From positions 8,599-72,598 of the forward strand of contig CACBNQ010000003.1 of NCBI GenBank assembly GCA_902540655.1: a stretch of DNA of 64,000 bases, in the 5' to 3' direction. The position numbers and the translations under genes are program-made. Positions 1 through 64,000 of the stretch are shown here, one piece after another. Positions within the stretch are counted from its first letter, which is position 1. Each line of letters begins with the position of its first letter. Below the pieces are notes generated by a model. It made no database searches. It was given only the letters and a program-made list of their open reading frames with translations, and was not told where the DNA came from. The stretch comes from an uncultured Alphaproteobacteria bacterium. Lineage in GTDB: Bacteria > Pseudomonadota > Alphaproteobacteria > Rhodobacterales > Rhodobacteraceae.

Positions 1-18
1 ATAACGCTGTTTAACTCA

Positions 19-1095
19 TTGACGTTTTTCTTGCTGACAGTTGCATTATTTGCTTTTTCAGTTCCATCATTCACACAAGAGTACAAAGTTAAGAAAGTTG
101 GAAAAGCTTTCTCTCATCCCTGGGGTATTTCTGTTTTTGATAATGACGAAGTTTTACTCACTGAGAGAGGAGGAAACCTGTTTAAGGTAAATATAAAAAA
201 TGGTTCAAGATTAAAAATCAGTAACTTACCAGAGGTTTTTAACGTCAGGCAAGGTGGTCTTTTAGACGTACTGGTTGATAAAGAGTCGGTGTCTGAGAGA
301 AAGGTTTATATTTGTTACTCATCTAAGGTTTCTGGAGGCTCCTCTACCACTTTGATGGCTGGGACCTTAAAAGAAGATAAACTCATCTCAAAAAAAATAC
401 TATTTAAATCTAATAATGTTTCGGAGTCAGGAGTCCATTTCGGGTGTAGGTTAGCAATTCTGAATGACGAAATTTTTATGTCTATTGGAGATAGAGGAAA
501 TAGATACGAAGCCCAAGATGCAAACTCTCATGCTGGCTCAGTCATCAGGGTAAATAAATATGATGGTTCTACCAGGGAACAGAAGCCCCACGATAGCTGG
601 CCCGCGGAAGTGTATACAAAGGGGCATAGAAATCCTCAAGGAATGGCAATAAATAGTAAGACCAATGAAATTTGGGTTAATGAACATGGTCCAAAAGGTG
701 GAGATGAAATCAATGTGTTGAAGCCAGGGAAAAACTACGGTTGGCCAATCGTGACTTATGGCGAAGAATATTGGGGCGGAAAGATAGGGCAGGGGATAAC
801 TTCATTAGATGGTTTTGAGAATCCCTTATGGTATTGGGTGCCTTCAATTGCACCATCAGGCATGATATTTTATGACAAAAATATGTTTCCTGAATTCAAT
901 GGGCACTTGTTAGTATCTTCACTTAAGTTTAAAAGCCTTTATGTAGTTAAATTAGAAAACGAGTTACCCCAAAAAGAGCTAGTGTTGTTTAAAAAACGGT
1001 TTGGTAGAATTAGGGATATTGAACAACTTAATGACGGCAGTATTCTTATTATTTCTGATGAAAAGAAGGGCGGGTTGTACAGAATATATAGATAA
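19..1095 (+). CDS. PQQ-dependent sugar (glucose/sorbosone) dehydrogenase family protein, exported
   Basis: N-terminal hydrophobic signal-like segment (FFLLTVALFAFSVPSF). Motifs GHRNPQGMA, GPKGGDEIN and GKNYGWP are typical of the soluble aldose sugar dehydrogenase (YliI) and sorbosone dehydrogenase beta-propeller family. The track start is TTG and the gene could extend off the window. Confidence 0.8.
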   Translation: MTFFLLTVALFAFSVPSFTQEYKVKKVGKAFSHPWGISVFDNDEVLLTERGGNLFKVNIKNGSRLKISNLPEVFNVRQGGLLDVLVDKESVSERKVYICYSSKVSGGSSTTLMAGTLKEDKLISKKILFKSNNVSESGVHFGCRLAILNDEIFMSIGDRGNRYEAQDANSHAGSVIRVNKYDGSTREQKPHDSWPAEVYTKGHRNPQGMAINSKTNEIWVNEHGPKGGDEINVLKPGKNYGWPIVTYGEEYWGGKIGQGITSLDGFENPLWYWVPSIAPSGMIFYDKNMFPEFNGHLLVSSLKFKSLYVVKLENELPQKELVLFKKRFGRIRDIEQLNDGSILIISDEKKGGLYRIYR

Positions 1096-1098
1096 AAG

Positions 1099-1695
1099 TT
1101 ACGGGTTCTTCTTTGTAATTATATCTCTTAATTCTTCAATTTGTTGCCTTAAGGAATCTATTTCTTCCACATTACTATTATCTTTTGACACACTGGAGTT
1201 AGATGGCTCTTCAGCTCTCTTTTCTTTAAATAGGGGATTGTTAAGCCAAGGCTGCATCATCTTTTCCATTATTTCAGCCTGACTTTTTTGCCACTCTTCA
1301 AAAAAAACGGCACTGTTTTCGCTAGACTTATTCTCTTTTGCCGGTGAGTTAAATGCTTTTAAAAAACTCTGTTGTTGCTGGTGAAATACTTCGAATGTTT
1401 TTGATAATATCTCAGGCATGAATTTTTGGGCTGTATTGTTATAACTTAGAATTATCTCTTTTAACACATCTTGAGGAAACACATTACCCTCTTTATTTTC
1501 GAGGTCTGATATTATCTGTAGCAAATATTGATTGGTAATATCTTTTCCAGAGTCCTTATCTATGATCTTAAAATTTTTCCCTTCGTTTATAAGCCTACAG
1601 AGATCATCTAATGTTACATATTCGCTAGAATTGGTATTGTATAAGCGTCTGCTGCTATACTTATTGATGATTATTGTATCTGAATCACTATCCAT
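1099..1695 (-). CDS. phaR: Polyhydroxyalkanoate synthesis repressor PhaR
   Basis: N-terminal INKYSSRRLYNT..YVTLDDL block matches the PhaR DNA-binding signature (IKKYPNRRLYDT in the Cupriavidus protein). Sits next to the phasin gene and phaC. The track ORF starts at TTG 1713; ATG at 1695 is preferred. Confidence 0.85.
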   Translation of the reverse strand: MDSDSDTIIINKYSSRRLYNTNSSEYVTLDDLCRLINEGKNFKIIDKDSGKDITNQYLLQIISDLENKEGNVFPQDVLKEIILSYNNTAQKFMPEILSKTFEVFHQQQQSFLKAFNSPAKENKSSENSAVFFEEWQKSQAEIMEKMMQPWLNNPLFKEKRAEEPSNSSVSKDNSNVEEIDSLRQQIEELRDIITKKNP

Positions 1696-1735
1696 AATGT
1701 TGTATTTTATCAACTAGATGATATTTTGATAAGTC

Positions 1736-1761
1736 AAAAAAAATGGCCGCTAAGCGACCAT
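1736..1761 (-). terminator. Rho-independent terminator downstream of the phasin gene
   Basis: Minus strand reads AUGGUCGC-UUA-GCGGCCAU: an 8-bp stem with one G.U pair and a 3-nt loop, followed by U8 (plus-strand A run 1736-1743). The plus-strand version has a C.A mismatch, so the structure is minus-strand specific. Lies between the phaP stop (1788) and the phaR start. Confidence 0.65.
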
Positions 1762-1787
1762 TTTAGGAGGAAATTTTTACGTAAAGT

Positions 1788-2195
1788 CTACTCTTTCGGA
1801 GACGAAGCTTTCTTTGTCACGTTGGTAAGCTCTTCCTGGGCATCTTTTCCGGCCTTCATCATCAAATCTATTGTTTCTAGCTGGGCCTTTTTAGCCACCT
1901 CTGCAAACTCTGCTATATGCTTTGGTGTGCTTTGGGTTTGTGAGCTCACGTAATCAGTGGCAATCTTCATAAAATCTTCAGGTTTTTCAGTACTTTTAAC
2001 AAAGGGGTCTAAGGCCGATAAACTTTCCTTTGCCCATGTCTGTGACAGCTCACTATTCTTTTTTACTGTGTCTAAAGCTATCTTCCCAAATTTTGAGTTA
2101 TAATCCATTATGGATTTCATTGCTTCATCGATTTTTATAGGGCTTTGTGACATCATTTTTTCAAAATTCTTAGTATAATCTTCAAAATTAAACAT
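1788..2195 (-). CDS. phaP: Phasin family protein (PHA granule-associated)
   Basis: Small, helical, Lys/Glu/Ala-rich protein between phaC and phaR. ATG at 2195 is preceded by AAGGAG (2207-2202). The track ORF extends to 2270, but the ATG with a Shine-Dalgarno is preferred. Confidence 0.7.
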   Translation of the reverse strand: MFNFEDYTKNFEKMMSQSPIKIDEAMKSIMDYNSKFGKIALDTVKKNSELSQTWAKESLSALDPFVKSTEKPEDFMKIATDYVSSQTQSTPKHIAEFAEVAKKAQLETIDLMMKAGKDAQEELTNVTKKASSPKE

Positions 2196-2212
2196 TTTCT
2201 GCTCCTTTTTAT

Positions 2213-2255
2213 ATGCGGATACAGCAATATATGCTGCATTTGCATAAAATGTCAA
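2213..2255 (-). promoter_or_regulatory. phaP promoter (TTGACA-N18-TATATT) overlapped by a TGC-rich palindrome, candidate PhaR operator
   Basis: Minus strand: TTGACA (2255-2250), an 18-nt spacer, then TATATT (2231-2226). CAGCA-atata-TGCTG (2222-2236) is nested in ATGC...GCAT (2213-2245). Confidence 0.45.
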
Positions 2256-2278
2256 TATATTTTTTTGCAATCGCAGAA

Positions 2279-4084
2279 TTACTTGTAATTTTTCATAACG
2301 TATTTGCCGGGTGCCAGCCCCAAAGAGGGATAGTCTTTATGAGAACCAGGCACATATGCTTTTTCATGGGAGCTAGATCTAGCTTTGATCCAGGTAGACC
2401 AATAGGGCCACCAAGATCCCTCATGTCGATCTGCAGTCTTAAACCAATCGTCGGGATCCGAAAATGATTTCGAGTTTGTCCAATAGCCATATTTCTTACT
2501 ATATGCTGGATTAATTATACCTGCAATATGTCCACTACCAGCTAAGACAAACCTTTTGTTACCTGAGGACTTATTTAAACCATAGAAGGATGATCGCCAA
2601 GGAGCAATATGATCAGTGTGCGTCGCTACAACGAAAATAGGTATATCAATGTATTTGAGTGAAAGCCTTTCCCCTATTAATGTTAATTCGCCTCTTGACA
2701 GTTGATTTTCTTTGTAAAAATTATTCAAATATTCCAGTGCCATTTTTCCAGGTAAATTGGTAGAATCTCCGTTCCAATAGAGCAAATCAAAACGAGGGGG
2801 CTTTTTCCCCATTAAATATGATCGAACAGCGGGCCCATAAACTAAATCATTTGAGCGTAAAAAACTGAAAGTTTGAGCAAGAAACGACCCTTCCATATAC
2901 CCTACCTTTTCGATTTGTCGATTTATCTCATCTAGATATTCATCTGTAATAAATAATGACAAATCTCCGGGGTCTTCAAAATCGGTTAGCGTAGTAAAAA
3001 AAGTTGCAGAATTAACGAAGTTTTCACCCTTTTTGCAAAGGTAAGATAAGGCCGTAGCTAAAAGTGTTCCTCCTATGCAGTATCCTATGCAATTTATTTT
3101 TTCCTGCTCTGTAATAGCTTTAACTACTTTTGAGGCTTCAAAAAAGCCTTTTTCAATATAATCTGTGAAATTAACCTCAGTATGCTCCTTACCAGGATTT
3201 ACCCAGGAGATAATAAACGTTGAAATGCCTTGTTCTACTGCGAATTTAACGAAACTATTTCTAGGTTGAAGGTCTAAATTATAAAACTTGTTTATCCAAG
3301 GAGGAACAATGAGTAGGGGAGTCTTTGAAACCGTCTCCGTAAGTGGCTTATAGTGTATTAACTCAAATAAATCATTTCTGAAAATAACCCGACCTTCAGT
3401 AATAGCAAGATTTTCTCCTACTTCAAATGCCTGTGTGTCTGTCAGGGATACTGTTAGATCACCAGTACTATTTTCTACATCAGTTACAAGATTTTCGAGA
3501 CCGTCAACCAAAGACTTTCCATTAGTTTCAAGAGCTTGTGTTAGAGCTTCGGGATTAGTTCCTAGAAAATTAGAAGGAGAAAAAAACTCAATCATCTGTT
3601 TGGTAAAAAAACTTATTTGCTTTTTATCAGACTTGCTCAATCCATCTAAATCATCAATTGTTTCTTCAATGATCTTTGACGATATAGTGTAATGCTGTTT
3701 TATTAGTTTAAAGTATAGGTTTTCATCCCAACCCTGATCAGTCTTTTCAGGCTCCTTATTTTGATCTTTTTTGGAACCAGCACTTTTAAGAATGTCATTT
3801 TGGATACTTGTCCAATTTTCCAAAGTCGACTTATAATATTTAACTTGATTTTCAATAAGCTTCGTTGGATTAGACAAAATCTCTGAAAAATATTTTGCAG
3901 AAGCTTTATAATATAACTCTTGAGAAGGTTGAGTTTTAACCTCAGGATCAGGTGTTTTAGAAGATAAAGCTATTACTAGTCGCTTTGTAAGCGTGTCTAT
4001 TTTGTCAAAATTGTTGAGTAATTCCTTGTATTCTTTCGGACCTACAGCAACGTCATCTTTCAGATTTTTGTTTTCTTCTTGCAC
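2279..4084 (-). CDS. phaC: Class I poly(R)-hydroxyalkanoic acid synthase PhaC
   Basis: 601 aa. Lipase-box-like GYCIGGT with the catalytic Cys. The PPWINKFY(N/I)LDL block and alpha/beta-hydrolase C-terminal half are typical of class I PhaC. Confidence 0.95.
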   Translation of the reverse strand: MQEENKNLKDDVAVGPKEYKELLNNFDKIDTLTKRLVIALSSKTPDPEVKTQPSQELYYKASAKYFSEILSNPTKLIENQVKYYKSTLENWTSIQNDILKSAGSKKDQNKEPEKTDQGWDENLYFKLIKQHYTISSKIIEETIDDLDGLSKSDKKQISFFTKQMIEFFSPSNFLGTNPEALTQALETNGKSLVDGLENLVTDVENSTGDLTVSLTDTQAFEVGENLAITEGRVIFRNDLFELIHYKPLTETVSKTPLLIVPPWINKFYNLDLQPRNSFVKFAVEQGISTFIISWVNPGKEHTEVNFTDYIEKGFFEASKVVKAITEQEKINCIGYCIGGTLLATALSYLCKKGENFVNSATFFTTLTDFEDPGDLSLFITDEYLDEINRQIEKVGYMEGSFLAQTFSFLRSNDLVYGPAVRSYLMGKKPPRFDLLYWNGDSTNLPGKMALEYLNNFYKENQLSRGELTLIGERLSLKYIDIPIFVVATHTDHIAPWRSSFYGLNKSSGNKRFVLAGSGHIAGIINPAYSKKYGYWTNSKSFSDPDDWFKTADRHEGSWWPYWSTWIKARSSSHEKAYVPGSHKDYPSLGLAPGKYVMKNYK

Positions 4085-4149
4085 TTTAATTGCTATCGTT
4101 ATTAATAGAGTAGATATAAAACCTTAATTTTAAAAAGCTAGTAAAAACT

Positions 4150-5376
4150 ATGCTATTACCTACATACGACTATTTCGAAAATTTAAGACAATACAATAAG
4201 TGGGTCGCGTCAACAACAAGAGCTTTTTGGGAAAATCCATTATTTGGTTTGTACCCAAGTCCTATTCCTTCAACTCTTGCAGCGTGGGGAAAGGTAACTG
4301 AGCACAGCTTATCAAGAATTACGTCTAAGCCTGACTGGGGAATAGACTCTGTTATTTCGGACGGGATTGAGTATCTTGTAGCGTTAGAGACAATTAAAGA
4401 ACTTCCTTTTTGTAATCTGATTAAATTTAAGAGCACACGACGAAAGAAAATAGATCGAAAAGTGCTAATCATTGCTCCAATGTCTGGACATTACGCAACG
4501 TTGACTAGAAATACTGTTATTTCTCTTCTTCCTAACTGTGATGTGTATGTGACTGACTGGATAAATGCCCGAGATGTTCCTTTTTCTGCAGGTAAGTTCG
4601 ATATTGAAGATTTTACAAAGTACTTGGTAGATTTTTTTCGTGATCTATCGCCAGACCTCAATGTTATGGCTGTTTGCCAACCAGCTCCTCTTGCGCTCGC
4701 AGCTGCAGCGATTACTTCAGAAAGATTTCCTGAATTTAATCCAAAATCACTTACTTTGATAGGTGGGCCAATCGATCCTGATGCCAATCCAACAGATGTC
4801 ACGGACTTTGGTCGCAGAACCTCGATGGAGGCACTTGAATCAACTGTAACCATGCCGGTCGGCTTGAATTATAAAGGAGTAGGACGTGAAGTATATCCAG
4901 GAGCAATCCAATTAGCGTCATTTATGGCAATGAACCAGGAGACTCATAGTAAAGCTTTTATCGATCAAATTGAAAAGGAAGCCGCCGGTCAAGCATCAGA
5001 ATACGATAGACATAACAAATTTTATGACGAATATCTAGCGGTTATGGATATGACAGCTGAATTTTATCTCTCGACAGTAGATAGGATATTTAAAAAGCGA
5101 GAGATCGCTAAGAATGAGTTTTCTATTGATGAACAACCTGTTGATCTTAGAAAAATCACTACCATTCCAACATTTATCATTGAAGGCACTAACGATGATA
5201 TTTCAGCACCTGGTCAATGCTCTGCAGCTTTAAATATTTTGAATAAGTTACCAAAAAATATGAAGTTTTCACATATACAAGATGGGGCAGGTCACTATGG
5301 TATTTTTAGTGGAAAGGCTTGGCGAACAGAGATACGGCCACTTTTTCTTGAATTTATAGATAATAAATTCAGTTAA
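4150..5376 (+). CDS. phaZ: Intracellular polyhydroxyalkanoate (PHB) depolymerase PhaZ
   Basis: Blocks PFCNLIKFK, APMSGHYATL, YVTDWINAR, VCQP, GGPIDP, FYDEYLAVMDMTAEFYL, EG.NDDIS and GHYGIFSG are colinear with the Cupriavidus PhaZa1-type intracellular depolymerase as I recall it. Confidence 0.9.
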   Translation: MLLPTYDYFENLRQYNKWVASTTRAFWENPLFGLYPSPIPSTLAAWGKVTEHSLSRITSKPDWGIDSVISDGIEYLVALETIKELPFCNLIKFKSTRRKKIDRKVLIIAPMSGHYATLTRNTVISLLPNCDVYVTDWINARDVPFSAGKFDIEDFTKYLVDFFRDLSPDLNVMAVCQPAPLALAAAAITSERFPEFNPKSLTLIGGPIDPDANPTDVTDFGRRTSMEALESTVTMPVGLNYKGVGREVYPGAIQLASFMAMNQETHSKAFIDQIEKEAAGQASEYDRHNKFYDEYLAVMDMTAEFYLSTVDRIFKKREIAKNEFSIDEQPVDLRKITTIPTFIIEGTNDDISAPGQCSAALNILNKLPKNMKFSHIQDGAGHYGIFSGKAWRTEIRPLFLEFIDNKFS

Positions 5377-5389
5377 TTTAAAAATTGGA

Positions 5390-5722
5390 TTATTCTTCAG
5401 GGTTTATAAGCTTTTGATCTTTAATATTGTCAGCTGTAACAAAACGCTGCATCTCAGAAGGCATAGTTATCATTAGTTCGTGATATCCTCCTTTATCAAG
5501 CGCGTCCATAATATCATCTGCACTATCGGCATACCAATGACAGAAAAAAAAATCTTCTTTTCCCATCCAATGAGCTAGTGTCTCAGCCTTGTCAGTTTTG
5601 ACTGAGTCAAAAAATTCTTGTTCAGTCATATTAGAAGTGAATTCAGTACCTTGTTTTTTCGCATCCTCATTTAACCAAGTATGCGTACAAATGAAATGTT
5701 TTTTTCCCATTATATCTCCCAA
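5390..5722 (-). CDS. Hypothetical small protein
   Basis: 110-aa ORF convergent with phaZ (13-nt gap). Codon usage looks consistent with its neighbours. No motif that I can assign. Confidence 0.45.
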   Translation of the reverse strand: MGDIMGKKHFICTHTWLNEDAKKQGTEFTSNMTEQEFFDSVKTDKAETLAHWMGKEDFFFCHWYADSADDIMDALDKGGYHELMITMPSEMQRFVTADNIKDQKLINPEE

Positions 5723-5825
5723 GCTTTTAATAATAGATTACGAAAAAACGTGATTAAATCAAATTAAATAGGCTGGAAAATAAGAGTAGTCTATAATATC
5801 TAAATAAAACTTAGAGTAATAAGAT

Positions 5826-7343
5826 ATGTCTAGTGAAATTAAAGCTACAATTCCTGGTGCTTCGCTTGCATCAACAATAAAAGTACTAGCGGGGCTTGGT
5901 CCACTTGGTGAAAAAGTTTTAAAGCAAAATGGAATAAGTGAGATTGATCCAAAAAAAAATTACCCGAGTTCCATTAGACTAAAAATATTTGAGGAGGTAA
6001 GAAGTAGATTTGGTACTGACGCATTATATGCAATTGGTATAGAGCAAGGGCTTTTAATGTTATCTATGCTACCTGATTTTGGTAAGTACATAGATAATTC
6101 TAGAAAAACATACTCGATGAGATCGGTGTCTTCAAACAATAGAACTAGAAATTTCAACTTTATAGATGAAACTTTGCCTGGGCTACAAAAAATTACAAAT
6201 GATTACATGGGGCAATTTCGTAGCAATAAGCTAAAAGGTGATATAGGTTTCAAACGTATATCAGAAGATACATGGGAAATGGCATTTGTTCTCGCTCAGC
6301 CATTGAAAAATTGGAAATTTGGAATTGGAAATTATCATATTTTTCTTATTAACCTTTTTGGCGATTTGTTCGATATTGATTATAAACTTGATGAAAAAAG
6401 TGAAGATATTGATGATGGTTGGTCAAGTGGAGCTTTTATCCTCAAATTTTTACCAAATGAGACTTTAAGGGATCAGAAAGAGATAATCGCAAATACAAGA
6501 CTTAAAGCGCATGAAGGTCTCATGAAAGCTGTTTTAGAGGATGCTGAACGAAAAAAAGAGGAAACCGAGAGGTTATCTGTAAATTTGGCTAAATACCTTC
6601 CTCCGCAAGTCCACGAAGCAATTTTTTCTGGTGAATTTGATACTGGAATTACTACAAAAAGACGTAAATTAACTATTTTTTTTAGTGATATCTCAAATTT
6701 TACATCTACCTCGGAAGGTCTTCAACCGGAAGATCTAACAAGGTATCTTAATGAATACTTTTCAGAGATGACTGATATTGCGCTCGATCACGGTGCAACA
6801 ATTGATAAATATATAGGAGACGCAATGATGGTATTTTTTGGTGACCCAGACAGTAAGGGGGAACAAGAAGATGCAAGAGCATGCGTTAAAATGGCATTGA
6901 AAATGCGCGATAGAATATCTGATTTACAAGATAAATGGCAAAAACAAGGTTTTGCAGATCCATTCGTGATTAGGATGGGCATGAATACTGGTTATTGTAA
7001 CGTAGGTAACTTTGGAAGCGACCAACGGCTTACTTATACAATTATTGGTAGTGAAGTAAATGTTGCTCAACGCTTGGAGGCATCAGCACAGCCAGGAGGG
7101 ATATTGATGTCTTATGAAACATACGCACACGCTCAGGACTTGATAGAAGTAGAGCAACTAAATAGCATTTCGATGAAAGGAGTAAAAAGAGAAATTAAAG
7201 TATTTTCGGTTTTAAATGAAATTAGACAGAGAAATAATAGAAAAGAATCTTCTCATAAAATAAAGAATGTTCCAGAAAGGATAGCGGATAGGCTGGATGC
7301 TCTCGAAACCAAAATTGAAGAGATTTTGGATCGGATAAAATGA
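5826..7343 (+). CDS. Class III adenylate/guanylate cyclase with an uncharacterised ~270-aa N-terminal domain
   Basis: C-terminal catalytic domain motifs FFSDISNFTS, IGDAMMVFFGDP, RMGMNTGYCNVGNFG and IIGSEVNVAQRLE. A coiled-coil linker precedes them. The N-terminal domain (IPGASLASTIKVLAGLGPLGEKVLK...) has no predicted TM segments and is not recognised. Confidence 0.9.
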   Translation: MSSEIKATIPGASLASTIKVLAGLGPLGEKVLKQNGISEIDPKKNYPSSIRLKIFEEVRSRFGTDALYAIGIEQGLLMLSMLPDFGKYIDNSRKTYSMRSVSSNNRTRNFNFIDETLPGLQKITNDYMGQFRSNKLKGDIGFKRISEDTWEMAFVLAQPLKNWKFGIGNYHIFLINLFGDLFDIDYKLDEKSEDIDDGWSSGAFILKFLPNETLRDQKEIIANTRLKAHEGLMKAVLEDAERKKEETERLSVNLAKYLPPQVHEAIFSGEFDTGITTKRRKLTIFFSDISNFTSTSEGLQPEDLTRYLNEYFSEMTDIALDHGATIDKYIGDAMMVFFGDPDSKGEQEDARACVKMALKMRDRISDLQDKWQKQGFADPFVIRMGMNTGYCNVGNFGSDQRLTYTIIGSEVNVAQRLEASAQPGGILMSYETYAHAQDLIEVEQLNSISMKGVKREIKVFSVLNEIRQRNNRKESSHKIKNVPERIADRLDALETKIEEILDRIK

Positions 7344-8902
7344 GCACACCCGCCATCAAAACAATAAATGAAATGAAGATACCAGGAGCCGCGCTAGCTT
7401 CCACGATAAAAGTGCTTGCTGGATTAGGGCCTTTGGGAGAAAGGGTTCTTAAAGAGCACGGAATTACTCAAATTGATAATGATAAAGAGTATCCCAGTCA
7501 TCTAAGAGCAAGAATTTTTGAGGAGATAAGAACCCGTTTCGGGAAAGAAGCACTTTATGCTATTGGGCTTGAACAAGGTATTTTAATGCTTTCAATAGTA
7601 CCTTCAATTGGCAAATTTATAGACGATTTCAGGATAAAATATAAAAAAGAGCTTTTAGATCACTCTAATTTCTCTAAAAACCTCAAGATTTTAGATCAAA
7701 CTCTGCCAGATTGGGAAAAAATAACAAATGATTACCTTGGGCAAATGCACAATGATAAAGTGCGATCTAAATTAAATTTTATAAAGATAGGTCCAGGTAA
7801 ATACGACGTGCCGGTTATAAGCTCTCAAGTAGTTGAAAATAACAATTTTTTTGAAGCCAACTATTCAGTTTTTTTGATAAGTATGTTTTCAGAACTCTTC
7901 GACATTAAAATGGCTATCGATGAAGAAAATAGTGAGGATATGGATAACGGTTTCAGCAGATACCAATATACAATAACTTTTAATCAACTACAAAAAACAA
8001 GGAACCATAAAGAACATTTAGCTGAAATCAGGTTTGATGCAAATCAACTTCTTTTGAGAAGGGTATTAGAGGAAGCAGAACAGCAAAAAAATCTAGTTCA
8101 AAAACAAAAAGAAGATACAGAAAAACTGTCTTCAAAACTAGGTAAGTATTTACCGCCTCAAATTCATAATGCGCTGTTTTCTGGCCAATTTGATACTGGA
8201 ATCGCAACCAAAAGAAAAAAACTAACTATTTTTTTTAGCGATATAAAAAACTTCACATCTTCATCGGAAGGTTTACAACCGGAAGATTTAACTAAATATC
8301 TAAATGAGTATTTCTCTGAAATGACTGACATAGCGCTTACTTATGGAGCAACGATAGATAAATATATTGGTGATGCGATGATGGTATTTTTTGGTGACCC
8401 AGAAAGCAAAGGAGAAAGAGAGGATGCAAGAGCATGTATAAAAATGGCTTTAAATATGCAAAGAAAAATAAAAAGCCTCCAAAGTAAATGGAGAAACGAG
8501 GGGTTTTATGAGCCATTCCAAATTAGAATGGGAATTAATACCGGCTATTGTAATGTCGGAAATTTTGGTAGTGAACAAAGGTTGACGTATACAATTATTG
8601 GAGGAGAGGTAAATATAGCCCAAAGATTAGAGGCTGCCGCGCCGAGTGATGGGATATTAATGTCCTATGAAAGCTATGCTCATGCACAAGATTTAGTCGA
8701 AGTAGATGAATTAAACTCAATTACTATGAAAGGTATTAATAGGGAAATCAAAGTGTTTTCAGTTATTCGTGATCTTAAAACGAAAAAAATAGCAAAAAAT
8801 GAGAGCAAGATATCTCCAATAAAAAGTGAAAGAAATTCACTCGAATTAAGGATAGAAAGGCTAGAAAAACTTATTTCTGAAATGATATCAAAAATAAATT
8901 AA
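7340..8902 (+). CDS. Class III adenylate/guanylate cyclase, tandem paralogue of the preceding gene
   Basis: Same architecture and very similar sequence over the whole length (IPGAALASTIKVLAGLGPLGERVLK...; FFSDIKNFTS; IGDAMMVFFGDP). The start overlaps the upstream stop as ATGA (7340-7343). Confidence 0.9.
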   Translation: MSTPAIKTINEMKIPGAALASTIKVLAGLGPLGERVLKEHGITQIDNDKEYPSHLRARIFEEIRTRFGKEALYAIGLEQGILMLSIVPSIGKFIDDFRIKYKKELLDHSNFSKNLKILDQTLPDWEKITNDYLGQMHNDKVRSKLNFIKIGPGKYDVPVISSQVVENNNFFEANYSVFLISMFSELFDIKMAIDEENSEDMDNGFSRYQYTITFNQLQKTRNHKEHLAEIRFDANQLLLRRVLEEAEQQKNLVQKQKEDTEKLSSKLGKYLPPQIHNALFSGQFDTGIATKRKKLTIFFSDIKNFTSSSEGLQPEDLTKYLNEYFSEMTDIALTYGATIDKYIGDAMMVFFGDPESKGEREDARACIKMALNMQRKIKSLQSKWRNEGFYEPFQIRMGINTGYCNVGNFGSEQRLTYTIIGGEVNIAQRLEAAAPSDGILMSYESYAHAQDLVEVDELNSITMKGINREIKVFSVIRDLKTKKIAKNESKISPIKSERNSLELRIERLEKLISEMISKIN

Positions 8903-9344
8903 AGAGATAACTGTGTAAGTATATGTTTTTATTCTGTTTTGCAATAAATAATTAAAGTAAAAAAATAACATAATATATATTATGCGCCAATTTTACATAA
9001 GCTTAGGTGATTTATCAACCATTAAGTTCTATTACGCCTTCCTTTGGTCTAATGGGAAAAGAAAAATTAAACTCTTTATCTGAACACTTAAAACAAAAAA
9101 TAGTCTATACTTATATAAAACTATTTAAAAATCTTTTCATCCGAATTTACCCATTAATCAACTAAACTTTTTTCAGATACTCAGTACCTGAAGATACTTC
9201 TATTTCGATTAACCTAAAATGACTGGCTCTACTTGGCACGATTATATTAAGGCTAATAAAGGCTGTTTAAATAAAATAAAATTCTCAAAATTGTTTATCG
9301 GGCTTTGCTGATCATTAAAATCAGGTTCTAAACGTGATACACAC

Positions 9345-10640
9345 TTATCTTTTTTTAAATCTATGCATTATTTTAACGTCATCTATCAAAATTCTTTTTG
9401 GAAACATGTGCGGTTGAAGCTTTTTTGATAAAAAACTTTTAAAATCCTTCATATCGAATGCACTTAAATCATTGGGTTGAATTATTAGTTCTACATGCTG
9501 CCCTGAAATCGGATTGCTTTTTGGCATTACTTTTACGAATTTAATGTTGTCGTAATCTAATGCAGTGTGTTCGATTTTAGAAGACATAAATTTTAATCCA
9601 CCTACATTTATAATTTCATTTGTCCGCCCAACAATTTTAATGTACTCGCCTTCGCTTTCAACAACGTCACCCGTATTGTACCAACCATTGTCATAGAATG
9701 GATCTTTTGAATTTAAATAACCGAGCATTCTATTTTTAGAAAAAATTTCAAGAACATTTTTTTTTACCCTTATTTTTATCCCTTCCCCACCAATTTTCAT
9801 AAATAAGCTATCCCTCTTCTTTGATTTTACTCTCAGAATTCCAAGCTCCGACATTCCATAAGTTTGCCTAAAATCAATATTGGGAAGTAGTTCACAGAGG
9901 CTCTTAAGGGTTTGAGCCTCCATTCTTTCAGTGCCATAAGTGATAATTTTTAGAGCTTTTGGAATTTTCCTTGGTATGAAACCACTGAGAAGTAGCAATC
10001 TTAAAAATGTTGGAGTTGTAGGCAATACCTCTACATTGTATTTTTCACAACTATCCAAAATTTGCTCTAATGATCTATCTTTTGGTGATATTATTTCACC
10101 ACAATTGAAAAGATTGTGAAAGAGAGTATTAATACCACCGATGTGATCGAATAACAAAAAGCTAATTGTTTTAAGCTTCACTCTTGGAGTTCGATACCTT
10201 ACAAGAAAACTTGAAAAATCGTGCAATATTGCTTTTGGATCACCGGTAGTTCCAGTGGTGAATAGAACCAACCCAGGGTGATTAATTTCTCTTATTTTTT
10301 GCAAAAGTTTATTGGAGCTATCGTGTGACCTCTCAGAGAGCACTCCATTTTCAATTATAAAATCAACATGAGCCGCTTCAAAAAAGTATTCATGTTGTTC
10401 TTTTGTATCCTTGGTCAGAGGAACGATTATTGTATTTAGATCAATTAAAGTAAGTAAAACAGATATAGTTTCAGCATCAAAATCACCAATTACTGCAACA
10501 ACTGAACCTGATGGAATCTGCAAAATCTGCTTGTTAAGGTTTCCTAATACATCATTAAAACTTAAATTACCGTTAGGATGAATCAAAAAAGGTCTGTCAA
10601 TATCGCGCCACTTATTAGTCAATTCAGTTACAATAGACAT
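9345..10640 (-). CDS. Adenylate-forming (AMP-binding) enzyme, DltA/acyl-carrier-protein ligase-like
   Basis: ANL superfamily motifs FTTGTTGDPK, TYGMSE, YNTGD and NVGGLK. Short (about 431 aa). ATG 10640 overlaps the SDR stop by 1 nt (TGATG). Confidence 0.85.
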   Translation of the reverse strand: MSIVTELTNKWRDIDRPFLIHPNGNLSFNDVLGNLNKQILQIPSGSVVAVIGDFDAETISVLLTLIDLNTIIVPLTKDTKEQHEYFFEAAHVDFIIENGVLSERSHDSSNKLLQKIREINHPGLVLFTTGTTGDPKAILHDFSSFLVRYRTPRVKLKTISFLLFDHIGGINTLFHNLFNCGEIISPKDRSLEQILDSCEKYNVEVLPTTPTFLRLLLLSGFIPRKIPKALKIITYGTERMEAQTLKSLCELLPNIDFRQTYGMSELGILRVKSKKRDSLFMKIGGEGIKIRVKKNVLEIFSKNRMLGYLNSKDPFYDNGWYNTGDVVESEGEYIKIVGRTNEIINVGGLKFMSSKIEHTALDYDNIKFVKVMPKSNPISGQHVELIIQPNDLSAFDMKDFKSFLSKKLQPHMFPKRILIDDVKIMHRFKKR

Positions 10641-11317
10641 CAAACTCCACCGATATTTAAAATTTGACCACTTAAAGAGCTACTTTTTTTATCCAACAAC
10701 AAGTCTACCAAATCACATACATCATCCAAATCAAATTGCCTATTTAAAATTTGCCTTTGTATTATTTCTGATATTTGCTTATCTGTAATCCCCTTTATGA
10801 GGTCTGTATTTATTGGGCCAGGCGCAATGCAATTCACTCTTATATTAAAATCTGCCATCTCTCTTGAAAATGCTCTTGTAAAACCCTCAACACCTGCTTT
10901 GGAGGCAACATAAATTGCTTCGCCTTTAAGAGCAAGAGGGACTGCAATTGTAGAGAAGTTAATTATTGACCCTTTTTTCTTTCTCATCATTAAAGGCGCA
11001 AAAAGCTGGCAACAATTAATAGTACCAACCAAATTGGTATTTATAATTTTAGAGGTAGCTGTAGGAGGAGAAGTGACTAAGAGATTCATTGAAGCTATCC
11101 CCGCAGCATTAATTAAAACATCAACATCTCTCTTATTTTTCTTTATTAATTTGACAACCTTTCTAACGTCCTGATAGTCACTCACATCACATGAGTGACC
11201 ATCGAAATCTGAACAACCAAAATTTCTAGACAAACCAAAAATTTCATGTCCTTGTTCCAACAATCTTAAGGATATTGCTCTTCCTATACCTTTTGAAGCA
11301 CCTGTTATAATAATCAT
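10640..11317 (-). CDS. Short-chain dehydrogenase/reductase (FabG-like)
   Basis: IIITGASKGIGRAIS (TGxxxGxG), NAAG and YVASKAGVEGF (YxxxK). ATGA overlap with the carrier-protein gene (11314-11317). Confidence 0.9.
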   Translation of the reverse strand: MIIITGASKGIGRAISLRLLEQGHEIFGLSRNFGCSDFDGHSCDVSDYQDVRKVVKLIKKNKRDVDVLINAAGIASMNLLVTSPPTATSKIINTNLVGTINCCQLFAPLMMRKKKGSIINFSTIAVPLALKGEAIYVASKAGVEGFTRAFSREMADFNIRVNCIAPGPINTDLIKGITDKQISEIIQRQILNRQFDLDDVCDLVDLLLDKKSSSLSGQILNIGGV

Positions 11318-11604
11318 TTTTGGTTAATATATTGATTAAGGATCTCATTAGACAAGCTTTCTACTGAAATAAACATACTTCTTGACTTAGACATTGCAGA
11401 CTCTGATTGCCAATCAAATTCAATATTTTTTTCAAAAAGTTTATCTTCCAATGCTAAACAAAGCTCTACCAATTTCATAGAGTCTATCACTCCATTTTCA
11501 CCTAATAAGTTAGTTTGCTCGCTGAAAACCACTTGTTGGTCTTCATGCTCAAATATTTCTTCCAGAGAAGAAATAACCAAATTTATAATTTCTGTTTTTT
11601 CCAA
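11314..11604 (-). CDS. Acyl/aminoacyl carrier protein (DltC/ACP-like)
   Basis: 96 aa, acidic, with a GVIDSMKLVEL phosphopantetheine-attachment-type DSx motif. Lies between a ligase/SDR pair and an MBOAT pair. Confidence 0.75.
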   Translation of the reverse strand: MEKTEIINLVISSLEEIFEHEDQQVVFSEQTNLLGENGVIDSMKLVELCLALEDKLFEKNIEFDWQSESAMSKSRSMFISVESLSNEILNQYINQK

Positions 11605-11617
11605 AACCCAAACTCCC

Positions 11618-12490
11618 TCAATTTATACAATCTTGTATTTTGATTGAAATGTTATTCGATAATTTTTTAACGCTATCCTCTAAAAAATGAACCCCATCAT
11701 AGTAGTTAAGTTTAGACGAATAATCTGAAAAATCTATAATGCAGATTTTTTGAGACTCAAAAGAATGTATCATTTCTTTAAACCTATGGTAATTTTCTAA
11801 GCCCCAATGCTCTATTCTTCTTTTATAAAAGGGAGGAATTACAATCATAACATTATTTGATTTCATTTCTGCGCTCGAAAAAGTGGCTTTAAAAGCATCA
11901 ATATTTAATTGTTCAGGGAAATCTTTGAAAACTTTTTTTTCTTCCCAATTATCAAATTTATTTTCTGACCGTACCCTTGCCACCCCATTTTCATTAGCGT
12001 AAAGTTTACAGATAGTTATAACTTGACAGAAAAGATTTTTAAAAAAACTAAAATGAAAAGTCATTAATATTCGCTCTTGATAGGTTAAGCTTTTCCAATC
12101 TTTTACTATCGGTACCGCTGGCCTTCCGAGGTAGGGCTCAGCAATGAAAACAGCATTATTTATACTATCTAATTGACCAAGAAGTATATTTATGTCTACT
12201 AATTTACTCCCTGCGATAGAAGCATTATAGAAAATATTTCCGTTCTTATCTTGAAGTTCAATAGGTTCAGCCATACTTGCTCCGAAAACTAAATTTTTAT
12301 TTTCGTTTTGGGCTTTGAAAATTATGTATGGCTTAAAGAATTGGTCATCAAAAAAAATGTTTAAATGAAGGTATTTTTTTGACATTGCGTAATCGAATAG
12401 CATTAAAATAAAGAACGCTAAGCATGGGACTAACATCGCCCTCAATAAAAGTCGGCACATATTAAGAAAACCTAACCAATTAAAAGTCAT
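11618..12490 (-). CDS. Membrane-anchored SGNH/DltD-AlgJ-like O-acyltransferase partner protein
   Basis: N-terminal TM segment (LLLRAMLVPCLAFFILMLF). FGASM (block I Ser-like) and DGVHF (block V Asp..His-like). Overlaps the MBOAT gene by 11 nt. Confidence 0.55.
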   Translation of the reverse strand: MTFNWLGFLNMCRLLLRAMLVPCLAFFILMLFDYAMSKKYLHLNIFFDDQFFKPYIIFKAQNENKNLVFGASMAEPIELQDKNGNIFYNASIAGSKLVDINILLGQLDSINNAVFIAEPYLGRPAVPIVKDWKSLTYQERILMTFHFSFFKNLFCQVITICKLYANENGVARVRSENKFDNWEEKKVFKDFPEQLNIDAFKATFSSAEMKSNNVMIVIPPFYKRRIEHWGLENYHRFKEMIHSFESQKICIIDFSDYSSKLNYYDGVHFLEDSVKKLSNNISIKIQDCIN

Positions 12491-13793
12491 TATAAATAAA
12501 ACCTTTCTGAGAAGATGTTATATAAAAGGTGATGAAGACAAATACTAAAGTTGAAAACAAAATAGTTGAATTAGAAACGTAATTCTTTATCGAGGACTTT
12601 AATCCAGCTGGAAAAAAAAGTATAACTATCCCTAGAAAAAGAAAAAGTGTGGTTTCTACTACTTTTTCTCCATCAAAATAAATATTAAGTGTTTCTATTC
12701 CTAAAAAGTTTAGCTCCCTTCCAATGGAATACATTGAAAAAATTAAGTCCTTTGCACCTTCAATACTATGAGTGCCAAAAAAAGCCATCGTATGCAGTAT
12801 AAAAAATAGGGTTAAGAAATTTGAAACTAAGAAGTTCAACTTAATTTTCTCCTTAAAGAGATTTTGAACAAATAACCCAATCCCATTTAAAGCGCCCCAA
12901 ATAACGTAATTCAAAGTGAATCCATGCCAAAACCCACTCAACACCATAGTAGATATAGAGGAAATAAAATATGCAAACAGTATATTATTCTTAGTTAGAA
13001 ATTTGAAGATAGTAGAGGATACCACTACTATAAAAAATCGTGATACAGTAATGTGCCACCGCAACCAATAATCTGAAAGAGAGCGGGATAAAAATGGTGA
13101 ATTAAAGTTCTCGGGCAAAGTTATTCCAATCCAACGAGAACCTCCAATTATTATGTCGCAAATGCCACTGAAATTAAAATATAAATAAATCCAAAATGCT
13201 GTTACATAAGACCAAGCTTCAAGTACACTGAAGTTTGAAATATCTTTTTGCTCAACAGGTAAATAAAATTGACCTATATATTCGGCAAAAACAAATATTT
13301 TTATTGTTCCAGAAATTATTCGGAATAAGCACTTAGATTGAATATTATAATCTTTGGAAATATTCTTAAATTTTATAAAATCTAAGTATCGGTATACGGG
13401 TCCTGAAGAAAAAACAGGGAAATAAATAGAAAAGGTAAAATAATCTTTTAGTGACATTTTTTCAGGCTTTCGAGAAATCAAAAAGAAAATCTGAATAAAA
13501 AATACATAGCTTAAACCAAGAAATGGCTCATAAAATATTCTTATGGAAAGTAGATAGAGAATGTTGAATAGAAAAAAAATTTGGTTTTTATTTTCTAATT
13601 TTAGGCGGTAGAGAATAAAGTAATTTATAGCTATGTATATTATGATAATGAAAACATCAAATTTTACAAAAATGGTTATGAATGCGAAGCTGAAAAATAA
13701 AAGAAAGTAATTCAGTTGAGTGTCTTTAATGTTCAAACTGTTAAACATCAAGATTGTAAGAAAAATGAATAATAAAAATACTTCAAAAAACAT
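12480..13793 (-). CDS. MBOAT family membrane-bound O-acyltransferase (DltB/AlgI-like)
   Basis: Polytopic, 437 aa. SDYWLRWHITVSRFF and SGFWHGFTLNYVIWG contain the conserved MBOAT His residues. Confidence 0.85.
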   Translation of the reverse strand: MFFEVFLLFIFLTILMFNSLNIKDTQLNYFLLFFSFAFITIFVKFDVFIIIIYIAINYFILYRLKLENKNQIFFLFNILYLLSIRIFYEPFLGLSYVFFIQIFFLISRKPEKMSLKDYFTFSIYFPVFSSGPVYRYLDFIKFKNISKDYNIQSKCLFRIISGTIKIFVFAEYIGQFYLPVEQKDISNFSVLEAWSYVTAFWIYLYFNFSGICDIIIGGSRWIGITLPENFNSPFLSRSLSDYWLRWHITVSRFFIVVVSSTIFKFLTKNNILFAYFISSISTMVLSGFWHGFTLNYVIWGALNGIGLFVQNLFKEKIKLNFLVSNFLTLFFILHTMAFFGTHSIEGAKDLIFSMYSIGRELNFLGIETLNIYFDGEKVVETTLFLFLGIVILFFPAGLKSSIKNYVSNSTILFSTLVFVFITFYITSSQKGFIYNDF

Positions 13794-14299
13794 CGTTTAA
13801 CTCCGTTATAACGCAATCTCAGATTAGAAGATGTTTTCTAATTGCATTTACAAACAAAGCCACACTACGCTTTAAGAAATCGATATGCAAGATTATTTGA
13901 AAAATTTGGTTATATATTTTTTTTACTAATTAAAGTTAAATAATATTAGTTCGATGGCGACAATTTCTTATATATGAATGAGCTGCTCTGACAAAAAATA
14001 AAAACCAGGCATACACAAACTCCATAAGTTAGCTGATTAAACTTGAACAATAAAAGCAGATTCTTGCTCTACCTTATCCTGGGGAAACAGTACATCTAAC
14101 CCCGAAGATCTTATGGAGCTAATTATATTAATTTTTTGCTTTTACAATTGCTAAAAAAAAGAAATAGCTTTGGTAAAATACAAGCAAAGTAACCGTAGGC
14201 TGACAAGAAGCCTTAATAGATATTTTCATCAATTACTAAAAAGTTTAAATAAATGATTTTTAACTGAAATTTTTCTTCATCTAATCTTCTTTTATTAAT

Positions 14300-14821
14300 T
14301 CAAGTCCTGAGCCATACCCATAGATAAACTCTTAATGAGAAAATCTCAGACAAAAAAGGGTAATAGACATGTGGCCTTTTTTCTAGGTTTTCGATGTAGC
14401 CTCTAGATAAATTGTTTTCTTTCGCTGCATTAATTAAAATTTTTAAATATCGTTTTGATGGAGGAATATCTTTTGTTTCTTCAGTTTTATAAATCAACGT
14501 GTATGCTGTTTCCCTTTTACCATCTTTATAAACTGATAATTTTTCTAGCTGATAATCCTCCCCTTCTGTATTAACAATTTTCTGCAAATCTTTGTCATTA
14601 ATTTTATGTATTACACCCTCAACTGTGGAACCATTGGAAGGCCTGATATTTGCAAAAGAAGGTTCTAAAAAATTTGGTCCACCCATATTCATTATCAATT
14701 CGTAATCTTTTAAAACCCCAACTTTGCTCTCGTGGGGAATAATTTTTCTTCTTTTTATTAGATATTGAGTTGACATATTTGACCCATATCCAAAATAAAG
14801 AATAGTATTTGCTCTAACCAT
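14300..14821 (-). CDS. Gamma-glutamylcyclotransferase (AIG2/GGCT-like) family protein
   Basis: N-terminal LYFGYGSNMS motif and a length typical of the GGCT fold. Confidence 0.7.
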   Translation of the reverse strand: MVRANTILYFGYGSNMSTQYLIKRRKIIPHESKVGVLKDYELIMNMGGPNFLEPSFANIRPSNGSTVEGVIHKINDKDLQKIVNTEGEDYQLEKLSVYKDGKRETAYTLIYKTEETKDIPPSKRYLKILINAAKENNLSRGYIENLEKRPHVYYPFLSEIFSLRVYLWVWLRT

Positions 14822-15213
14822 TACTAAATATTCTCAAAAATTATTTGTAAGCTCACGAGAGTCTTAGCCTTATTAGCGTTTATGTTAATTCTGTATTGTC
14901 GATAATTGCAAATCCTAAGATAGATCAATCTATTACTTTGGTCATTAAAATAAAAAAATCATATTACTTGCAATAGGGGTAAACTCTTTAGAATAGTATG
15001 GAAAGTCTATATGCTAGTAACTCTCTTTAGAATTATTTGTTTATCTTTAGCCCTTTTTTTTGTGCTAGATATATTTTTCTTTTCTGGGTCTAAAGTTTTT
15101 GTTGAGACCGGATTTGGAAAGCAATTATGATTTTTTACCTTGTGGTCGCTGATATCGAATTTTGTTGCTTTGATCTTTTTAACTCTATCTTCTAGTTTTA
15201 AAATATTCGATAG

Positions 15214-15640
15214 AGCGGCACCATTCATTTCTATATCGGCTTTGATGGGCTTCTTTACAATTATACTATATTGGGACTGTTTTTTATTGACCCAACTTTG
15301 GTAAATTATGCAGGAGAAAGACTAGACTTTTCCCGTGACATTTATTTGCATTTTACTGGACTAGCGCTTTTATTTGTTGATGCATTTGTTTTAAAAAGAA
15401 CATTTACTGATTTCTATAGAATTACAATATTTTCTTTTTTCATAAACTTTGGATAATTTGGATGGTTAGAATTTTTTGTTCAACCGAACAGTGATTTTCC
15501 TGTTGGTAAAATAATTGGCGGCCTACCCCTTTATGAATGATATGCCTTTTGAGTATCGATTAATTTTTATGGTGTTGTGTTTTTTATTTGGAGCGTTGTT
15601 TATATGGGTTTTAACAAAAGTTCAAAAGATATTTAGATAG
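15214..15640 (+). pseudogene. Probable frameshifted remnant of a small polytopic membrane protein
   Basis: Three consecutive hydrophobic reading-frame pieces in different frames: ...LGLFFIDPTLVNYAGERLDFSRDIYLHFTGLALLFVDAFVLKR...INFG*; FGWLEFFVQPNSDFPVGKIIGGLPLYE*; MPFEYRLIFMVLCFLFGALFIWVLTKVQKIFR*. The first piece has no ATG. Lies in an otherwise unexplained 530-nt gap. Confidence 0.4.
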
Positions 15641-15759
15641 AATTTTATATGGTATTAAAATTTAATTAACTGGTGTTTTTAGTTTGCAAAAAATTAAGTA
15701 ACTGGCATCGTTTAAATCTTGTTTATAGATTAAACTTAATTTTTATAGAAAATCCTGGC

Positions 15760-17043
15760 CTACACTGTTAATTTATGGAGTGTTATTTTTTTATCTCTTC
15801 CCCGAACCTCAAAATTCTTTACTTCTTCTGTAGGTAAGTTTTCACTGAGTCGCAATTTAACTTCGTCAGAAATTAAAACATCGGATTTCACCTCTTTACA
15901 CGCCTCACAAATTCTACTGGCTACGTTAACGGTATCTCCAATGACTGTGAATTCTACACGGTCTTCACTTCCGACGTTTCCAACGAAGCAAGAACCATAA
16001 TGAACACCAACGCGATGTCTGATAGCGGGCAAATCATTTTCAGACCGTTCTTTCTCCCATTCTCGCATTGAGATTTGCATCTGTCTTATACAATTTAAAG
16101 CGTTTTGAGCATCATTCCCTCTAGAAACAGGTGTACCAAACGTCGCCATGACGCTATCACCAATAAATTTATCAACGGATCCTCCATTTTGGAAAACTGC
16201 AGCAACCATTTTTGTTTGGTACTCCGAAAGTAAATTAAGTACCTCCTTAGGTTCCAAGCCCTCAGATAGCTTAGTAAAATCAGAAATATCAGTAAACATT
16301 ACGGCTATGTTTTGCTCTTTTTCAGAATTTTGATTGAAATCAAGCTTATTTTTTTCAATCTCATCTCTTACTTCAGGTGAAAAATATCTTCCTAGCAGAT
16401 TATTAGATCTTTCTTGAAGAGTTGCTTCTCTAAGATTGCTTTCAATAACCCATGCTAGGGTAACCAATCCAACAGCCACTACAATTAAATAAGTAATATT
16501 TTGACCGAATATCCCTCCATTTATTGCATTAATATTTGTTGCTATCTCATTGTAATTAAACGAAAAAAATACCTCTCCTCGATTGTATGTACTGAATGCT
16601 TGGAGAAGCGCAATGGCAAAGTTGTATACAATAAAAAATATAGATAAATAGAACCTAGCAAATAAAATAGATACAACCATAGGTCCGGCAGCCCCCACAA
16701 AAGCATAATCCATCAATCTTGCTCCAAAAAGTTCATTTGCACCTACCATTGAAAACTCATAATTTATGACTGCACCAAAAAGTAAGGGGAAAGCTATCTG
16801 CATAGCCACAGCAAAGAAAAGACAAATATTATAATTCTCGTCCTTAATAAGTGTAGCTATAGCACCAAAGGTAATAAAACCAGTTACCATGATAACAGTA
16901 GATAATTGCTTTACGAGCAAAGTTTCGAGTCCAGGAACAAAAGTAATATTAAGAAAACCAATAAGGTATAAACCAAACAAGGTTATTGAGGCTAACCTAA
17001 GGCCTTTTACATATCGCTTGTTTATAAAAAGCTCGTTTTCCAT
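15760..17043 (-). CDS. Membrane-anchored class III adenylate/guanylate cyclase
   Basis: About 6 N-terminal TM helices. Catalytic domain motifs VMFTDISDFTKL, FIGDSVMATFG, RVGVHYGSCFVGNVG and VIGDTVNVASR. Confidence 0.9.
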   Translation of the reverse strand: MENELFINKRYVKGLRLASITLFGLYLIGFLNITFVPGLETLLVKQLSTVIMVTGFITFGAIATLIKDENYNICLFFAVAMQIAFPLLFGAVINYEFSMVGANELFGARLMDYAFVGAAGPMVVSILFARFYLSIFFIVYNFAIALLQAFSTYNRGEVFFSFNYNEIATNINAINGGIFGQNITYLIVVAVGLVTLAWVIESNLREATLQERSNNLLGRYFSPEVRDEIEKNKLDFNQNSEKEQNIAVMFTDISDFTKLSEGLEPKEVLNLLSEYQTKMVAAVFQNGGSVDKFIGDSVMATFGTPVSRGNDAQNALNCIRQMQISMREWEKERSENDLPAIRHRVGVHYGSCFVGNVGSEDRVEFTVIGDTVNVASRICEACKEVKSDVLISDEVKLRLSENLPTEEVKNFEVRGRDKKITLHKLTV

Positions 17044-17144
17044 CTTTACTAAATAAGTTTATAATATGGACCATGTTCTTATAAATACGGACACTAAGCA
17101 AGTGTTGAGTGCAAACAATTACACAAAAAAGAGTTTAAGTGGAA

Positions 17145-19046
17145 TTAAGAGGAGATGCCTGCCTTCTCCAAAGTGTTAGCAAGCTTTCCCATGAAAGGTC
17201 TATCCATAATAATAAAGGTTTTCATGGCTCTTCTTAATTTTTTAAAATTAACACTACCATCGATTTTTAATATCCTTTCGGCTACTTTCTTAGCGTCATT
17301 TGACCTACCCTCTTCCATATCTATAAAGGCCCTGATTCCAAGAGCCCCTATTTGTGACCCTCCAAAATATTGTTCATTTTCTGATAAATCAGACGCCAAC
17401 TTATAGGCTTTCTCATACTCTTTCAAATATGTAAGAGCCAAAGCATAGTTTAACTTTACATTTCCTGGTGGATGAGGAGCTACTTTTAAAGCTTTTTCAT
17501 AATTTTCAACCGCCTGGTCATACAGGCCTACGATAAAAAGAGAATTTGCGGCAGATAGAATACTGATTATATTAGAAGGATTTAAATCTGATGCTTTTAT
17601 CGCAAACTTTCTTGCAGCATCAAACAACTCATCTTCGGTGTACTCCGGAAACTCTTTTGGGTTTTTTGCCATAAGTCCCGCTAAAAGACTATTAGCATCT
17701 GATAAATCTGGACCGTATTGAACTGCTCGCCGAGCAGTTTCTATCATATCTTTACCAATATTCCAATCACGTAGCCCAACACTCGCTTGGGCAGTAAAAT
17801 ACCAAGCATACATAGATAGAACAACGGGGTTATTTGGTTCTGTTTCAAAAATAGCATCAAATAGAGTTCCAGCCTCTTTTACTCCGTCTAGTGACATTGA
17901 AAGCCAAAGAGAATTCGCTTTTAAAAATCTTTGCCAATTTTCAGGACTCTTAAAATATCTTCTGTCGTCATCAAAGGATGTACCTAACGTCAATTTAACT
18001 TGTAATTTTTCTAAAACTTTTTCGGAAATCGTATCTTGAATTTCAAATATATCTTTAAGTTTGAAATCATATTTGTTTGTCCAGACAATTCTGTTCTTTA
18101 CGATGTCTGAAAGTTCGACTGTAGTTCTAATTTTTTCTCCTGAAACTTGGTTATAGCCTCTTAAGATGTAATTTACAAAATATTCATTTTTTATTTCTTG
18201 ATCAGACATACCTTTTTTCTTTATGAAATTACTAGTGCTGCTTGATTGCACTAAAAGTCTTGGATAACCAGCCAATGAAGAGATAATTATATCAGTCATC
18301 CCACTACTGAGCTGGTCGTCTGATTTATTTCCTGATCTATTTTCAAATGGCATTACTAAAACCATTGGCCTATCGGACTCGGCAATAATTTGTTCAGCAT
18401 TCTTTATTTCCGTATCGTCATTTAAATAAAAGGAAAATACACCTATAACTGATACTAAAATGCCTGCAGCTAGAATACTTATAAGATCTTTTGACCGCCT
18501 AGGCTTCAGAGATCTTTTTTGGGAAGGATCTAATACAATATCAAAAGCATGGAATTCATTTTGTTTTACTTTTTGAATGCCAAGATCATTGAATTGATGT
18601 TTTGTTTTACCTTTCACATAATCAAAAACACTCTTAGATACTGAGATTCCGCCCGCTAATGCTAATGCTTCTAGTCGAGCTGCTATATTAACCCCTTCAC
18701 CTAATAAATTTCCCTTTTCCTTAATTACATCTCCCGTATTGATACCAATACGAAATTCTAGCGTAACTTTTGTAGATGATGATGCATAACTAGTTTTTAT
18801 CTTTTTTTGAAACTCGACAGCGCAATCGACCGCATCCACAGCGCTAACAAATTCCGCCATAAAAGAGTCGCCCCCCGAATTAAATAAATTGCCATTATAT
18901 TTTTTAAACAACCCTTTAAGTATCTTTTCATAAAACCTAAGACTTTTTACAGTCTCACTTTCATCTATTTCCATATGCTTACTGTAATTCACTACGTCAG
19001 TAGCAAAAATTACAGCAATCTTTCGGTCAATTTCCTTAGTGGGCAT
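17145..19046 (-). CDS. Class III adenylate cyclase fused to a TM segment and a periplasmic TolB-N-like/TPR region
   Basis: N-terminal cyclase domain (IFATDVVNYS, GGDSFMAEF, RIGINTGDV, GEGVNIAARLE), one TM (ILAAGILVSVIGVFSFYL), then TPR-like repeats (YEKAYKLA, YDQAVENYEKALKVAP). Confidence 0.85.
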   Translation of the reverse strand: MPTKEIDRKIAVIFATDVVNYSKHMEIDESETVKSLRFYEKILKGLFKKYNGNLFNSGGDSFMAEFVSAVDAVDCAVEFQKKIKTSYASSSTKVTLEFRIGINTGDVIKEKGNLLGEGVNIAARLEALALAGGISVSKSVFDYVKGKTKHQFNDLGIQKVKQNEFHAFDIVLDPSQKRSLKPRRSKDLISILAAGILVSVIGVFSFYLNDDTEIKNAEQIIAESDRPMVLVMPFENRSGNKSDDQLSSGMTDIIISSLAGYPRLLVQSSSTSNFIKKKGMSDQEIKNEYFVNYILRGYNQVSGEKIRTTVELSDIVKNRIVWTNKYDFKLKDIFEIQDTISEKVLEKLQVKLTLGTSFDDDRRYFKSPENWQRFLKANSLWLSMSLDGVKEAGTLFDAIFETEPNNPVVLSMYAWYFTAQASVGLRDWNIGKDMIETARRAVQYGPDLSDANSLLAGLMAKNPKEFPEYTEDELFDAARKFAIKASDLNPSNIISILSAANSLFIVGLYDQAVENYEKALKVAPHPPGNVKLNYALALTYLKEYEKAYKLASDLSENEQYFGGSQIGALGIRAFIDMEEGRSNDAKKVAERILKIDGSVNFKKLRRAMKTFIIMDRPFMGKLANTLEKAGISS

Positions 19047-19144
19047 TCATTAATACTCAATTTTATAAATGAAGTAAGTAGTCAACTTATTTTTACTGAT
19101 AATTAATAAGTTTCAAATAGAAACTTACCACTATTTTTTTATTT

Positions 19145-20821
19145 ATGTTAAAATTAAGCATGAATATTGAAAGTCTTCCGTCATTAAATGATAAAACGCT
19201 TGGCTGGTTAACTTTTTTACACCGGAAAGTTTCAATTAATGATGACTGGTCTGAAGACGGCGAACCCTTAGATTGGTGGGATAAAACATCTAACCCTCCT
19301 GTATTAAATTTTGCTAGATTTGACCTTTCTGAGTCTAGCTATGCACTCGGATTAATGGCTGATGTTACTCCAGCATGGCGAGAATTGTATGCTTTCATTT
19401 TAAAAGGTTTGAGCGAACGACATCTTACCTTTTGGGCTGCTTACGATTGGTTAACTCAAATTGGACCTGATCCTAATCGAGGCAAATATCCTCAAGAATG
19501 GATAGATCTTTGGATACCTGATCACTTGGTAGGAAAATATGACACTCCAGGCTGGGTTGCGAACGGCATTGAGCCTTGGGGATTACAAAAAGATCCGATT
19601 GGTGCAGATGGGAATTTATTTTTTAAAGGTTGGCTAAATTTAATTCAAAGCTTACACGTCTACACAACCGGTGAAGACGCATGGGGATCGAGTTTCCAAG
19701 TAGCTGGTGTCGATAGATCGAAGTTTGATTGGACACAACATAGATTAGTTGAACATTTATCTTCACAATGGACAAAAAACAGAATGGGCCCGCATTGTGA
19801 AAATACGAAAATATGGCCCTATTGCTTATCGGCAGCAGGATTAGGTCTTCAACTTTATGATGCAATTTTTCAAAAAAATACTCACTCTGTTTATCCAGAA
19901 TGGGTTGAACATACGAAAGATAAGTATTACGGCTTTGATAGTTCAGGAGCACTAGAATGGACACCAATCTATTATGACCCATTAATAGATCATATTCATG
20001 CAGCTGGACCATCTAATGGATTAACAATAGCCTTTTATATGATGCCTCAAGATCCAGTTTTTGCCGAGTTTCTATATCGAACTGCGGTAAAAAAACTTGG
20101 TTGGGACAATATCAACAAAGAAATAAAAATGAAGCCTGAACCACGCTTTATGGCTCTAGGGTTAGCCTGTGCAAAGGAATTTGGAGATACAACAGTAGAA
20201 ATGCGTTTAAGAGCATTTGCAGAAGCACACTTTGAACCGCGATGGTTTGGTGAAAATAATATAAACTTTGGCTATTGGTTTAATTTGAATGAAAAATGGC
20301 CAAGAGGACAATGGGCTGCACTGGCTATGATGGCTGAAGTTGGGAAATCAGGTGCATGGTCAAACCTATTTAGAAACCCCAATCTAGAAAAATTCAATGC
20401 TCCATCGCTTGAAGGCGTCGACTTTCCAAATATTTTGGTCGAGCAAGCATTTAACGAGCCTAACAGCCAAACATTGTTTATAAAACTTAAGGCGGCAAAT
20501 AAAAGTAAGGAGAATAGTCCCTCCAAGATAGTTATAAAAAAGATACCAGACTTATCTGCGGTTAAGGTCAAAAGGGATGGATATCTCTACGATATGTGGA
20601 AGGCAACTGGAAAAAGCTCAATTGAAATTGATATTTCTTATTCTGATATGAAACTTGAAATCTATACTGGATGGTCAGGTGCGAAGAAAAGAGGTGAATT
20701 CAACAAGGTTATTAAAAAAGATAATTTAACGAGCATTGGAGCAGGAATAATGCAAAGACCACAATCTCTTAAAATAATAAATACGTCATCATGTCCGTGT
20801 TGTTCTTCCATTGGCAATTAG
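19145..20821 (+). CDS. Linalool dehydratase/isomerase-like (alpha/alpha)6-barrel domain protein with a C-terminal extension
   Basis: Blocks GNLFFKGWLNLIQSLHVYTTG and CENTKIWPYCLSAAGLGLQLYD resemble my recollection of the Castellaniella Ldi sequence ([42 protein letters not shown]). No signal peptide. About 170 extra C-terminal residues end in SSCPCCSS. Confidence 0.5.
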   Translation: MLKLSMNIESLPSLNDKTLGWLTFLHRKVSINDDWSEDGEPLDWWDKTSNPPVLNFARFDLSESSYALGLMADVTPAWRELYAFILKGLSERHLTFWAAYDWLTQIGPDPNRGKYPQEWIDLWIPDHLVGKYDTPGWVANGIEPWGLQKDPIGADGNLFFKGWLNLIQSLHVYTTGEDAWGSSFQVAGVDRSKFDWTQHRLVEHLSSQWTKNRMGPHCENTKIWPYCLSAAGLGLQLYDAIFQKNTHSVYPEWVEHTKDKYYGFDSSGALEWTPIYYDPLIDHIHAAGPSNGLTIAFYMMPQDPVFAEFLYRTAVKKLGWDNINKEIKMKPEPRFMALGLACAKEFGDTTVEMRLRAFAEAHFEPRWFGENNINFGYWFNLNEKWPRGQWAALAMMAEVGKSGAWSNLFRNPNLEKFNAPSLEGVDFPNILVEQAFNEPNSQTLFIKLKAANKSKENSPSKIVIKKIPDLSAVKVKRDGYLYDMWKATGKSSIEIDISYSDMKLEIYTGWSGAKKRGEFNKVIKKDNLTSIGAGIMQRPQSLKIINTSSCPCCSSIGN

Positions 20822-20840
20822 CGTTTTGAATGAAGAGCTA

Positions 20841-21509
20841 TTATTTTTTTAAACTCAGCTTGTAAATTTTTTCTTTTGCTAGAGGAAATATTTCGTATTG
20901 GGCATCAAATAACTCTTGTATTTGTGCGCTCTTAATAGAGAGGCCTCCCGTATAATAACCATATGATGGCATTAATATTCTTTTTTTATTTAATACAAAG
21001 CATGCAACCCAAATTCCTCCAGCATTAATTATAAGCTTAACTTTTGGATGATAGTGACCAAAAACAGAAAACCTCTGATCAATTGACGGGTAATGACTGA
21101 AACAAATACCATCAATAACAACCTTGTCAGTTAAGGTTAATCCAATATCTTCTAGAAAACTTATATTATCATGGTTACCAACAGTTAAGGTACAATCTAT
21201 ATTTTTAAGGATTCTAAAAAAAATTTCTTTTGATTTTGCAGTCATCCTTTGAAAGGCAAATTTGTCATGGATCAAATCGCCTAGAAAAATTATCTTTTCG
21301 ACAGGATGATTGTTTATAAAATTTGAAAGTTGTCTAAGCGTCTCAATAGTATCAAATGGTGGAATATACTGATTTGACTCAGTGAAAAAAGAACCTTTTT
21401 CAAAGTGTAGATCAGAAATAATCAAAGTCTTTTTACTTGGCCAATAAAGTTCACCATTTGCAAAGAAGGAAAACTTTTTATCAGCAAAAATAACGTCCTT
21501 ATGATGCAT
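20841..21509 (-). CDS. pdeM: Ligase-associated DNA damage response metallophosphoesterase/endonuclease PdeM (MPE)
   Basis: Calcineurin-like phosphoesterase motifs DLHFEKG, GDLIHD, GNHD and GHYHP. Overlaps the lhr gene by 11 nt. Confidence 0.8.
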   Translation of the reverse strand: MHHKDVIFADKKFSFFANGELYWPSKKTLIISDLHFEKGSFFTESNQYIPPFDTIETLRQLSNFINNHPVEKIIFLGDLIHDKFAFQRMTAKSKEIFFRILKNIDCTLTVGNHDNISFLEDIGLTLTDKVVIDGICFSHYPSIDQRFSVFGHYHPKVKLIINAGGIWVACFVLNKKRILMPSYGYYTGGLSIKSAQIQELFDAQYEIFPLAKEKIYKLSLKK

Positions 21510-23883
21510 TGACTTCTTTGAGCAATTCGTTCTCGAGCTTCTCTAAATAAAAATTATCTAGTTCATTTTTATCCGGTGTCTCTTTATGATATTCAAAGAG
21601 TAAAGAGAAGGCTAGAGCAGATGCTCTATTGAGTTTGTTTATCTTTATTTTGTTTTTAATTCTAAATAGAAACGTTGAAAGCCTATCGAGATCAACGAGG
21701 TCTCTCTTAGCATTTTCTGTAGTGATTTTTAATAATATATGGTGCGGCTCATGCTTTCTTAATACTTCATAAATCAAGTCAGTATTAAAAGTCACTTGTT
21801 TACCCGTTTTTTGGTTGCCTGGGAGATTTTTATAAATTAATCCGGAGATTATAGCAATTTCTCTAAATAGTCTTTTTATTAATGGAGTTTCTTCTAACCA
21901 TTCATATAAATCCTCGATTAAAATATCTTGAGAGAAAAGGAAGTCGATGTCTTCAATTTCTTTAGAAAATGAAAATAAAATAGAATAATCATTCGCAACA
22001 AATCCAAATGGTTGTACACCAAGCTTTTTAATTCGTCTTAGAATAAGAAATCCAAGAGTTTGGTGCGTGTTTCTTCCTTCAAATGGATGAACTGCCATGT
22101 AATATTTTTCCTGCTTACCATTTTTCCTCTTAAAGGTTTCAACAAGGAATTCATTCTCTTTTGGGAAGGAAGAAAACTTTGTCTGCAGCTCTGTCCATTT
22201 TTTTAAACTATCGGGAAGATCTACTAACTCAAGTCGTTTGGAAAAAATCTTTCTTACAGTTTTTGAGAGATGGGTCGACAGCGGTAAATTTCCTCCTTTA
22301 AAAGATGGTATTTTTTGATGCTCAAGGGCAGTTATTTTAGCATATGCAATATTACCAATAACTTTCTCAAACATCAGCCTCTTTCCGCCAAATATGAACG
22401 TGTCTCCTGCTGACAAACCACTAATGAACCACTCTTCAATATTTCCTAAATATCTATTGCCTACCCTTAGACGTAACATTTCGGCTTCAACAATAGTTCC
22501 GATATTCATTTTATATTTTGTGACTAGTGATTTATCCCTAATTTCATAATATTCGCCATCCCTCCTCAACCGTGAATACTCTTCATAAGCCTGAAGGGAA
22601 TAACCTCCATTTTCAACAAATGAAAGAGTTTTTTCAAAATCCTCAATATTAAGATTTCTGTACGGCCATGCTTCTTTAATTTGTTTGTATAAATCTTCTT
22701 TTTTAAATTTTTGGGAAATTGCAACACCAACAATATGCTGGGCAAGTACATCTAAAGAGCCTTCAGAGTATATTTCATCTTCAAGAAAATTTAACTCCAC
22801 ACACTCTTTTGCAGCAATACATTCTACATACTCGAAACAATTAGTTGGGACTAGAATAGCTCTTGAAGGAGTATCGATCGTGTGATTTGCTCGACCAATT
22901 CTCTGGACCAACCTTGCAACACCTTTAGGAGCTCCTATCTGCATAACCAAGTCAATATTACCCCAGTCAAGACCCAAGTCTAATGAACTGGTGGCAACTA
23001 CACACTCTACATGCCCTTCTACTATTTCCTTTTCTACTTTTTTCCTAAGATCTTTTTCTAAACTTCCATGATGAATCGCTATTTTTTTATTTTTATTGTT
23101 AATTGCCCAGAGGCTTTCAAATAATATTTCCGCCTGAGCTCGTGTGTTTACAAAAAGAATAGATGACTTAAATTTAAGTATTTCAGAATATATTTCTGAA
23201 AGAGCATATCTTGGGGAATGGCCCGACCAGGGAATTCTATTTCCTGAATTTAATATCGTAATTTCTGGTGCAACCTTTGAATGAGTACTGACGAGCTTTG
23301 TATTCTTATTATTTGAAAGATATTTTTTCGCAAGATTAGTATTCTTTAGAGTAGCTGAGAGCCCAATTACTCGAAACGGTTTAATAGATCGTAGCCTTGC
23401 AACATTTAAGCTTAATAAGTGCCCTCTTTTTGAGTCGAAAAATGTATGTAGCTCATCAATAATAACAAATTTTAAATTCTTAAACAAATTAATGACATCC
23501 GTCCTTGCCATCAGAAGTGCGAATGACTCAGGAGTTGTCATCAGAAAATTAGGAGGCTTTTTAATTTGCTTTGCTTTATTGTATGTTGACGTGTCACTCG
23601 TCCGGGTCTCTACTTTAATATTGATTTTTAAATCATTGATAGGATTGAGTAAATTTCTTTGAACATCAGTTGTTAAGGCTTTTAAGGGTGATATATATAA
23701 AGTATGGAATTCCTGACTTTTGTAATTATTTTTTATAAAGTCGTCGATCGATGGCATAAAACCACCAATTGTTTTACCTCCGCCCGTTGGGGCATGTAAA
23801 ATTACATCAAACCCCTTCTTAATCAAGCTTAAGGTTTCAATTTGATGGTCATATAAAGACCAACCTTTTTTCTTGAGCCACAT
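21499..23883 (-). CDS. lhr: Ligase-associated DEXH-box helicase (Lhr-core type)
   Basis: Walker A APTGGGKT, DExH box IIDELH, SAT and QRIGRANH, plus a long C-terminal Lhr-type extension. 794 aa. Confidence 0.85.
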   Translation of the reverse strand: MWLKKKGWSLYDHQIETLSLIKKGFDVILHAPTGGGKTIGGFMPSIDDFIKNNYKSQEFHTLYISPLKALTTDVQRNLLNPINDLKINIKVETRTSDTSTYNKAKQIKKPPNFLMTTPESFALLMARTDVINLFKNLKFVIIDELHTFFDSKRGHLLSLNVARLRSIKPFRVIGLSATLKNTNLAKKYLSNNKNTKLVSTHSKVAPEITILNSGNRIPWSGHSPRYALSEIYSEILKFKSSILFVNTRAQAEILFESLWAINNKNKKIAIHHGSLEKDLRKKVEKEIVEGHVECVVATSSLDLGLDWGNIDLVMQIGAPKGVARLVQRIGRANHTIDTPSRAILVPTNCFEYVECIAAKECVELNFLEDEIYSEGSLDVLAQHIVGVAISQKFKKEDLYKQIKEAWPYRNLNIEDFEKTLSFVENGGYSLQAYEEYSRLRRDGEYYEIRDKSLVTKYKMNIGTIVEAEMLRLRVGNRYLGNIEEWFISGLSAGDTFIFGGKRLMFEKVIGNIAYAKITALEHQKIPSFKGGNLPLSTHLSKTVRKIFSKRLELVDLPDSLKKWTELQTKFSSFPKENEFLVETFKRKNGKQEKYYMAVHPFEGRNTHQTLGFLILRRIKKLGVQPFGFVANDYSILFSFSKEIEDIDFLFSQDILIEDLYEWLEETPLIKRLFREIAIISGLIYKNLPGNQKTGKQVTFNTDLIYEVLRKHEPHHILLKITTENAKRDLVDLDRLSTFLFRIKNKIKINKLNRASALAFSLLFEYHKETPDKNELDNFYLEKLENELLKEVNAS

Positions 23884-23933
23884 GTCAATTGGATTATGTT
23901 TAAAACTTACAGTAATAACTAATCTTTCTAAAT

Positions 23934-24923
23934 ATGATATCTATTGATAACAAACTTTATATAAGAGACATCGATACATATATAGACCCTTTTTTTCCTG
24001 TAGAAAGGGCAATAATAACCCATGGACACGCTGATCACGCTAGAGCAGGTCACAAGCATGTACTCTGTACTCCTGAAACCTCCGATATTATGAAAATTAG
24101 ATATGGCGAGAACTGTGCAAGCAGTTTTCAAACAATTAAATATGGGCATTCGGTGAAAATAGGAAAGATAAGCGTTACGCTGTACCCTGCGGCACATATA
24201 TTGGGAAGCGCACAAGTTTTACTAGAGACAGAAAAGCATAGAATTGTGGTTACTGGGGACTATAAAACAATATTAGATCGACATTTAGATCCCTTTGAGG
24301 TCGTTCCCTGTGATTTGCTTATTACCGAGGCTACCTTCGGATTGCCAATATTTAAATTTAATAAACCAGAAATGGAAATTGAGCGATTGCTGGACAATAT
24401 TTCCAAAAATAGAGAGAATACATTCTTAATTGGGGCTTATTCACTTGGTAAAGCACAAAGGATTATCTGGCTTCTTCGAGAGGCAGGTTTTTCAGACGAT
24501 ATTTTTGTTCATGGATCTATGGATAAACTGTGTGACTTTTATCAAAGTAAGGGAATTAGGCTTGGCACTCTAAGAAAGGCTACTTTAGACAACAGAAAAG
24601 ACTTTAAAGGAAAAATCATTGTAGCACCCCCTTCTGCACTCAAGGATAGATGGTCACGACGTTTTGAAAATATTACTAGATGTTATGCTTCAGGCTGGAT
24701 GCAAGTCAAACAGCGCGCTAAGCAAAGCCAAATTGAAATTCCTCTTGTTATATCGGATCATTCCGATTGGAATGAGCTTACCAATACTATTAAACAGACT
24801 GGTGCAGAAAAAGTTTGGATAACACACGGAAGAGAAGATGCTCTAAAATATTGGTGTGAAAAAAACGGAATTCAAGCTGAGCCGCTTTCTCTTCAACACA
24901 GAGATGAAACAGGCGAACTATAA
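23934..24923 (+). CDS. Ligase-associated DNA damage response exonuclease (metallo-beta-lactamase/beta-CASP fold)
   Basis: ITHGHADHAR (HxHxDH) motif. Followed with a 1-nt overlap by the ATP-dependent ligase gene. Confidence 0.8.
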   Translation: MISIDNKLYIRDIDTYIDPFFPVERAIITHGHADHARAGHKHVLCTPETSDIMKIRYGENCASSFQTIKYGHSVKIGKISVTLYPAAHILGSAQVLLETEKHRIVVTGDYKTILDRHLDPFEVVPCDLLITEATFGLPIFKFNKPEMEIERLLDNISKNRENTFLIGAYSLGKAQRIIWLLREAGFSDDIFVHGSMDKLCDFYQSKGIRLGTLRKATLDNRKDFKGKIIVAPPSALKDRWSRRFENITRCYASGWMQVKQRAKQSQIEIPLVISDHSDWNELTNTIKQTGAEKVWITHGREDALKYWCEKNGIQAEPLSLQHRDETGEL

Positions 24924-26491
24924 TGAAAGCTTTTTCGAATTTACTATCGGATCTTATTTTGACGAGCTCGAGAAACAGAAAACTATCACTATTAGAACAG
25001 TATTTTAGCTCAACACCTGACCCCGACCGAGGGTATGCTTTGGCAGCACTTACTGGCTCACTTAACTTTAAAAACATAAAATCTTCATTCTTTAAAGATT
25101 TAATCAAAGAAAAGCAAGACGAACACTTATTTGACCTATCTTACGACTATGTAGGTGATTTAGCTGAAACTATATCTTTGTTATGGGACCAAGAAAAAGG
25201 TGGCAATATGCCGAAACTTTCTTCTTTATTCGAAAACTTAAAAAAGGCTAAAACTAATGAGCTGAAGAACCATATAATTAATATTCTAAACATCAGTACG
25301 GCTGATCAGAGATGGGCTTTTATTAAACTTTTTACAGGAGGCTTGCGCATTGGAGTATCAAGCAGGCTCGTAAAGCAAGCACTAGCAAATTATGGCAACG
25401 TTGATCTTGAAGAAATTGAAAAGATTTGGCATGGTTTACGCCTTCCTTACATTAATTTGTTTTCGTGGCTTGAGAATAAGAGTAGTAAACCGAAAATTTC
25501 AATCTATGACATTTTTCATCCAATGATGCTTGCTCATCCGCTTGTGGTGGAAAAAGATTTGGTAGCAGCAAATCCAAAAGATTTCGTTGCTGAATATAAA
25601 TGGGACGGAATTAGAGTTCAAATTGTAAGCCATGGTGAAGGATGTCGCCTTTATTCAAGGACAGGCGATGAAGTTTCTAAGTCTTTTCCAGAAATAATTA
25701 AGACAATACAAGGTAATTTTGTACTAGATGGAGAATTACTCGCTGGAATTAACAATAATCCAAAAACATTTAACGATCTTCAGCAAAGGCTAAACAAAAA
25801 AGCTCCCTCAGAAAAGTTTATAGAAAAAAATCCATGTTTTATAAAGGTATATGATGTTTTGTTTTTCAACGGCAATGATTTAAGAGATAAAACGCTTATT
25901 GAAAGGAAAAAAGTTCTGAATTCGTATTTTAGTACAAATAGATCCCCAATGTTTTTATCGGAAACAATTGAGTTTAAAGACTGGAGATTTTTAGACAAAA
26001 TAAGAGATATTTCCAACAAGCAAATACATGAAGGTGTAATGATCAAATCAGTTTTCAGTCCTTATATTGCCGGGAGACCACGCGGCAAATGGTTTAAATG
26101 GAAAAGAAACCCAAAGAATGTAGATGCGATAATTATGTATGCACAAAGAGGACATGGAAAGCGGAGTTCTTTTTACTCAGACTATACTTTTGGTGTCTTT
26201 AACAAAGAAAAGGAACTTGTTCCTATAGGCAAGGCATATTCCGGATTTACCGATGAAGAGTTAAATAGATTAGATAAATTTGTAAGATCAAAAACTATAA
26301 ACCGGTTTGGACCTGTTAGAGAGGTTGAAAAAACATTGGTCGTAGAGATTGCATTTGATGAAATGTCTTTGAGTAATAGACATAAGTCGGGAATTGCTTT
26401 ACGGTTTCCTAGGTTCAAAAGAATTAGATGGGATAAGCCAACTAATGAAGTAGAAACATTGGACCAAATTAGAAAAAATTTTTTGGAATAA
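24923..26491 (+). CDS. ATP-dependent DNA ligase
   Basis: Motif I EYKWDGIRVQ (KxDG adenylation lysine). DGELL, EGVMIK and WFKWK motifs of the nucleotidyltransferase/OB domains. Confidence 0.9.
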   Translation: MKAFSNLLSDLILTSSRNRKLSLLEQYFSSTPDPDRGYALAALTGSLNFKNIKSSFFKDLIKEKQDEHLFDLSYDYVGDLAETISLLWDQEKGGNMPKLSSLFENLKKAKTNELKNHIINILNISTADQRWAFIKLFTGGLRIGVSSRLVKQALANYGNVDLEEIEKIWHGLRLPYINLFSWLENKSSKPKISIYDIFHPMMLAHPLVVEKDLVAANPKDFVAEYKWDGIRVQIVSHGEGCRLYSRTGDEVSKSFPEIIKTIQGNFVLDGELLAGINNNPKTFNDLQQRLNKKAPSEKFIEKNPCFIKVYDVLFFNGNDLRDKTLIERKKVLNSYFSTNRSPMFLSETIEFKDWRFLDKIRDISNKQIHEGVMIKSVFSPYIAGRPRGKWFKWKRNPKNVDAIIMYAQRGHGKRSSFYSDYTFGVFNKEKELVPIGKAYSGFTDEELNRLDKFVRSKTINRFGPVREVEKTLVVEIAFDEMSLSNRHKSGIALRFPRFKRIRWDKPTNEVETLDQIRKNFLE

Positions 26492-27808
26492 TTAAGTGCC
26501 AGGGATCCAGTTGGTTCCGGCTAATGGCACTCCAGCCATTGCAGCCGACTCCACTGTTAAAGCGCATAAATCTTCTGGTTCTAAGTTTCTAAGATCATTT
26601 TTACCACAAGCTCTTGCAATGGTTTGTGCTTCCATAGTCATTACATTAAGGTAATTTGCCAACCGCCTCCCCCCTAGCTTAGGGTCCAAACGCTTAGACA
26701 GTTTTTTATCTTGAGTAGTTATTCCTGCAGGATCGAGACCTTCGTGCCAATCATCAAACGAACCAGCTTTTGTACCTAATTTTTCATAATCTTTCTGATA
26801 CCTAGGATCATTGTCTCCAAGTGCAATCAAAGCAGCAGACCCAATCGATACTGCATCAGCACCTAAAGCCAATGCTTTTGCTACATCAGCACCATTCCTT
26901 ATTCCTCCTGAAATAATGAGCTGTACCTTTCTATGCAAGCCTAATTCCTGCAATGCTCTTACCGCGGGCCTTACACACGCCAGCGTGGGCATACCTACAT
27001 TTTCGATAAATACCTCTTGAGTCGCTGCTGTACCTCCTTGCATTCCGTCGACAACCACGACATCGGCACCAGATTTGGCAGCTAGAGCAACATCATAATA
27101 TGGTCTGGAACCAGCAACTTTTACAAAAATAGGAACCTTCCATCCAGTAATTTCTCTCAACTCTAGTATCTTGATCTCCATATCGTCTGGCCCTGTCCAA
27201 TCAGGATGCCTACATGGTGATCTTTGATCAATTCCTTTTGGCAGCGTTCGCATCTCCGCAACTCTATCATTTATCTTTTGACCAAGTAACATTCCTCCAC
27301 CACCTGGCTTTGCACCCTGACCCACAACGATTTCGATTGCATCAGCCTTTCTAAGGTCATCAGGGTTCATTCCATATCTAGAGGGAAGAAGTTGATAAAC
27401 TAACTGCTTTGAGTGACCTCTTTCCTCTTTTGTCATTCCTCCATCACCTGTTGTTGTTGACGTTCCAACCAAACTAGCACCTCTTCCTAAAGCCTCTTTT
27501 GCTTGTGCGGATAGCGCTCCGAAGCTCATTCCTGCTATAGTAATTGGAATTTCAAGATTAAGAGGATTAGAACTAAATCGGTCACCCAGGATCACTTTTG
27601 TATTGCAAGATTCTCTGTAGCCCTCCAAAGGATACCTAGAAATTGAAGCTCCAAGAAATAATAAATCATCAAAGTTTGGTAAATTTCTTTTAGATCCCCC
27701 TCCCCTTATGTCATATATACCAGTCTCAGCTGCTCTTCTAATTTCAGAGTTTGTATATGCATCGAAAGTATGCGAAGTTCTTGGTTCTGTTATTGATTTC
27801 TTTTTCAC
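26492..27808 (-). CDS. FMN-binding glutamate synthase family protein (GltB central-domain homologue; GlxD/MgsC-like)
   Basis: VGQGAKPGGGG, ISGGIRNGADVAKALALGADAV and an FMN/Fe-S-domain-like TIM-barrel sequence. Confidence 0.85.
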   Translation of the reverse strand: MKKKSITEPRTSHTFDAYTNSEIRRAAETGIYDIRGGGSKRNLPNFDDLLFLGASISRYPLEGYRESCNTKVILGDRFSSNPLNLEIPITIAGMSFGALSAQAKEALGRGASLVGTSTTTGDGGMTKEERGHSKQLVYQLLPSRYGMNPDDLRKADAIEIVVGQGAKPGGGGMLLGQKINDRVAEMRTLPKGIDQRSPCRHPDWTGPDDMEIKILELREITGWKVPIFVKVAGSRPYYDVALAAKSGADVVVVDGMQGGTAATQEVFIENVGMPTLACVRPAVRALQELGLHRKVQLIISGGIRNGADVAKALALGADAVSIGSAALIALGDNDPRYQKDYEKLGTKAGSFDDWHEGLDPAGITTQDKKLSKRLDPKLGGRRLANYLNVMTMEAQTIARACGKNDLRNLEPEDLCALTVESAAMAGVPLAGTNWIPGT

Positions 27809-27817
27809 GTAATTTTC

Positions 27818-28495
27818 CTAATATATTTTAGCATTATCTACATTAAAGTTATAAAGTGAACGAGCAGAGCCAAACCGCCTAAAGGTATCTGGATTATAAT
27901 CAGAAACATTAGCATTTGATAAAATATTTTCTAAATTACTAAGATGCTTTTTTGTCATTTTTTTCTCAATACAATCTGCACCTAAAGAGGCAACTTCACC
28001 GGCGACATATATATTTGCTTCGTATATGCTATCCCCTAAAGCATGTCCAGCATTACCGAAAATAACCAAATTCCCCTTCTGTGCCATGAAGGCAGACATG
28101 TGGCCAACATTTCCCTTCACAATGATGTCTACACCCTTCATTGAAATACCACATCTTGAAGATGCATTTCCTTCGACTAAGATACTTCCTCCATGTCCCG
28201 AAGCTCCTGCATATTGACTTACATCACCGGTAACATGAATGTTACCTGACATCATATTTTCGCCTAACCCTGGGCCAGCTGATCCTTCAACTTTGATATC
28301 AGATAATTTATTCATTCCTGCAAAGTAATATCCAACACTACCAACAACTTTCACAGTAATCTGTTTATTAATACCAACAGCTAACGCGTGGCTTCCTTTT
28401 GGATTTCTAATAGAAAAAAAGCTATTTTTATCAGATCCTTGCAAAGTCTTATTAATGTCTCTCAAGGACAATTTATTAAAATCAAGAATATTCAT
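27818..28495 (-). CDS. GXGXG-motif protein (GltB C-terminal domain homologue; GlxC/MgsB-like)
   Basis: Repeated beta-helix G-x-G-x-G strings (VKVVGSVGYYFAGM, IKVEGSAGPGLGENM, IHVTGDV, ILVEGNA, IIVKGNVGH). ATG 28495 is preferred over the track TTG at 28510. Confidence 0.85.
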   Translation of the reverse strand: MNILDFNKLSLRDINKTLQGSDKNSFFSIRNPKGSHALAVGINKQITVKVVGSVGYYFAGMNKLSDIKVEGSAGPGLGENMMSGNIHVTGDVSQYAGASGHGGSILVEGNASSRCGISMKGVDIIVKGNVGHMSAFMAQKGNLVIFGNAGHALGDSIYEANIYVAGEVASLGADCIEKKMTKKHLSNLENILSNANVSDYNPDTFRRFGSARSLYNFNVDNAKIY

Positions 28496-28497
28496 TT

Positions 28498-29394
28498 TTA
28501 ATGTCCCCAAAAATAAACAGTGGCGGGCTCTGGCTCCCAGACCTTAGCCTTTTCTATTTTTGGTAAAGAGGTTAAGGCTCTATACTCGGACCCAAAAGCT
28601 ACATAATCAGGGGTCTCTGCAAGTACAGCGGGCTTGCAGGCGATCGGATCTCTTAGAACGCCAAAACCGTTTTCCGTACCAACAACGAACGTATAAAAAC
28701 CATCAAGCTCTACAAGTGCGCTTTCCAAAGCTTCTTTAAGCGTTTTTCCACTATTCATTCTGTAAGTAATAAAGCTGGCAGCTACCTCAGAGTCATTTTC
28801 TGTTTCAAAAGTCATCTCTTTTCTCATTAATTCTCTTCGAAGAGAGTTATGATTTGATAGCGACCCATTATGCACCAAACATTGATCTTCACCCGTGGAG
28901 AATGGATGTGCACCAAGTGTTGTAACTTCAGATTCTGTTGCCATACGGGTATGCCCAATACCGTGGGAACCCTTCATTTTAGCTATATCAAATCTTTTTA
29001 CTACTTCAGCAGGCCTGCCTACCTCTTTATAAATTTCCATTTTTTTACCGACACTTAATATTCTCAAATTGGGGAAGGTGTCATTTATTAGATTGATAAC
29101 CTTATCTTTTTGCTTCACGTCAAGCTTTATGACTGCATGTGTGGAATGAGTTTCAAAACTGAATGATATTTCTTTCTTAGTCGATAAAAACTTTTTTAGC
29201 TTTTGAAAATCATCCTCGGGGGACTGAGACTGAACCATTATTTTAGCTCTCTTTGCAATTGGCTTCCCAAAAATCGCTAATCCAGCACTATCGGGACCTC
29301 TATCGCTCATACTTTCAAGCATTTTTGATAGATGAAGTCCTAGATTTGCAGATATATTCTTTTTTTTTGCGTATAGACCAACTATCCCACACAT
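28498..29394 (-). CDS. Class II (Ntn) glutamine amidotransferase-like protein (GltB N-terminal domain homologue; GlxB/MgsA-like)
   Basis: N-terminal MCGIVGL with the catalytic Cys2. HTRMATES and HNGSLSNH blocks. Confidence 0.85.
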   Translation of the reverse strand: MCGIVGLYAKKKNISANLGLHLSKMLESMSDRGPDSAGLAIFGKPIAKRAKIMVQSQSPEDDFQKLKKFLSTKKEISFSFETHSTHAVIKLDVKQKDKVINLINDTFPNLRILSVGKKMEIYKEVGRPAEVVKRFDIAKMKGSHGIGHTRMATESEVTTLGAHPFSTGEDQCLVHNGSLSNHNSLRRELMRKEMTFETENDSEVAASFITYRMNSGKTLKEALESALVELDGFYTFVVGTENGFGVLRDPIACKPAVLAETPDYVAFGSEYRALTSLPKIEKAKVWEPEPATVYFWGH

Positions 29395-29463
29395 AACAAC
29401 CTCGATATAAAATTTTCAAGCTTTAAACAATATTATGTCATGAAAATATATTTAATTTTTATC

Positions 29464-29994
29464 TTACCTAAAATTTTCAATAGCTTTTTTTAAATCTTTA
29501 TACTCGTCACAGTTTACACCGCAAATTCGTTCAAGCAACTTCAGATTAGCATTTGCCTTTTCTAAATTTTTGTACTGAAGAAATAACTCTCCTTGATACT
29601 CTAAGGCTCCTTTGTGCATTGGGTTTAATTGAAGTGCCTTTTTATAGTATGCATCACTTTTCCCCAATTTATTCATTTTACGGCTAACAAAGCCCAAATA
29701 ATTCTGAATGTCTGCGTTTTGTGGAAATTTTACCTCCAGTGAAATTAATTTAATTTCCGCCTTTTCATATTTTTTTCCATAGACAAGCGATTGCACCATA
29801 TTTAGACCGTTTTTTAATTCAAGGGCGGTTAAGGGATTTGATAAAGAATTACCGGCACCCCCTGAATAACTGCTTGAGGACGAACCACTACTTGAAGATG
29901 TTCCACCTGAATTTGAGGTGGGCAACCCTCCAGCACCCACTAGGGTGAAAAACGAAAAAGCGTACGCAGCGCACGTTAAGAACCTTATTATCAT
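29464..29994 (-). CDS. Exported TPR-repeat protein with a Ser/Gly-rich linker
   Basis: Signal peptide (FLTCAAYAFSFFTLVGAGG), an SSSGSSSSSYSGG low-complexity tract, and TPR-like YYKKALQLNPMHKGALEYQG. Confidence 0.6.
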   Translation of the reverse strand: MIIRFLTCAAYAFSFFTLVGAGGLPTSNSGGTSSSSGSSSSSYSGGAGNSLSNPLTALELKNGLNMVQSLVYGKKYEKAEIKLISLEVKFPQNADIQNYLGFVSRKMNKLGKSDAYYKKALQLNPMHKGALEYQGELFLQYKNLEKANANLKLLERICGVNCDEYKDLKKAIENFR

Positions 29995-30058
29995 CTCAGT
30001 CTCCTTAGAACTCTTAATATATAGTTAGTCAAATTCTTGAAAAAAACAAAAAATGACT

Positions 30059-31087
30059 TCACATTTTTGACGTTTTCTTGTTTTCGGCCATTACACATAT
30101 CATCTCAAACATTATAGCCATAGCTGTATGTGCTGTTATATTATTTGGACTATCTTTTGTTGGCATCATACAAACAATGTCTCCACCAATGACATTCATG
30201 CCTCGTGTGAGCCTTACTAAACTTATTGCTTCATCTATATCGAAGCCTTTAGAGCTTGCTTCCAAATTTGCAACAGCAGGTGCTATTGTTGGATCAAGGC
30301 AATCAAGATCAAACGTAATATATACAGGTCTTCCATCGAGTATTTGTTTTGCTTGAGCGATTACAGATTCAAGACCCCTCTCCCTAAATTCTTTCATTGT
30401 GACAACGTTGTATCCGTACTCATAACTTGGTTCCAGCCAGTCTAATGTACGTGGGTGTCCTCTTAGACCAATTTGCATAGATGATTTGGGATCAACATTA
30501 CCCTGATCAGCAAGGTAAGCGCCCCAATGCGCGGCAGACTTCTTTGAACCTAAAAAATGATCGACTTTCGTAAAAACATCGGTATGCGCATCTAGATGCA
30601 GCAAACTAACAGGCCTCCCATCCGAAATTTTGCCATTTCCAAGAGCTTGGATTATCCCTCCAGTTATGGAATGGTCACCCCCAATAGAGATAGGTTTAGA
30701 GTTGGCATTATCTATTGTTTTAAAAAAATTAGTGATTTGCACTATACAATCTTCGTTATCGTTTGCCTTTGGGAAAGGTACGTCACCCGCATCAATAATT
30801 TTTGCAACATCCCAAGGATTTATTCCAAAATCTAAATGTGCTCGTCGACCAATTGCTGAGATATTCCTAAGCGCCCTTGGCCCCAAATGTTGGTCTCTTT
30901 CGGTTGTCCCATTTCCTGTGGAATGCGGAACGCCCACCAATGAAATATCGCTTCCTAAAACTTTTTCCTGAGGACATCTGAAGAGAGTGGGCACACCCCA
31001 CCAGTATAAGTTTTCCATCATTGAGTTATCGTGTTCTAGTGCCATCTGAAACTCCTCAATATAAAATTCTTTCGATTTTTTGACCAA
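30059..31087 (-). CDS. Ureohydrolase family protein (agmatinase/guanidino-acid hydrolase)
   Basis: Arginase-fold metal motifs GGDHSITGG, LDAHTD and FDLDCLDP. Confidence 0.85.
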   Translation of the reverse strand: MVKKSKEFYIEEFQMALEHDNSMMENLYWWGVPTLFRCPQEKVLGSDISLVGVPHSTGNGTTERDQHLGPRALRNISAIGRRAHLDFGINPWDVAKIIDAGDVPFPKANDNEDCIVQITNFFKTIDNANSKPISIGGDHSITGGIIQALGNGKISDGRPVSLLHLDAHTDVFTKVDHFLGSKKSAAHWGAYLADQGNVDPKSSMQIGLRGHPRTLDWLEPSYEYGYNVVTMKEFRERGLESVIAQAKQILDGRPVYITFDLDCLDPTIAPAVANLEASSKGFDIDEAISLVRLTRGMNVIGGDIVCMMPTKDSPNNITAHTAMAIMFEMICVMAENKKTSKM

Positions 31088-31139
31088 TCTATAGTATAAA
31101 CTAAACTGAGATATCGGGCCAGTCCACCTTTTGGATTAA

Positions 31140-32012
31140 ATGAGATGTAATATGAGAACAATTATACTTGCTATTTTTTCTTTTTTCGTAGTGACTGGCT
31201 ACGCGTTTTCTGATCAAATTCCTTTAAAGTATCAAGGATATTGGTCTGGTAAATCTTGTAAGTTTTCAATAGAGCAATATGCTTTATTTATTGGAACCAA
31301 TGGTTATATTTATGAAGATGACTCTCAGGTTGAATTTAATTTTGTGTTTCCTAAAAATGTAGAAAATTGGACAGCATTTCAAACAAGCGATAACAATCCA
31401 AATTTTAACTATTTTTATCAATTAGATAGGGGACAACTAGTAGAAAGATATCCTCCAGAAAACTGGGATGGGTCTGATTACAGTTTTCTGAAAAACCAGC
31501 AAACGCAAGACACAATATATTATAAATGCGATAGTAATGATCCGTTGATAGAGAGCAAATATGGAGAATTACTTAGCTTGCTAAACAGCTCAGTAGTACA
31601 GTCATGTAGAAACCCTGAGCAAGACAAATGTCTTCAAGATTTATTTAAATTTTTAGATGTAAACAAAGACAAGAGACTTCACCGAGCTGAATTAAATAGA
31701 GGGCTACGTTCCCTAAGCTTGGTTTCAGTTCTTTTTGGCCAAAATACAAATGATGACTTAGATAAGACCACCACCTTTGGAGTGTATGTTGCAATTGTAC
31801 CTTTTTTGCCTCTGATTACCCAAACGTTAATGGCTAATATTGATTATGATGGATCTAATAGTCTTTCAATTGATGAAATATCACAGGATCGAAATGACTT
31901 GTTTTCAGCAATCGTATCTGCAAAAGATGGGGTTATTGAAGATATAAGGTCGCTTCCTGGTGTGCTTCAAAATTTTGCGCCATTGTTACAAGGCTTAGGT
32001 AATTTTAACTAA
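31140..32012 (+). CDS. Exported hypothetical protein with EF-hand-like calcium-binding loops
   Basis: Signal peptide (ILAIFSFFVVTGYAFS). DVNKDKRLHRAEL and DYDGSNSLSIDEI match the DxDxDG-type EF-hand loop pattern. Confidence 0.55.
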   Translation: MRCNMRTIILAIFSFFVVTGYAFSDQIPLKYQGYWSGKSCKFSIEQYALFIGTNGYIYEDDSQVEFNFVFPKNVENWTAFQTSDNNPNFNYFYQLDRGQLVERYPPENWDGSDYSFLKNQQTQDTIYYKCDSNDPLIESKYGELLSLLNSSVVQSCRNPEQDKCLQDLFKFLDVNKDKRLHRAELNRGLRSLSLVSVLFGQNTNDDLDKTTTFGVYVAIVPFLPLITQTLMANIDYDGSNSLSIDEISQDRNDLFSAIVSAKDGVIEDIRSLPGVLQNFAPLLQGLGNFN

Positions 32013-32017
32013 CACAA

Positions 32018-32632
32018 TTAATCATTATCTATATTGCCAGCCCCTGCTCCCGTTGTTCGAGATAGTTCGCTTTCGGGGACCAGCATATTAGATGCTAGAT
32101 TAGAAAGTTCTTTGAATACATTATCATCTAACAACATTCTTGAGCGTTTAGCTAATGGATTGTTCAGTTCACGATTGTTTAAGCGTATCTCTATATCCTT
32201 GCTACGTCTGTAGTTGTCGTTTTCCCAATTAAGTTGATCATTAAAAAGTGCAGCACATATTTCTTCATTTTTATGGAAACTAAAACTAAAACCACAATAG
32301 TTAGATGCTAGTCCAACCAAAAGCATCGAAGAGTCAATATTTTTCAATATCACACTTTTACAAGCCTCTGAAACAAGCAAATCAATTGCGCTAAGACCTT
32401 CGAAAATTGCTCGTGAATTGCTAAAAATAAGACTTACGCCGTTCTTTTGAGGTGATACGGGTGGGTGCCGTTCACATTTTAGGGAATATAAAAGTTCTTT
32501 GCCACCGGGCAAAGAACGTGACTCTAGAAAGGTAACACCAAACGATAAATCTTCACAGACGCCAGCAGGAAGGTTACTACCCATACTTGCGTTAAATACT
32601 AAGTCTTTAAGCTCCGAAAAAGAAAGATCCAT
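32018..32632 (-). CDS. Hypothetical protein (204 aa), translationally coupled to the upstream 565-aa protein
   Basis: ATG 32632 overlaps the upstream TAA by 1 nt (TAATG). No motif that I can assign. Last gene of the minus-strand operon. Confidence 0.6.
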   Translation of the reverse strand: MDLSFSELKDLVFNASMGSNLPAGVCEDLSFGVTFLESRSLPGGKELLYSLKCERHPPVSPQKNGVSLIFSNSRAIFEGLSAIDLLVSEACKSVILKNIDSSMLLVGLASNYCGFSFSFHKNEEICAALFNDQLNWENDNYRRSKDIEIRLNNRELNNPLAKRSRMLLDDNVFKELSNLASNMLVPESELSRTTGAGAGNIDND

Positions 32633-34329
32633 TAGGAGTATTCAAGTGTAGGCATCCACCAATCGTCATTTTTTTGGTCATTAAGCTCGTTTTTTAGAGG
32701 TGCTCCTTGAAATAAATTTACTCTAACCCATCTGTCTGATTTCGGATCAAATTTGGATGCGCCAAAAAAAGATAATTTACAACGTAGCATATCTATAGGT
32801 TTGCAGTGTTCATCAATTAAATTATCGTGTATTTCGGAGTAAGGAGCCCAAGCATTCGTTTGTATCCTGCGAATAATAAATCGATGTTCAGGGTGTTTCA
32901 TTAAAAATTCTGCTAAGATCATATCACCGTGGAAACTTCCAAGATCGGCATGCAAAAAATACACCCTCCTGGCAATATCTAAAGGCCTTTCTAAATCCTG
33001 CCCTTCCTCTTCATACCTGTTTCCCAATCTTGGCTCCAGCTTTTCTTGTGAAACGTACCAAAATCTTGATTGATTTTCTTTCAAAGAAAAATCTATTTTC
33101 AAAGCCCAAGAGAAGTTCTTTTTTATTAAATTAGCTAACTCATGCACTCTCATTTTAGGGTAGAGCATAGGCAATTTGGTGCTCTCTAAACATAGATCAA
33201 GCCCGTCAATCAGATCTCCACCAACTTCCAAAAACAATGAAACGATAAGCTCTTGGCATTCTGTCGAATAATTTTTTGAAATATTAAAAATATTCTTTAA
33301 AGAATTGATTTTTAACAATTTTTCTAAGGTAAATTCATTTATTATTGATGCCCACTCAGCTTTTAAAACATCAATTCTTTTCTTCTGTCTATCATCGTCA
33401 GTATTCCAAGAGTTAATAAAGACTTTAACTCTAGATGTAAGCTCAATTAATCTTTCGGCCTTTTCCTTAGAAAGCTCTGCTAAATCTACCATCCGCGACA
33501 ATGCAGTTTCACGAACTTGAAACCAATTATTCAATAAGACAGGATGTTTGACCAAAAATGGAGCCATCCCAAGCCCAGTTGCATTACCAATTCCTAGATA
33601 TCTTTGAATTTTTTTATCAAGGGGAACAAATTTTTTAGGGTTACGGGCTTTTGCAACATGATTTACTAAGTCTAGTGAAAAGCCTCTAATCAAGTACACG
33701 GTGAGCATTTCAAGCTGAAACGGTACAGAAAAGTCCGAAAGTTCACAATGATTTTTTCTATCATCAATGCCGAATTTTCCGTTTCCATACACTGCTGTGG
33801 TTCGCATTAAATATCCAATTTTATTTATCAGCTCGCTAGGAGGTTGCATGCCTTCACTTAATGACTGCGCTACCAGCTCAAACATTCTTACAGATTTATT
33901 AGCCCTACTCAGAACTAGCTCTGTATTTTTATATCTACCCGCCTCTTGAAAAGGTAACTGCGTTTTAAGCCTTTCAATATCTGAAATTGATGGAACGCCA
34001 TCAAACAGAGCAAAAGAGGTATCCCAAGCAGATGCAATAACTCTATCAGTCCTTTGTGAAGTCTCTATATGATTAGAAAATGCGATTAAAGCCAGGTTTT
34101 TACCAAAGAGGTTCAATTGATAAACCGCACTACCAAATCCGTTTTCATCCATTTTCCAACGCGAACAACTGATGCGCGTTTTTTGCTGTATCATTTTACG
34201 GATCAATATTCTTGAAAAAGACAGCCTTGATGGATGGATAGACCCCATTCTTTCCAGTTTCATAACCTCAGAAGGCTTTCTAATATTTGGCTGTGGCGCA
34301 CACAACTGTTCTTCTTTTTCTATCACCAA
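32632..34329 (-). CDS. Hypothetical protein (about 565 aa), no recognisable family
   Basis: Long uninterrupted ORF one nucleotide downstream of the M19 dipeptidase stop. Conserved-looking blocks SRANKSVRMFE and GIGNATGLGMAPFLVKHP. No TM segments, Walker motifs or Cys clusters. The start is uncertain (TTG 34329, GTG 34326 or a later ATG). Confidence 0.65.
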   Translation of the reverse strand: MVIEKEEQLCAPQPNIRKPSEVMKLERMGSIHPSRLSFSRILIRKMIQQKTRISCSRWKMDENGFGSAVYQLNLFGKNLALIAFSNHIETSQRTDRVIASAWDTSFALFDGVPSISDIERLKTQLPFQEAGRYKNTELVLSRANKSVRMFELVAQSLSEGMQPPSELINKIGYLMRTTAVYGNGKFGIDDRKNHCELSDFSVPFQLEMLTVYLIRGFSLDLVNHVAKARNPKKFVPLDKKIQRYLGIGNATGLGMAPFLVKHPVLLNNWFQVRETALSRMVDLAELSKEKAERLIELTSRVKVFINSWNTDDDRQKKRIDVLKAEWASIINEFTLEKLLKINSLKNIFNISKNYSTECQELIVSLFLEVGGDLIDGLDLCLESTKLPMLYPKMRVHELANLIKKNFSWALKIDFSLKENQSRFWYVSQEKLEPRLGNRYEEEGQDLERPLDIARRVYFLHADLGSFHGDMILAEFLMKHPEHRFIIRRIQTNAWAPYSEIHDNLIDEHCKPIDMLRCKLSFFGASKFDPKSDRWVRVNLFQGAPLKNELNDQKNDDWWMPTLEYS

Positions 34330-34330
34330 C

Positions 34331-35335
34331 TTATATCTCTTTATTAAAAGAATTTTTAAAAAACTTCATCCAGTTGAGTCCCATAATAGAATTAATTTCA
34401 TCATTATCAAATCCAATATGCTTTAATCCATCCTTAATATTGTTAAAATCTTTGTTTGATTTGAACCAATTAGGCTGAATAGGAAAGCCAGGGTTAGAAG
34501 AATCTCCTTCTCCAAAGTCTTTTGTTTTGGTCCATCTTCCATTTCTCATCCACTCCACGATACTATCAGGCTGATTTTGACAAAGATCACTTCCTATCCC
34601 AATATTTTTTGATCCAAATTTTTCTGCCGTTTTTGCGATCATTTTACAAAAATCTTTAATAGTACAATCACTTCCATTATGTAAATGGTGAGGATAAAGA
34701 GAAAATCCCAGCATACCACCATTTTTAAACATTCGATCTAGAACTTCATCTGACTTATTTCTTAAAGCAGAATGCCAGAAGGCTGGATTAGCATGAGTAA
34801 TTGCAATCGGCCGTGACGAATTATCAATTGCCTCTAAAGTTGACCGATCAGAAGAATGGCTCATGTCAACAACAATCCCAAGCCTATTCATTTCTTTAAT
34901 AACTTCTTTCCCCATTCTTGTTAAGCCAGGGTCATTCTTTTCATAACAACCTGTAGCAAGAAGCGATTGATTATTATAAGAAAGCTGCATAAATCGAACA
35001 CCAAGCTTTTGCCAAACTTCTAACAAAGAAATATCATCTTCTATTGGAGACGGGTTTTGAAAACCAAAAATAATCGCTGTTTTATTATTTTTCTTAGCAG
35101 ATAATATTTCATCATAGCTACTTGCTTGCACTATATACTCCGAATAACTATTGAAATATTCGTTCCATTTCTCAAGGTTTAAAACAGCTTCCCGAAAGTT
35201 TTCATGGTAAGCAATAGTTACGTGGACACAGTCAACTGCACCTTGTCTCATCTGCTCAAAAATTTCCTTAGACCAATTAGCATACTGCAAACAATCTACT
35301 GTAAAATTATTGCTTGTTTCCGAGTCAATAGACAA
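34331..35335 (-). CDS. Membrane (renal-type) dipeptidase family M19 protein
   Basis: Amidohydrolase-fold M19 blocks VDCVHVTI, VDMSHSSDRS, ITHANP and GIGSDL. Confidence 0.8.
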   Translation of the reverse strand: MSIDSETSNNFTVDCLQYANWSKEIFEQMRQGAVDCVHVTIAYHENFREAVLNLEKWNEYFNSYSEYIVQASSYDEILSAKKNNKTAIIFGFQNPSPIEDDISLLEVWQKLGVRFMQLSYNNQSLLATGCYEKNDPGLTRMGKEVIKEMNRLGIVVDMSHSSDRSTLEAIDNSSRPIAITHANPAFWHSALRNKSDEVLDRMFKNGGMLGFSLYPHHLHNGSDCTIKDFCKMIAKTAEKFGSKNIGIGSDLCQNQPDSIVEWMRNGRWTKTKDFGEGDSSNPGFPIQPNWFKSNKDFNNIKDGLKHIGFDNDEINSIMGLNWMKFFKNSFNKEI

Positions 35336-35359
35336 ATCAAATCCCCCTGCTGATATCCT

Positions 35360-36784
35360 TTACTCCATAATAGCTTTAGTCTCTAAGAATTCTTCCAAAC
35401 CCCACTCAGCCTTCTCTCGCCCATTACCCGATTGCTTAAACCCGCCAAATGGTGCATTAGTTCCCCCGCTACCATAATTAATATGGATTTGACCTGCTCT
35501 AATTTGCCTTGCGACACTCCTTAATTTTCTGGGGTCACTACCACATACATAAGCAGAAAGGCCATAACTTGTATCATTCGCAATCTGAACCGCATTATCA
35601 ATATCTTCATATGGGATTACAGATAAGACGGGGCCGAATATTTCTTCTTGTGCAATTTCCATGGAGTTATTTACATCTCCAAAAACAGTTGGCTTAACAA
35701 AATAACCGGCATTAAGCCCTGTAGGCTTGCCTAATCCACCAGTTACTAATTGAGCACCAGCCTTAATCCCAGATTCAATTAACCTTTGTACCTTATCAAA
35801 TTGAGCTTGACTTACTAGAGGACCAATATCTGTGTCTTCTTTTGTAGGGTCACCAGTTTTCAATTTTTCTGCAACATTTTTTGCAATTTCCAAAGCTTCA
35901 TGTTGTCGATTCTTTGGCACTATCATTCGAGTTGGCGCATTACAAGACTGTCCAGTATTCTCCATTATTTTTTGTACACCAACAGTGACCGATTGTTCAA
36001 ACTTTTCATCATCAAAAATTATATTTGGTGATTTTCCTCCAAGTTCCTGACTTACTCTCTTGACCGACTTTGCTGCAGCCTGAGCAACAGCGACCCCTCC
36101 CCTCGTTGAACCAGTAAAAGACATCATGTCTACATCCTTATGGTTGGATAAGGCCTCTCCTACAACCGGACCCAAGCCATGTACCATATTAAAAACTCCT
36201 TTAGGAACTTTTGCAGTATCCATTATTTCAGCAATTATATTAGCTGATATTGGTGATATTTCGCTTGGCTTCAGAATTGCCGTACACCCTGAGGCAAGAC
36301 ACGGTCCAAGCTTCGATATAGTTTGGTTTATTGGCCAATTCCAAGGTGTGATTAGCCCGCATACTCCAATTGGCTCGTGCCTTACAGTATAGCCATTAAA
36401 AGGGTATTCAAATTTATGCTCCTCTAAAACTCTAATTGCTGTCTTTAGATGGTTCATGCCCACAGCAGCTTGTGCACTACGAGAGAGTTTAATCGGCGCT
36501 CCCATTTCTTTTGTTATAGCTTCCACAAAATCCTCAAAGCGATTTTCGAATTGGCTTCTTATTTCTTTCAACAGGTCTAAACGCTCAGCTACACTTGTCC
36601 GTGCATAGCTTGAAAACGCAGCTTTTGCAGCCTCTACTGCCTTGTCAATATCCTGCTGAGAGCCAACGTTTAGTGTCCCAATAACTGATTCATCAGATGG
36701 ATTAATAATATCAATTTTTTCATCCTTTACAGGGAAGACCCATTCGCCATTAATGTAGAATTTAGCTAATTTCATTGATTGCAC
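35360..36784 (-). CDS. NAD(P)-dependent aldehyde dehydrogenase
   Basis: ALDH motifs ITPWNWP, FTGSTRGG, ELGGKSP (catalytic Glu), GQSCNA (catalytic Cys) and EEIFGPV. Confidence 0.9.
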   Translation of the reverse strand: MQSMKLAKFYINGEWVFPVKDEKIDIINPSDESVIGTLNVGSQQDIDKAVEAAKAAFSSYARTSVAERLDLLKEIRSQFENRFEDFVEAITKEMGAPIKLSRSAQAAVGMNHLKTAIRVLEEHKFEYPFNGYTVRHEPIGVCGLITPWNWPINQTISKLGPCLASGCTAILKPSEISPISANIIAEIMDTAKVPKGVFNMVHGLGPVVGEALSNHKDVDMMSFTGSTRGGVAVAQAAAKSVKRVSQELGGKSPNIIFDDEKFEQSVTVGVQKIMENTGQSCNAPTRMIVPKNRQHEALEIAKNVAEKLKTGDPTKEDTDIGPLVSQAQFDKVQRLIESGIKAGAQLVTGGLGKPTGLNAGYFVKPTVFGDVNNSMEIAQEEIFGPVLSVIPYEDIDNAVQIANDTSYGLSAYVCGSDPRKLRSVARQIRAGQIHINYGSGGTNAPFGGFKQSGNGREKAEWGLEEFLETKAIME

Positions 36785-36792
36785 CTTTTCTG

Positions 36793-37395
36793 TTATATAC
36801 CAGCTGGATTATCAATAGATTTGCCGAAGGCTTTTAGATCTGAGTATCGATCACCTATTCTATGATGGGGCCTACCGCATGTAGCAGCTCCGAGAGCACA
36901 CACTATTTCGTCGACATCAGGCGCATCATATATGGAAAACTGAACAGTCAAATAATGTGATCGCCTTCCAGTATCATGCTTATCCATTAATGGTATTTGA
37001 ATTTGTGTATTTGCTGGACCCCTTGTGTTTGTGAAACCTAGGTAACTCTTTGCACCAACCGCTTCCCTATAAAAGTTTCCAAATTGTAAAGTATGAATAA
37101 TAGCCGAAGCATGCTCAATTTCACAACTGGTCCCAGCTAATGCTGCCTTCCCGTATGCTTCAATTTTTTCTCCACTACCAACCATTGAAATCAAACGGTC
37201 GGTCAAAGCTTTTCCCATCACAGGAGCAATTCTTTTAATTTCTGGTTGCAAGTCCTCTACAAACCCCCGACCTTTCCACGGATTAGATAATACTGCAGCA
37301 ACACCTATTATGCGAAGAATAGGATTGGCTTCTTTTCCTCCTTCACTGTATATATCTTCATCAAAGGTTACAATCTTTCTCAGTTCTTTAAGCAT
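36793..37395 (-). CDS. Amino-acid-synthesis (AA_synth/DUF1185) family protein, function unknown
   Basis: Blocks AVLSNPWKGRGFVEDL, IEAYGKAALAGTSCEIEHASAIIH and GRPHHRIGDR match my recollection of the PF06684 family pattern. Confidence 0.7.
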   Translation of the reverse strand: MLKELRKIVTFDEDIYSEGGKEANPILRIIGVAAVLSNPWKGRGFVEDLQPEIKRIAPVMGKALTDRLISMVGSGEKIEAYGKAALAGTSCEIEHASAIIHTLQFGNFYREAVGAKSYLGFTNTRGPANTQIQIPLMDKHDTGRRSHYLTVQFSIYDAPDVDEIVCALGAATCGRPHHRIGDRYSDLKAFGKSIDNPAGI

Positions 37396-37472
37396 CTGGA
37401 GCTCCTATTCTTTTGCAAATAAAGCACGTAGCGATCATTAAAGATACTTTGTAATTAAGTATCAAAAAAATG

Positions 37473-38267
37473 TTAATGTAAATTCAATGATACAAGAAAT
37501 TCATCGATTTTTACAAAAACCTTTTTGTAGTCTTCGACCAATGCCATATGCCTCAAGTTTTGTAAAACACAGACATAGCTATTTTTAAAATTTTTTGCAA
37601 TTTCTTTTGCAGAATTAGGACCATTAGCGAAATCTTGGTCGCACGTTATTATAAGTGTTGGCTTCCTTTCATGTAGCGATTTAAGGTCAATAGATCCGTA
37701 ATATAGTATAGGGTAAACTTTTGAATAAATTTCTTTTCTATTGTTATTTACCCAGTTACGTACAAGTTGGATGATATGAGGATTACTTTTCTGAAAAGGA
37801 ATGCTAAACCATCTTTTTATCGCCGCATCGGTTGTAGACTCTGGGCCCTCGTCTTTCAACAACTTTGCTCTTTCTAAAATTTCATCCCTTTCCTGATCTA
37901 ACAATCGATTTGGTGAATTTAAAAGAACTAGTGCTTCAACTATGCTTGGGTGTAAAGACGCAAATTTTCGAGAAATCATTGATCCCAGAGAAAACCCAAT
38001 AAGTATAAATTTTTCTAATTTAATGTGATTGATTATTTGTAGCAGTTGATCTGCAAACAGGTTTAAAGAAATCTCACCTTCAGGATCTTTACTATCACCA
38101 TGACCAAGAAGATCATATATAAGTACATTATGGTTTTTAAACAATGAAACCTGCCATGACCAGACATCTTGGTTGAGTCCTAAACCATGTATAAAAACAA
38201 TAGTTTTAAACTTAGGATTCTTAAAAAAATATTTAAAGCAGTTTCCGTTAAAATATTGCCTCTTCAT
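37473..38267 (-). CDS. Alpha/beta-fold hydrolase
   Basis: FIHGLGLNQDVW oxyanion region and the nucleophile elbow GFSLGS. Confidence 0.8.
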   Translation of the reverse strand: MKRQYFNGNCFKYFFKNPKFKTIVFIHGLGLNQDVWSWQVSLFKNHNVLIYDLLGHGDSKDPEGEISLNLFADQLLQIINHIKLEKFILIGFSLGSMISRKFASLHPSIVEALVLLNSPNRLLDQERDEILERAKLLKDEGPESTTDAAIKRWFSIPFQKSNPHIIQLVRNWVNNNRKEIYSKVYPILYYGSIDLKSLHERKPTLIITCDQDFANGPNSAKEIAKNFKNSYVCVLQNLRHMALVEDYKKVFVKIDEFLVSLNLH

Positions 38268-38268
38268 T

Positions 38269-38664
38269 TCACGACTCAGGTTTATAAGCTACTACTTCTA
38301 CTTCAACTAAAACATCTACCAAAAGATCGCTGACCACGGCTGATCTAGCAGGTGGATCATGGTCAAAATACTCCCCGTAAATCGAATTAAACCCTGGGAA
38401 GTCTTCTTTATTTTTCAGCCAAACCATAGCTTTAATAACATCCTGTAACTCACATCCAGCCTCTATCAAGGTATTTTTAATTTCATCGAGCACTATTCTT
38501 GTTTGCTCTTCTATAGAACCTTCAGTTATGACCACACCGTTTTTCATAGGAACTTGACCCGTTAAATACACAAAGTCACCAGCTCTAACGGCCTTAGATA
38601 ATGACAGCTTTCGTCCATTAATAATCAATGGATCGCCAATAATTTTTTTAGACATTTTATTCAC
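38269..38664 (-). CDS. RidA/YjgF/UK114 family reactive-intermediate deaminase
   Basis: Size and blocks YLTGQVP, LIEAG and PARSAV..L.....VEVEVVA are typical of the family. Confidence 0.85.
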   Translation of the reverse strand: MNKMSKKIIGDPLIINGRKLSLSKAVRAGDFVYLTGQVPMKNGVVITEGSIEEQTRIVLDEIKNTLIEAGCELQDVIKAMVWLKNKEDFPGFNSIYGEYFDHDPPARSAVVSDLLVDVLVEVEVVAYKPES

Positions 38665-38803
38665 CTATATTGATAGTTAGATTATTCGTAAAAATAACGG
38701 TTGTGAAAATAACTTTTTATTTATTATACAATAAATAGTTATTGTTTTTGATCATTTTTCTCTTGTAAACTTAACGGCGAATAAACAGAAAGTGTGAGCA
38801 AAA

Positions 38804-40285
38804 ATGGGCAGATTAGAAAACTTTAAAATGTTGATTGATGGAGAGTGGGTCTTATCCTCTGATAATAAGACCTTTGAAAGCTCAAATCCCACAACGGGAG
38901 AGAGTTGGTGCACTATACCAGAAGCATCAACAAAGGATGTTAATAGCGCAGTAGAAGCGGCTCACAAAGCATTTATTGATGGACCATGGTCAAAAATGAC
39001 TCCGACAGAAAGAGGAGAGCATCTCAGAAAATTAGCCGATATACTAGCTAGTAAATCTGAGGAATTGGGTAAAATTGAAACCATAGACACCGGGAAAATG
39101 TTAAAGGAAACTAAATGGCAGGCAAAATATATCTCACAATTTTTTAACTTCTTTGCTGGGTGCGCTGATAAAGTCTCTGGTCAAACCTTACCAATTGATA
39201 AACCAGATTTATTTGTATTTACAAACAGAGAGCCACTGGGCGTTGTAGCAGCAATTGTTCCTTGGAATTCCCAATTGTTTCTTGTTGCCGTAAAGATTGG
39301 TCCAGCATTGGCTGCGGGAAATACTATCGTTTTGAAAGCGTCCGAACACGCATCTGCAGCTATGCTTGCTTTTGGTAAATGCGTTGAAGAAGCGGGTATC
39401 CCACCTGGAGTCGTAAATATTATAACAGGCCATGGAGATCCTTGTGGAAAAGAATTAACAAGCCACCCCAAGGTCGCCAGGATTTCGTTTACTGGGGGAC
39501 CAACTTCTGCGCGTCATGTTATTAGAAATTCTGCTGAAAATTTTGCAGAAGTGTCCTTAGAGCTGGGGGGTAAGTCACCTTTTATTGTATTTGATGATGC
39601 GGATATAGAGAACGCAATTAATTGTTCTATAGCTGGAATTTTTGGCGCAACAGGTCAAAGCTGTGTAGCTGGGTCGAGATTATACCTTCAAGAAAATATA
39701 GCAGATGAATTTTTAAGCTTAATTGTTAAGCAGGCAAAAAACATAAAAATTGGAGATCCCTTATTGGACGAAACCCAAATGGGCCCTCTATGCACTAGAG
39801 GCCAACTCGAAAATATTAAAACTGAGCTTGCGTTTGCTGTTGAAGAAGGTGCAACCTTGTTGTGCGGTGGCAAATCGCCCGAAGGTCTTGGTGAATTGTT
39901 TTTCGAGCCAACAATAGTAGACTGCCCTAGTCAGAAACTAAAAATAGTAGATACTGAATTATTTGGACCTGTACTATCCGTAATAAAATTTAAAACTGAA
40001 GAAGAGGTCATATCTCTTGCTAATGATACAAAACATGGTTTGGCAGCAGGCATTTTTTCAAAAAGTAATTCTAGGTGTCTAAGAGTAAGTAAGGCAGTTC
40101 ATGCTGGAATAGTATGGGTTAACACATATAGGGTTGTGTCTCCGATTGCAGAATTTGGAGGATTTAAAAACTCAGGTTATGGTAGAGAAAGTGGTTTTCA
40201 AGCGATATATGACTACACTCGACCTAAAACGGTTTGGATGAATATGTCAGATGAACCGGCAGCTAATCCATTTGTAATGAAATAA
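38804..40285 (+). CDS. NAD(P)-dependent aldehyde dehydrogenase
   Basis: VPWNSQ, FTGGPTSA, ELGGKSP, GQSCVAGSR and ELFGPV. Confidence 0.9.
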   Translation: MGRLENFKMLIDGEWVLSSDNKTFESSNPTTGESWCTIPEASTKDVNSAVEAAHKAFIDGPWSKMTPTERGEHLRKLADILASKSEELGKIETIDTGKMLKETKWQAKYISQFFNFFAGCADKVSGQTLPIDKPDLFVFTNREPLGVVAAIVPWNSQLFLVAVKIGPALAAGNTIVLKASEHASAAMLAFGKCVEEAGIPPGVVNIITGHGDPCGKELTSHPKVARISFTGGPTSARHVIRNSAENFAEVSLELGGKSPFIVFDDADIENAINCSIAGIFGATGQSCVAGSRLYLQENIADEFLSLIVKQAKNIKIGDPLLDETQMGPLCTRGQLENIKTELAFAVEEGATLLCGGKSPEGLGELFFEPTIVDCPSQKLKIVDTELFGPVLSVIKFKTEEEVISLANDTKHGLAAGIFSKSNSRCLRVSKAVHAGIVWVNTYRVVSPIAEFGGFKNSGYGRESGFQAIYDYTRPKTVWMNMSDEPAANPFVMK

Positions 40286-40317
40286 AGGATAAAGGATTTT
40301 TTAGGGGGATAAAGTAT

Positions 40318-41355
40318 ATGAAATTTGATTTAGCAATAAATCTAGAAAGAGCAGACAACTCTTTATCAATGAAGGACGTGAAAAACCATACACTAGAGAT
40401 GGTACAAATGGCTGATCAGAGTGGTTTTAATATTATATGGGCTGCCGAACACCACGCCTTGGAAATGACAATTGCACCAAACCCTTTTCAAATAATTACA
40501 TGGTGGGCAGAAAATACAAACGATGTAAGGCTCGGTACCGCTGTAGCAGCAGCTCCGTACTGGCATCCAATCAAACTTGCTGGAGAGGCTGCTTTCACCG
40601 ACCTAATTACTGAGGGTCGCCTTGAATTTGGTATAGGTTCGGGGGCATACCAACGAGAATTTGATCGAATGCACCCAGGACTAAAGCAATCTGATGCATG
40701 GAAATATATGCAGGAGAGTCTTCCAGTTATCAAGAAGCTATGGGAAGGAGATTATGAGCATAATGGTGAATTTTGGTCTTTCCCATTATCTACGTCTGTT
40801 CCAAAACCTGTGCAAAAAGGTGGTCCCCCTGTATGGGTCGCTGCTAGAGCACCTATAACCTATGACTATGCAGTAAAAAATCATTGCAACATAATGTCTT
40901 GGCCTCTAACTAGACCATTTTCAGAAGCAGAGCTCTATAAACAACGCCTTGATGATGCTTTAGAAAGTGCCTCTAATGGCTTCAAACCTATTTTTGCGAT
41001 GATGAGGCATGCTGCTGTCTATAAAAACAAGGAAGAATCGAGTATCTATGTCAGAGCAATTCAACGTATATTAGGCCAATTTGAAAATTTGTTTAAAAAT
41101 TTAGGTGACGTTAAAGACGGATTTCCCAAGGAAATTGCTTTGAAAGAACTAGAAAATAGGGAAGAATATAATCCAACTATGCTTGAAGAAAATCTACTGT
41201 TTGGAACACCAGACGAGGTTATTAAAAAATTAAAGCGTTATGAAGATCTCGGGGTGGATAATTTTATCTATTACGCATCGATGGGGTTGGATCATGGTTC
41301 ACAGAAGAGATCACTAGAGTTGTTCTGTGAAGAAGTCCTTCCTGCTTTTCAATAG
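40318..41355 (+). CDS. LLM-class (luciferase-like) flavin-dependent oxidoreductase
   Basis: TIM-barrel LLM pattern: AAEHHAL, RLGTAV, GRLEFGIGSG, and a C-terminal GVDNFI... Confidence 0.75.
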   Translation: MKFDLAINLERADNSLSMKDVKNHTLEMVQMADQSGFNIIWAAEHHALEMTIAPNPFQIITWWAENTNDVRLGTAVAAAPYWHPIKLAGEAAFTDLITEGRLEFGIGSGAYQREFDRMHPGLKQSDAWKYMQESLPVIKKLWEGDYEHNGEFWSFPLSTSVPKPVQKGGPPVWVAARAPITYDYAVKNHCNIMSWPLTRPFSEAELYKQRLDDALESASNGFKPIFAMMRHAAVYKNKEESSIYVRAIQRILGQFENLFKNLGDVKDGFPKEIALKELENREEYNPTMLEENLLFGTPDEVIKKLKRYEDLGVDNFIYYASMGLDHGSQKRSLELFCEEVLPAFQ

Positions 41356-41364
41356 GAATAAAAA

Positions 41365-42168
41365 ATGACAAGTCATCTAGAGGTAGAAGTAAAAGAAAAA
41401 GTACTAGAAATCAAAATCAATAAGCCAAAAGTAAATGCTATAGACCTTAAACTTAGTCAAGATCTTGGAAAAGCTTTTGCGGAATTACGAGATAATCCCG
41501 ACCTTAGAGTTGGAATAATTACTGGTGAAGGAGATAAGATATTTTCAGCTGGATGGGACCTCAAAGCCGTTAATTCTGGAGAGATGGCGCTAGACAATTG
41601 GTGGGAAAAGGCGGACTATGGTGATGGTGGTTTTGCCGGATTAACAGAAAATTGGAATTTGAACAAGCCAGTGATTTGCGCTCTAAATGGTCACGCAATT
41701 GGTGGCGGTTTTGAGCTTGCAATGTCCTGTGATTTGATTATAGCAGCAGAACACGTTGAATTTGGTCTGCCTGAGATGCCGCTAGGTATTGTTCCTGATG
41801 CAGGTGCACTTCAAAGGTTACCTAGAAGAATTCCATACAATATTGCAATGGAAATGTTTTTTCTTGGTCGTAGAATGTCGGCTCAGGAAGCAAAAAGCTT
41901 TGGATTGGTAAATAAAGTGGTTGATAAATCCTTACTTTTAGATTCTGCAAGAGAGTGGGCAGAAAAAATGTCGCAGACAGCTCCACTAGCAATGCAAAGC
42001 GTAAAGGAAGTTTTAAGAGCGATAGAATGTAAAGCTTTAAAAGAGGCTTTTTCAGAAATGCGGTCAGGCAATTTGTCGACATATTCGAATATGCTTAAAT
42101 CTGACGATGCAGCTGAAGGTGTGGCGGCGTTTGTTGAAAAAAGAGATCCAAATTTTAAAGGAAAATAG
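41365..42168 (+). CDS. caiD: Carnitinyl-CoA dehydratase-like enoyl-CoA hydratase (CaiD family)
   Basis: Colinear with the E. coli CaiD sequence as I recall it: KANAID, ITGEGDKIFSAGWDLKA, GGFAGLTE, NLNKPVI, GGGFELA, LPE..LGIVPD, GRRM and EG..AF.EKRDP.FKG. Confidence 0.8.
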   Translation: MTSHLEVEVKEKVLEIKINKPKVNAIDLKLSQDLGKAFAELRDNPDLRVGIITGEGDKIFSAGWDLKAVNSGEMALDNWWEKADYGDGGFAGLTENWNLNKPVICALNGHAIGGGFELAMSCDLIIAAEHVEFGLPEMPLGIVPDAGALQRLPRRIPYNIAMEMFFLGRRMSAQEAKSFGLVNKVVDKSLLLDSAREWAEKMSQTAPLAMQSVKEVLRAIECKALKEAFSEMRSGNLSTYSNMLKSDDAAEGVAAFVEKRDPNFKGK

Positions 42169-42169
42169 C

Positions 42170-43120
42170 TTGGAAAGTTTAGATAAGATCTCAACAGTGG
42201 CTAGTATTGGAGGCGGACCCATAGGAGCTGGTTGGGCCGCTCACTTTCTTGCCAAAGGCCTAAATGTAAAATGTTATCTGCATTCAGAGAATGAAATAGA
42301 TGATTATATTTCATTAATCAAAATGGCTTGGGAAACATTAGAAAAATTAGGTATTGATAAAGCAGCATCGTTAGAAAAAATGCAAATTATCACAAATTTA
42401 AAAGAGAGCTTAGCCGAGGTCGACTTCGTGCAGGAGAGTATTCCAGAGATATTAAATGTAAAGCAAGATTTTTATTCCCAAATTGATTTATTTTTAAATC
42501 CGAACGTTATTATAGCTTCATCAACTTCTGGGCTATTAATTTCAGACATTGTAAAGAACTGCAATACAAAAGATAGAGCAATAGTAGGACATCCTTTTAA
42601 CCCTCCCTACTTACTACCGCTGGTAGAAGTTGTTGCTGGTGAATACACCAATAAACTATGTGTTGATAAGGCGGTCAGCTTTTATAAAACGGTCGGTAAA
42701 GTCCCAATTGTACTTAAAAAAGAGATTCCGGGATTTATTGCAACTCGTTTACAGGAAGCATTGTGGCGAGAGGCGTTACACATGGTCGCAAATGACGAAG
42801 CAACTCCTGAACAAATTGATTTAGCACTAATTAATGGGCCAGCACCTAGGATGGCTTACCAAGGTCAATGCATGGCATTTCACGTAGCCTGTGGCGATGG
42901 AGGTATGGCTACAAATCTCGACCAATTCGGTCCTGCATTACAATTACCATGGACTAGACTTAAAGCTCCCGAATTAACACAAGAATTACGTGATAAGATG
43001 GTTAGTGGGTGTAAAGATATGTCAAAAGGTAAGCATTTTCTTGAAATGGCTAAAGATCGTGATAACGCAATTGCTGCAATTTTGAGTGCCATAAAAAACA
43101 TTCATCCAAATAAATTATGA
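42170..43120 (+). CDS. lcdH: L-carnitine 3-dehydrogenase (3-hydroxyacyl-CoA dehydrogenase fold)
   Basis: Rossmann [11 protein letters not shown]. Blocks [54 protein letters not shown] and [17 protein letters not shown] match the Pseudomonas LcdH sequence as I recall it. An in-frame TTG at 42170 lies right after the caiD stop and is preferred over the track ATG at 42107, which would overlap caiD by 62 nt. Confidence 0.85.
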
Positions 43121-43127
43121 GGTTAGC

Positions 43128-44015
43128 ATGAATTTTGAGGTAATAGTGACATGTGCGGTTACAGGAGCCGGTGAGACTGTTGATAAAAGTCCTCATGTTC
43201 CAGTGACTCCAAAAGAGGTCGCAAATGCTGCTATCGAAGCTGCGAAAGCAGGTGCGTCTGCAGCCCATGTTCATGTGCGAGATCCAGAAACTGGTAAAGG
43301 ATCCCGAGATGTAAACTTATTTAAAGAAGCAGTTGACAGAATAAGAGATGATAAAACTGATGTAGTGATAAATCTTACTGCAGGAATGGGCGGTGATTGG
43401 GCTCCTGATGAAAATGATTTTTCGATGCCTGGCCCCGGAACGGACATGATTGGTCCTGATGAGAGGCTTGCACATATAGAGATATGTAAGCCAGAAATTT
43501 GTTCCTTAGACTGTGGAACCTTGAATTTTGGTGTCAACGATCATTCTATTTATATTTCCACTCTACCTATCCTAAGAAGAATGGCCGAATTGACAAAATC
43601 TTGGGGAGTAAAACCAGAATTAGAGGTTTTTGACTTAGGTCATATTAGATTAGCCAAACAGCTAATTGAAGAGGGATTAATTAAAGAACCTCCAATGTTT
43701 CAAATATGTTTAGGAATACCGTGGGGTGCTGATCAAAGTGCTGATACTATGAAGGCAATGAAGGATCATCTCCCATCAAATGCAACTTGGTCTGGGTTTG
43801 GTATTTCAAGAATGCAAATACCAATGGCCGCAGCAGCAGTCACTATGGGAGGAAATGTTCGTGTTGGCTTAGAGGATAATCTTTATCTTTCAAAAGGCGT
43901 GCTTGCTACGAATGGACAATTGGTTGAAAAAGTTATAAAAATAATCACGCTAATGGGTGGAAGAGTTCTTACCCCAGATGAAACAAGAAAAAAGCTTTCA
44001 TTAATAAAAAACTAA
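43128..44015 (+). CDS. BKACE (3-keto-5-aminohexanoate cleavage/DUF849) family enzyme, probable 3-dehydrocarnitine cleavage enzyme
   Basis: N-terminal [34 protein letters not shown] and VRVGLEDN are typical of BKACE. Lies immediately downstream of lcdH. Confidence 0.8.
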
Positions 44016-44030
44016 TTATTGAGATAAACA

Positions 44031-45188
44031 ATGTATGACACTTTAAGCGATTCAAAAATTCTATTAGATACTGTCCAAAAATTTATGGCTGACGAAATTT
44101 ATCCTCACGAAGACCGTGTGGATAAACTTGGTTATGTTCCCGATGAAATAGGCAAACAAATAGAAGAAAAATCAAAAGAAGTTGGATTATTTGCTGCAAA
44201 TCTGCCAGAAAAATATGGTGGAGGAGGATTGGATTATTCTTCAATGATGGTCGTTGAAAGAGAGTATGGAAAAACTTCACATGCTTTACATTCATGGATA
44301 GCACGTCCTACCGAAATACTTCTAGCCTGCAACGAAAAGCAAATGGAAGAATATCTTTATCCCTGTGTAAAAGGCGATAAACGAGAATTATTTGCATTAA
44401 CAGAGCCTGACGCGGGCTCTGATATAATGAGTATGAAGTCGAACGCTAAAAAAGAAGGAGCTGACTGGATTTTGAATGGTTCTAAACATTTTATCTCTGG
44501 ACCATGTATGCCAGATTTTGCGATTGTATTTGCTGCTACAGGAGAAGATGAAACGCCTCGCGGAAAAAGAAAAAGAATTACAGCCTTCTTAGTAGATGTT
44601 GGCATTCCCGGATTTGATATTCAAGAGGGTACAAAGTGTATCAGCTACAGGGGATATAAAAATTACCAGTTAAGTTTTAATGACGTAAGGCTTTCTGCTG
44701 ATAAGATACTAGGTACTGAGGGTAATGGACTTTCATTATCTGGGAAATGGCTTGGCATGGGTCGTATTTGGGTAGGAGCGACTTGTTGTGGTAAGGCAGA
44801 ACGAATTCTTGATTTAGCTTTAGACTGGGCTGCTCAAAGAAAACAATTTGGCAAGCCAATAGGAACTTTCCAAGCTACAGGTTTCAAGCTAGCAGATATG
44901 AAGATGAACTTACGAGCCGCAGACCTATTAGTAAAAGATGCTGTGGACAGGGCTCTGTCTGGTCAAATGATGGATGAGGATGCAGCTATTGTTAAGATTT
45001 TCTGTTCAGAAATGCTTAATAAGGTAGCAGATGATACTGTTCAGATTTTTGGAGGAATGGGCTTAATGGAAGAGATGCCTGTTGAAAGGCTTTGGAGAGA
45101 CTCACGTTTGGAAAGAATTTGGGATGGAACCTCTGAAATACAAAGGCATATTGTAACACGCTCAATGCTTAGACCTCTTGGGGCATGA
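44031..45188 (+). CDS. Acyl-CoA dehydrogenase
   Basis: ALTEPDAGSD, QRKQFGKPIG.FQ, QIFGGMG and IWDGTSEIQR. Confidence 0.9.
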   Translation: MYDTLSDSKILLDTVQKFMADEIYPHEDRVDKLGYVPDEIGKQIEEKSKEVGLFAANLPEKYGGGGLDYSSMMVVEREYGKTSHALHSWIARPTEILLACNEKQMEEYLYPCVKGDKRELFALTEPDAGSDIMSMKSNAKKEGADWILNGSKHFISGPCMPDFAIVFAATGEDETPRGKRKRITAFLVDVGIPGFDIQEGTKCISYRGYKNYQLSFNDVRLSADKILGTEGNGLSLSGKWLGMGRIWVGATCCGKAERILDLALDWAAQRKQFGKPIGTFQATGFKLADMKMNLRAADLLVKDAVDRALSGQMMDEDAAIVKIFCSEMLNKVADDTVQIFGGMGLMEEMPVERLWRDSRLERIWDGTSEIQRHIVTRSMLRPLGA

Positions 45189-47260
45189 TTTTAAACTCTT
45201 TTAAAAGAATTGATCGTTTTTTTAAAGCAAAGTCAGTCGTTTTTATCGGTGGCAAAGACATATTTGTTCCCATAAGGGAGTTAAAAAGAAGAGGTTATAA
45301 GGGGAAAATATTTGTTGTTAACCCAACCAGAAATAAAATTGATAATTATAAATGTTTAAGAAAGGTTTCTGACCTTCCGTTGAGTCCGGATGCTGCGTTC
45401 ATCGCTGTGCCTGCTAAAGAGGTTATTTCAACTGTAAGAGCTCTTAAAGCCATTAGGTGCAAGGGAATAGTATGTTATTCGGCAGGGTTTAAAGAAATCG
45501 GTAAGACTGGAAAATACCTTGAGGATAGACTAATTAAGGAATGCGGTGATACCCCGTTAATTGGGCCTAATTGTTATGGATTTATTAATTTTTCTGACAA
45601 CCTTGCACTTTGGCCGTTTTCACACAAAGGCAAACATTGCAAAAAGGGAATTGCGCTTATTACTCAAAGTGGAATGCTATCATCAGATATTATTATGGCG
45701 ACTAGATCACTTCCAATTAGCTTTATGGTATCCGCGGGGAATCAAGCTGTAACAAAGATTGAAGACTTAATTCACTATTTCAGCAGAAAGACAAATGTGT
45801 CCTGCATTGCTATACACATCGAAGGAATTTCTGATTTAACTAGATTTGTGGAGGCCTCAAAATTTTCATTTAATGCAGGAAAACCTATTATTGTTTACAA
45901 ATCTGGTAAATCACAAATTGGTAAAAGGATTGCTAAAAGCCATACCGGATCTCTTTCCGGAAATAATGAAATGTATTCTGCACTTTTTAAGCAATTGGCT
46001 ATCACGGAAGTGCATGACCCAATACAATTGCTTGAAACAGCTAAATTATTTAGTATTTCGAGCCCAATAAAAACAAATAAAATTTTAGCACTTACCTGTT
46101 CTGGAGGTGGAGCTGCAATGGTTGCAGATAACGCAGAAGATTTAGAATTAAAGTTACCAAACTTTAGAAAAAGTCAGAAAAAATCACTGGACAAAGTGTT
46201 ACCAAAAATAGCAACGATATCAAACCCCTTGGATTACACAACTCCCATATGGGGTATTCCAGAAAAGACAGGTCCAGTATTTAAAAACGCATTGAAAAAC
46301 GACTATTCCACAGCAATTTTGGTACAGGATTTTCCTCATACGCAAATAAACGATACTGAACAACTCTATTTAAACGATACAAAGGCTTTTATAGATGAGA
46401 GTAAACTCGTTGGTCTTACTCCCATTATCTGTTCAACTCTGCCTGAAAATATAAATGAAAATGTTGGCAATAAGATTTTGAGGTTAGGTGGTGTCCCAAT
46501 GCAGGGCATATATAACTGTTTAAACGCAGTAAGACACCTTCTAGATTACAATAATTTCAGTGATAAAAAAGAGTTACAAAAATTTAAGCTAGCGCAACGC
46601 AAAAATGATAAATTTCTAAACGCAAACGAGTACCAAGGAAAAATTAGTATTAGAGCACAAGGAATAAAGGTTCCCAATGCTCAGCTTGTAAAAAATATAA
46701 AAGATTTAGAAAAAGTAAAAATTAAATTTCCAATCGCTTTAAAGTTTACTAGCTCAAAAATTTTACATAAGACCGAGTTAGGAGCTGTTAAATTAAACAT
46801 TAATAGTCGAATGGAGCTCGTATCAAAATATCATGAAATTAAAAAATCATTGGGCTTAAAGGCGATTAATAATGGTATATTTTTTATTGAAGAAATGCTT
46901 CCAGCTCCAATTGCAGAAATGTTTTTAAGCATTCGAAGTGACAAAACATTTGGTAATGTATTAGTTGTTGGAATGGGAGGAGCATTAACTGAATTATACA
47001 GGGATACAAAAACTTTTATATTACCTGTATCAAAAAAATATATTTCACAAGAAATTAAAAAAATGAAATTTTTCAATATAATCAATGGCTTTCGTAATAA
47101 TAGTAAAGTAAAATTAAATATGATTATAAATGAAATATTTAAAATAGCAGATTTTCATAACCAAGAAGAAAATGGGTGCGCATCAATAGAGATAAATCCA
47201 TTTTTTGTATACGAAGATAGCATGATAGCAGCTGATTGTGTTTTAAGTCGAAAAATATAA
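45185..47260 (+). CDS. ADP-forming acyl-CoA synthetase (fused CoA-binding/ligase-CoA/ATP-grasp domains)
   Basis: N-terminal CoA-binding domain (KSVVFIGG..., NPT....I....C), GPNCYGFIN, a His-loop-like KSHTGSLSG and a C-terminal ATP-grasp region. ATGA overlap with the ACAD gene. Confidence 0.8.
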   Translation: MILNSFKRIDRFFKAKSVVFIGGKDIFVPIRELKRRGYKGKIFVVNPTRNKIDNYKCLRKVSDLPLSPDAAFIAVPAKEVISTVRALKAIRCKGIVCYSAGFKEIGKTGKYLEDRLIKECGDTPLIGPNCYGFINFSDNLALWPFSHKGKHCKKGIALITQSGMLSSDIIMATRSLPISFMVSAGNQAVTKIEDLIHYFSRKTNVSCIAIHIEGISDLTRFVEASKFSFNAGKPIIVYKSGKSQIGKRIAKSHTGSLSGNNEMYSALFKQLAITEVHDPIQLLETAKLFSISSPIKTNKILALTCSGGGAAMVADNAEDLELKLPNFRKSQKKSLDKVLPKIATISNPLDYTTPIWGIPEKTGPVFKNALKNDYSTAILVQDFPHTQINDTEQLYLNDTKAFIDESKLVGLTPIICSTLPENINENVGNKILRLGGVPMQGIYNCLNAVRHLLDYNNFSDKKELQKFKLAQRKNDKFLNANEYQGKISIRAQGIKVPNAQLVKNIKDLEKVKIKFPIALKFTSSKILHKTELGAVKLNINSRMELVSKYHEIKKSLGLKAINNGIFFIEEMLPAPIAEMFLSIRSDKTFGNVLVVGMGGALTELYRDTKTFILPVSKKYISQEIKKMKFFNIINGFRNNSKVKLNMIINEIFKIADFHNQEENGCASIEINPFFVYEDSMIAADCVLSRKI

Positions 47261-47264
47261 GATC

Positions 47265-48308
47265 CTATTTATATTTTTCTTTATTTCTAGAAGCTTTCTC
47301 TTTGAAAAGTGCACCTATAGCTGCGTCTAATGTGACTTTTCCTATTTTTTTACCTTTATCATCGACGACGCTACACTCATTGTTCTTTTCATTATTTAAG
47401 ACCTTTAAAGCGTCTTCGAGAGAACAAGAGCTATCTAAAGAAGTGCCTTCACTACTACCTTTTTGCATAATGGATTTAACTTCAATTACTTTCCCACGGT
47501 TAATATCTTTAATGAAATCAGAGATATAGTCATCGGCTGGCTTCATAATTATTTGTTGAGGATCACCTTTTTGAATAATCTTTCCATCCCTCAATATTGC
47601 AATGTTATCTCCAATTCTGAGCGCTTCATCTAAATCGTGCGTAATAAAGATAATTGTCTTATGTAAATCTTTTTGAAGTTCTAAAAGAATATTTTGCATG
47701 TCAGTTCTTATTAAAGGGTCTAAGGCTGAAAATGCTTCATCCATCAATAATATGGGAGCATCTGTTGCCAATGCTCTAGCCAAACCAACTCTCTGTTGCA
47801 TACCACCGGAAAGTTGAGCAGGATATCTTTCCTCAAAACCTGATAATCCCACACTCTCAATCCACTTATGACTTTTCTCCTTCGCTATACTCTCTTGCTC
47901 TCCTTGGATGGTCAGGCCATACGCAACGTTTTGCGCTACTGTTTTATGCGGTAATAGAGCAAACTTTTGAAAAACCATAGACGTCTTTTTTCGTCTGAAT
48001 TCACGCAACTGAAGTTGTGACATGGAAAGAATATCCTCATCATCTACGGTAATTGCGCCTGCTGTAGGTTCAATCAAACGATTGATATGTCTTATCAGAG
48101 TTGACTTTCCAGAGCCTGATAGTCCCATAATCACTTGTATTCTTTGTTCAGGAATATCTAAATTAATATTGTTTAGTCCAAGGACATGACTATGATTATC
48201 CAATAGCTCCTGTTTTGACATCCCATTTTTTACAGGGTCTATAAAAGATTTACCTCTAGGACCAAAGATTTTATAGAGATTTTCTATTTTAAGCTTCGTT
48301 TTACTCAT
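47265..48308 (-). CDS. proV: Glycine betaine/proline-betaine-type ABC transporter ATP-binding protein ProV with a C-terminal CBS region
   Basis: Walker A GLSGSGKST, signature LSGGMQQRV and Walker B ILLMDEAFSALD. ATG 48308 (MSKTKLKIENLYKIFG) is preferred; it overlaps the proW stop by 8 nt. Confidence 0.9.
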   Translation of the reverse strand: MSKTKLKIENLYKIFGPRGKSFIDPVKNGMSKQELLDNHSHVLGLNNINLDIPEQRIQVIMGLSGSGKSTLIRHINRLIEPTAGAITVDDEDILSMSQLQLREFRRKKTSMVFQKFALLPHKTVAQNVAYGLTIQGEQESIAKEKSHKWIESVGLSGFEERYPAQLSGGMQQRVGLARALATDAPILLMDEAFSALDPLIRTDMQNILLELQKDLHKTIIFITHDLDEALRIGDNIAILRDGKIIQKGDPQQIIMKPADDYISDFIKDINRGKVIEVKSIMQKGSSEGTSLDSSCSLEDALKVLNNEKNNECSVVDDKGKKIGKVTLDAAIGALFKEKASRNKEKYK

Positions 48309-49191
48309 GCTCTTTTCCGTACCGATGAGCCTGAAGTCTTTGTCCGTATCGCTGTGATACCCTATCAAAAATTATTGCCAACGCGACAATTGCTAAACCG
48401 TTCATCAAGCCGAGTGTTAAATATTGATTTTGAACAGCTTGCAGAACCGGCATACCTAACCCTTTAACACCAATCATTGAAGCTATAACAACCATTGCAA
48501 GCGCCATCATGATAGTTTGGTTTACTCCAGCAAAAATATTTGGTAATGCCAAGGGGATTTGAACCGAAAAGAGCTTTTGTCTGTAGCTAGAGCCAAAAGC
48601 ATCTGCAGCCTCAAGAATTTCTTTATCCACAAGCCTTATACCTAGATTAGTTAAACGAATAATTGGAGGTATAGCGTATACACAGACAGCTATTAATCCC
48701 GGTACTCTTCCAATGCCTAAAAGCATTACAACGGGTAACAAGTATACGAAGATTGGAATAGTTTGCATTAAATCTAAAATTGGTGTTATAGCACTTTGCA
48801 CGCGATCGTAGCGCGACATTAATATTCCAATTGGGATTCCGACTGCTATACAAATAAGTGTAGAGACAGATATTAATGAAATAGTTGCCATCATATCTTT
48901 CCACATTCCAAAATAACCAATTAACATAAAAGAAACTACAGAGCCTAAAGCCAGTTTCCAGCTTCTAGACCCCAGATATGCAAGCCCCGCGACTATTAAA
49001 AGTATAATTGGCCATGGAGTTGCTATTAAGAGTTTTTCTAACCAGACTAAGAAGAAATACAGGGGATCAAAGAATGCTTCAATAGCATCTCCATTTGACC
49101 TAGACCATTCTCTAAAAGATCCATCAATACCTTTTTTCAGATCTCTTAGGTCTCGTTTGCCCAAACTCGGAAACTCCGACAGCCAATCCAT
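48301..49191 (-). CDS. proW: Betaine-type ABC transporter permease ProW
   Basis: Polytopic, with the EAA-loop-like EAADAFGSSYRQKLFSVQIPLALP. Confidence 0.9.
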   Translation of the reverse strand: MDWLSEFPSLGKRDLRDLKKGIDGSFREWSRSNGDAIEAFFDPLYFFLVWLEKLLIATPWPIILLIVAGLAYLGSRSWKLALGSVVSFMLIGYFGMWKDMMATISLISVSTLICIAVGIPIGILMSRYDRVQSAITPILDLMQTIPIFVYLLPVVMLLGIGRVPGLIAVCVYAIPPIIRLTNLGIRLVDKEILEAADAFGSSYRQKLFSVQIPLALPNIFAGVNQTIMMALAMVVIASMIGVKGLGMPVLQAVQNQYLTLGLMNGLAIVALAIIFDRVSQRYGQRLQAHRYGKEHE

Positions 49192-49213
49192 GAGGTACCC
49201 TTATCAAAAAATT

Positions 49214-49248
49214 AAAAAAAAAGTCGCCTCAGTTACCCGAGGCGACTT
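49214..49248 (-). terminator. Strong intrinsic terminator/attenuator hairpin between proX and proW
   Basis: Minus strand: AAGUCGCCUC-GGGUAACU-GAGGCGACUU, a perfect 10-bp stem followed by a U run (UUUUUUUAAUUUUUU). Located 17 nt after the proX stop and about 25 nt before the proW ATG. Confidence 0.8.
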
Positions 49249-49264
49249 GAATAAACATATATTT

Positions 49265-50269
49265 TTAGAGAGATGCCTTAACCTTCTTAGCGACGTCTGC
49301 AGACACCCAAGGTGTCCAAACATCTTCATATTCGATTAAAAACTCAACAGCTGCATCTGGACCATTTGCTTGGTTGTCTTCCATATACACCAACATTTTG
49401 TTCATAATTGGACCTGGGAAAATACGTTTTGCAAAATAACCCATAGCATCTGCTCCTGCAGATTCTTTGAAGTTTGTAGTCACAATAGTGTGAACTTCTG
49501 ACTTAGTCCAAGCTGATGGCTTTGGATCAGCACAGTCTTGTTCAGCTTTTGCAATACATCCATCCCAGTTTTCTGCACCAGCAAAGGGCACTCCAAACGG
49601 AACAAGCTGCATATTAAATTTTCCAATAGGAGCTGTTGGAGCCCAATAATACCCAAACCAGTTATCTCCTCTTTGTACAGCTTTTGCCATTGATGCATCA
49701 AGACCAGCTTGTGAACCTGGGTCAACTAAGATCCAGCCTTTATCTTCCATTTTGAACGCTCTAAAGAGGTTTATGTTTGAAAGTTGGCATCCCCATCCTG
49801 CGGGACATCCAATGAATTCACCTTTTGAAGGATCCTCTTTTGCAGGGAAAAGATCTGGTCTCTCAAGAATATCTAAAACAGTCTTTAGACCTGGGTTCTT
49901 TGTAAGCACGTAATCTGGCACCCACCATCCTTCTCCAAGGTCAGTGATTGGCATTTCTCTTGCTGAATGCAATCTTCCTTCGTCCATTGCCTTGAAAAGT
50001 GGTTCCCTAACCGCGTTTATCCATAATTCGGCAGCAACGTCAGGTTGTCCCTTCTCATTCATAGATGCAAAAGTCGTAGTAGTTGCACCGGCAACCATTT
50101 CGATTTCGCAGCCATAACCCTCTTCAAGGATAATTTTATCGACATTTGCCATTAGTGTAGCTGATGGCCAGTTCATATCAGCCATTGAAATTGATCCACA
50201 TGCCGCGTAGACATTTGTGGCTAAAGCCATAGTGCCAGCAACGACAGTTGACATCAAAAATTTATACAT
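49265..50269 (-). CDS. proX: Quaternary-amine (glycine betaine/carnitine-type) ABC transporter substrate-binding protein ProX
   Basis: Signal peptide (MSTVVAGTMALATNVYA). An aromatic-rich OpuAC-type binding protein (WPS, ELWINA, GWWVPDY, YYWAPT). Lies upstream of proWV. Confidence 0.85.
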   Translation of the reverse strand: MYKFLMSTVVAGTMALATNVYAACGSISMADMNWPSATLMANVDKIILEEGYGCEIEMVAGATTTTFASMNEKGQPDVAAELWINAVREPLFKAMDEGRLHSAREMPITDLGEGWWVPDYVLTKNPGLKTVLDILERPDLFPAKEDPSKGEFIGCPAGWGCQLSNINLFRAFKMEDKGWILVDPGSQAGLDASMAKAVQRGDNWFGYYWAPTAPIGKFNMQLVPFGVPFAGAENWDGCIAKAEQDCADPKPSAWTKSEVHTIVTTNFKESAGADAMGYFAKRIFPGPIMNKMLVYMEDNQANGPDAAVEFLIEYEDVWTPWVSADVAKKVKASL

Positions 50270-50816
50270 ATCTCTTTCCTTCCATTTTAGGTCATACGTT
50301 AAAGACCAAGATTTGTTTATACCAAGGCTACCCGTTTCATTAAGCTCTTGTCAATAGCAACAACCTTTTTTAGTAGCCAGCTTTACAATTGCAACCCAAT
50401 ATTCATTCAATTATTGAGATAGTACTTTAAAAAATGCTTGAAAAAGCGCTGGTTTGTTTTAGGATGAATTGAGAGGTCGGTCGCTAGCCCTCTATAAAAA
50501 AAGGCCTTAAATGTTTTCGGAGGCCATAGTGACATTGTTCAATTTAATATTTTCTAAGCTTAACAACAAGAAAACCACTTATAGTGTGGGTCAGAGGCTA
50601 TACTCAAGAACAAAACGCAATGCCCTCCTTCTAGAAAAAGAAATCTTTGTAAATGACATAAAGCATTTTCGTGTAAGCATTGAGGGTGCGCCAATAAAAA
50701 AAGCTGTCATTTTAAGTGAGAATGCTTTACAAAATGACAAATATAAAGAATTTGAAAATAGATCAAAAATAGAAAAACTTTTTTGATTTTCTTTGTCTTT
50801 AAACCTTAGTTTACTT

Positions 50817-52451
50817 CTAACGATCAGGGGTCAGCATTATCACGTCATCTGTTAGGCCTTCTTTTCTGACATCTACCTTACTTAACTTCCCAGACCCAGT
50901 TTTTCTGATGCTGTCTATAAACCTGATATACTTTGGAACAGCAAATCTAGGTAGCTTTTCTTGACAAAAGAGCAGAAATTTCTCGTTATCTATTTTGTCT
51001 CCTTTATTTTTAACAATGCAAACGAGGACTTCATCCTCACCGCCTGATTTTTCTGTTTTTACCCCTATTGCTGCACTTTCATCCACTTGCGGATATGAAT
51101 TAATAACTTGTTCCAACTCAAAAGCAGAAATGTTCTCGCCTCTACGCCTGATGCAGTCCTTTATTCTATCAAAATAATGCATCCTTCCCTTTTCATCAAA
51201 ATAGCACGCATCGCCAGTGTGAAACCATAAATTTCGCCAAGACTCTAAAGTTTTCTCTGGCATTTTATAATAACCTGCAGAAAAGATACCTGGGTGCTTA
51301 GGCCTTATAAGAAGTTCTCCAATTTTATTACTGGGTAGAGTTTCATCGTTTTCAGGATTAGCTATTTTGACCTCATATAATTCGCCAATTGGATAGCCTG
51401 CGCAGCCAGGAATAGTCTTGTCACTAGAGATTTGCTCATAGAAACTCATTCCACTTTCGGTCATACCAAAACCTTGGAAAAACTTTATATCAAATCGTTT
51501 CTCAAATTTATCGGCCCACTCGGCACCAATGGGAACGGCTCCTATATGCCTCAAAGAATGATCTCTATCAAAACCACTGTTAGCAGTATTGAAAATAAAT
51601 TCAGTCATGACGCCTAGTAGATTTGTTACAGTTGCTTTACAATTAATAATATCCTGCAACCATTTGTTGGGACTGAACCTTTCTATACAGTAAACATTCA
51701 TACCCGCGTAGAGAGCAGCAAAACATTGAATACTTAACGCATTGATATGGAAAAGTGGCATGCAAATGTAATAGGTATCTTCAGTGGTTAAATGTTGAAC
51801 CTCCGCGCTTATAATTGAATACGAAAAAAAATGCCCGTGTGTTAATAAGACTCCCTTAGATGGCCCAGTAGTACCAGACGTATACATTATCGCACAAATT
51901 TTATGAATTGACGCAGTCTTCAGTAGACCTATATCGCTAGCACGACTAGGAGAGTCAAAGCATGATTGAAAGGTGATATCCGCTTCTGAATGGAGAGCCA
52001 TTGGCACTAATTTTTTATCAAAAGATTTAGTTACTATAGTGCTTTTAAGTTTATTTTTTTGTGGTTTGACATCTTTAAAAACATCAAGCAACATATTGTC
52101 AATTATAACTATTTTAGGATCAGAATTAAGAAACTGATGCTCTAAGAATTGCCCTCTTAATTCTGTATTTATAGGAACAAAAACAGCCCCGATCTTCATT
52201 ACGGCAAATAGAGAAATAAGAAATTCTGGACTATTTTTTAGAAGACAAAAGACATTTTCGTCCTCTTTAAGTCCGATATCTAAAAGTTTATAAGCTAATT
52301 TATCTGACTGCTCATCAAGCAATTTAAACGAGAGAGAAGTGCCGGAGTCAAATCTAATGAATTCTTTGTCCCCATATTCAGACGCTCTGATCTTTAACAA
52401 CTTCAAAATATTCCAATTTGATTTCTCTGCAAAAACACCTCTTTCTTTCAT
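50817..52451 (-). CDS. AMP-forming acyl-CoA ligase (CaiC-like by context)
   Basis: YTSGTTGPSKGV, GFGMTE, FHTGD and the SGKLSK lysine loop. ATG 52451, preceded by GGAG, is preferred over the track GTG at 52469. Confidence 0.85.
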   Translation of the reverse strand: MKERGVFAEKSNWNILKLLKIRASEYGDKEFIRFDSGTSLSFKLLDEQSDKLAYKLLDIGLKEDENVFCLLKNSPEFLISLFAVMKIGAVFVPINTELRGQFLEHQFLNSDPKIVIIDNMLLDVFKDVKPQKNKLKSTIVTKSFDKKLVPMALHSEADITFQSCFDSPSRASDIGLLKTASIHKICAIMYTSGTTGPSKGVLLTHGHFFSYSIISAEVQHLTTEDTYYICMPLFHINALSIQCFAALYAGMNVYCIERFSPNKWLQDIINCKATVTNLLGVMTEFIFNTANSGFDRDHSLRHIGAVPIGAEWADKFEKRFDIKFFQGFGMTESGMSFYEQISSDKTIPGCAGYPIGELYEVKIANPENDETLPSNKIGELLIRPKHPGIFSAGYYKMPEKTLESWRNLWFHTGDACYFDEKGRMHYFDRIKDCIRRRGENISAFELEQVINSYPQVDESAAIGVKTEKSGGEDEVLVCIVKNKGDKIDNEKFLLFCQEKLPRFAVPKYIRFIDSIRKTGSGKLSKVDVRKEGLTDDVIMLTPDR

Positions 52452-52495
52452 AATTAAACTCCGTACCACAAAATAGCTTTAAATTATTATTTTAT

Positions 52496-53359
52496 TTATT
52501 TGTCGGTGTTAGAATACAGCGCATTATATACTACAGCAAAGCAAATTAAAGATCCTCCTAGAATAGTATTGAGTAAAACCTTTTCCCCTATAAAAATCCA
52601 TACCCAAACCGGTCCCAAAAATACCTCTCCAAGCATTAGTATGGTTAGTTGCGTTGCAGGAACAAATTTTGAGCCTAAAGTATATAAAACAAGGCCACCA
52701 CCTACCTGGAAGACACCTAAAATGAAAATAATGAAGAAGTCTTTGCTGATAAGCTGAAAACTATAATTTGAAAACAATATAATTAAGAAAGCAACAGAGG
52801 ATGCGATGATCCCAGAAGCGAAAACAGATGGCAACATTTGCATATGTTTGTTTAGTCTTAGATTGATAGTAAAAAAAGAAAAGCCGATGGCTGAAATAAT
52901 AGCGGATAAGTTTCCTTTCCAATCACCGCCACCAAAACCACCCCAAATCATAATAACGACGCCCGTAAAAGCAATGGCAATGGACAGCAATGTTTTGATT
53001 GATATTGTTTCTCTTAGAAATATTGGTGACAAAATAGCTGTAAATATTGGGGCACAAGCAAATAATAGAAGAGCATTTGCTGCTGATGTAATTAATAAAG
53101 CGTAAATTCCTCCTATATATGCAAAAAATAGTGCAGTACCACCAGACAAATAAGACACCCAGTTTTTTAAAAGAAGAAAAAAGTTAAACCTGAAAAAAAA
53201 ACGGAGCAAAAACCCAATAAGAATTGAAATAAAAATTGAACGAAAAAATAATATTTCAAACGCATTGGCCTGCTCAATGCTCTTGATACTTAATCCTATA
53301 GTGGACCAAAGTATTCCTGCGGTAACAGCTAAAAGAATACCAAAACTCTTATCTGTCAT
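52496..53359 (-). CDS. EamA/DMT superfamily transporter
   Basis: 10-TM-type hydrophobic profile in two EamA-like halves. Confidence 0.8.
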   Translation of the reverse strand: MTDKSFGILLAVTAGILWSTIGLSIKSIEQANAFEILFFRSIFISILIGFLLRFFFRFNFFLLLKNWVSYLSGGTALFFAYIGGIYALLITSAANALLLFACAPIFTAILSPIFLRETISIKTLLSIAIAFTGVVIMIWGGFGGGDWKGNLSAIISAIGFSFFTINLRLNKHMQMLPSVFASGIIASSVAFLIILFSNYSFQLISKDFFIIFILGVFQVGGGLVLYTLGSKFVPATQLTILMLGEVFLGPVWVWIFIGEKVLLNTILGGSLICFAVVYNALYSNTDK

Positions 53360-53472
53360 AGTCTTCTAAAATTTGCAATATTCTCATTAATCTTTTCTCA
53401 AATAGACAAAGAACCTCTAATAGCTTTAAGTAATAAAGTAAACATGATAATCTTTCCGTAGGGGTAAATGAA

Positions 53473-54894
53473 ATGGCAGGAAAAGAATTTTTAGAGTCGA
53501 TTGAAATCAATTTCAAGCAAGCTATAAAATTTTTAAACAGTAATAAATCACAGAGTGCTTTAACTGACGATCTTGCAGAACAAATTATGCAGGCAAATTC
53601 AACTTATTTAGTAAGATTTGGCGTTAGATTAAGGAATAAAGTTTATACATTTCAAGGATATAGATCAGTACACTCCGATCACTTTGAACCTGTGAAAGGC
53701 GGCATAAGGTACGATTTAGAAGTAAATCAAGAGGAAGTTGAGGCTTTAGCAGCTCTTATGACTTATAAGTGTTCGCTTGTTGAGGTACCTTTCGGGGGAT
53801 CAAAAGGAGGTCTAATCATTGACCCAAAAAAATGGAGTACCGAAGAGCTAGAAAAAATTACCCGACGGTTTACTCAAGAACTGGCTAAAAGAGATTTAAT
53901 TCATCCATCACAGAATGTACCAGCACCTGATGTGGGAACTGGGGAACGAGAAATGGCCTGGATGGCAGACGAATATAGGAGGTTGAACCCCACGGATTTA
54001 AATGCTTGGGCCTGCGTTACTGGAAAACCTGTAAGCAAGGGAGGGATTGCTGGCAGAACTGAAGCTACGGGGCGTGGTGTAAAATACGCACTAAACGCAT
54101 TCTTTGACTGTAAAATTGATTTAGAAAAGACTGGGCTCTCACCAGGGTTAAGTGGAAAGCGAGTAATAGTACAGGGTCTAGGTAATGTTGGTTATCATGC
54201 TGCACTATTTTTATCGAAAGAGGATGGTGCAAAAATAACTCATGTTTTGGAACGGGATGGAGCTATAATAAATGAACAAGGGATCGATATCCAGGAATTA
54301 CGAGACAATATAATAAAAAATGGCTCAATAAAAGGCTATCCAGGGTTTACCGACAAAGGGCCAGAGCTTCTGGAAGCTGATGCCGATATTTTGATTCCCG
54401 CAGCAATGGAGTTGGTAATAACTGAAGAAAATGCTGCAAGAATTAAGGCTCCTCTAATCATTGAAGCAGCAAACGGACCAATATCGTCCAATGCTGATAA
54501 GATATTGAATAAAAATAGTAAAATCATTATTCCAGATTTATATGCTAATGCTGGAGGGGTTACAGTTAGCTACTTCGAATGGATCAAAAATTTAAGCAGA
54601 ATAAGATTTGGTAGACTACAAAGACGTGCGCAAGAAAACCAACTGTCTTCTTTAATTAGTGGAATTGAGTCTATGACCAAGGAAAAGTTTTCTGACGAGT
54701 TTAAAAAAGAGATTGTTAAAGGCGATTCAGAGCTTGATTTAGTAAGATCAGGACTAGAAGATACCATGCGAACCACGTATGATGTAATAAGTGCTCGTTG
54801 GAACTCAGATACAGATATTCCTGACCTGCGCACTGCTGCTATGATGGTTTCGATTAGTAGAATAGCCAGCACCTATTCAACGTTAGGTATTTGA
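53473..54894 (+). CDS. Glu/Leu/Phe/Val dehydrogenase family protein (glutamate dehydrogenase-like)
   Basis: Catalytic-Lys block VPFGGSKGG, VPAPDVGT and the Rossmann GLGNVG. Confidence 0.85.
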   Translation: MAGKEFLESIEINFKQAIKFLNSNKSQSALTDDLAEQIMQANSTYLVRFGVRLRNKVYTFQGYRSVHSDHFEPVKGGIRYDLEVNQEEVEALAALMTYKCSLVEVPFGGSKGGLIIDPKKWSTEELEKITRRFTQELAKRDLIHPSQNVPAPDVGTGEREMAWMADEYRRLNPTDLNAWACVTGKPVSKGGIAGRTEATGRGVKYALNAFFDCKIDLEKTGLSPGLSGKRVIVQGLGNVGYHAALFLSKEDGAKITHVLERDGAIINEQGIDIQELRDNIIKNGSIKGYPGFTDKGPELLEADADILIPAAMELVITEENAARIKAPLIIEAANGPISSNADKILNKNSKIIIPDLYANAGGVTVSYFEWIKNLSRIRFGRLQRRAQENQLSSLISGIESMTKEKFSDEFKKEIVKGDSELDLVRSGLEDTMRTTYDVISARWNSDTDIPDLRTAAMMVSISRIASTYSTLGI

Positions 54895-54925
54895 TAAACT
54901 ATAAATGTGTATGCAATCTAATCGC

Positions 54926-55690
54926 TTACATTCTTCTTTCTCTGATATCAGAAATAATTAGTTCAAGCTCCTCTAAAGGTATAAAGCCTGGAAAAAATTT
55001 ACCCTCGATAATAAATAGGGGTGTACCAGAAAAGCCTATTCGTCTTGCTAGTGCGGTAGATTTTGCTATATGGTTTATTACGAATTCACTTTCCATATCT
55101 TTTTTCAAGCTAGCGATATCAATCTCTAAATTTTTTGCTATTTCAAAAATTTTAGTCTCAGTTAGACTACCTTCCTTCATAAGCCGCCAATGATATTCTT
55201 TGTACTTGCCTTGTGCAATTGATGCTAAAGCCGCTTTTGCAGCAATAACACTATTATTGTTTAAAATAGGCCACTCGCGTGGAATAAATTTTATGTTCTC
55301 ATCAGATTTTATTAAATCTTGAAGATCCTTTGCGGCCGTTTTGCAATACGGACAGTTATAATCAAAGAATTCAACAAGCGTAATATCTCCGGTTGGATTA
55401 CCAATAACAACTGTATCTTCAGTGTCAGTCAGTTCTGAACTATATTCTCTGATAAGATTTGAGACATTATCATTTCTTTGCTGTTCTTCCCTAGCTTGAA
55501 GAATCCTAGAAGCCTCTCGCAGTATTTCAGGATTTTCGAGCAATGCTTCCAGTGCTAACTTTTTTATTGTTGCCATCTCATTTTCTGAAAAGCTGTTGTT
55601 TCTTTTATCTTGAGCAAATAAAGGTATGGTTACAAAAACATAAACTACGAAAAAGATGGTGTATGAGATACATTTAAGCTTCATAAGCAT
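54926..55690 (-). CDS. DsbA-family thiol:disulfide oxidoreductase, exported
   Basis: Signal/anchor segment and the thioredoxin-fold active site FFDYNCPYCK. Confidence 0.85.
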   Translation of the reverse strand: MLMKLKCISYTIFFVVYVFVTIPLFAQDKRNNSFSENEMATIKKLALEALLENPEILREASRILQAREEQQRNDNVSNLIREYSSELTDTEDTVVIGNPTGDITLVEFFDYNCPYCKTAAKDLQDLIKSDENIKFIPREWPILNNNSVIAAKAALASIAQGKYKEYHWRLMKEGSLTETKIFEIAKNLEIDIASLKKDMESEFVINHIAKSTALARRIGFSGTPLFIIEGKFFPGFIPLEELELIISDIRERRM

Positions 55691-57069
55691 TAGGAACTAA
55701 GACTCCCAATCTTATGAAATAGTTGCCGATATGCCTCCTGCCCTTTATAAAAACTAGATAATCGGAAAAATTCATTAGGCGCATGCCAGTTTTCGTCATT
55801 AAGTTGAAAAGAAAATGTTGTTGTATAGACGCCTAAAAATCGGTAAAAAGCAGAAAGAATGGGAATTGAGCCTCCAACTCTTATAATGTATGGATCTTTT
55901 CCATAAATATTTTTAAGCACCTCTTTTGCCAATTTCATCGAATTCAAGTCACTGGGGATTAATAAGGGATCGCCTTGATCTTGAAGCGGTATAACCTTAC
56001 CAATGACTCCCGATGGCAGATGTTTTTCAACATGTTTCTCAATCTTTTTAAGTATCTCTTTTGGTTTTTGATCTGCTACTAAACGACAAGTTATTTTTGC
56101 AAAGGCTTTGGAAGGTAGAACCGTTTTAGTACCTGCTCCTTGATAACCACCCGAAATACCATTTAAATCAATAGTAGGGCGTGCGCTTACTCGCTCTAAT
56201 GGTGTATAGGCAATTTCACCATCTAAACAAATGGCGCCTGTCTGTTCTACAAATTTTTTCTCATCAAAAGGAACTCTTGATATCTCCTCTTTGTCTTTAG
56301 AAGTAAGAGGAACAACTTCATCATAAAAACCTTCAACAGCGATCTCTCCGTTATCATTCTTCATGGAAGCGATCAATTGTGATAATGCCATTACAGGATT
56401 TGCAATCGCCGCACCATACAATCCCGAATGCTTGTCGGTATCTGGACCAGTTACCTCAATATCAAAACCTAATATACCTTTATAAGCTACTGCCAATTCA
56501 CACTCATCTTCAGAAAACTGACCACCATCAGCTGAAAAAATCATGTCACAGGTCAGTTTGTCAACATTTTTGGAGACAAATTCAGGCATGTTTGGTGAGG
56601 CCACTTCTTCTTCCCCTTCAAAAATGAATTTGATGTTGAAGGGGAAAGTCTCCGACGTTTTAAATATTGACTCAAACACAACGATAGGTATGAACATGGA
56701 ACCCTTATCATCAGAAGCTCCTCTCCCAAAAATTTTATTATCTTTAATAATCGGTTTGAAGGGATCAATATCCCACAATTCAAGCGGATCTACAGGTTGA
56801 ACATCATAATGACCATATATAAGTACCGTAGGTTTATCACTTCCGGCATGCAACCAATCACCATAAACTGCAGGTTGCCCACCAGTATCCATTAGCTCCA
56901 CATTGTCTATGCCAGCTTTTAACATTCGCTCTTTTAACCAGGCCGCAGCTCTTTGAACGTCTTTAGAATGTTCTGGCAAAGCAGCAATCGAAGGTATAGA
57001 TATAAAATCTAACAAATCATTATTAAATTTTTCTCTATTTTCTGTTAGATATTTTTGATCATTTTTCAT
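55690..57069 (-). CDS. M20 family dipeptidase/peptidase
   Basis: GHYDVQP, GRGASDDKG and FEGEEE metal-ligand blocks. Confidence 0.85.
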   Translation of the reverse strand: MKNDQKYLTENREKFNNDLLDFISIPSIAALPEHSKDVQRAAAWLKERMLKAGIDNVELMDTGGQPAVYGDWLHAGSDKPTVLIYGHYDVQPVDPLELWDIDPFKPIIKDNKIFGRGASDDKGSMFIPIVVFESIFKTSETFPFNIKFIFEGEEEVASPNMPEFVSKNVDKLTCDMIFSADGGQFSEDECELAVAYKGILGFDIEVTGPDTDKHSGLYGAAIANPVMALSQLIASMKNDNGEIAVEGFYDEVVPLTSKDKEEISRVPFDEKKFVEQTGAICLDGEIAYTPLERVSARPTIDLNGISGGYQGAGTKTVLPSKAFAKITCRLVADQKPKEILKKIEKHVEKHLPSGVIGKVIPLQDQGDPLLIPSDLNSMKLAKEVLKNIYGKDPYIIRVGGSIPILSAFYRFLGVYTTTFSFQLNDENWHAPNEFFRLSSFYKGQEAYRQLFHKIGSLSS

Positions 57070-57214
57070 TATTTAAGCACCTTCTTACTATCTATCCTAG
57101 ACAACTTAATATGTTATACGTTCAAATTTATTTAAAGTAACTTTTTTATTAAGTAAACGAAGTTAGTTTATCTAAACAAACATTAATAAAGCAACCCTCA
57201 TACTCAATCAGTAT

Positions 57215-58087
57215 TTAATTGTAATAGAAACTAACCGAATGTTTAGCCTCAGCAAAAAATAACCATCTTGAAAAATAAATTCCTACAAAATGAATGCCTA
57301 TCACAAAAACGCTTACACTAAAGTTACTAGGAAACATTAAAATTAATAACATTGGCAAAACAAATGCCGCAAAGAAAGAGATATATCTTATTTTTATCGC
57401 ATGTTTCCTAGCAACTTTATAAACCATCTCATTAAGCAAATAATTTCTATTAGTATGAGCAACATCAAAAGCTCTGATATCTTCATTTTTACTAAATCCC
57501 AAAGCGGTACCAACACTCGTTTCTTTATATATAAAACTTTGGTCAGCAATATACCAAAACAAGACTTGAAGAACTGCAAAAATCAATAGCAAAACTAAGC
57601 TAGCGTAATCCAATAATAGAATTGAGCCACCTGCCAAAGCTGTAAAAATAAAAAGAGCAGGCGTTAACAAATTATTCCAAGATGGCACGGTTTTTAACTG
57701 TGCATAAATCATGGAAGTAGTAAAAATAGTAAATAAAGATAAAAGAAATAATATAATGCCAACCTCGTTGATATATCGATTTTGTACAAAAACCCAACCA
57801 ATGTTTCCTACAACAATCGATAGGCAGAAGATCGAGGAAATTGCCTCTCGACTTAACCAGCTAGTTTGCCATTGAGACATGGATTTGATTGCATTTTTTT
57901 TGTTTGCAAGATGAAAAAAAGAGGAAATCAATCCAATAATTGAAAAAAAAAGACCAATTACAGAAAAAATCACAATATCAACCGTGCTGATCTGATTCAA
58001 AAATTGTAGCAGTCCAACAATTGAAATCAGCCCAAAACCGAAACCAGAAAGAACAGTAAAAAGGATTATTGATGGAGCAGGATGCAT
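57215..58087 (-). CDS. DmsC-like membrane anchor subunit of a molybdopterin oxidoreductase
   Basis: About 8 TM helices, with N-terminal HPAPSIILFTVLSGFGFG resembling the DmsC/YnfH start. 1-nt overlap with the Fe-S subunit gene. Confidence 0.7.
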   Translation of the reverse strand: MHPAPSIILFTVLSGFGFGLISIVGLLQFLNQISTVDIVIFSVIGLFFSIIGLISSFFHLANKKNAIKSMSQWQTSWLSREAISSIFCLSIVVGNIGWVFVQNRYINEVGIILFLLSLFTIFTTSMIYAQLKTVPSWNNLLTPALFIFTALAGGSILLLDYASLVLLLIFAVLQVLFWYIADQSFIYKETSVGTALGFSKNEDIRAFDVAHTNRNYLLNEMVYKVARKHAIKIRYISFFAAFVLPMLLILMFPSNFSVSVFVIGIHFVGIYFSRWLFFAEAKHSVSFYYN

Positions 58088-58830
58088 TAGAATTTACTAA
58101 GAGCTCTATCCACCCAACCAAGTAGCCCTGTAGCATCTGTTTCCTCCTCAACAACTGACCCAACAGAGCTGACAGAATTCTTAGACTTTATTCTAGGAAG
58201 TAGATATTTATTAACTGGTTTTGTTTGCATTTCAGGCATAAGATCAACTCCACCTCTCTCTTTGACCTTCTTTGAAACATCTGAATTAGGGTCATTGAAA
58301 TCACCAAATGCTCTTGCGCCAGTGGGACAACTCTTTACACACACAGGCACTCTGTCCTCTGGTGGAAGCTCTTCACTATAAATTCTATCAACACACAAAG
58401 TACACTTTTTCATCACACCGCTCACTAAATCTAGCTCTCGAGCTCCATAGGGACACGCCCAAGCACAAAGCCCACAGCCCATGCAATCATATTCATTTAC
58501 AAGAACTATCCCATCTTCTTCTCTCTTGTAACTTGCTCCTGTCGGGCAAACAGTCACACAAGGTGCATCTTCACAGTGAAGGCAAGATCTTGGAAAGTAA
58601 AACGTCTCAGCTTCATTCGTACAGCTGTTTTCTCTCTCATATGAATGAACTCGATTTAAAAAAGTACCAACTGGACCCTTCTGATGAGAGTTGATATCAC
58701 TTAACTGCTTTTCGCCTCCTGATGAATTCCACTCTTTACAACTCACTACACATCCGTGACATCCAACACAAGTATCAAGATCAATTAAAAGCCCTAATTT
58801 TTTATCTTCGCATTTAGGTAATTTTGTCAA
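58087..58830 (-). CDS. 4Fe-4S ferredoxin-type electron-transfer subunit (DmsB-like)
   Basis: Four Cys clusters: CVGCHGCVVSC, CLHCEDAPCVTVCP, CMGCGLCAWACP and CTLC...CVKSCP. Confidence 0.9.
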   Translation of the reverse strand: MTKLPKCEDKKLGLLIDLDTCVGCHGCVVSCKEWNSSGGEKQLSDINSHQKGPVGTFLNRVHSYERENSCTNEAETFYFPRSCLHCEDAPCVTVCPTGASYKREEDGIVLVNEYDCMGCGLCAWACPYGARELDLVSGVMKKCTLCVDRIYSEELPPEDRVPVCVKSCPTGARAFGDFNDPNSDVSKKVKERGGVDLMPEMQTKPVNKYLLPRIKSKNSVSSVGSVVEEETDATGLLGWVDRALSKF

Positions 58831-58837
58831 TTCTTAC

Positions 58838-61636
58838 TCATTTCTTTTTATCTACCCCAACATTTACAGGAGAGCTCAATACTGGAAACTGCGGGAGAGA
58901 TACGTTACTGGGGTTGTCCACCTTCTCAATGTTAACTAATAGGTCATACCATGCAGCTTGTCCAGTAATAGGATCAGAATTACTATATCTGTAGCCGCTA
59001 TCATTCTTGGGCAAGAGATCAGAAATGAGGTGATTTATTATAAAACCTTTATTAGCCTCCTCCACATTTTCATCTAGAGCCCAAGATCCTTTTCTTTTGC
59101 CAATTGCGTTCCATGTCCATACTGTATCTTCATTCTGGCTCTTCATAAGCGCAACCGGAACAACTATTGATGAATTTTCCGACGTTAATCTAGCCCAGTC
59201 TCCATCTTTAAAATTCTTTTCTTTCCAAATACCTTTAGACACAAATAATTTGTTAGAACCATGAATTTGTCTCAACCAAACATTCTGACTGCCCCAACTA
59301 TGATACATCGCTGCGGGTCTCTGTGTAATTGCATGTATAGGATATTGTTTGACTTTTTTTGGATCATGATTTGACCACCAAATTGGTAATGGATCCATTT
59401 TTTCGTCAATTCTTTTATACAAATGCTCCTGAGGTTTCAAATTAACTGGCAATTGGTGGTAATTTTGCAACTTTGCTAGTGGTTCTAAATAGATTTGAAA
59501 GACAAAAGGCTCTTCTTTATCGTAGAAACCCATTTCAACAGCCCACTTTTGATATGCTTTATTCCATGGTTTATAATATTGAGCTTCGTCGGGTATTTTT
59601 TCACTCCAAAAACCGCCATTCTTTATATAATTGTCAATTTGATTTAAGCTAATGTCTCCTCGGCCACAATCTGTATTAGTCTCACCTCTAAATCCTGCTA
59701 AAGGCCCAATGCCCGGGCGTCTCTGATGCCTCTGCATGTAATCAGCGTAATCCTCATATAATGGCCGCTTGTCGCTGTCTACCATTCCTGGTAGCTCCAG
59801 CATAACGCCAAGTTGCAGCAAAACATCTTGAAAACTTCTCACATCTCTATCTGGCTTAACAACTGGCCAGCGTATTGCATCACTAACTTGATCCGGCTCA
59901 CCTATAGGCCGATCCAATAACGATATACAATCATATCTTTCTAAATATGTCGTATCTGGCAAAATAAGATCAGCATAGGCAACAGTCTCCGAGTAATAGC
60001 TATCGGAGTATATTATCCTAGGGATTCTATACGCGCCTGAGTCAGGGTCTCGTTCTGTTAATTTCTTGATTGTTTCCTCGGTATTCATAGAGGAATTCCA
60101 TGCCATATTTGCCATGTAGAGAAATAACGTATCTATTTTATAAGGATCTCCACTGTGACAATTAGATATTACAGTATGCATTAATCCATGTGAAGACATA
60201 GGGTTTTCCCATGTAAAACCTTTATCAATTCTTGCTGGCTTACCATCCTTAGTATAAGCTAAGTCTTCGGGTCCACTTATATATCCAAGATGAGGTCCAT
60301 CTAATTCACTATCAGGACTAAATTTAAAATGTGGTCTAGGGTGCGCATCAAACGGCTTAGGATAAGGCGGTTTATACCGAAATCCGCCTGGAACATCAAC
60401 GCTACCAATTAAAATTTGAAGCAAGTGTATAGCTCGGCAGGTTTGAAATCCATTGGAGTGCGCTGAAATACCTCTCATCGCATGGAAACTAACCGGCCTG
60501 CCGGTGAACCCCAACCTTTTTTTCCCTCTAAAGTCCACCCAACTTTGATCAATGTATATTGACTTGTTAAACGCAGTTATAGCTATATCATCGGCCAACC
60601 TTAATATTTGCTCTTCCTTCAATCCGCACTGCGGTGCAACTAATTTTGGAGAATATGCGTTATCCAAATATTTTTCAGTTAACAAACTAAATACAGTCTT
60701 ATAGGAACCATCTTCATTTGAATAAGACTTGGTCAAAGATGGCCTCACTCCCTTATCTGAAAATCTCTTTAATTCACCAGAAAAATGATCTATCACAAGA
60801 GGACAGCCTTCTTTATCTCTTAAAAACAATCCCTTGCTATCATTAGTTGATGTAACACTCACAAGGAATGGTGAATTTGTAAAACTTTGCAAATAATCTA
60901 AATCAATTTTTTTCTTTTTAAGCAGCGTATGCACAATCGAAAGAACCAAGAGGCCATCGGTTCCTGGGCGTATCCCTAACCATTGATCTGCAACTGAATT
61001 ATAGCCAGTCCTTACTGGATTAATTGCGATAACTTTTGCACCTCTATTTTTCAACTTTCCTAACCCTCTTTTAATAGGATTACTGTCATGATCTTCTGCC
61101 ACACCAAAAAGAAGCATTAGCTCTGTTTTATCCCAATCAGGAGAACCAAATTCCCAAAATGAACCTCCCATAGTATAAATACCTGCAGCAGCCATATTTA
61201 CAGAACAAAAGCCGCCATGAGCTGCGTAGTTGGGTGTGCCAAACTTTTGTGCCCACCAACCAGTAAATGACTGAGATTGATCTCGACCAGTATAAAAGAC
61301 AAGTTTTTCTGGCGATTTTTTACGAATGGGAGATAACCACTCAACCGCTATCTTAAGAGCCTCATCCCAGGATATCTCTTCAAACTTCCCCTCTCCACGC
61401 TCACCAACCCTACGTAGTGGCTTTTTTAGCCTAGAGGCTGCTTTATGCTGAAAAATACCAGAAGCACCTTTCGCACATAAAACACCCTTATTTACTGGAT
61501 GATCTCTATTACCTTCTATATGAACGACTTCATTGTCTTTTATATGCACATCAATGCCACAGCGACACGCACACATATAACAAGTTGTTTTAGAAACTTT
61601 TACAAGGCTTTCAGTGGCGTAAACTTCTTTATCCAT
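58838..61636 (-). CDS. Molybdopterin (bis-MGD) oxidoreductase catalytic subunit, no Tat signal
   Basis: N-terminal Fe-S motif CYMCACRCG...(x26)...C. MopB-type domains. A likely Cys Mo ligand in AHGGFCSVN. 932 aa. The N-terminus MDKEVYATESLVK has no twin-arginine motif. Confidence 0.85.
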   Translation of the reverse strand: MDKEVYATESLVKVSKTTCYMCACRCGIDVHIKDNEVVHIEGNRDHPVNKGVLCAKGASGIFQHKAASRLKKPLRRVGERGEGKFEEISWDEALKIAVEWLSPIRKKSPEKLVFYTGRDQSQSFTGWWAQKFGTPNYAAHGGFCSVNMAAAGIYTMGGSFWEFGSPDWDKTELMLLFGVAEDHDSNPIKRGLGKLKNRGAKVIAINPVRTGYNSVADQWLGIRPGTDGLLVLSIVHTLLKKKKIDLDYLQSFTNSPFLVSVTSTNDSKGLFLRDKEGCPLVIDHFSGELKRFSDKGVRPSLTKSYSNEDGSYKTVFSLLTEKYLDNAYSPKLVAPQCGLKEEQILRLADDIAITAFNKSIYIDQSWVDFRGKKRLGFTGRPVSFHAMRGISAHSNGFQTCRAIHLLQILIGSVDVPGGFRYKPPYPKPFDAHPRPHFKFSPDSELDGPHLGYISGPEDLAYTKDGKPARIDKGFTWENPMSSHGLMHTVISNCHSGDPYKIDTLFLYMANMAWNSSMNTEETIKKLTERDPDSGAYRIPRIIYSDSYYSETVAYADLILPDTTYLERYDCISLLDRPIGEPDQVSDAIRWPVVKPDRDVRSFQDVLLQLGVMLELPGMVDSDKRPLYEDYADYMQRHQRRPGIGPLAGFRGETNTDCGRGDISLNQIDNYIKNGGFWSEKIPDEAQYYKPWNKAYQKWAVEMGFYDKEEPFVFQIYLEPLAKLQNYHQLPVNLKPQEHLYKRIDEKMDPLPIWWSNHDPKKVKQYPIHAITQRPAAMYHSWGSQNVWLRQIHGSNKLFVSKGIWKEKNFKDGDWARLTSENSSIVVPVALMKSQNEDTVWTWNAIGKRKGSWALDENVEEANKGFIINHLISDLLPKNDSGYRYSNSDPITGQAAWYDLLVNIEKVDNPSNVSLPQFPVLSSPVNVGVDKKK

Positions 61637-61650
61637 ATTTTTCTTTTAGA

Positions 61651-61893
61651 TTAATCTTTAGTATTTATTTCTATTAATTGTTGGTCTTCATCGACCATTT
61701 CGCCTTCAACTACAAAAATAGAGACAACCGAGCCAGAAACATTTGAAACAACGGGGATTTCCATTTTCATAGATTCAATAACTATCACGTCTTGACCAGA
61801 TTCAACAACATCCCCAACTTTACAATTAATTTTCCAAATCGATCCTGATATTTCTGACAAAAGAATAGCTCTTCCCACAGTGTTTCCCCTCAA
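61651..61893 (-). CDS. Stand-alone biotinyl/lipoyl-attachment domain protein (BCCP-like)
   Basis: 80 aa with VIESMKMEIPV (the E-x-M-K-M biotinylation-type motif) in a hammerhead-like beta fold. 14 nt upstream of the Mo-enzyme gene, same strand. Confidence 0.75.
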   Translation of the reverse strand: MRGNTVGRAILLSEISGSIWKINCKVGDVVESGQDVIVIESMKMEIPVVSNVSGSVVSIFVVEGEMVDEDQQLIEINTKD

Positions 61894-61979
61894 TAAATGA
61901 ATTACAACCTAACGTAATTAAAAAATATTTAAAAGATTTAAAAAAAATATTAACATAAAAATTGTATTGGGAGAGTCAA

Positions 61980-63278
61980 ATGCGGGCACCTTCTTTTAAA
62001 AATAAAATAAATCCTGGCAAGGCTCCAGAAAAAATCAATGTTTTTTCTGAACCGACAGAACTAGCTCTAAAAGAATGGAATAATAAAGGCTTACAATTGC
62101 CGGACGTATCTATAATTAATTCATATAGAAAGGAACAAGTCGTAACGCAATTAAAGAAGAACAGAGTCGATGCCATTTTGCTTTTTGACCCATTAAATAT
62201 TAGGTACGCAACTGGCACATCAAATATGCTTTTGTGGAATACACATAACCCTTTTAGATCCTGCTTAATTTTTGATGACGGCCACTGTATTCTTTGGGAT
62301 TACCAAGAAAGCACGCATTATTTAGAATCCAATTATCTGTACGTCGATGAAGTTAGAACTGGCGCATCCATGTTTTATTTTGCAAAAGGAGATAAAGTGA
62401 AGTCTGCCGCTGAAGATTTTTCTCATCAAGTAAGTCAATTCTTCGAAAAAAAAAGAAAAAACAATAAGAAATTGGCGATAGATAAAATAATGCTCGATGG
62501 GTTTAAAAGTCTAGAAAGTAGAGACTTTAAAATCGAAAATGGAGAAAAAATAATGGAGCATGCGCGATCGATAAAATCTGCCGAAGAGATAAAAGCTATG
62601 AGATGCTCTATTTCGGCGTGTGAAACCTCAATACATGTTATGGAGAAAGAAACAAAGCCAGGTATGACTGAAAATGATATCTGGTCAATTCTTCATTCGG
62701 AAAACATTAAAAGAGGTGGAGAGTGGATTGAAACTCGATTACTCTCGTCCGGTACCAAAACAAACCCCTGGTTTCAGGAATGTGGCTCTAGAATACTTCA
62801 GAATAATGAAATAGTGGCTTTTGATACTGATCTAGTTGGTTGTTACTCGATGTGCACTGATATTTCTAGAACATGGTGGATAGGAGACCAAGAGCCAACA
62901 AAGGAAATGAAACAAGATTATCAAATAGCATTGGAACATATCCAAAAGAATGCTGAACTTGTTGCTCCTGGTGTTCACTTTAACGATTTAACGTTCAAAG
63001 GACATCAACTTGATGATATGTATAAAAAACAACAATACAGTTGCAGGTTTCACGGTGTTGGGCTGTGCGACGAGTTTCCTCTAATAACATATCCAGAGGA
63101 CTATGAAGAGGGTGCTTTTGATTATGTCCTTCAGCCAGGAATGACGTTATGTGTAGAGGCATTAATCAGCCGTGAAAACGGCGACTTTTCAATTAAGCTT
63201 GAAGATCAATTACTTGTAACAGATAGTGGATTTGAAAATCTTACCTCTTATCCATTCGATGAAAAGTTTCTAAATTAA
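61980..63278 (+). CDS. M24 family metalloenzyme, DddP-like (candidate DMSP lyase; alternatively a creatinase/Xaa-Pro peptidase/ectoine-hydrolase-type enzyme)
   Basis: Pita-bread-fold metal ligands are present (track numbering D288-x-D290, D300, H364, E399, E414). The N-terminal block LLFDPLNIRYATGTSNMLLWNTHNPFR resembles DddP as I recall it. ATG 61980, preceded by GGGAGAG, is preferred over the TTG at 61962. Confidence 0.6.
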   Translation: MRAPSFKNKINPGKAPEKINVFSEPTELALKEWNNKGLQLPDVSIINSYRKEQVVTQLKKNRVDAILLFDPLNIRYATGTSNMLLWNTHNPFRSCLIFDDGHCILWDYQESTHYLESNYLYVDEVRTGASMFYFAKGDKVKSAAEDFSHQVSQFFEKKRKNNKKLAIDKIMLDGFKSLESRDFKIENGEKIMEHARSIKSAEEIKAMRCSISACETSIHVMEKETKPGMTENDIWSILHSENIKRGGEWIETRLLSSGTKTNPWFQECGSRILQNNEIVAFDTDLVGCYSMCTDISRTWWIGDQEPTKEMKQDYQIALEHIQKNAELVAPGVHFNDLTFKGHQLDDMYKKQQYSCRFHGVGLCDEFPLITYPEDYEEGAFDYVLQPGMTLCVEALISRENGDFSIKLEDQLLVTDSGFENLTSYPFDEKFLN

Positions 63279-63284
63279 TCCTCT

Positions 63285-64000
63285 TTAAATTTTACCTTCT
63301 GTTAAAAACACAAGAGCAAACGAGTCCTTATTTATCTCGAAAATTTGGTTTTCTGTGGCATACATCAAGGCTGCAATGCCTGCACCCCCGGAAGGGCTAG
63401 TTGTTATTCCAAAATCATTTATAAATTTCAGTTTTTTCTCGACATAATCATCTTCCAAGTGCATGAAATAATTGGCTGTCTTTGAAAGCGAATAAAATGC
63501 CGACCAGGATGGCTCTTTGCAATCTAAACGCCCCATTGTTGACACTTGGCCTTCGGCAACACTTGGTTTTTCATTTTGCAAAGACACAAACAAGGTCTTT
63601 GCTTGACTAGGCTCAACAACAATTATCTGTGCATCTTGCCTTAAAAACTTTCGAAGGGATAAGGCAATGGCAGCCGCAAATCCACCAACTCCTGCCTGCA
63701 AAAAAACATGTGTTATTTGATTTAAATTATGTGATGATAATTGTTTGCGAACCTCTTCACCTATAATCATGTATCCTTCCATAACATCAACGCCCGACTG
63801 ACAAGTTTCCCAAGTTGAGTCAGATAATAAAACATAATTATTCTTACGTGCATATTTTTCGGCCTCAATCATACTTACCTCGTAGGTATCCCCTTTAAAC
63901 TTGACATCTGCCCCTATGTTTTCAAGCTGATCTGCAAAAGCTTTAGGTACGTTCTTTGAAATAAAAACAATCGCATTTGCACCAAATAATTTAGCTCCTA
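63285..64000 (-). CDS. PLP-dependent beta-family enzyme (diaminopropionate ammonia-lyase/threonine-dehydratase-like), 5' end off the window
   Basis: The reading frame stays open upstream of the track Met (63872) to the window edge (...GAKLFGANAIVFISKNVP...). GVGGFAAA glycine loop and the SW..C....VMEGY block are typical of the fold-type II DAP ammonia-lyase group. Confidence 0.65.
   Translation of the reverse strand, partial: GAKLFGANAIVFISKNVPKAFADQLENIGADVKFKGDTYEVSMIEAEKYARKNNYVLLSDSTWETCQSGVDVMEGYMIIGEEVRKQLSSHNLNQITHVFLQAGVGGFAAAIALSLRKFLRQDAQIIVVEPSQAKTLFVSLQNEKPSVAEGQVSTMGRLDCKEPSWSAFYSLSKTANYFMHLEDDYVEKKLKFINDFGITTSPSGGAGIAALMYATENQIFEINKDSFALVFLTEGKI

Follow-up and report, generated by a model that had tools for sequence, protein, structure and literature searches.

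A candidate carrier-fed MBOAT acylation pathway encoded by a five-gene operon of an uncultured Rhodobacteraceae bacterium

Introduction

Five adjacent genes in the 64,000-nt stretch of DNA analysed here (the window) encode an MBOAT protein, an orphan protein of 290 aa (X290), a small carrier protein, an SDR and an ANL ligase, raising the question of whether they form a Dlt-type pathway with a reductase embedded in it or a different route of acyl transfer. An initial annotation proposed the former, reading the locus as a complete Dlt-like gene set in which an SDR is embedded; our analysis points instead to two fused modules. The reading we favour, at a probability of about 0.5, is a hybrid pathway in which a carrier protein feeds the MBOAT and an acyl group is exported in reduced (hydroxy) form. 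The first module, a cassette of carrier, SDR and ligase genes, is mobile and serves soluble acyltransferases elsewhere; the second pairs X290 with an MBOAT that is built like PatA and AlgI and has the FXYXXF shuttle fused to it. If this is correct, a small hydroxy-acyl group is probably placed on a surface polymer by a route so far known only from teichoic acid D-alanylation. No description of such a system was found in the searchable literature, in keeping with the initial annotation's view that the cluster does not match a characterised one.

Gene organisation of the locus

The ORF coordinates, checked in the window, placed five co-directional and tightly packed genes on the minus strand: MBOAT (12480..13793, 437 aa), X290 (11618..12490, 290 aa), carrier protein (11314..11604, 96 aa), SDR (10640..11317, 225 aa) and ANL ligase (9345..10643, 432 aa from a TTG start or 431 aa from ATG). 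Read from the sequence, the MBOAT and X290 genes overlapped by 11 nt, X290 was followed by a 13-nt gap with GGGAG 8 nt ahead of the TTG start of the carrier gene, and the carrier and SDR genes overlapped by 4 nt at ATGA. The SDR and ligase genes met at TGATG, an overlap of 1 nt with the ATG start and 4 nt with the TTG start. This agrees with the 1-, 4- and 11-nt overlaps and single 13-nt gap first described. All motifs quoted in the initial annotation were found in the predicted proteins, in which we located WLRWH at residue 243 and FWHG at 288 of the MBOAT, FGASM at 69 and DGVH at 265 of X290, DSM at 41 of the carrier, TGASKGIG at 5 and YVASK at 136 of the SDR, and TTGTTGDPK at 129 of the ligase. 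Four of its five domain calls (MBOAT, carrier, classical SDR and ANL ligase) held, and the fifth, an SGNH/DltD-like fold for the 290-aa protein, had no database support.

Upstream of the MBOAT gene lay a 506-nt intergenic region (13794..14299, minus strand) with no notable ORF. A promoter scan of this region gave a result no better than shuffled sequence, so that its role as the operon promoter region is only presumed. As noted previously, no glycosyltransferase or polymer-export genes were adjacent in a scan that covered most ORFs of 120 aa or more between positions 19 and 63278, and the same scan found no genes for acceptor synthesis nearby. A soluble acyltransferase was also absent from the window, the only acyltransferase candidates being the MBOAT and X290.

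A widespread carrier-SDR-ligase cassette

The carrier, SDR and ligase were clear members of a cassette that occurs, among GTDB representatives, in at least 550 species spread over more than 10 phyla, sharing its gene order and protein sizes at 44-69% identity. Of 83 loci drawn from more than 10 phyla, 79-83 kept the order carrier-SDR-ligase, the carrier being present in 79. The SDR kept strict synteny with its two partner genes, being present at every one of the 83 ligase loci (44-69% identity), which supports the initial annotation on this point. What lies upstream varies (guaA or guaB in some loci), and the cassette therefore moves as a unit, with some copies lying inside sugar/O-antigen clusters with RmlA-D, FdtA and DegT. 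When 73 ORFs downstream of the ligase were scanned with Pfam, about half proved to encode a soluble acyltransferase (GNAT Acetyltransf_3 in 19, Hexapep in 10, FabH-like ACP_syn_III in four and Antibiotic_NAT in three), and because such an enzyme so often directly follows the ligase, we regard the cassette as a donor module with swappable acyltransferases. No MBOAT was found by tblastn and profile HMM in more than 80 other cassette loci, which makes the pairing in the window unusual and means that MBOAT-cassette coupling rests on one complete instance.

The ligase matched Pfam AMP-binding (1.4e-18), carried the core motifs TTGTTGDPK, YGTERM, WYNTGD, GRTNE and HRFKK, and had more than 6000 homologous matches at 57-61% identity across many phyla. 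Its best PDB relatives were acyl/aryl-CoA ligases, and DltA was absent both from its 25 PDB matches at E <= 1e-10 and from its best 25 NCBIfam matches. Since the ligase is not DltA, D-alanylation is not expected, in line with the earlier suggestion that the substituent would not be D-alanine; the enzyme presumably loads a small acid onto the carrier. The carrier itself matched DltC/ACP NCBIfam models weakly (DltC, 1e-4), and a profile of its 35-sequence family weakly matched more than 50 ACP/DltC/PCP chains (E 0.002-1). Ser42 (codon 11479-11481), in the motif LIG-x4-LDSMKLVEL, aligned to the phosphopantetheine serine of the matched chains and is presumed to be the phosphopantetheine site. The C-terminal half of the carrier was unusual and conserved (FDWxS..AMSxSRSMF). 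The SDR matched adh_short (5e-45) and 3-oxoacyl-ACP reductase models (1.9e-49, each below the model's cutoff), and its motifs (TGASKGIG, NAAG, Ser122, Y136-x3-K140 and PG) were those of a classical FabG-like SDR, presumably a ketoreductase acting on the carrier-bound acyl group.

An MBOAT with a fused shuttle motif and its putative partner X290

The MBOAT matched Pfam MBOAT (7.8e-18) and contained about nine hydrophobic segments, a conserved W243-x3-H247 and the invariant catalytic His290 (GFWHG). DltB was its closest structural relative: the best PDB matches were DltB (6bug at 2e-21), and an AF2 model (pLDDT 83.3) gave DltB as the top Foldseek matches (TM 0.66-0.71). The sole NCBIfam match, TIGR04091 DltB, had an E-value of 7.8e-37, yet scored 127 bits against a cutoff of 375. 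Two extra C-terminal helices ended in FIYNDF (residues 432-437; 12483..12500, minus strand), the FXYXXF acyl-shuttle motif with Tyr434, as in acetyl-CoA-type MBOATs (PatA, AlgI). In PatA and DltX it is the tyrosine of this motif that bears the acyl group (PMC12148441). The same ending occurred in 19 of 119 other MBOAT homologues examined, and the operon encoded no DltX microprotein, the shuttle motif being fused to the MBOAT instead.

X290 was predicted to consist of a single N-terminal TM helix (residues 14-32) and a soluble domain of about 255 aa, with VFGAS72MAEP, FYNASIAG94S and YYD265GVH268 as candidate catalytic motifs. It had no match in Pfam, NCBIfam or PDB, and comparison with DltD, SGNH and AlgX proteins and with the partners of related MBOATs revealed no similarity. 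Its likeness to SGNH enzymes was at motif level only, and the canonical SGNH block III (GxND) was not evident. With an AF2 model that was unusable (pLDDT 41), the SGNH/DltD-like assignment is unproven; we treat X290 as a putative acyl-transfer partner of the MBOAT, with a proposed fold, topology and catalytic role. Charges around the TM helix leave its orientation unfixed. Among 1.84 billion representatives, X290 had one relative (L086), on a TARA ocean scaffold, with 58% identity overall and 54-62% in two tblastn segments. It adjoined the same SDR-ligase genes, 40 nt past the ligase in the acyltransferase slot, and the contig stopped 3 nt after it. Both genomes thus tie X290 to the cassette, with a gene order that differs between them.

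Proposed mechanism

In the hybrid pathway, the ligase would adenylate a small carboxylic acid in the cytoplasm and load it on the Ser42 phosphopantetheine arm of the carrier; an oxo-acid, for instance acetoacetate, is the most plausible substrate. The FabG-like SDR would then reduce the carrier-bound group to a hydroxy-acyl thioester, for which 3-hydroxybutanoyl is our leading guess. Where other genomes have a soluble N-acyltransferase, the MBOAT and X290 would take over. The hand-off from carrier to MBOAT, which we infer from operon structure, would bring the acyl-phosphopantetheine arm into the MBOAT tunnel, where His290 may catalyse transfer to Tyr434 of the FIYNDF shuttle on the outer side of the membrane. 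From there the group would pass to X290, probably to Ser72 acting with Asp265 and His268, and X290 would esterify an extracytoplasmic acceptor, presumably encoded elsewhere.

Alternative explanations

An unlikely reading, though one to be taken seriously, is that one transcript carries two independent modules, with the MBOAT and X290 forming an acetyl-CoA-dependent O-acetyltransferase pair of PatA/PatB or AlgI/AlgJ type and the cassette serving an acyltransferase elsewhere in the genome. The MBOAT does have the PatA/AlgI architecture, and the characterised MBOATs with a fused FXYXXF shuttle all use acyl-CoA and no carrier protein (PMC12148441); the mobility of the cassette among varied upstream contexts and the lack of an MBOAT beside it in more than 80 other loci fit as well. 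However, it would be hard to explain with unrelated modules why X290 again sits with the cassette in a second genome, in another gene order. Roughly half of the scanned downstream ORFs encode an acyltransferase directly adjoining the cassette, and the window offers no acyltransferase candidates besides the MBOAT and X290. The overlaps and the 13-nt gap with its RBS also argue for co-translation. In another reading, which we consider improbable, X290 would itself be the cassette's acyltransferase, a new membrane-anchored family that receives the acyl group directly from the carrier on the cytoplasmic side and passes it to an acceptor such as a membrane lipid or lipid-linked intermediate, with the MBOAT accessory or acting in a different step. 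L086 fills the exact slot of GNAT, LbH, FabH-like or NAT acyltransferases elsewhere, and the dissimilarity of X290 to SGNH, DltD and AlgX proteins and the ambiguous charges flanking its helix would suit this role. Against it, the 11-nt overlap is the usual MBOAT-then-partner arrangement, the fused shuttle tyrosine implies an extracytoplasmic acceptor enzyme, and X290 has a Ser motif just past its TM anchor and D-G-V-H towards the C-terminus, a spacing in keeping with partners of SGNH type.

A genuine Dlt system D-alanylating a teichoic-acid-like polymer is very improbable. The DltB matches of the MBOAT and the weak DltC matches of the carrier favour it, and the locus resembles the Dlt pathway (DltA, DltC, DltB, DltX and DltD) in having a ligase that loads a small carrier protein, an MBOAT with DltB-like fold and invariant His, a TM-anchored partner encoded beside it and an expected FXYXXF acyl-shuttle chemistry. 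Yet the 431-aa ligase is closest to acyl/aryl-CoA ligases rather than DltA, the SDR is obligatorily tied to the carrier and ligase, the MBOAT itself bears the shuttle motif that Dlt systems have on a DltX microprotein, X290 has neither a DltD family match nor the DltD signature, the conserved C-terminal half of the carrier is unique, and the DltB score is far below its cutoff.

Relationship to known systems

Gram-negative envelope decoration by Vibrio cholerae AlmEFG (glycine to lipid A) and the O1 RfbK-O tetronate module also depends on an acyl donor made by a dedicated ligase-carrier pair, and the Rfb module includes reductive tailoring of the carrier-bound group. Unlike the present system, neither is known to use an MBOAT as its transferase (AlmG is LpxM-like), both transfer the group at the cytoplasmic face, and the protein families differ. 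In other cassettes the adjacent acyltransferase is a GNAT, hexapeptide, FabH-like or NAT enzyme, whereas in the window the MBOAT and X290 replace it, as is probably also the case on the TARA scaffold; this replacement suggests acyl transfer outside the cytoplasm instead of cytoplasmic N-acylation of a nucleotide sugar.

The PatA/PatB (peptidoglycan), AlgI/AlgJ/AlgF/AlgX (alginate) and WssH/WssI (cellulose) systems share the extra C-terminal MBOAT helices ending in FXYXXF, with FIYNDF here corresponding to FIYANF in Neisseria gonorrhoeae PatA. They lack a carrier protein, ligase and reductase, and a 2025 mechanistic paper describes the non-Dlt MBOAT/SGNH pathways as operating without a carrier protein (PMC12148441), whereas the operon here includes a complete carrier-loading module. 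Their partner gene, like the X290 gene, lies directly downstream and encodes an N-terminal TM anchor, but X290 is not recognisable as an SGNH or AlgX protein. A partner gene was directly downstream of other FXYXXF MBOATs too. One such partner (L096, 339 aa), which has no precomputed Pfam family on record, showed by eye a hydrophobic N-terminus, a GS motif and a C-terminal DxxxHP.

Organization of the operon

All five open reading frames described in the initial annotation were confirmed on the minus strand, encoding in order an MBOAT (13793..12480; 437 aa), an orphan TM-anchored protein, here called X290 (12490..11618; 290 aa), a carrier protein (11604..11314; 96 aa, TTG start), an SDR (11317..10640; 225 aa) and a ligase (10643..9345; 431 or 432 aa, depending on the choice of start codon). 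Every junction was read directly and agreed with the overlaps listed in that annotation: the overlap of the MBOAT and X290 genes was 11 nt, X290 and the carrier lay 13 nt apart with GGGAG as a ribosome-binding site ahead of the TTG start, the carrier and SDR genes overlapped by 4 nt (ATGA), and at the SDR/ligase junction (TGATG) the overlap was 1 nt from an ATG start or 4 nt from a TTG start. As a 506-nt intergenic region preceded the MBOAT gene and the downstream neighbour of the ligase gene, encoding a cyclase, was convergent with it, the five genes look like an operon complete in itself; a scan of it for promoters and terminators scored no better than shuffled sequence. Average GC content was ~36% in the window and 29-33% in the operon region. 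No glycosyltransferase or export genes had been noted beside the operon, and none was found among the scanned ORFs (most of those of ≥120 aa in the window); the same scan returned no flippase or polymerase, and the window contained no rRNA or tRNA.

A widespread carrier-SDR-ligase cassette

The domain calls first made by eye for the MBOAT, SDR and ligase were borne out by Pfam (MBOAT, 7.8e-18; adh_short, 5e-45; AMP-binding, 1.4e-18). The carrier was barely recognised by Pfam or NCBIfam (DltC model 1e-4, 22 bits against a cutoff of 68). The family went undetected by Pfam PP-binding, but a 35-member family profile matched more than 50 ACP, DltC and PCP chains, with ACPs and DltCs scoring about equally and weakly (E 0.002-0.1). 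Ser42 was invariant and aligned to the Ppant Ser of these chains, making it the predicted phosphopantetheine site. Unlike ordinary ACPs, the family had a conserved C-terminal half, GFEFDWTS..AMSxSRSMFRT in the alignment of carrier genes from cassette loci in other genomes (L003-L085), within which F63, D64, W65, S67 and S72 were invariant. The SDR possessed TGxxxGxG, NAAG, the catalytic Ser and YxxxK; judged by these motifs and by its scores it is a classical, FabG-like SDR and not demonstrably FabG, reaching 168.5 bits against the FabG equivalog TIGR01830 (cutoff 297.75) and falling below every equivalog cutoff. The ligase carried all ANL core motifs (TTGTTGDPK at 129, YGTERM at 236, YNTGD at 322, GRTNE at 339 and HRFKK at 427), whose columns were invariant or near-invariant in a 16-sequence alignment. 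Its best NCBIfam matches, to models of fatty-acid-CoA ligases and MenE, fell far short of their cutoffs, and its family profile matched 4-chlorobenzoate-CoA ligase, oxalyl-CoA synthetase, FadD10 and MenE in the PDB, with DltA absent from the 25 matches at E ≤ 1e-10. The enzyme was therefore closest to acyl/aryl-CoA ligases and FadD10, and the initial view that it is not a DltA stands.

The ligase family was very large, with members 57-61% identical to the window protein in Bdellovibrionota, Verrucomicrobiota, Alpha- and Gammaproteobacteria and other groups of the protein database, and a scan of GTDB species representatives found it in at least 550 genomes. The best 80 loci of these at least 550 spanned more than 10 phyla and included Prochlorococcus, Pelagibacteraceae, SAR116, Chloroflexota, Planctomycetes, Bacteroidota, Actinobacteria, Acidobacteriota and Gemmatimonadota; bearers of the cassette also included SAR11, Verrucomicrobia, Bordetella, Aeromonas and Francisella MAGs. 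When 83 loci were searched by tblastn, the SDR was present at all 83 and the carrier at 79, always in the order carrier-SDR-ligase with gene ends abutting. Since both the SDR and the gene order were constant, the placement of a reductase between carrier and ligase, on which the initial reading depended, is clearly syntenic in relatives, and the SDR counts as an obligate cassette member. Identity between the window and these 83 loci was 48-59% for the ligase, 44-69% for the SDR and 34-58% for the carrier, and the window genes fitted the common format of a carrier of ~91-101 aa, an SDR of 225 aa and a ligase of ~431 aa, abutting or overlapping. No description of the cassette was found in the searched literature, no curated NCBIfam model matched its proteins at cutoff, and no copy was found in complete E. 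coli genomes, where a serogroup whose acyl group is known might have carried it; this very widespread cassette appears to be uncharacterised.

We searched the 73 ORFs lying just past the ligase, on either strand, against Pfam. About half matched soluble acyltransferase families (GNAT Acetyltransf_3 in 19, Hexapep in 10, with PglD_N in 6, FabH-like ACP_syn_III in 4 and Antibiotic_NAT in 3), and some of the remainder belonged to no family. Of the three loci inspected first, two belonged to O-antigen-like clusters that also contained RmlA-D, FdtA, a DegT aminotransferase, glycosyltransferases and AT3-SGNH genes. Other copies were stand-alone four-gene modules consisting of the cassette and an acyltransferase, often beside guaA/guaB (for example L005 and L009); among 132 upstream ORFs, 7 had GMP synthase domains and 4 had IMPDH, which suggests either that insertion recurs at this site or that the genes share a functional link not yet recognised. 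The simplest reading is that the cassette is a mobile acyl-donor module with swappable acyltransferases, most likely making a hydroxy-acyl-carrier for the acylation of amino sugars or similar targets. The cassette is a likely source of acyl groups other than acetyl on surface glycans; such decorations influence serotype and how phages and the immune system recognise a cell. Whereas the usual cassette has a soluble acyltransferase (GNAT, LbH, FabH-like or NAT) directly downstream, the window cassette had none beside it, and the MBOAT and X290 genes lay upstream of the carrier instead. Searches with tblastn and profile HMMs found no MBOAT within 10 kb of the cassette at more than 80 other loci.

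The MBOAT carries a fused acyl-shuttle motif

DltB was the only solved structure matched by the MBOAT sequence (2e-21), and the DltB equivalog TIGR04091 was its sole NCBIfam match, with a score of 127 bits where the cutoff is 375. From an alignment with 120 homologues AlphaFold2 gave a confident model (pLDDT 83.3, pTM 0.84), which had the DltB chains 6bug_C and 8jem_A as its best structural matches (E ~4e-12, TM 0.66-0.71), and His290 (in GFWHG), W243 and H247 were invariant columns among homologues. Overlooked in the initial annotation was the C-terminus of the protein, FIYNDF (residues 432-437), which conforms to the FXYXXF acyl-shuttle motif. The Tyr of this motif is acylated in DltX, and also in PatA and other acetyl-CoA-dependent MBOATs in which the motif is fused at the C-terminus on two extra helices (PMC12148441). 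Two such helices were placed at 375-393 and 407-425 in our model, with low local confidence, and coincided with hydrophobic segments at 378-396 and 409-427; DltB, in contrast, lacks extra C-terminal helices. Together, FIYNDF and the two modelled helices make the window MBOAT architecturally PatA/AlgI-type rather than DltB-type.

The MBOAT had no close relatives, its best matches being 34-38% identical over half the length and mainly Chloroflexi proteins. These were rejected as models: they lack a terminal FXYXXF and align over only half of the protein, and so represent a different subclass. On two Chloroflexi/Anaerolineae contigs (L001, 8001-16295; L002, 8001-14139) the closest MBOAT homologue was followed by a Pfam-less protein of 366-394 aa with a canonical GDS motif (VYGDSSVWG or LIGDSSTWG), then by paralogous secreted-looking proteins, and then, on the same strand, by a PP-binding carrier and an AMP-binding ligase of 563-566 aa; these genes may constitute a Dlt-like, carrier-dependent MBOAT system in Chloroflexi. 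At another locus (L096, 5541-10860), an MBOAT ending in FIYANF and a 339-aa partner of no Pfam family adjoined a P22-like tailspike (Head_binding/pectate-lyase), a gp16 homologue and an integrase, and looks like a prophage-borne, serotype-converting O-acylation module.

X290 is linked to the cassette in two genomes

X290, in which a single TM helix spans residues 14-32 and the soluble domain measures ~255 aa, is the weak point of our interpretation. It had been called SGNH/DltD-like; the TM anchor and the adjacency to an MBOAT agreed with that assignment, which received no match to DltD (PF04914) or any other profile and so came down to likeness at the level of motifs. Searches of Pfam (even at E ≤ 10) and NCBIfam, and of the PDB with the single sequence and a 2-sequence profile, gave no matches, and phmmer against 5.8 billion and 1.84 billion proteins recovered only X290 itself and a 48-aa fragment. 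A single-sequence AlphaFold2 model reached a pLDDT of 41, with Foldseek matches that were noise. Comparison with E. coli TesA by hhalign was negative, as was hmmsearch against the partners of other MBOATs (the Chloroflexi GDS-motif proteins, an ALGX protein and the L096 partner). Metagenome scans found no further relatives with patterns derived from the X290 alignment, and only chance matches in high-GC contigs with a degenerate VFGASMAEP pattern.

The 48-aa fragment led to L086, a TARA ocean scaffold from ERZ28654064 / SAMEA6053293, 2646 bp long at 27% GC. This scaffold encoded the 3' portion of an SDR at 69% identity and a ligase at 60-66%, with an X290 homologue 40 nt beyond the ligase. The homologue was essentially full-length: its alignment covered residues 1-288, at 54-62% identity in the two tblastn segments and 58% overall, and only a scaffold N-gap broke the gene; the contig ended 3 nt past it. 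Linkage of X290 to the cassette thus occurs in two genomes, which differ in gene order, and in L086 it occupied the acyltransferase slot of the cassette. This linkage and this position are the best evidence that X290 acts on the product of the cassette, as we predict from gene context.

Three blocks were conserved in both X290 sequences. VFGAS72MAEP, directly after the TM anchor, resembled SGNH block I; FYNA(S/A)IAG94SKLVDINILL resembled block II of TesA (NASISGD); and YYD265GVH268, near the C-terminus, resembled SGNH block V (DGIHP in TesA). A canonical block III was not evident in X290. The spacing of the blocks resembled that in the Pfam-less partner at L096, with FLAGSNG early and DSVYHPN near the C-terminus. 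These motifs are suggestive of an SGNH-like transferase, and the X290 family may be either a new fold or an extremely divergent SGNH.

A candidate carrier-fed MBOAT pathway

We consider a four-step pathway running from ligase to SDR to MBOAT to X290 to be the best explanation of the operon, with a probability of roughly 0.5. The ligase would load a small acid onto the holo-carrier, and the SDR would reduce an oxo group while the acid is carrier-bound. The MBOAT, with His290 as catalyst, would then take the acyl group off the phosphopantetheine arm and attach it to Tyr434 at the predicted outer face of the membrane, from where X290 would pass it to an extracytoplasmic acceptor.

MBOAT-dependent envelope acylation has been divided into two kinds, the Dlt system, in which D-alanine is passed on through a carrier protein and a separate DltX shuttle, and all others, with acyl-CoA, a fused shuttle and acetyl groups (PMC12148441). 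Like Dlt, the proposed pathway would run through a ligase, a carrier protein, an MBOAT, the Tyr of a shuttle motif and a putative partner transferase. No DltA, DltX or DltD was recognised in the operon, and the interval separating the MBOAT gene from its upstream neighbour held no DltX-like small ORF; a true Dlt system is accordingly very improbable. The MBOAT matches PatAB-type systems in having extra C-terminal helices that end in FXYXXF, and non-Dlt systems of PatA/AlgI architecture are described as having no carrier protein (PMC12148441). The MBOAT and the cassette might then be independent modules, with the MBOAT using acetyl-CoA, but the presence of a carrier and a ligase in the same operon argues against an acyl-CoA donor, and we regard this arrangement as unlikely. 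We think it quite doubtful that X290 is a cytoplasmic-face acyltransferase taking the acyl group straight from the carrier; its acyltransferase slot in L086 speaks for this role, and the overlap of its gene with the MBOAT gene in the window speaks against it.

By joining a carrier-loading module to a fused-shuttle MBOAT, the four-step pathway would blur the division into two kinds and widen the range of acyl groups on surface polymers. It is possible, and we propose it tentatively, that this is the first carrier-protein-fed MBOAT pathway outside Dlt, in which a cassette serving cytoplasmic (presumably sugar) acylation has been rewired to PatA-type MBOAT export, with X290 delivering to an envelope polymer; the proposal draws on one complete locus and one truncated relative, and solely on sequence and model data. 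No carrier-dependent MBOAT other than Dlt was found in the searched literature. If the proposal is correct, MBOAT shuttle enzymes can accept acyl-carrier proteins besides acyl-CoA, and surface polymers can be esterified with non-acetyl, non-aminoacyl groups by this MBOAT route.

Our leading guess for the acyl group is 3-hydroxybutanoyl derived from acetoacetate. Among acyl groups other than acetyl, 3-hydroxybutanoyl is common on bacterial glycans; the guess also stems from the FabG/PhaB-like SDR and, as its weak point, from polyhydroxybutyrate (PHB) genes nearby. A complete PHB gene set was situated at 1099-5376, 4-8 kb from the operon, and comprised the PhaR regulator (1099-1713), a phasin (1788-2270) and PhaC synthase (2279-4084) on the minus strand and an intracellular PHB depolymerase (4150-5376) on the plus strand. 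Speculatively, these genes could supply 3-hydroxybutyrate or acetoacetate to the nearby ligase; as many genomes carry the cassette with no PHB genes nearby, we keep this link only as a weak hint.

Genomic surroundings

Four class III adenylate/guanylate cyclase paralogues bracketed the operon at 5826-8902 and 15760-19046. The first two formed a tandem pair with similar N-terminal domains (5826-7343 and 7340-8902), the third had a multi-TM N-terminus (15760-17043) and the fourth TPR repeats (17145-19046); GC content in the 8-16 kb region between them, at 29-33%, was below that of the rest of the window. An AIG2/GGACT gamma-glutamylcyclotransferase-like gene (14300-14821) lay 506 nt upstream of the MBOAT gene on the same strand, and nothing ties it to the operon. 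Further along, a four-gene nucleic-acid repair cluster (20841-26491) encoded a metallophosphoesterase (20841-21509), an Lhr-type helicase with a DEAD_assoc domain (21499-23883), a metallo-beta-lactamase-fold protein (23934-24923) and an ATP-dependent DNA ligase (24923-26491). A split glutamate-synthase-like set of three genes (Glu_synthase domain, GXGXG domain and GATase_6) occupied 26492-29394 and was adjoined by an arginase-family gene at 30059-31087.

Follow-up and report, generated by a model that had tools for sequence, protein, structure and literature searches.

A translationally coupled three-gene cassette encoding an M19-like protein, a new protein family and a DUF3726 protein in Rhodobacteraceae and other bacteria

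What do two tightly coupled genes of an uncultured alphaproteobacterium contribute to the operon in which they stand? The window, i.e. the whole stretch of 64,000 nucleotides that was analysed, carries on the minus strand an M19-like ORF (34331..35335), an ORF of 565 aa (32632..34329), hereafter X, which starts with TTG followed by a GTG codon, and a small ORF of 204 aa (32018..32632) with an ATG start. Read on this strand, the M19-like ORF, upstream of X, ends with a TAA at 34333-34331, and a single base (34330) separates it from the TTG of X at 34329. The two following ORFs overlap in a TAATG (32634-32630), as the final A of the X stop codon (TAA, 32634-32632) is at the same time the first base of the start codon (ATG, 32632-32630) of the small ORF. 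The ORF pair, the 1-nt gap after the M19 gene and the TAATG overlap described in a sequence-only reading of this DNA were thus all found in the letters of the window, together with the motifs LSRANKSVRMFE and GIGNATGLGMAPFLVKHP and the C-terminal TTGAGAGNIDND. That reading, which saw in the two proteins a coupled heteromeric pair working with a dipeptidase, an ALDH and RidA, is partly supported by the analysis reported here. Promoter and terminator scans remained at chance level and do not define the operon ends. A full-text literature search found no publication describing X or DUF3726, the family to which the small protein belongs (see below).

The X family and its DUF3726 subunit

More than 8000 relatives of X were found in the database at E≤1e-3 and 141 relatives of the small protein were obtained by word search, indicating that both ORFs are not due to chance. 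The identity with X is 95% for close relatives and ∼52% in other orders and classes. A look-up of the exact window sequence of X gave no public contig, and the nearest genome is SAG AG-422-M03 (91%). The family forms 1726 clusters at 50% identity, and at least 589 stretches among 185,579 species-representative genomes were matched, a distribution that is patchy and not universal. It covers roseobacters, SAR116, Rhizobiales, Burkholderiales, Gammaproteobacteria and marine Acidimicrobiales, and X is strongly conserved across these diverse genomes, streamlined marine ones included. Approximately 50 residues are invariant in the whole family, down to 25% identity. They comprise 11 Arg together with Asn, Ser, Asp, Glu and Tyr, but neither Cys, His nor Lys, which agrees with the earlier claim that cofactor motifs are missing.

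We then compared X with known families and structures. It has no match in Pfam-A and NCBIfam at E≤0.01, and the X part of 10 homologues or fusions has no Pfam match either, since their sole matches (DUF3726 and one faint Ldh_2) fall within the C-terminal extension. No PDB chain was retrieved at E≤10, by phmmer or by a 49-sequence profile. The AlphaFold model of X is confident (pLDDT 86.5, pTM 0.89), and the Foldseek search proposed in the sequence-only reading returned no PDB or BFVD neighbour for it (best E 0.93 and 0.47, respectively; TM≤0.11). Many weak kinase hits were present in this search, all with E>1, probability ≤0.06 and TM≤0.11, and the family has no invariant Lys; a kinase-like fold was therefore rejected. 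PADLOC defence models gave only noise (E 4e-4 and 1.5e-3, 16-19 bits). X is thus a new, unnamed protein family with a fold that has no relative in PDB or BFVD.

The situation differs for the small protein, which belongs to Pfam DUF3726 (PF12525; 25.7 bits versus a gathering cutoff of 22.1, E 1.1e-5, residues 3-55), with scores of up to 68.6 bits in orthologues and fusions. The statement that neither protein has a recognisable family consequently holds for X, for which all sequence, profile and structure searches were empty, but not for its partner. The DUF3726 domain is N-terminal and is followed by a variable middle part and a nearly invariant extreme C-terminal tail (SRTTGAGAGNIDND in the window); in the alignment, the N-terminal helices and the tail are conserved, the remainder being fast-evolving. 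The tail consensus SR..GAGAG..DND is present in 61 of the 73 orthologues and its GAGAG core in 69 of them. The terminal residue is neither invariant nor strictly terminal, as the fusions P0248 and P0246 end with DDSV and RDQD, respectively.

When a fused homologue was submitted to Foldseek against PDB, the eight top hits were all Ldh_2 (PF02615) enzymes (probability 0.77-0.98). The Ldh_2 oxidoreductases, which include the type-2 malate/lactate dehydrogenases, YiaK, AllD, ComC and DpkA, therefore share their fold with the small subunit. An hhalign comparison of DUF3726 with the true Ldh_2 genes that neighbour the cassettes gave an E-value of 7.8e-5 through the N-terminal helices, the match to the Ldh_2 fold being partial (∼180-250 of ∼340 columns), and the catalytic Ser-His-Gly segment of Ldh_2 ('DG..SHGL') faces a gap in DUF3726. 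The window protein has no Pfam Ldh_2 match and measures 204 aa, as against ∼335 aa for the full-length domain, while one type-2 fusion has a faint Pfam Ldh_2 hit. Unlike the Ldh_2 enzymes, the small subunit (∼200 aa) carries its own invariant tail and is always found with, or fused to, X. From the model and the alignment, we assign it to an Ldh_2-like fold that is truncated and catalytically degenerate.

In 71 of 79 loci (∼90%), the gene immediately downstream of X is a DUF3726 ORF, and start and stop codons overlap in every gene-called context. Moreover, the two are naturally fused (X::DUF3726, ∼760-820 aa) in Burkholderiales, and at least one sequence labelled Paracoccaceae carries such a fusion too. 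X and DUF3726 are thus almost certainly the large and the small subunit of one protein complex, as the sequence-only reading had proposed; the two proteins do not both fall in well-characterised families and their synteny is kept in other genomes, the two points on which that proposal had been made to depend. SuyAB, the sulfolactate sulfo-lyase, is a two-subunit catabolic enzyme encoded by overlapping genes and belongs to osmolyte and amine pathways. The pair described here resembles systems of the SuyAB type in its translationally coupled genes for a large and a small subunit and in an operon that also encodes a transporter and a regulator and in which dehydrogenases follow, but X has no sequence or structural similarity with them (Foldseek, PDB).

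The AlphaFold model of a fusion (pTM 0.87) leaves the invariant tail at low confidence and not docked onto X. Such an invariant extreme C-terminus on a fast-evolving protein recalls the carrier LysW. In a scheme of this kind, X would ligate the amine of the substrate to the C-terminal Asp carboxylates, the ALDH would oxidise the tethered substrate and the M19-like amidohydrolase would release it; LysK in the LysW pathway and the γ-glutamylation logic of the Puu pathway are analogues, and both a peptidase-fold partner and an ALDH are at hand. However, X lacks a conserved Lys and any signature of nucleotide binding, ATP-grasp included, the last residue of the tail varies as noted above, the small protein is fused to X in many genomes and the context is catabolic instead of biosynthetic. 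We consider a carrier function very improbable.

An M19-like third partner with a degenerate metal site

The M19-like protein matches Pfam Peptidase_M19 (PF01244) over nearly its full length (E 8.9e-74, 248.9 bits), and its best PDB match, also full length, is the 'amidohydrolase' 2I5G (E 3.5e-57). Of 87 loci, 75 contain its gene, which in ∼70 is directly upstream of X, and a few roseobacter loci contain X and DUF3726 without an adjacent M19 gene. The best 150 representatives included no M19-X fusion. The identity of the M19-like protein is 47-70% in genomes with labels ranging from Acidimicrobiales to Proteobacteria (95% in one close genome) and equals or exceeds that of X. The conserved core is thus a translationally coupled three-gene cassette, M19-like/X/DUF3726.

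The designation 'M19 dipeptidase' used for this partner in the sequence-only reading does not apply in the canonical sense. The window protein has the same TIM-barrel amidohydrolase fold as the canonical M19 dipeptidases (DPEP1, Sco3058, GliJ) and retains the two beta-site His and the Asp of GxGxD, the motifs DxSH, THAN and GxGxD (GIGSD) being kept. In contrast, the cassette-linked members have replaced HxD by DxLQ (D-C-L-Q-Y), the bridging Glu by Gln (GxEG to GFQN) and His152 by Tyr (LSYNN). This pattern of loss and retention is common to 54 partner sequences, to 2I5G and to the proteins of the dgc type and of the S. meliloti type. Since no cassette-linked member retains any of the three elements, a dipeptidase mechanism with binuclear zinc is unlikely; judging from its motifs, the M19-like partner lacks most canonical catalytic metal ligands, and it may have a role other than that of a hydrolase.

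Among the closest known systems is PA5396-PA5397 of the dgc operon (dimethylglycine catabolism in Pseudomonas, Vibrio and Paraburkholderia), whose M19 protein belongs to the same clade and has lost the same three elements. We take 2I5G to be PA5396, on the grounds of an equal length (325 aa) and of the presumed P. aeruginosa origin of the entry. In both systems, an M19-clade gene stands beside a gene for a small protein inside a methylated-amine/betaine catabolic locus. However, the small partner in dgc is a DUF5943 protein of ∼177 aa without the GAGAG..DND tail, an X homologue is absent, and the Paraburkholderia dgc-type M19 protein is only ∼33% identical to the window protein. We also considered PA5397 as a DUF3726 protein and rejected this assignment, because its Paraburkholderia equivalent is DUF5943 and the acidic tail is absent.

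These observations raise the possibility that X/DUF3726 is non-catalytic and constitutes an obligate accessory (for assembly, activation, regulation or substrate delivery) of the M19-fold protein, which would then be the real enzyme. In one version, the acidic tail (D-x-D) would insert into the M19-like active site, which has no H-x-D of its own. Several features are in accordance with this proposal: among the three proteins, conservation is highest in the M19-like partner; HxD and the bridging Glu are specifically lost in it; the sole strongly conserved element of the small subunit is a flexible Gly-rich linker ending with DND-COOH, left undocked on X in the fusion model; and the dgc operon pairs the same M19 clade with another small protein. 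However, X is large and has a set of invariant residues that would be more usual for an active site than for a chaperone. Moreover, X and DUF3726 occur in some loci without an adjacent M19 gene, and the tail is absent from the partners that this M19 clade has in dgc-type and S. meliloti-type loci. An accessory role of X/DUF3726 is, in our opinion, unlikely.

Genomic contexts of the cassette

In the window, the cassette is preceded in the same operon by four minus-strand genes. The first gene of the operon (38269..38664) encodes a RidA-family imine/enamine deaminase (Pfam Ribonuc_L-PSP, E 2e-28). It is followed by an alpha/beta-fold hydrolase (37473..38267; Pfam Abhydrolase_1) with a weak likeness to PcaD and RutD, the NCBIfam models of which score far below cutoff, by a PF06684 (AA_synth/DUF1185) protein (36793..37395; E 1.2e-66), whose only PDB relatives are the uncharacterised structural-genomics entries 2QTP and 3BYQ, and by an ALDH (35360..36784; Pfam Aldedh, E 6e-152) for which the closest NCBIfam models, HpaE and BADH, are below cutoff. 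The cassette is set in a carnitine/γ-butyrobetaine-like island, and the window also contains an operon that resembles those for carnitine/crotonobetaine, together with an OpuAC transporter and a trio similar to mgsABC. A Rut/Tgn-like N-heterocycle pathway (RidA, alpha/beta hydrolase, ALDHs and LLM) was considered and rejected, as the LLM protein has no RutA-type match and the RutC and RutD matches are far below cutoff; this remains a weak analogy only.

The M19-fold protein, ALDH and RidA, named as partners in the sequence-only reading, recur in unrelated lineages. However, of the operon that it outlined only the core is conserved, and the window's genes for RidA, the hydrolase, the AA_synth protein and the ALDH are lineage-specific additions. 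The ALDH subfamily of the window is common to loci L005 and L044 only, the PF06684 gene lies beside the cassette only in L005 among 84 loci, and an alpha/beta hydrolase does so, among the loci compared, in L005 only. More generally, an ALDH is located at up to ∼6 kb from X in 24 of 87 loci, mostly two genes upstream (just before M19), and belongs to three different, unrelated subfamilies. A true Ldh_2 gene comes after the cassette in 19 of 87 loci; RidA and Ldh_2 swap at one operon position, and RidA is the last gene of the fused-cassette operons of Burkholderiales and of the paralogous S. meliloti locus. A LysR gene next to the series ALDH-M19-BCCT-X-DUF3726, completed by Ldh_2 or RidA, was found on Phaeobacter plasmids (including one of 262 kb in Phaeobacter inhibens), in an uncultured genome assembly (L091) and in Burkholderiales. 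Six further loci have OpuAC-type ABC transporters 2-4 genes from X, and SoxB-like genes are near the cassette in seven loci. On pSymB of S. meliloti (395,419-398,865), a paralogous family (29% identical) has the trio in permuted order. Other contexts are sugar/sulfosugar-like, polyamine-like (S. meliloti) or peptide-like. With these non-betaine contexts and three unrelated ALDH subfamilies, a single 'betaine' substrate is not established. In Sneathiella, the upstream genes encode the beta-hydroxyaspartate cycle (BhcB exceeds its equivalog cutoff and BhcC narrowly misses its own); they form an unrelated neighbouring operon and were rejected as a link to the cassette.

Many loci contain the bare cassette without transporter, regulator or ALDH, so that a housekeeping or repair role fits them as well as catabolism does. 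The cassette could, in that case, be a metabolite-repair or detoxification module directed against a spontaneous or side-product N-compound (a lactam, an imine adduct or an unusual dipeptide) and not a nutrient pathway. Its position amid unrelated genes in several genomes, its very strong conservation in diverse, even streamlined marine, genomes, the variability of its neighbours, with different ALDH subfamilies and pathways, and its association with RidA, a known damage-control enzyme, would all suit such a role. On the other hand, it is repeatedly placed in LysR-controlled operons with dedicated importers, it is carried by catabolic plasmids and islands, and its spread is patchy. We give a repair function the same low probability as an accessory role of X/DUF3726.

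The sugar/sulfosugar-like context deserves separate mention. In six to eight roseobacter loci (L012 group), the cassette is flanked by an SSADH-like ALDH and an HisD/HpsN-like dehydrogenase and preceded by a PfkB kinase, a tagatose-bisphosphate-type aldolase, an SftI-like isomerase and an aldose epimerase. This arrangement could mean that the module uses a C3 organosulfonate (sulfolactate, sulfopyruvate or cysteate) as its substrate, for instance as a new desulfonating lyase in which the ComC-like degenerate Ldh_2 domain would bind a 2-hydroxy or 2-oxo sulfonate. L-sulfolactate dehydrogenase is the best-scoring model for the cassette-linked Ldh_2 genes, the many invariant Arg of X could suit the binding of sulfonate or carboxylate, and RidA is compatible with an aminoacrylate of the cysteate-lyase type. 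However, the NCBIfam matches to sulfonate enzymes are all far below their cutoffs, and neither xsc, suyAB, cuyA nor sulfite-handling genes were found among the scanned window ORFs or the gene-called loci. The transporter association is dominated by betaine-type systems, and the L012 arrangement is possibly mere lineage synteny. An organosulfonate substrate seems to us quite improbable, although less so than the carrier scheme.

Proposed function and significance

The best reading, to which we assign about an even chance, is that of a three-protein catabolic module without cofactor motifs, acting on an imported N-compound of the betaine type. The analysis demonstrates the pairing of the subunits, the core of three genes, the folds assigned, the degenerate active-site motifs and the genomic contexts; for the catalytic role, reaction order and substrate class, we infer the following scheme. 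The module would be a catabolic enzyme system devoid of classical cofactor motifs, and its substrate a small zwitterionic N compound of the betaine/osmolyte class, imported via BCCT or OpuAC-type transporters. An anionic group of the carboxylate type would be bound by X at a site rich in Arg, and the degenerate Ldh_2 domain would offer a pocket for a 2-substituted acid, while the M19-fold partner would carry out a hydrolytic C-N step. The products would be an aldehyde and a 2-imino or 2-oxo acid. The former would be passed to the lineage-specific aldehyde dehydrogenases, and the imino acid would be either hydrolysed by RidA or reduced by a true Ldh_2 oxidoreductase.

A more specific version is possible but rather doubtful. 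According to it, X/DUF3726 and the metal-site-degenerate M19-fold protein would form an enzyme class that is new, as is its fold, and that lacks classical cofactor motifs, the tail of the small subunit completing the active site in trans. This enzyme would perform a missing step in the catabolism of an abundant betaine-type osmolyte, candidate steps being the cleavage of a C-N bond or the hydrolytic opening of a ring in a compound such as homarine, trigonelline, a proline-type betaine or an intermediate derived from carnitine.

Betaine-type osmolytes, such as glycine betaine, carnitine, homarine, trigonelline and proline betaines, rank among the main currencies of labile carbon and nitrogen exchanged between phytoplankton and bacteria. 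To our knowledge, no bacterial catabolic genes have been described for several of them. Our analysis links an abundant and conserved but nameless family to an obligate small partner, an odd amidohydrolase-fold protein, and betaine importers and methylated-amine islands. Its presence on a Phaeobacter inhibens plasmid and, as a paralogue, on S. meliloti pSymB makes the cassette a genetically tractable handle, which may yield a new enzyme fold and clarify what the PA5396-type proteins do in the Pseudomonas dgc operon. It may also allow the functional annotation of thousands of 'hypothetical' genes in ocean metagenomes. Since the X/DUF3726 pair is widespread, since the fold of X is unmatched and since the pair is set with an M19-like protein in betaine-type osmolyte clusters, it probably marks an undiscovered enzyme of nitrogen and carbon cycling in the ocean.

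A translationally coupled gene pair

The large protein (X, 565 aa) is encoded on the minus strand at 32632..34329 from a TTG start, and the small protein (204 aa, ATG start) at 32018..32632 on the same strand, exactly where a sequence-only reading had placed both ORFs. The TAA stop of the upstream M19-fold ORF occupies 34333-34331 (minus strand) and one base separates it from the TTG of X, while the ATG that starts the small ORF begins on the last base of the X stop codon TAA (TAATG, 32634-32630). The 1-nt gap and the overlap described earlier were borne out on the minus strand, and the three sequence blocks then quoted were all found in the translated ORFs. Both ORFs are real genes: X has >8000 relatives at the 90%-cluster level (identity of 95% in close ones, ∼52% in other orders or classes) and a word search returned 141 relatives of the small protein. 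The operon reads RidA, alpha/beta hydrolase, PF06684, ALDH, M19-like, X and DUF3726 (the small protein), with intergenic gaps of ≤77 nt. Its first four genes are lineage-specific, being shared, among the loci compared, only with that of the SAG AG-422-M03.

The proposal that X and the small protein are coupled as a heteromeric unit gained support from other genomes. The two genes are syntenic: X was called as a gene in 79 loci, and in 71 of them the DUF3726 ORF is the next one on that strand. The X stop overlaps the DUF3726 start in all loci with independent gene calls. X and DUF3726 are also joined in single polypeptides (X::DUF3726, ∼760-820 aa) in Burkholderiales and at least one sequence labelled Paracoccaceae; in a more divergent fused branch (840-940 aa) the Ldh_2-like C-terminus is longer and no less degenerate. 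In four members of this branch (P0323, P0358, P0369 and P0381) the degenerate domain spans ∼300 aa, and the conserved tail at its end has another sequence (...LVPD.EE..LRPGE.IDPLKIF). Of 87 loci, 75 also carry an M19-fold gene, which immediately precedes X in about 70; in a few roseobacter loci no M19 gene adjoins the cassette. Its product shares 47-70% identity with the window protein across genomes labelled Acidimicrobiales to Proteobacteria (95% in one closely related genome), a conservation no lower than that of X. Sequence comparison indicates a conserved, translationally coupled core module, and we hold it highly probable that X and DUF3726 are parts of one heteromer, within a three-gene core that includes this M19-fold protein of the PA5396 type.

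A large protein without known relatives and a degenerate Ldh_2-like partner

For X, the absence of a recognisable family stood up to every search performed. No match was obtained in Pfam-A or NCBIfam, and no relative in the PDB, either by sequence or with a 49-sequence profile. The AlphaFold2 model is confident (pLDDT 86.5, pTM 0.89) and shows a long helical segment between a mixed alpha/beta N-terminal region and an alpha/beta C-terminal region; Foldseek found no neighbour for it in the PDB (best E 0.93, TM ≤0.11) or in BFVD. By sequence and predicted fold, X thus appears to lie outside every family tested, and a remote structural relative may exist; we regard it as a new protein family, its fold having been compared with PDB and BFVD structures. 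A profile search of 1.84 billion representatives delimited it as 1726 clusters at E≤1e-3, and a scan of one genome per species gave at least 589 matching stretches. Labels among the matches listed include Rhodobacterales, Hyphomicrobiales, SAR116/Puniceispirillales, Gammaproteobacteria, Acidimicrobiales and one 'Deltaproteobacteria' MAG, and Burkholderiales are represented among the fused forms. About 50 positions are invariant in an alignment reaching down to 25% identity, including eleven Arg, four Asn, Ser37, Ser146, Asp103, Glu274, Glu360 and three Tyr, with no Cys, His or Lys among them. Such a composition speaks against metal clusters, a PLP Schiff base and a Walker-type site, in agreement with the previously noted lack of metal-cluster, nucleotide and cofactor motifs in X, and the invariant set would fit a site binding an anionic group.

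The small protein had also been described as belonging to no recognisable family; its first 55 residues, however, score above the Pfam threshold for DUF3726. Its orthologues are mutually only ∼25% identical and keep an N-terminal helical motif (S-x-N-E...KAA-x-G-x-G-x-P-x-G-x-AED) and a nearly invariant extreme C-terminus, TYVP-x-SE-x-SR-x-x-GAGAG-x-x-DND; of 73 orthologues, 61 have this tail motif and 69 have GAGAG. The top eight PDB matches (Foldseek) of the AlphaFold model of a natural X::DUF3726 fusion (pLDDT 84, pTM 0.87) are all Ldh_2 enzymes with probabilities of 0.77-0.98 (1VBI, 1NXU, 1XRH, 1Z2I, 4FJS, 1X0A, 1S20 and a second 1XRH chain), and in one divergent fusion Pfam recognises Ldh_2, though faintly. 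Profile-profile comparison (hhalign) of DUF3726 with the true Ldh_2 proteins often encoded after the cassette gave an E of 7.8e-5 over the N-terminal helices. In the same comparison the Ser-His-Gly segment of true Ldh_2 aligns to a gap in DUF3726, and the domain is therefore most likely non-catalytic. These models and alignments identify the small protein as a degenerate remnant of the Ldh_2 oxidoreductase fold bearing a nearly invariant acidic tail. Such a tail could instead serve a LysW-like carrier mechanism, a rival reading to which we give a low probability.

The M19-fold partner and related operons

The upstream gene (34331..35335, minus strand) had been taken for an M19 dipeptidase. In its product D-x-L-Q stands in place of the HxD motif, Gln (GFQN) in place of the bridging Glu and Tyr in place of His152, while DxSH, THAN and GxGxD are retained; both the substitutions and the retained motifs are common to all cassette-linked members and to the dgc-type and S. 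meliloti-type proteins. Judged from these residues, the protein is not a canonical dipeptidase. Among solved structures it is closest to 2I5G (E 3.5e-57, full length), which is labelled 'amidohydrolase' and uncharacterised and is probably P. aeruginosa PA5396, given its source organism and its length of 325 aa, that of PA5396. The dimethylglycine operon PA5396-PA5397-dgcA-dgcB begins with PA5396 (PMC13492115; Vibrio natriegens: PMC12093977), and in the literature searched PA5396/PA5397 are mentioned only as an uncharacterised member of that operon. The first two dgc genes, as seen on a Paraburkholderia plasmid (L088, 6983-8627), encode a PA5396-type M19-fold protein with the same degenerate metal site and a small partner, which is DUF5943 instead of DUF3726 and lacks the acidic tail. 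A degenerate metal site would also suit a different and less probable reading, in which X/DUF3726 is an accessory to the M19-like enzyme or completes it in trans; the invariant residues of X are compatible with a binding site of its own.

The trio recurs, permuted, in a paralogous family on S. meliloti pSymB (L089, 395419-398865 in strain 1021 coordinates), with X' (578 aa, 29% identity, E 3e-73), a 242-aa small partner without the GAGAG tail, and M19'. The order is IclR, X', small partner, M19', PotD-like ABC, omega-aminotransferase, SSADH-like ALDH and RidA, and the cassette is kept at ≥90% identity across Sinorhizobium pSymB replicons.

Genomic context and proposed function

Of all transporters, those of the betaine type accompany the cassette most consistently. 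In Phaeobacter plasmids, an uncultured genome assembly (L091) and Burkholderiales the operon itself includes a BCCT gene; of the 58 Phaeobacter plasmid records with the DUF3726 gene, one was examined and its BCCT gene confirmed. OpuAC-type ABC systems lie 2-4 genes from X in six further loci, including SAR116, Aminobacter and Magnetovibrio. SoxB-like genes occur near the cassette in seven loci, and the Phaeobacter operon is flanked by sarcosine-oxidase-family genes and a DMGDH-like flavoprotein/Rieske oxygenase/reductase cluster.

In the window, a divergent operon that resembles a carnitine/gamma-butyrobetaine-type pathway, with an OpuAC-type ABC transporter (38804-47260, plus strand; 47265-50269, minus strand), encodes a BADH-like ALDH, an LLM oxidoreductase, a crotonobetainyl-CoA-hydratase-like ECH, an L-carnitine-dehydrogenase-like 3HCDH, BKACE, an acyl-CoA dehydrogenase and an ADP-forming acyl-CoA synthetase, followed by the transporter. 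Its true substrate may be a carnitine analogue, because all its NCBIfam matches fall below equivalog cutoffs. Downstream of the cassette, a split glutamate-synthase-like trio (26492-29394, minus strand; class-II GATase, GXGXG and FMN Glu_synthase domain) resembles N-methylglutamate synthase mgsABC, with no gmaS or mgdABCD beside it among the ORFs scanned. Just beyond the cassette lie an arginase/agmatinase-family ureohydrolase (30059-31087, minus strand), with arginase-family genes also near the cassette in L006 and L091, and, in between, a 290-aa protein (31140-32012, plus strand) with EF-hand motifs and an N-terminal hydrophobic segment, possibly a signal peptide. Elsewhere in the window we observed four paralogous adenylate/guanylate cyclase-domain proteins within 13 kb (5826-8902, plus; 15760-19046, minus), a seemingly high count; a 558-aa protein (19145-20821, plus) weakly matching the linalool dehydratase/isomerase (Ldi) family (E 2.7e-14); and a DNA-repair-type cluster (20841-26491) of metallophosphoesterase, Lhr-like helicase (DEAD, WH_Lhr, DEAD_assoc), MBL/RMMBL-fold nuclease and ATP-dependent DNA ligase.

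Other contexts are at odds with a betaine substrate and involve an Opp transporter, M24 or amidase genes, or a sugar/sulfosugar-like cluster (6-8 roseobacter loci). The last is exemplified by L012 (330-13618) and 5-7 related loci, where PfkB kinase, tagatose-bisphosphate-type aldolase, SftI-like isomerase, GFO/IDH/MocA oxidoreductase, aldose 1-epimerase and SSADH-like ALDH precede the cassette and a HisD/HpsN-like dehydrogenase follows it. This layout is reminiscent of sulfoquinovose/DHPS pathways, and an organosulfonate enzyme is a rival reading of low probability; the importers seen most consistently are of the betaine type. Several bare cassettes, which fit betaines no better, stand amid unrelated genes, as a housekeeping repair module might, a reading that we hold less probable than catabolism.

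Among the recurrent partners of the cassette, an ALDH is found nearby in 24 of 87 loci, just upstream of M19 in most of those, and belongs to one of three subfamilies (window type, alpha-ketoglutarate-semialdehyde-DH-like or SSADH-like). LysR regulators occur in 14 loci. A true Ldh_2 gene directly follows DUF3726 in 19 of 87 loci, its operon position being taken by RidA in Burkholderiales, and this alternation suggests an imine-type product. We propose that the module would act as a catabolic enzyme system for an imported betaine-class zwitterion, yielding an aldehyde, which the ALDH would consume, and a 2-imino or 2-oxo acid, which would pass to RidA or Ldh_2. A catalytic, catabolic role is the reading we moderately favour; the betaine class of the substrate is put forward more tentatively. 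Searches of the literature by gene combinations, accessions and candidate substrates gave no description of the cassette, and no mention of DUF3726 or DUF5943 was found there. The transporter, regulator and dehydrogenase logic around the cassette is that of an ordinary catabolic operon.

What the first reader, a model, noticed from the sequence alone, without database searches (positions are those of the whole stretch)
32018..38664. Seven-gene operon combining RidA, alpha/beta hydrolase, AA_synth, ALDH and an M19 dipeptidase: a pathway with at least three unknown-function components
The minus-strand gene order is RidA, alpha/beta hydrolase, AA_synth (DUF1185) family, aldehyde dehydrogenase, M19 dipeptidase, 565 aa, 204 aa. 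Gaps are 1, 77, 8, 24, 1 and -1 nt. Known family properties frame the chemistry: RidA quenches enamine/imine intermediates, M19 enzymes open dipeptides and some lactams, and the AA_synth family has no established function. By inference the logic (hydrolytic ring or amide opening, then an imine or aldehyde intermediate, then an acid) fits degradation of a cyclic or N-acylated amino compound. The operon shares a 139-nt divergent control region with the ALDH-LLM-carnitine operon, so the two may form a single regulon.
Basis: partly seen in the sequence, partly recalled or inferred. Interest (0 to 1): 0.62.

Follow-up and report, generated by a model that had tools for sequence, protein, structure and literature searches.

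The report
Mosaic homarine plus trigonelline-like breakdown operon
The seven genes form a real, expressed operon of an uncultured ocean bacterium, but it is two already described kinds of breakdown module for algal pyridinium betaines (homarine-type and trigonelline-type) joined together, so it is a new variant rather than an unknown pathway.

Summary
Fourteen related single-cell or metagenome genomes keep the same layout. Marine metatranscriptome contigs span all six junctions.

The "single unknown pathway" reading is only partly right, because comparative genomics splits the operon in two.

- Distal part: ALDH, M19-like, 565 aa, DUF3726. This has the homD-homC-homB-homA layout of the homarine catabolic operon (Nat Microbiol 2026). 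HomE, HomT and HomR are absent here, and the ALDH is a non-orthologous type.
- Proximal part: RidA, alpha/beta hydrolase, AA_synth (the TgnF family). Together with the divergent ALDH and LLM monooxygenase, it forms a trigonelline-type (tgn-like) enzyme set. That set, with the carnitine-type genes, is conserved as one unit on plasmids of Parasedimentitalea and Aminobacter that carry no hom genes. In those plasmids a flavin reductase gene sits where the window has only the 77-nt gap.

Still open: the chemistry of HomA/HomB (a confident model has no fold match in the PDB), the true substrate of this tgn-like branch (LLM only 39% identical to canonical clusters), and whether RidA replaces HomE. 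Verdict: a new variant of known systems, of moderate interest.

The parts
38269..38664 (-). RidA-family protein (131 aa). First gene of the operon. Proposed to speed hydrolysis of the N-methyl enamine/imine intermediates left after deformylation.
   Evidence: Pfam Ribonuc_L-PSP 2e-28. TIGR00004 scores 94 bits, below its cut-off of 106; RutC scores 58 against 169. The sequence has a PARS motif with the carboxylate-binding Arg (the motif is recalled from E. coli RidA). It is 67% identical to the RidA beside the ABH in L057 and L058, and to a RidA near homCBA in L052.
37473..38267 (-). Alpha/beta hydrolase (264 aa) in the TgnD position. Proposed hydrolase for an N-formyl or N-acyl enamine ring-opening product.
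   Evidence: Abhydrolase_1 2.5e-26. Best NCBIfam models are PcaD-type and RutD, all far below cut-off. GFSLG nucleophile elbow plus Asp and His candidates are present. Identity is 38-42% to the ABH of L057/L058 and 22-30% to the ABH of canonical tgn-type clusters.
37396..37472 (-). 77-nt intergenic gap. It lies where relatives carry a flavin reductase gene or a CoA-transferase::flavin-reductase fusion gene.
   Evidence: L058 has a Flavin_Reduct protein (326 aa) and L057 a CoA_transf_3+Flavin_Reduct protein (707 aa) between ABH and AA_synth. The gap is 77-82 nt in most of the clade, 257 nt in L008. A metatranscriptome contig spans 37178-37504.
36793..37395 (-). AA_synth / DUF1185 protein (200 aa) of the TgnF family. 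Proposed helper of the adjacent aldehyde dehydrogenase.
   Evidence: PF06684 1.2e-66. Identity is 75% to L057/L058 and 60-63% to the AA_synth of the A. junii and S. meliloti pSymA tgn-type clusters. TgnF is a DUF1185 protein that stimulates TgnE (PMC7913881). PDB relatives are 2qtp and 3byq.
35360..36784 (-). Aldehyde dehydrogenase ALDH1 (474 aa). It sits in the HomD position but belongs to another ALDH subfamily, and it may also serve as the TgnE-like semialdehyde dehydrogenase.
   Evidence: Aldedh 6e-152, with no NCBIfam equivalog reached. Orthologues at 64-65% identity lie next to, and divergent from, homC-homB-homA-Ldh_2 in L022, L024, L029 and L049. Identity is only about 30% to the ALDH upstream of M19 in Aminobacter, Phaeobacter and Gordonia, and 34% to the SSADH of tgn clusters.
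34331..35335 (-). M19-like amidohydrolase (334 aa), the HomC equivalent. Its metal site is degenerate. Proposed deformylase or amidohydrolase acting on the ring-opened product.
   Evidence: Peptidase_M19 9e-74. Best PDB hit is 2i5g 'amidohydrolase', 3.5e-57. In the alignment to GliJ the bridging Glu (GIEG) is Gln (GFQN), while both His and the Asp are kept. The N-terminus reads VDCLQY where M19 enzymes have IDGHND (the canonical motif is from memory). Identity is 58-64% to the M19 gene of all hom-type loci.
32632..34329 (-). 565-aa protein with no curated family, the HomB equivalent. Presumed catalytic subunit of the homarine ring-opening step.
   Evidence: No Pfam or NCBIfam hit. More than 8000 homologues exist, all named 'hypothetical'. 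A profile search finds no PDB sequence match. The AlphaFold model has pLDDT 86.7 and pTM 0.89. Foldseek against the PDB gives a best E of 0.28 and TM scores of 0.12 or less. The protein always sits beside the M19 and DUF3726 genes.
32018..32632 (-). 204-aa DUF3726 protein, the HomA equivalent. Its start overlaps the homB stop by 1 nt. Presumed partner subunit of HomB.
   Evidence: DUF3726 1e-05. The alignment shows an invariant C-terminal SR..GAGAG..DND tail. A profile search finds no PDB match. It is fused to HomB in L056 (839 aa, DUF3726 at residues 626-695). Phaeobacter annotates the same position as a 'DUF3726 domain-containing protein'.
38665..38803 (.). 139-nt divergent control region shared with the ALDH2-LLM-carnitine-type operon. 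It holds a conserved palindrome at 38708-38743.
   Evidence: Promoter-like hexamers occur on both strands. There is an inverted repeat with 14-nt arms, 93% complementary. The region is 92% identical across seven clade genomes. The palindrome is unique in the window.
38804..41355 (+). ALDH2 (TgnC-like) and LLM monooxygenase (TgnB-like). These are the upper half of the tgn-like module, transcribed divergently as the first two genes of the carnitine-type operon.
   Evidence: Pfam Aldedh and Bac_luciferase. Identity is 72-75% and 70% to L057/L058, where they face RidA-ABH-Fre-AA_synth. ALDH2 is 52-54% and LLM 39% identical to the A. junii and S. meliloti tgn-type clusters. TgnB is an LLM (PMC11354265).

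Best explanation
The operon is a lineage-specific fusion of two catabolic modules for phytoplankton N-methylpyridinium betaines.

Module 1 is the last four genes: ALDH1, M19-like, 565 aa, DUF3726. It is a reduced homarine (N-methylpicolinate) module laid out as homD-homC-homB-homA.
- HomB/HomA open the ring. This is inferred, and the chemistry is unknown.
- The ALDH oxidises the ring-opened aldehyde to the acid.
- The metal-degenerate M19 amidohydrolase removes the N-formyl group.
- HomE, an Ldh_2-type enzyme of the imine-reductase kind, is missing. The resulting N-methyl-2-imino/enamino-glutarate is therefore probably hydrolysed to 2-oxoglutarate and methylamine, helped by the operon's RidA, rather than reduced to N-methylglutamate. 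This step is inferred.

Module 2 is the first three genes: RidA, alpha/beta hydrolase, AA_synth. It is the lower half of a trigonelline-type pathway.
- The upper half lies across the 139-nt divergent promoter: an LLM oxygenase (TgnB-like) and ALDH2 (TgnC-like).
- The proposed sequence is flavin-dependent ring cleavage, oxidation, hydrolysis of the N-formyl enamine by the hydrolase, and RidA-assisted imine hydrolysis that releases methylamine.
- A semialdehyde would then be oxidised by an ALDH assisted by the TgnF-like AA_synth protein.

Shown here: the gene families, the module boundaries, the conservation, and transcription across all junctions. Inferred: every chemical step, the substrates in this organism, and the role of RidA.
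For: For module 1:
- The trio M19-565aa-DUF3726 is the conserved core in 50 or more loci from Alpha- and Gammaproteobacteria and from Gordonia, with or without an upstream ALDH and a betaine transporter.
- Phaeobacter inhibens pP54_a carries LysR | ALDH-M19-BCCT-563aa-DUF3726-Ldh_2. L056 and L028 have the same order. This reproduces the R-D-C-T-B-A-E order of Cobetia ACFLL8_11520..11490, with the transporter between homC and homB (PMC13236597).
- The paper's description fits these proteins. HomC is a peptidase and HomD (SPO3191) is an aldehyde dehydrogenase. HomA and HomB HMMs have almost no off-target hits. HomB E-values reach 1e-240, which implies a long protein, and HomA reaches 1e-57, which implies a short one. 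SPO3188 is annotated as a 'hypothetical protein'.
- HomB is fused to HomA in L056, which agrees with the heterodimer the paper predicts.

For module 2:
- The best plasmid hits for LLM and for AA_synth fall in the same two records. Both records carry RidA-ABH-(Fre)-AA_synth facing ALDH-LLM-CaiD-HCDH-BKACE-ACAD-ACS, at 59-76% identity (ABH 38-42%, ACS 40-48%), and have no hom genes.
- Canonical clusters with the six Tgn families occur in A. junii, S. meliloti pSymA, R. phaseoli and A. fabrum.
- TgnB is an LLM and TgnF is a DUF1185 protein that helps TgnE.

For the operon as a unit:
- Fourteen genomes share the layout.
- There is no internal terminator above chance.
- Metatranscriptome contigs cross every junction.

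For RidA standing in for HomE:
- Gordonia (L028) has a RidA gene directly after homA, where others have Ldh_2.
- L052 has a RidA 67% identical to the window's, 2.6 kb from homC.
Against: - I could not obtain the R. pomeroyi SPO3188-3191, Cobetia or A. baylyi TgnA-F sequences. Both assignments therefore rest on architecture and family, not on direct orthology.
- ALDH1 is only about 30% identical to the ALDH in the HomD position of canonical hom loci.
- The window's LLM and ABH are only 39% and 22-25% identical to those of canonical tgn-type clusters, so the substrate of module 2 may not be trigonelline.
- No flavin reductase is encoded in the window.
- In relatives a CoA-transferase::flavin-reductase fusion ties the tgn-like genes to the CoA-dependent carnitine-type genes. 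That hints at one different pathway.
- The paper says HomA has FAD-binding motifs. I see only a GAGAG tail.
- Metatranscriptome contigs can contain DNA and reads from close relatives.
Confidence: 0.62

Rival explanations
1. All seven proteins, perhaps together with the divergent operon, act in sequence on one unidentified substrate.
For: The seven genes are co-transcribed and tightly packed. The layout is fixed in 14 genomes. The boundary between the two modules is only 8 nt, between AA_synth and ALDH1, while the largest gap (77 nt) lies inside module 2.
Against: The two halves occur independently in many taxa. homCBA is found without RidA, ABH or AA_synth in about 40 loci. RidA-ABH-AA_synth is found without hom genes in L057 and L058. 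The seven-gene combination is confined to one clade.
Confidence: 0.12
2. RidA-ABH-AA_synth, ALDH2-LLM and the carnitine-type CoA enzymes together form one separate pathway, a sister of tgn, for a third unidentified plankton betaine or heterocycle. It would not be trigonelline. The hom genes were merely appended to that operon.
For: The ten-gene set is conserved as a unit in three distant lineages at 59-76% identity. The CoA_transf_3::Flavin_Reduct fusion in L057 physically links the two chemistries. LLM and ABH are far from canonical tgn proteins, at 39% and 22-25% identity. This type uses a PotD-like ABC transporter instead of ProX or NCS1.
Against: ALDH2 and AA_synth are fairly close to canonical tgn proteins, at 52-63% identity. 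Carnitine and gamma-butyrobetaine catabolism alone explains the CoA genes: their best NCBIfam matches are crotonobetainyl-CoA hydratase and L-carnitine dehydrogenase, though below cut-off. No candidate substrate has been identified.
Confidence: 0.3
3. The M19-565aa-DUF3726 trio is not specific for homarine. It would serve another methylated-amine pathway, such as dimethylglycine or another betaine, like the PA5396-PA5397 genes of the Pseudomonas dgc operon.
For: The best solved relative of the M19 protein is the 2i5g amidohydrolase, which earlier notes of this scan link to PA5396. PA5396 (putative dipeptidase) and PA5397 precede dgcAB, and their disruption gives the dgc phenotype (PMC13492115; Vibrio). 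The trio appears in varied contexts, including an Opp transporter with AlaDh in L002 and D-amino-acid genes in L001.
Against: The dgc operons are described with two genes, a dipeptidase and a small hypothetical, and no 565-aa partner is mentioned. Knock-outs of homB, homC and homD abolish growth on homarine in R. pomeroyi. The full R-D-C-T-B-A-E layout is reproduced in Phaeobacter.
Confidence: 0.1

Closest known systems
homABCDER(+homT) homarine catabolic operon of Cobetia sp. OBi1 and Ruegeria pomeroyi DSS-3 (Ferrer-Gonzalez et al., Nat Microbiol 2026, PMC13236597)
   Same: The window has an adjacent, translationally coupled long orphan protein and short DUF3726 protein. They are preceded by an M19-type 'peptidase' and an aldehyde dehydrogenase, in the same order. 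The setting is a marine alphaproteobacterium, and a betaine ABC transporter lies nearby in the window. The paper also reports that most Alphaproteobacteria lack homE.
   Different: There is no homR, homT or homE. The ALDH belongs to another subfamily, about 30% identical to the ALDH in that position of canonical loci. The genes are fused downstream of RidA-ABH-AA_synth in one operon. The end product here may be 2-oxoglutarate plus methylamine instead of N-methylglutamate (inferred).
Trigonelline catabolic cluster tgnABCDEF of Acinetobacter baylyi ADP1 (Perchat et al. 2018 PNAS; the paper is not held, so details are from memory plus PMC7913881 and PMC11354265), and the same cluster type on S. 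meliloti pSymA and an A. junii plasmid
   Same: The enzyme families match: LLM oxygenase, ALDH, alpha/beta hydrolase, DUF1185/AA_synth helper and a second ALDH. The AA_synth gene is adjacent to an ALDH. A betaine-type transporter is nearby.
   Different: The set is split over two divergent operons. There is no flavin reductase gene. A RidA gene is added. LLM and ABH are only 39% and 22-25% identical. The upper-half genes are co-transcribed with carnitine-type CoA enzymes. The substrate is unproven.
Rut pyrimidine pathway (RutA LLM, RutF reductase, RutC RidA-family, RutD alpha/beta hydrolase)
   Same: It shows the same logic: an LLM oxygenase opens an N-heterocycle, and a RidA-family protein and an alpha/beta hydrolase then deal with the enamine/imine products. 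RidA and ABH are adjacent, as rutC and rutD are.
   Different: The RutC and RutD models score far below their cut-offs (58 against 169 bits, and 63 against 238 bits). There is no RutB or RutE. ALDH and DUF1185 are present instead.
PA5396-PA5397 of the Pseudomonas aeruginosa dgc (dimethylglycine) operon; PDB 2i5g
   Same: An M19-like protein with a degenerate metal site sits next to a small hypothetical protein in a methylated-amine catabolic operon. 2i5g is the best solved relative of the M19 protein (3.5e-57).
   Different: The window has the 565-aa HomB-type partner and no dgcAB.

Membership tests
hom (homarine) operon | A long orphan protein (HomB) adjacent to a short orphan protein (HomA) | tested here: met
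   The 565-aa and 204-aa genes overlap by 1 nt. The same pair occurs in Phaeobacter, Aminobacter, Gordonia and others, and the two are fused in L056. The sizes and specificity fit the paper's HMM statistics.
hom (homarine) operon | HomC peptidase-type gene next to homB | tested here: met
   The M19-like gene lies 1 nt upstream of the 565-aa gene. It is 58-64% identical to the M19 gene in all hom-type loci.
hom (homarine) operon | HomD aldehyde dehydrogenase orthologue | tested here: inconclusive
   An ALDH sits in the HomD position, 24 nt upstream. It is only about 30% identical to the ALDH of the Phaeobacter, Aminobacter and Gordonia loci. Its 64-65% orthologues flank homCBA in L022, L024, L029 and L049.
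hom (homarine) operon | Regulator homR, with transporter homT and auxiliary homE as optional parts | tested here: not met
   No LysR, BCCT or Ldh_2 gene lies in or beside the operon. The paper treats homE as optional and says it is mostly absent in Alphaproteobacteria.
hom (homarine) operon | Direct orthology to SPO3188-3191 / ACFLL8_11495-11515, and growth on homarine | not testable with these tools
   The reference sequences could not be reached. The organism is uncultured.
tgn (trigonelline) cluster | Two-component oxygenase: LLM (TgnB) plus flavin reductase (TgnA) | tested here: inconclusive
   An LLM is present but is 39% identical to the LLM of the A. junii and S. meliloti clusters. No Flavin_Reduct gene is in the window. 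Relatives have one where the window has the 77-nt gap.
tgn (trigonelline) cluster | TgnC-type ALDH next to the LLM | tested here: met
   ALDH2 lies immediately upstream of the LLM and is 52-54% identical to the ALDH of canonical clusters.
tgn (trigonelline) cluster | TgnD hydrolase | tested here: inconclusive
   An alpha/beta hydrolase is present with Ser, Asp and His candidates, but it is only 22-30% identical to the ABH of canonical clusters.
tgn (trigonelline) cluster | TgnF DUF1185 protein with a TgnE semialdehyde dehydrogenase | tested here: inconclusive
   AA_synth is 60-63% identical to the cluster proteins, so that part is met. The adjacent ALDH1 is only 34% identical to the cluster SSADH.
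Rut pathway | RutC and RutD equivalogs | tested here: not met
   TIGR03610 scores 58 bits against a cut-off of 169, and TIGR03611 scores 63 bits against 238.5.
M19 binuclear-zinc dipeptidase | The full metal-ligand set: HxD, bridging Glu and two His | tested here: not met
   In the alignment to GliJ the bridging Glu is Gln, and both His and the Asp are kept. The N-terminus reads VDCLQY, as 2i5g reads IDGLII. That the canonical motif is IDGHND is from memory.
Archetypal RidA | TIGR00004 membership and the Arg that binds the 2-imino-acid carboxylate | tested here: inconclusive
   The protein scores 94.3 bits against a cut-off of 106.25. An Arg is present in a PARS motif, and its equivalence to E. 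coli R105 is from memory.

The most novel reading that the evidence does not exclude
This clade has wired the two pyridinium-betaine routes into one transcription unit that shares RidA, AA_synth and ALDH1.

Under this reading, homarine breakdown ends hydrolytically, with RidA in place of the imine reductase HomE. The products would be 2-oxoglutarate and methylamine, with the neighbouring N-methylglutamate-synthase-like genes handling the methylamine.

The reductase-less tgn-like branch, coupled to the carnitine-type CoA enzymes, would degrade a third abundant plankton metabolite that is not yet identified, using a ring-opening oxygenase lineage distinct from TgnB.
Probability: 0.25. Interest if true: 0.6.

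Novelty: new variant of a known kind. Interest (0 to 1): 0.4.

Why it matters
Homarine and trigonelline are among the most abundant small nitrogen metabolites released by phytoplankton. This locus suggests that a streamlined, uncultured surface-ocean alphaproteobacterium packs their breakdown genes, together with carnitine-type and betaine-uptake genes, around one conserved control region with no local regulator.

The finding has three practical uses.
- It gives a natural minimal version of the hom module, without HomE, HomT or HomR and with a different ALDH. This can show which parts are essential.
- It offers a testable idea for an alternative hydrolytic exit through RidA.
- It flags a tgn-like enzyme branch whose substrate is unknown.

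The enzymology of HomA/HomB remains open. A confident model has no fold match in the PDB.

Tried and rejected
Reference sequences I could not reach:
A second protein search with the Phaeobacter HomB did not list R. pomeroyi among its best 120 hits. The paper's supplements are not held.
- Perchat 2018. The paper is held neither by DOI nor by PMC id.

Searches that found nothing useful:
- Literature searches for DUF3726, PF06684 and the TgnC-F names gave nothing further.
- NCBIfam has no model for the AA_synth, M19-like, HomB or HomA proteins, and no equivalog for the LLM or either ALDH.
- Profile searches of HomA and HomB against PDB sequences gave only chance-level hits.
- The Foldseek search with the HomB model gave no significant match.

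Readings I rejected:
- Rut pathway membership: scores are far below the cut-offs.
- A canonical dipeptidase function for the M19 protein: metal ligands are lost.
- PcaD enol-lactonase: 122 bits against a cut-off of 256.

What I did not use as evidence:
- The promoter and terminator scan was at chance level and counts only as the absence of an obvious internal terminator.
- Contig depth looked lower over RidA-ABH than over the rest in all four metatranscriptomes. Contig depth is unreliable and relatives contribute to it, so I draw no conclusion about an internal promoter.

Full report
**Observation.** The ORF list shows seven consecutive minus-strand ORFs:

| Gene | Coordinates |
|---|---|
| RidA | 38269-38664 |
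| ABH | 37473-38267 |
| AA_synth | 36793-37395 |
| ALDH1 | 35360-36784 |
| M19 | 34331-35335 |
| 565-aa protein | 32632-34329 |
| 204-aa protein | 32018-32632 |

- The gaps are 1, 77, 8, 24, 1 and -1 nt, and 139 nt separate the operon from the divergent ALDH at 38804.
- Pfam confirms the stated families. The 204-aa protein also has a weak DUF3726 match, and the 565-aa protein has none. NCBIfam assigns no equivalog to any of the seven.
- The window has about 36% G+C. Its closest relatives are uncultured marine Alphaproteobacteria single-cell genomes. One MAG of the clade is labelled Rhodobacteraceae MED-G56.

**Is it an operon?**
- Fourteen related genomes keep the same order and almost the same spacing.
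- No terminator-like site above chance lies inside it.
- Contigs from four marine metatranscriptomes cover the whole stretch. Individual contigs cross each of the six junctions, for example 35297-35578 (M19/ALDH1), 37178-37504 (the 77-nt gap) and 37971-38385 (ABH/RidA).
- Two caveats apply. Such contigs may include DNA or close relatives, and contig depth is not a measure of expression.

**The distal half is a hom module.**
- The 565-aa protein belongs to a very large family, with more than 8000 hits, all named "hypothetical".
- In Sneathiella, Granulosicoccus and about 50 genome loci the invariant neighbours are the M19-like gene upstream and a DUF3726 gene downstream. An ALDH upstream and a ProXWV or BCCT transporter are often present too.
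- A 2026 paper defines the homarine catabolic operon homABCDER (PMC13236597). HomC is a predicted peptidase and HomD (SPO3191) is an aldehyde dehydrogenase. HomA and HomB are adjacent in 97.7% of genomes and are predicted to form a heterodimer.
- That paper's HomA and HomB HMMs have almost no off-target hits. HomB E-values reach 1e-240 and HomA only 1e-57. In Cobetia a betaine transporter lies between homB and homC. SPO3188 is annotated as a "hypothetical protein".
- The Phaeobacter inhibens plasmid pP54_a shows LysR | ALDH - membrane dipeptidase - BCCT - 563-aa hypothetical - DUF3726 - Ldh oxidoreductase. That is the Cobetia R-D-C-T-B-A-E layout. L056 and Gordonia L028 have the same order.
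- In L056, HomB and HomA are fused.
- I therefore map DUF3726 to HomA, the 565-aa protein to HomB, M19 to HomC, the upstream ALDH to the HomD position, and Ldh_2 to HomE.
- I could not fetch the reference sequences, so the mapping rests on architecture, not on direct orthology.

**Peculiarities of the hom module here.**
- There is no Ldh_2, BCCT or LysR gene.
- ALDH1 is only about 30% identical to the ALDH in that position in Phaeobacter, Aminobacter and Gordonia. Its 64-65% orthologues lie beside homC-homB-homA-Ldh_2, divergently transcribed, in four other marine loci. It looks like a non-orthologous HomD replacement.
- The M19 protein's best solved relative is 2i5g (3.5e-57). In the alignment to GliJ the bridging Glu is Gln, while the two His and the Asp are kept. 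The N-terminus lacks the HxD motif.
- HomB gives a confident AlphaFold model (pLDDT 86.7, pTM 0.89). It has no Foldseek match in the PDB (best E 0.28) and no PDB sequence match.
- HomA has an invariant SR..GAGAG..DND tail and no PDB relative.

**The proximal half belongs to a tgn-like set.**
- tblastn of the LLM (40318-41355) and of AA_synth against plasmids puts the best hits of both in the same two records.
- Parasedimentitalea marina pW43B and Aminobacter sp. SR38 pSR3 carry RidA-ABH-X-AA_synth facing ALDH-LLM-CaiD-HCDH-(GlxA regulator)-BKACE-ABC transporter-ACAD-ADP-forming CoA ligase. Identity to the window proteins is 59-76%, with ABH at 38-42% and ACS at 40-48%. Neither has hom genes or ALDH1.
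- X is a flavin reductase in Aminobacter and a CoA_transf_3::Flavin_Reduct fusion in Parasedimentitalea. The window has only the 77-nt gap at that place.
- Canonical clusters hold the six families together: flavin reductase, LLM, ALDH, ABH, AA_synth and SSADH. They occur on the A. fabrum At plasmid, on R. phaseoli plasmids, on S. meliloti pSymA next to nod genes, and on an A. junii plasmid.
- The literature held here states that TgnB is an LLM. It also states that TgnF is a DUF1185 protein that stimulates the SSA dehydrogenase TgnE. The other Tgn assignments, and the S. meliloti trc locus, are from my memory of Perchat 2018 and Boivin 1990.
- Against canonical clusters the window proteins show AA_synth 60-63%, ALDH2 52-54%, LLM 39% and ABH 22-25% identity. 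The window set is therefore a distinct branch. It works like Tgn, but its substrate is not established.

**Proposed mechanism (inferred).**
- *Homarine route.* HomAB open the ring. ALDH1 oxidises the aldehyde to the C7H9NO5 acid seen in the paper's metabolomes. HomC removes formate to give the C6H9NO4 N-methyl enamine/imine. Where HomE (Ldh_2) is present this is reduced to N-methylglutamate. Here, without HomE, RidA-assisted hydrolysis would give 2-oxoglutarate and methylamine.
- *Support for the RidA exit.* Gordonia has a RidA gene exactly where others have Ldh_2. The window RidA keeps the Arg of the PARS motif.
- *tgn-like route.* The LLM, with an unlinked reductase, and ALDH2 would open and oxidise a pyridinium ring. 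The ABH would hydrolyse the N-formyl enamine. RidA would speed imine hydrolysis. AA_synth would assist an ALDH on the resulting semialdehyde.
- *Methylamine.* The mgsABC-like genes at 26492-29394 could take up the methylamine.

**Rivals.** The Rival explanations section sets these out with evidence for and against each. In brief:
- One single pathway for one substrate. This is unlikely because the modules occur apart.
- A third-substrate pathway that unites the tgn-like and carnitine-type genes. This is plausible, given the CoA-transferase::reductase fusion and the low LLM and ABH identity.
- A non-homarine role for the trio, as in the Pseudomonas dgc operon. This is less likely.

**Earlier notes of this scan.** reached similar hom and tgn-sister readings in other genomes. 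I treated them as leads and re-derived the evidence here.

**Verdict.** Both halves belong to kinds of system already described in 2018 and 2026. What is new is:
- their fusion into one operon;
- the loss of homE, homT, homR and the flavin reductase;
- the different ALDH;
- the added RidA.

Novelty: a new variant of a known kind. Interest: 0.4.

Noticed in passing
window 38708-38743: An inverted repeat with 14-nt arms (AATAACTTTTTATT / AATAAATAGTTATT, 8 nt apart) lies in the middle of the 139-nt divergent control region. It is unique in the window, and the region is 92% identical across seven clade genomes. It is a candidate operator, yet no regulator gene lies in the locus.
   Followed up: partly
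window 37396-37472, compared with L057:14200-16323 and L058:11831-12811: The 77-nt gap sits where relatives encode a flavin reductase or a CoA-transferase::flavin-reductase fusion. This clade has apparently lost that gene, which leaves the LLM without a linked reductase.
   Followed up: partly
L056:6607-9126: There is an apparent HomB::HomA fusion protein of 839 aa, with DUF3726 at residues 626-695. This is a Rosetta-stone hint that the two proteins act as one enzyme.
   Followed up: partly
L028:12356-12715 (Gordonia sp.) and L052:5737-6264: RidA-family genes recur next to hom genes outside this clade. In Gordonia the RidA gene lies directly after homA, where other loci have Ldh_2. In L052 the RidA is 67% identical to the window's.
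   Followed up: partly
S. meliloti pSymB, hits H75-H89 (e.g. NC_020560.1 397157-398809): A paralogous family about 28-30% identical to HomB over its full length is present on pSymB of many Sinorhizobium strains. It may be a HomB-like enzyme for another substrate. The record I opened had no annotation.
   Followed up: no
L012 and L013 compared with the window: Within the clade HomB and HomA diverge much faster (79-81% and 70-73% identity) than the neighbouring AA_synth, ALDH1 and tgn-like genes (91-98%).
   Followed up: no
L049:9950-11666: HomB is split into two ORFs (218 and 360 aa) in one single-cell genome. This is either a frameshift or pseudogene, or a sequencing error.
   Followed up: no
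window 26492-29394: Three genes resembling N-methylglutamate synthase (amidotransferase, GXGXG and glutamate-synthase FMN domains) lie 2.6 kb downstream of the operon. This fits methylamine or N-methylglutamate as the shared product of both betaine routes.
   Followed up: partly
window 37289-38239: In all four metatranscriptomes the contig depth over ABH and part of RidA (0-7) is lower than over AA_synth through DUF3726 (about 5-38). This could mean an internal promoter upstream of AA_synth, or it could be extra reads from relatives that carry only hom genes.
   Followed up: no
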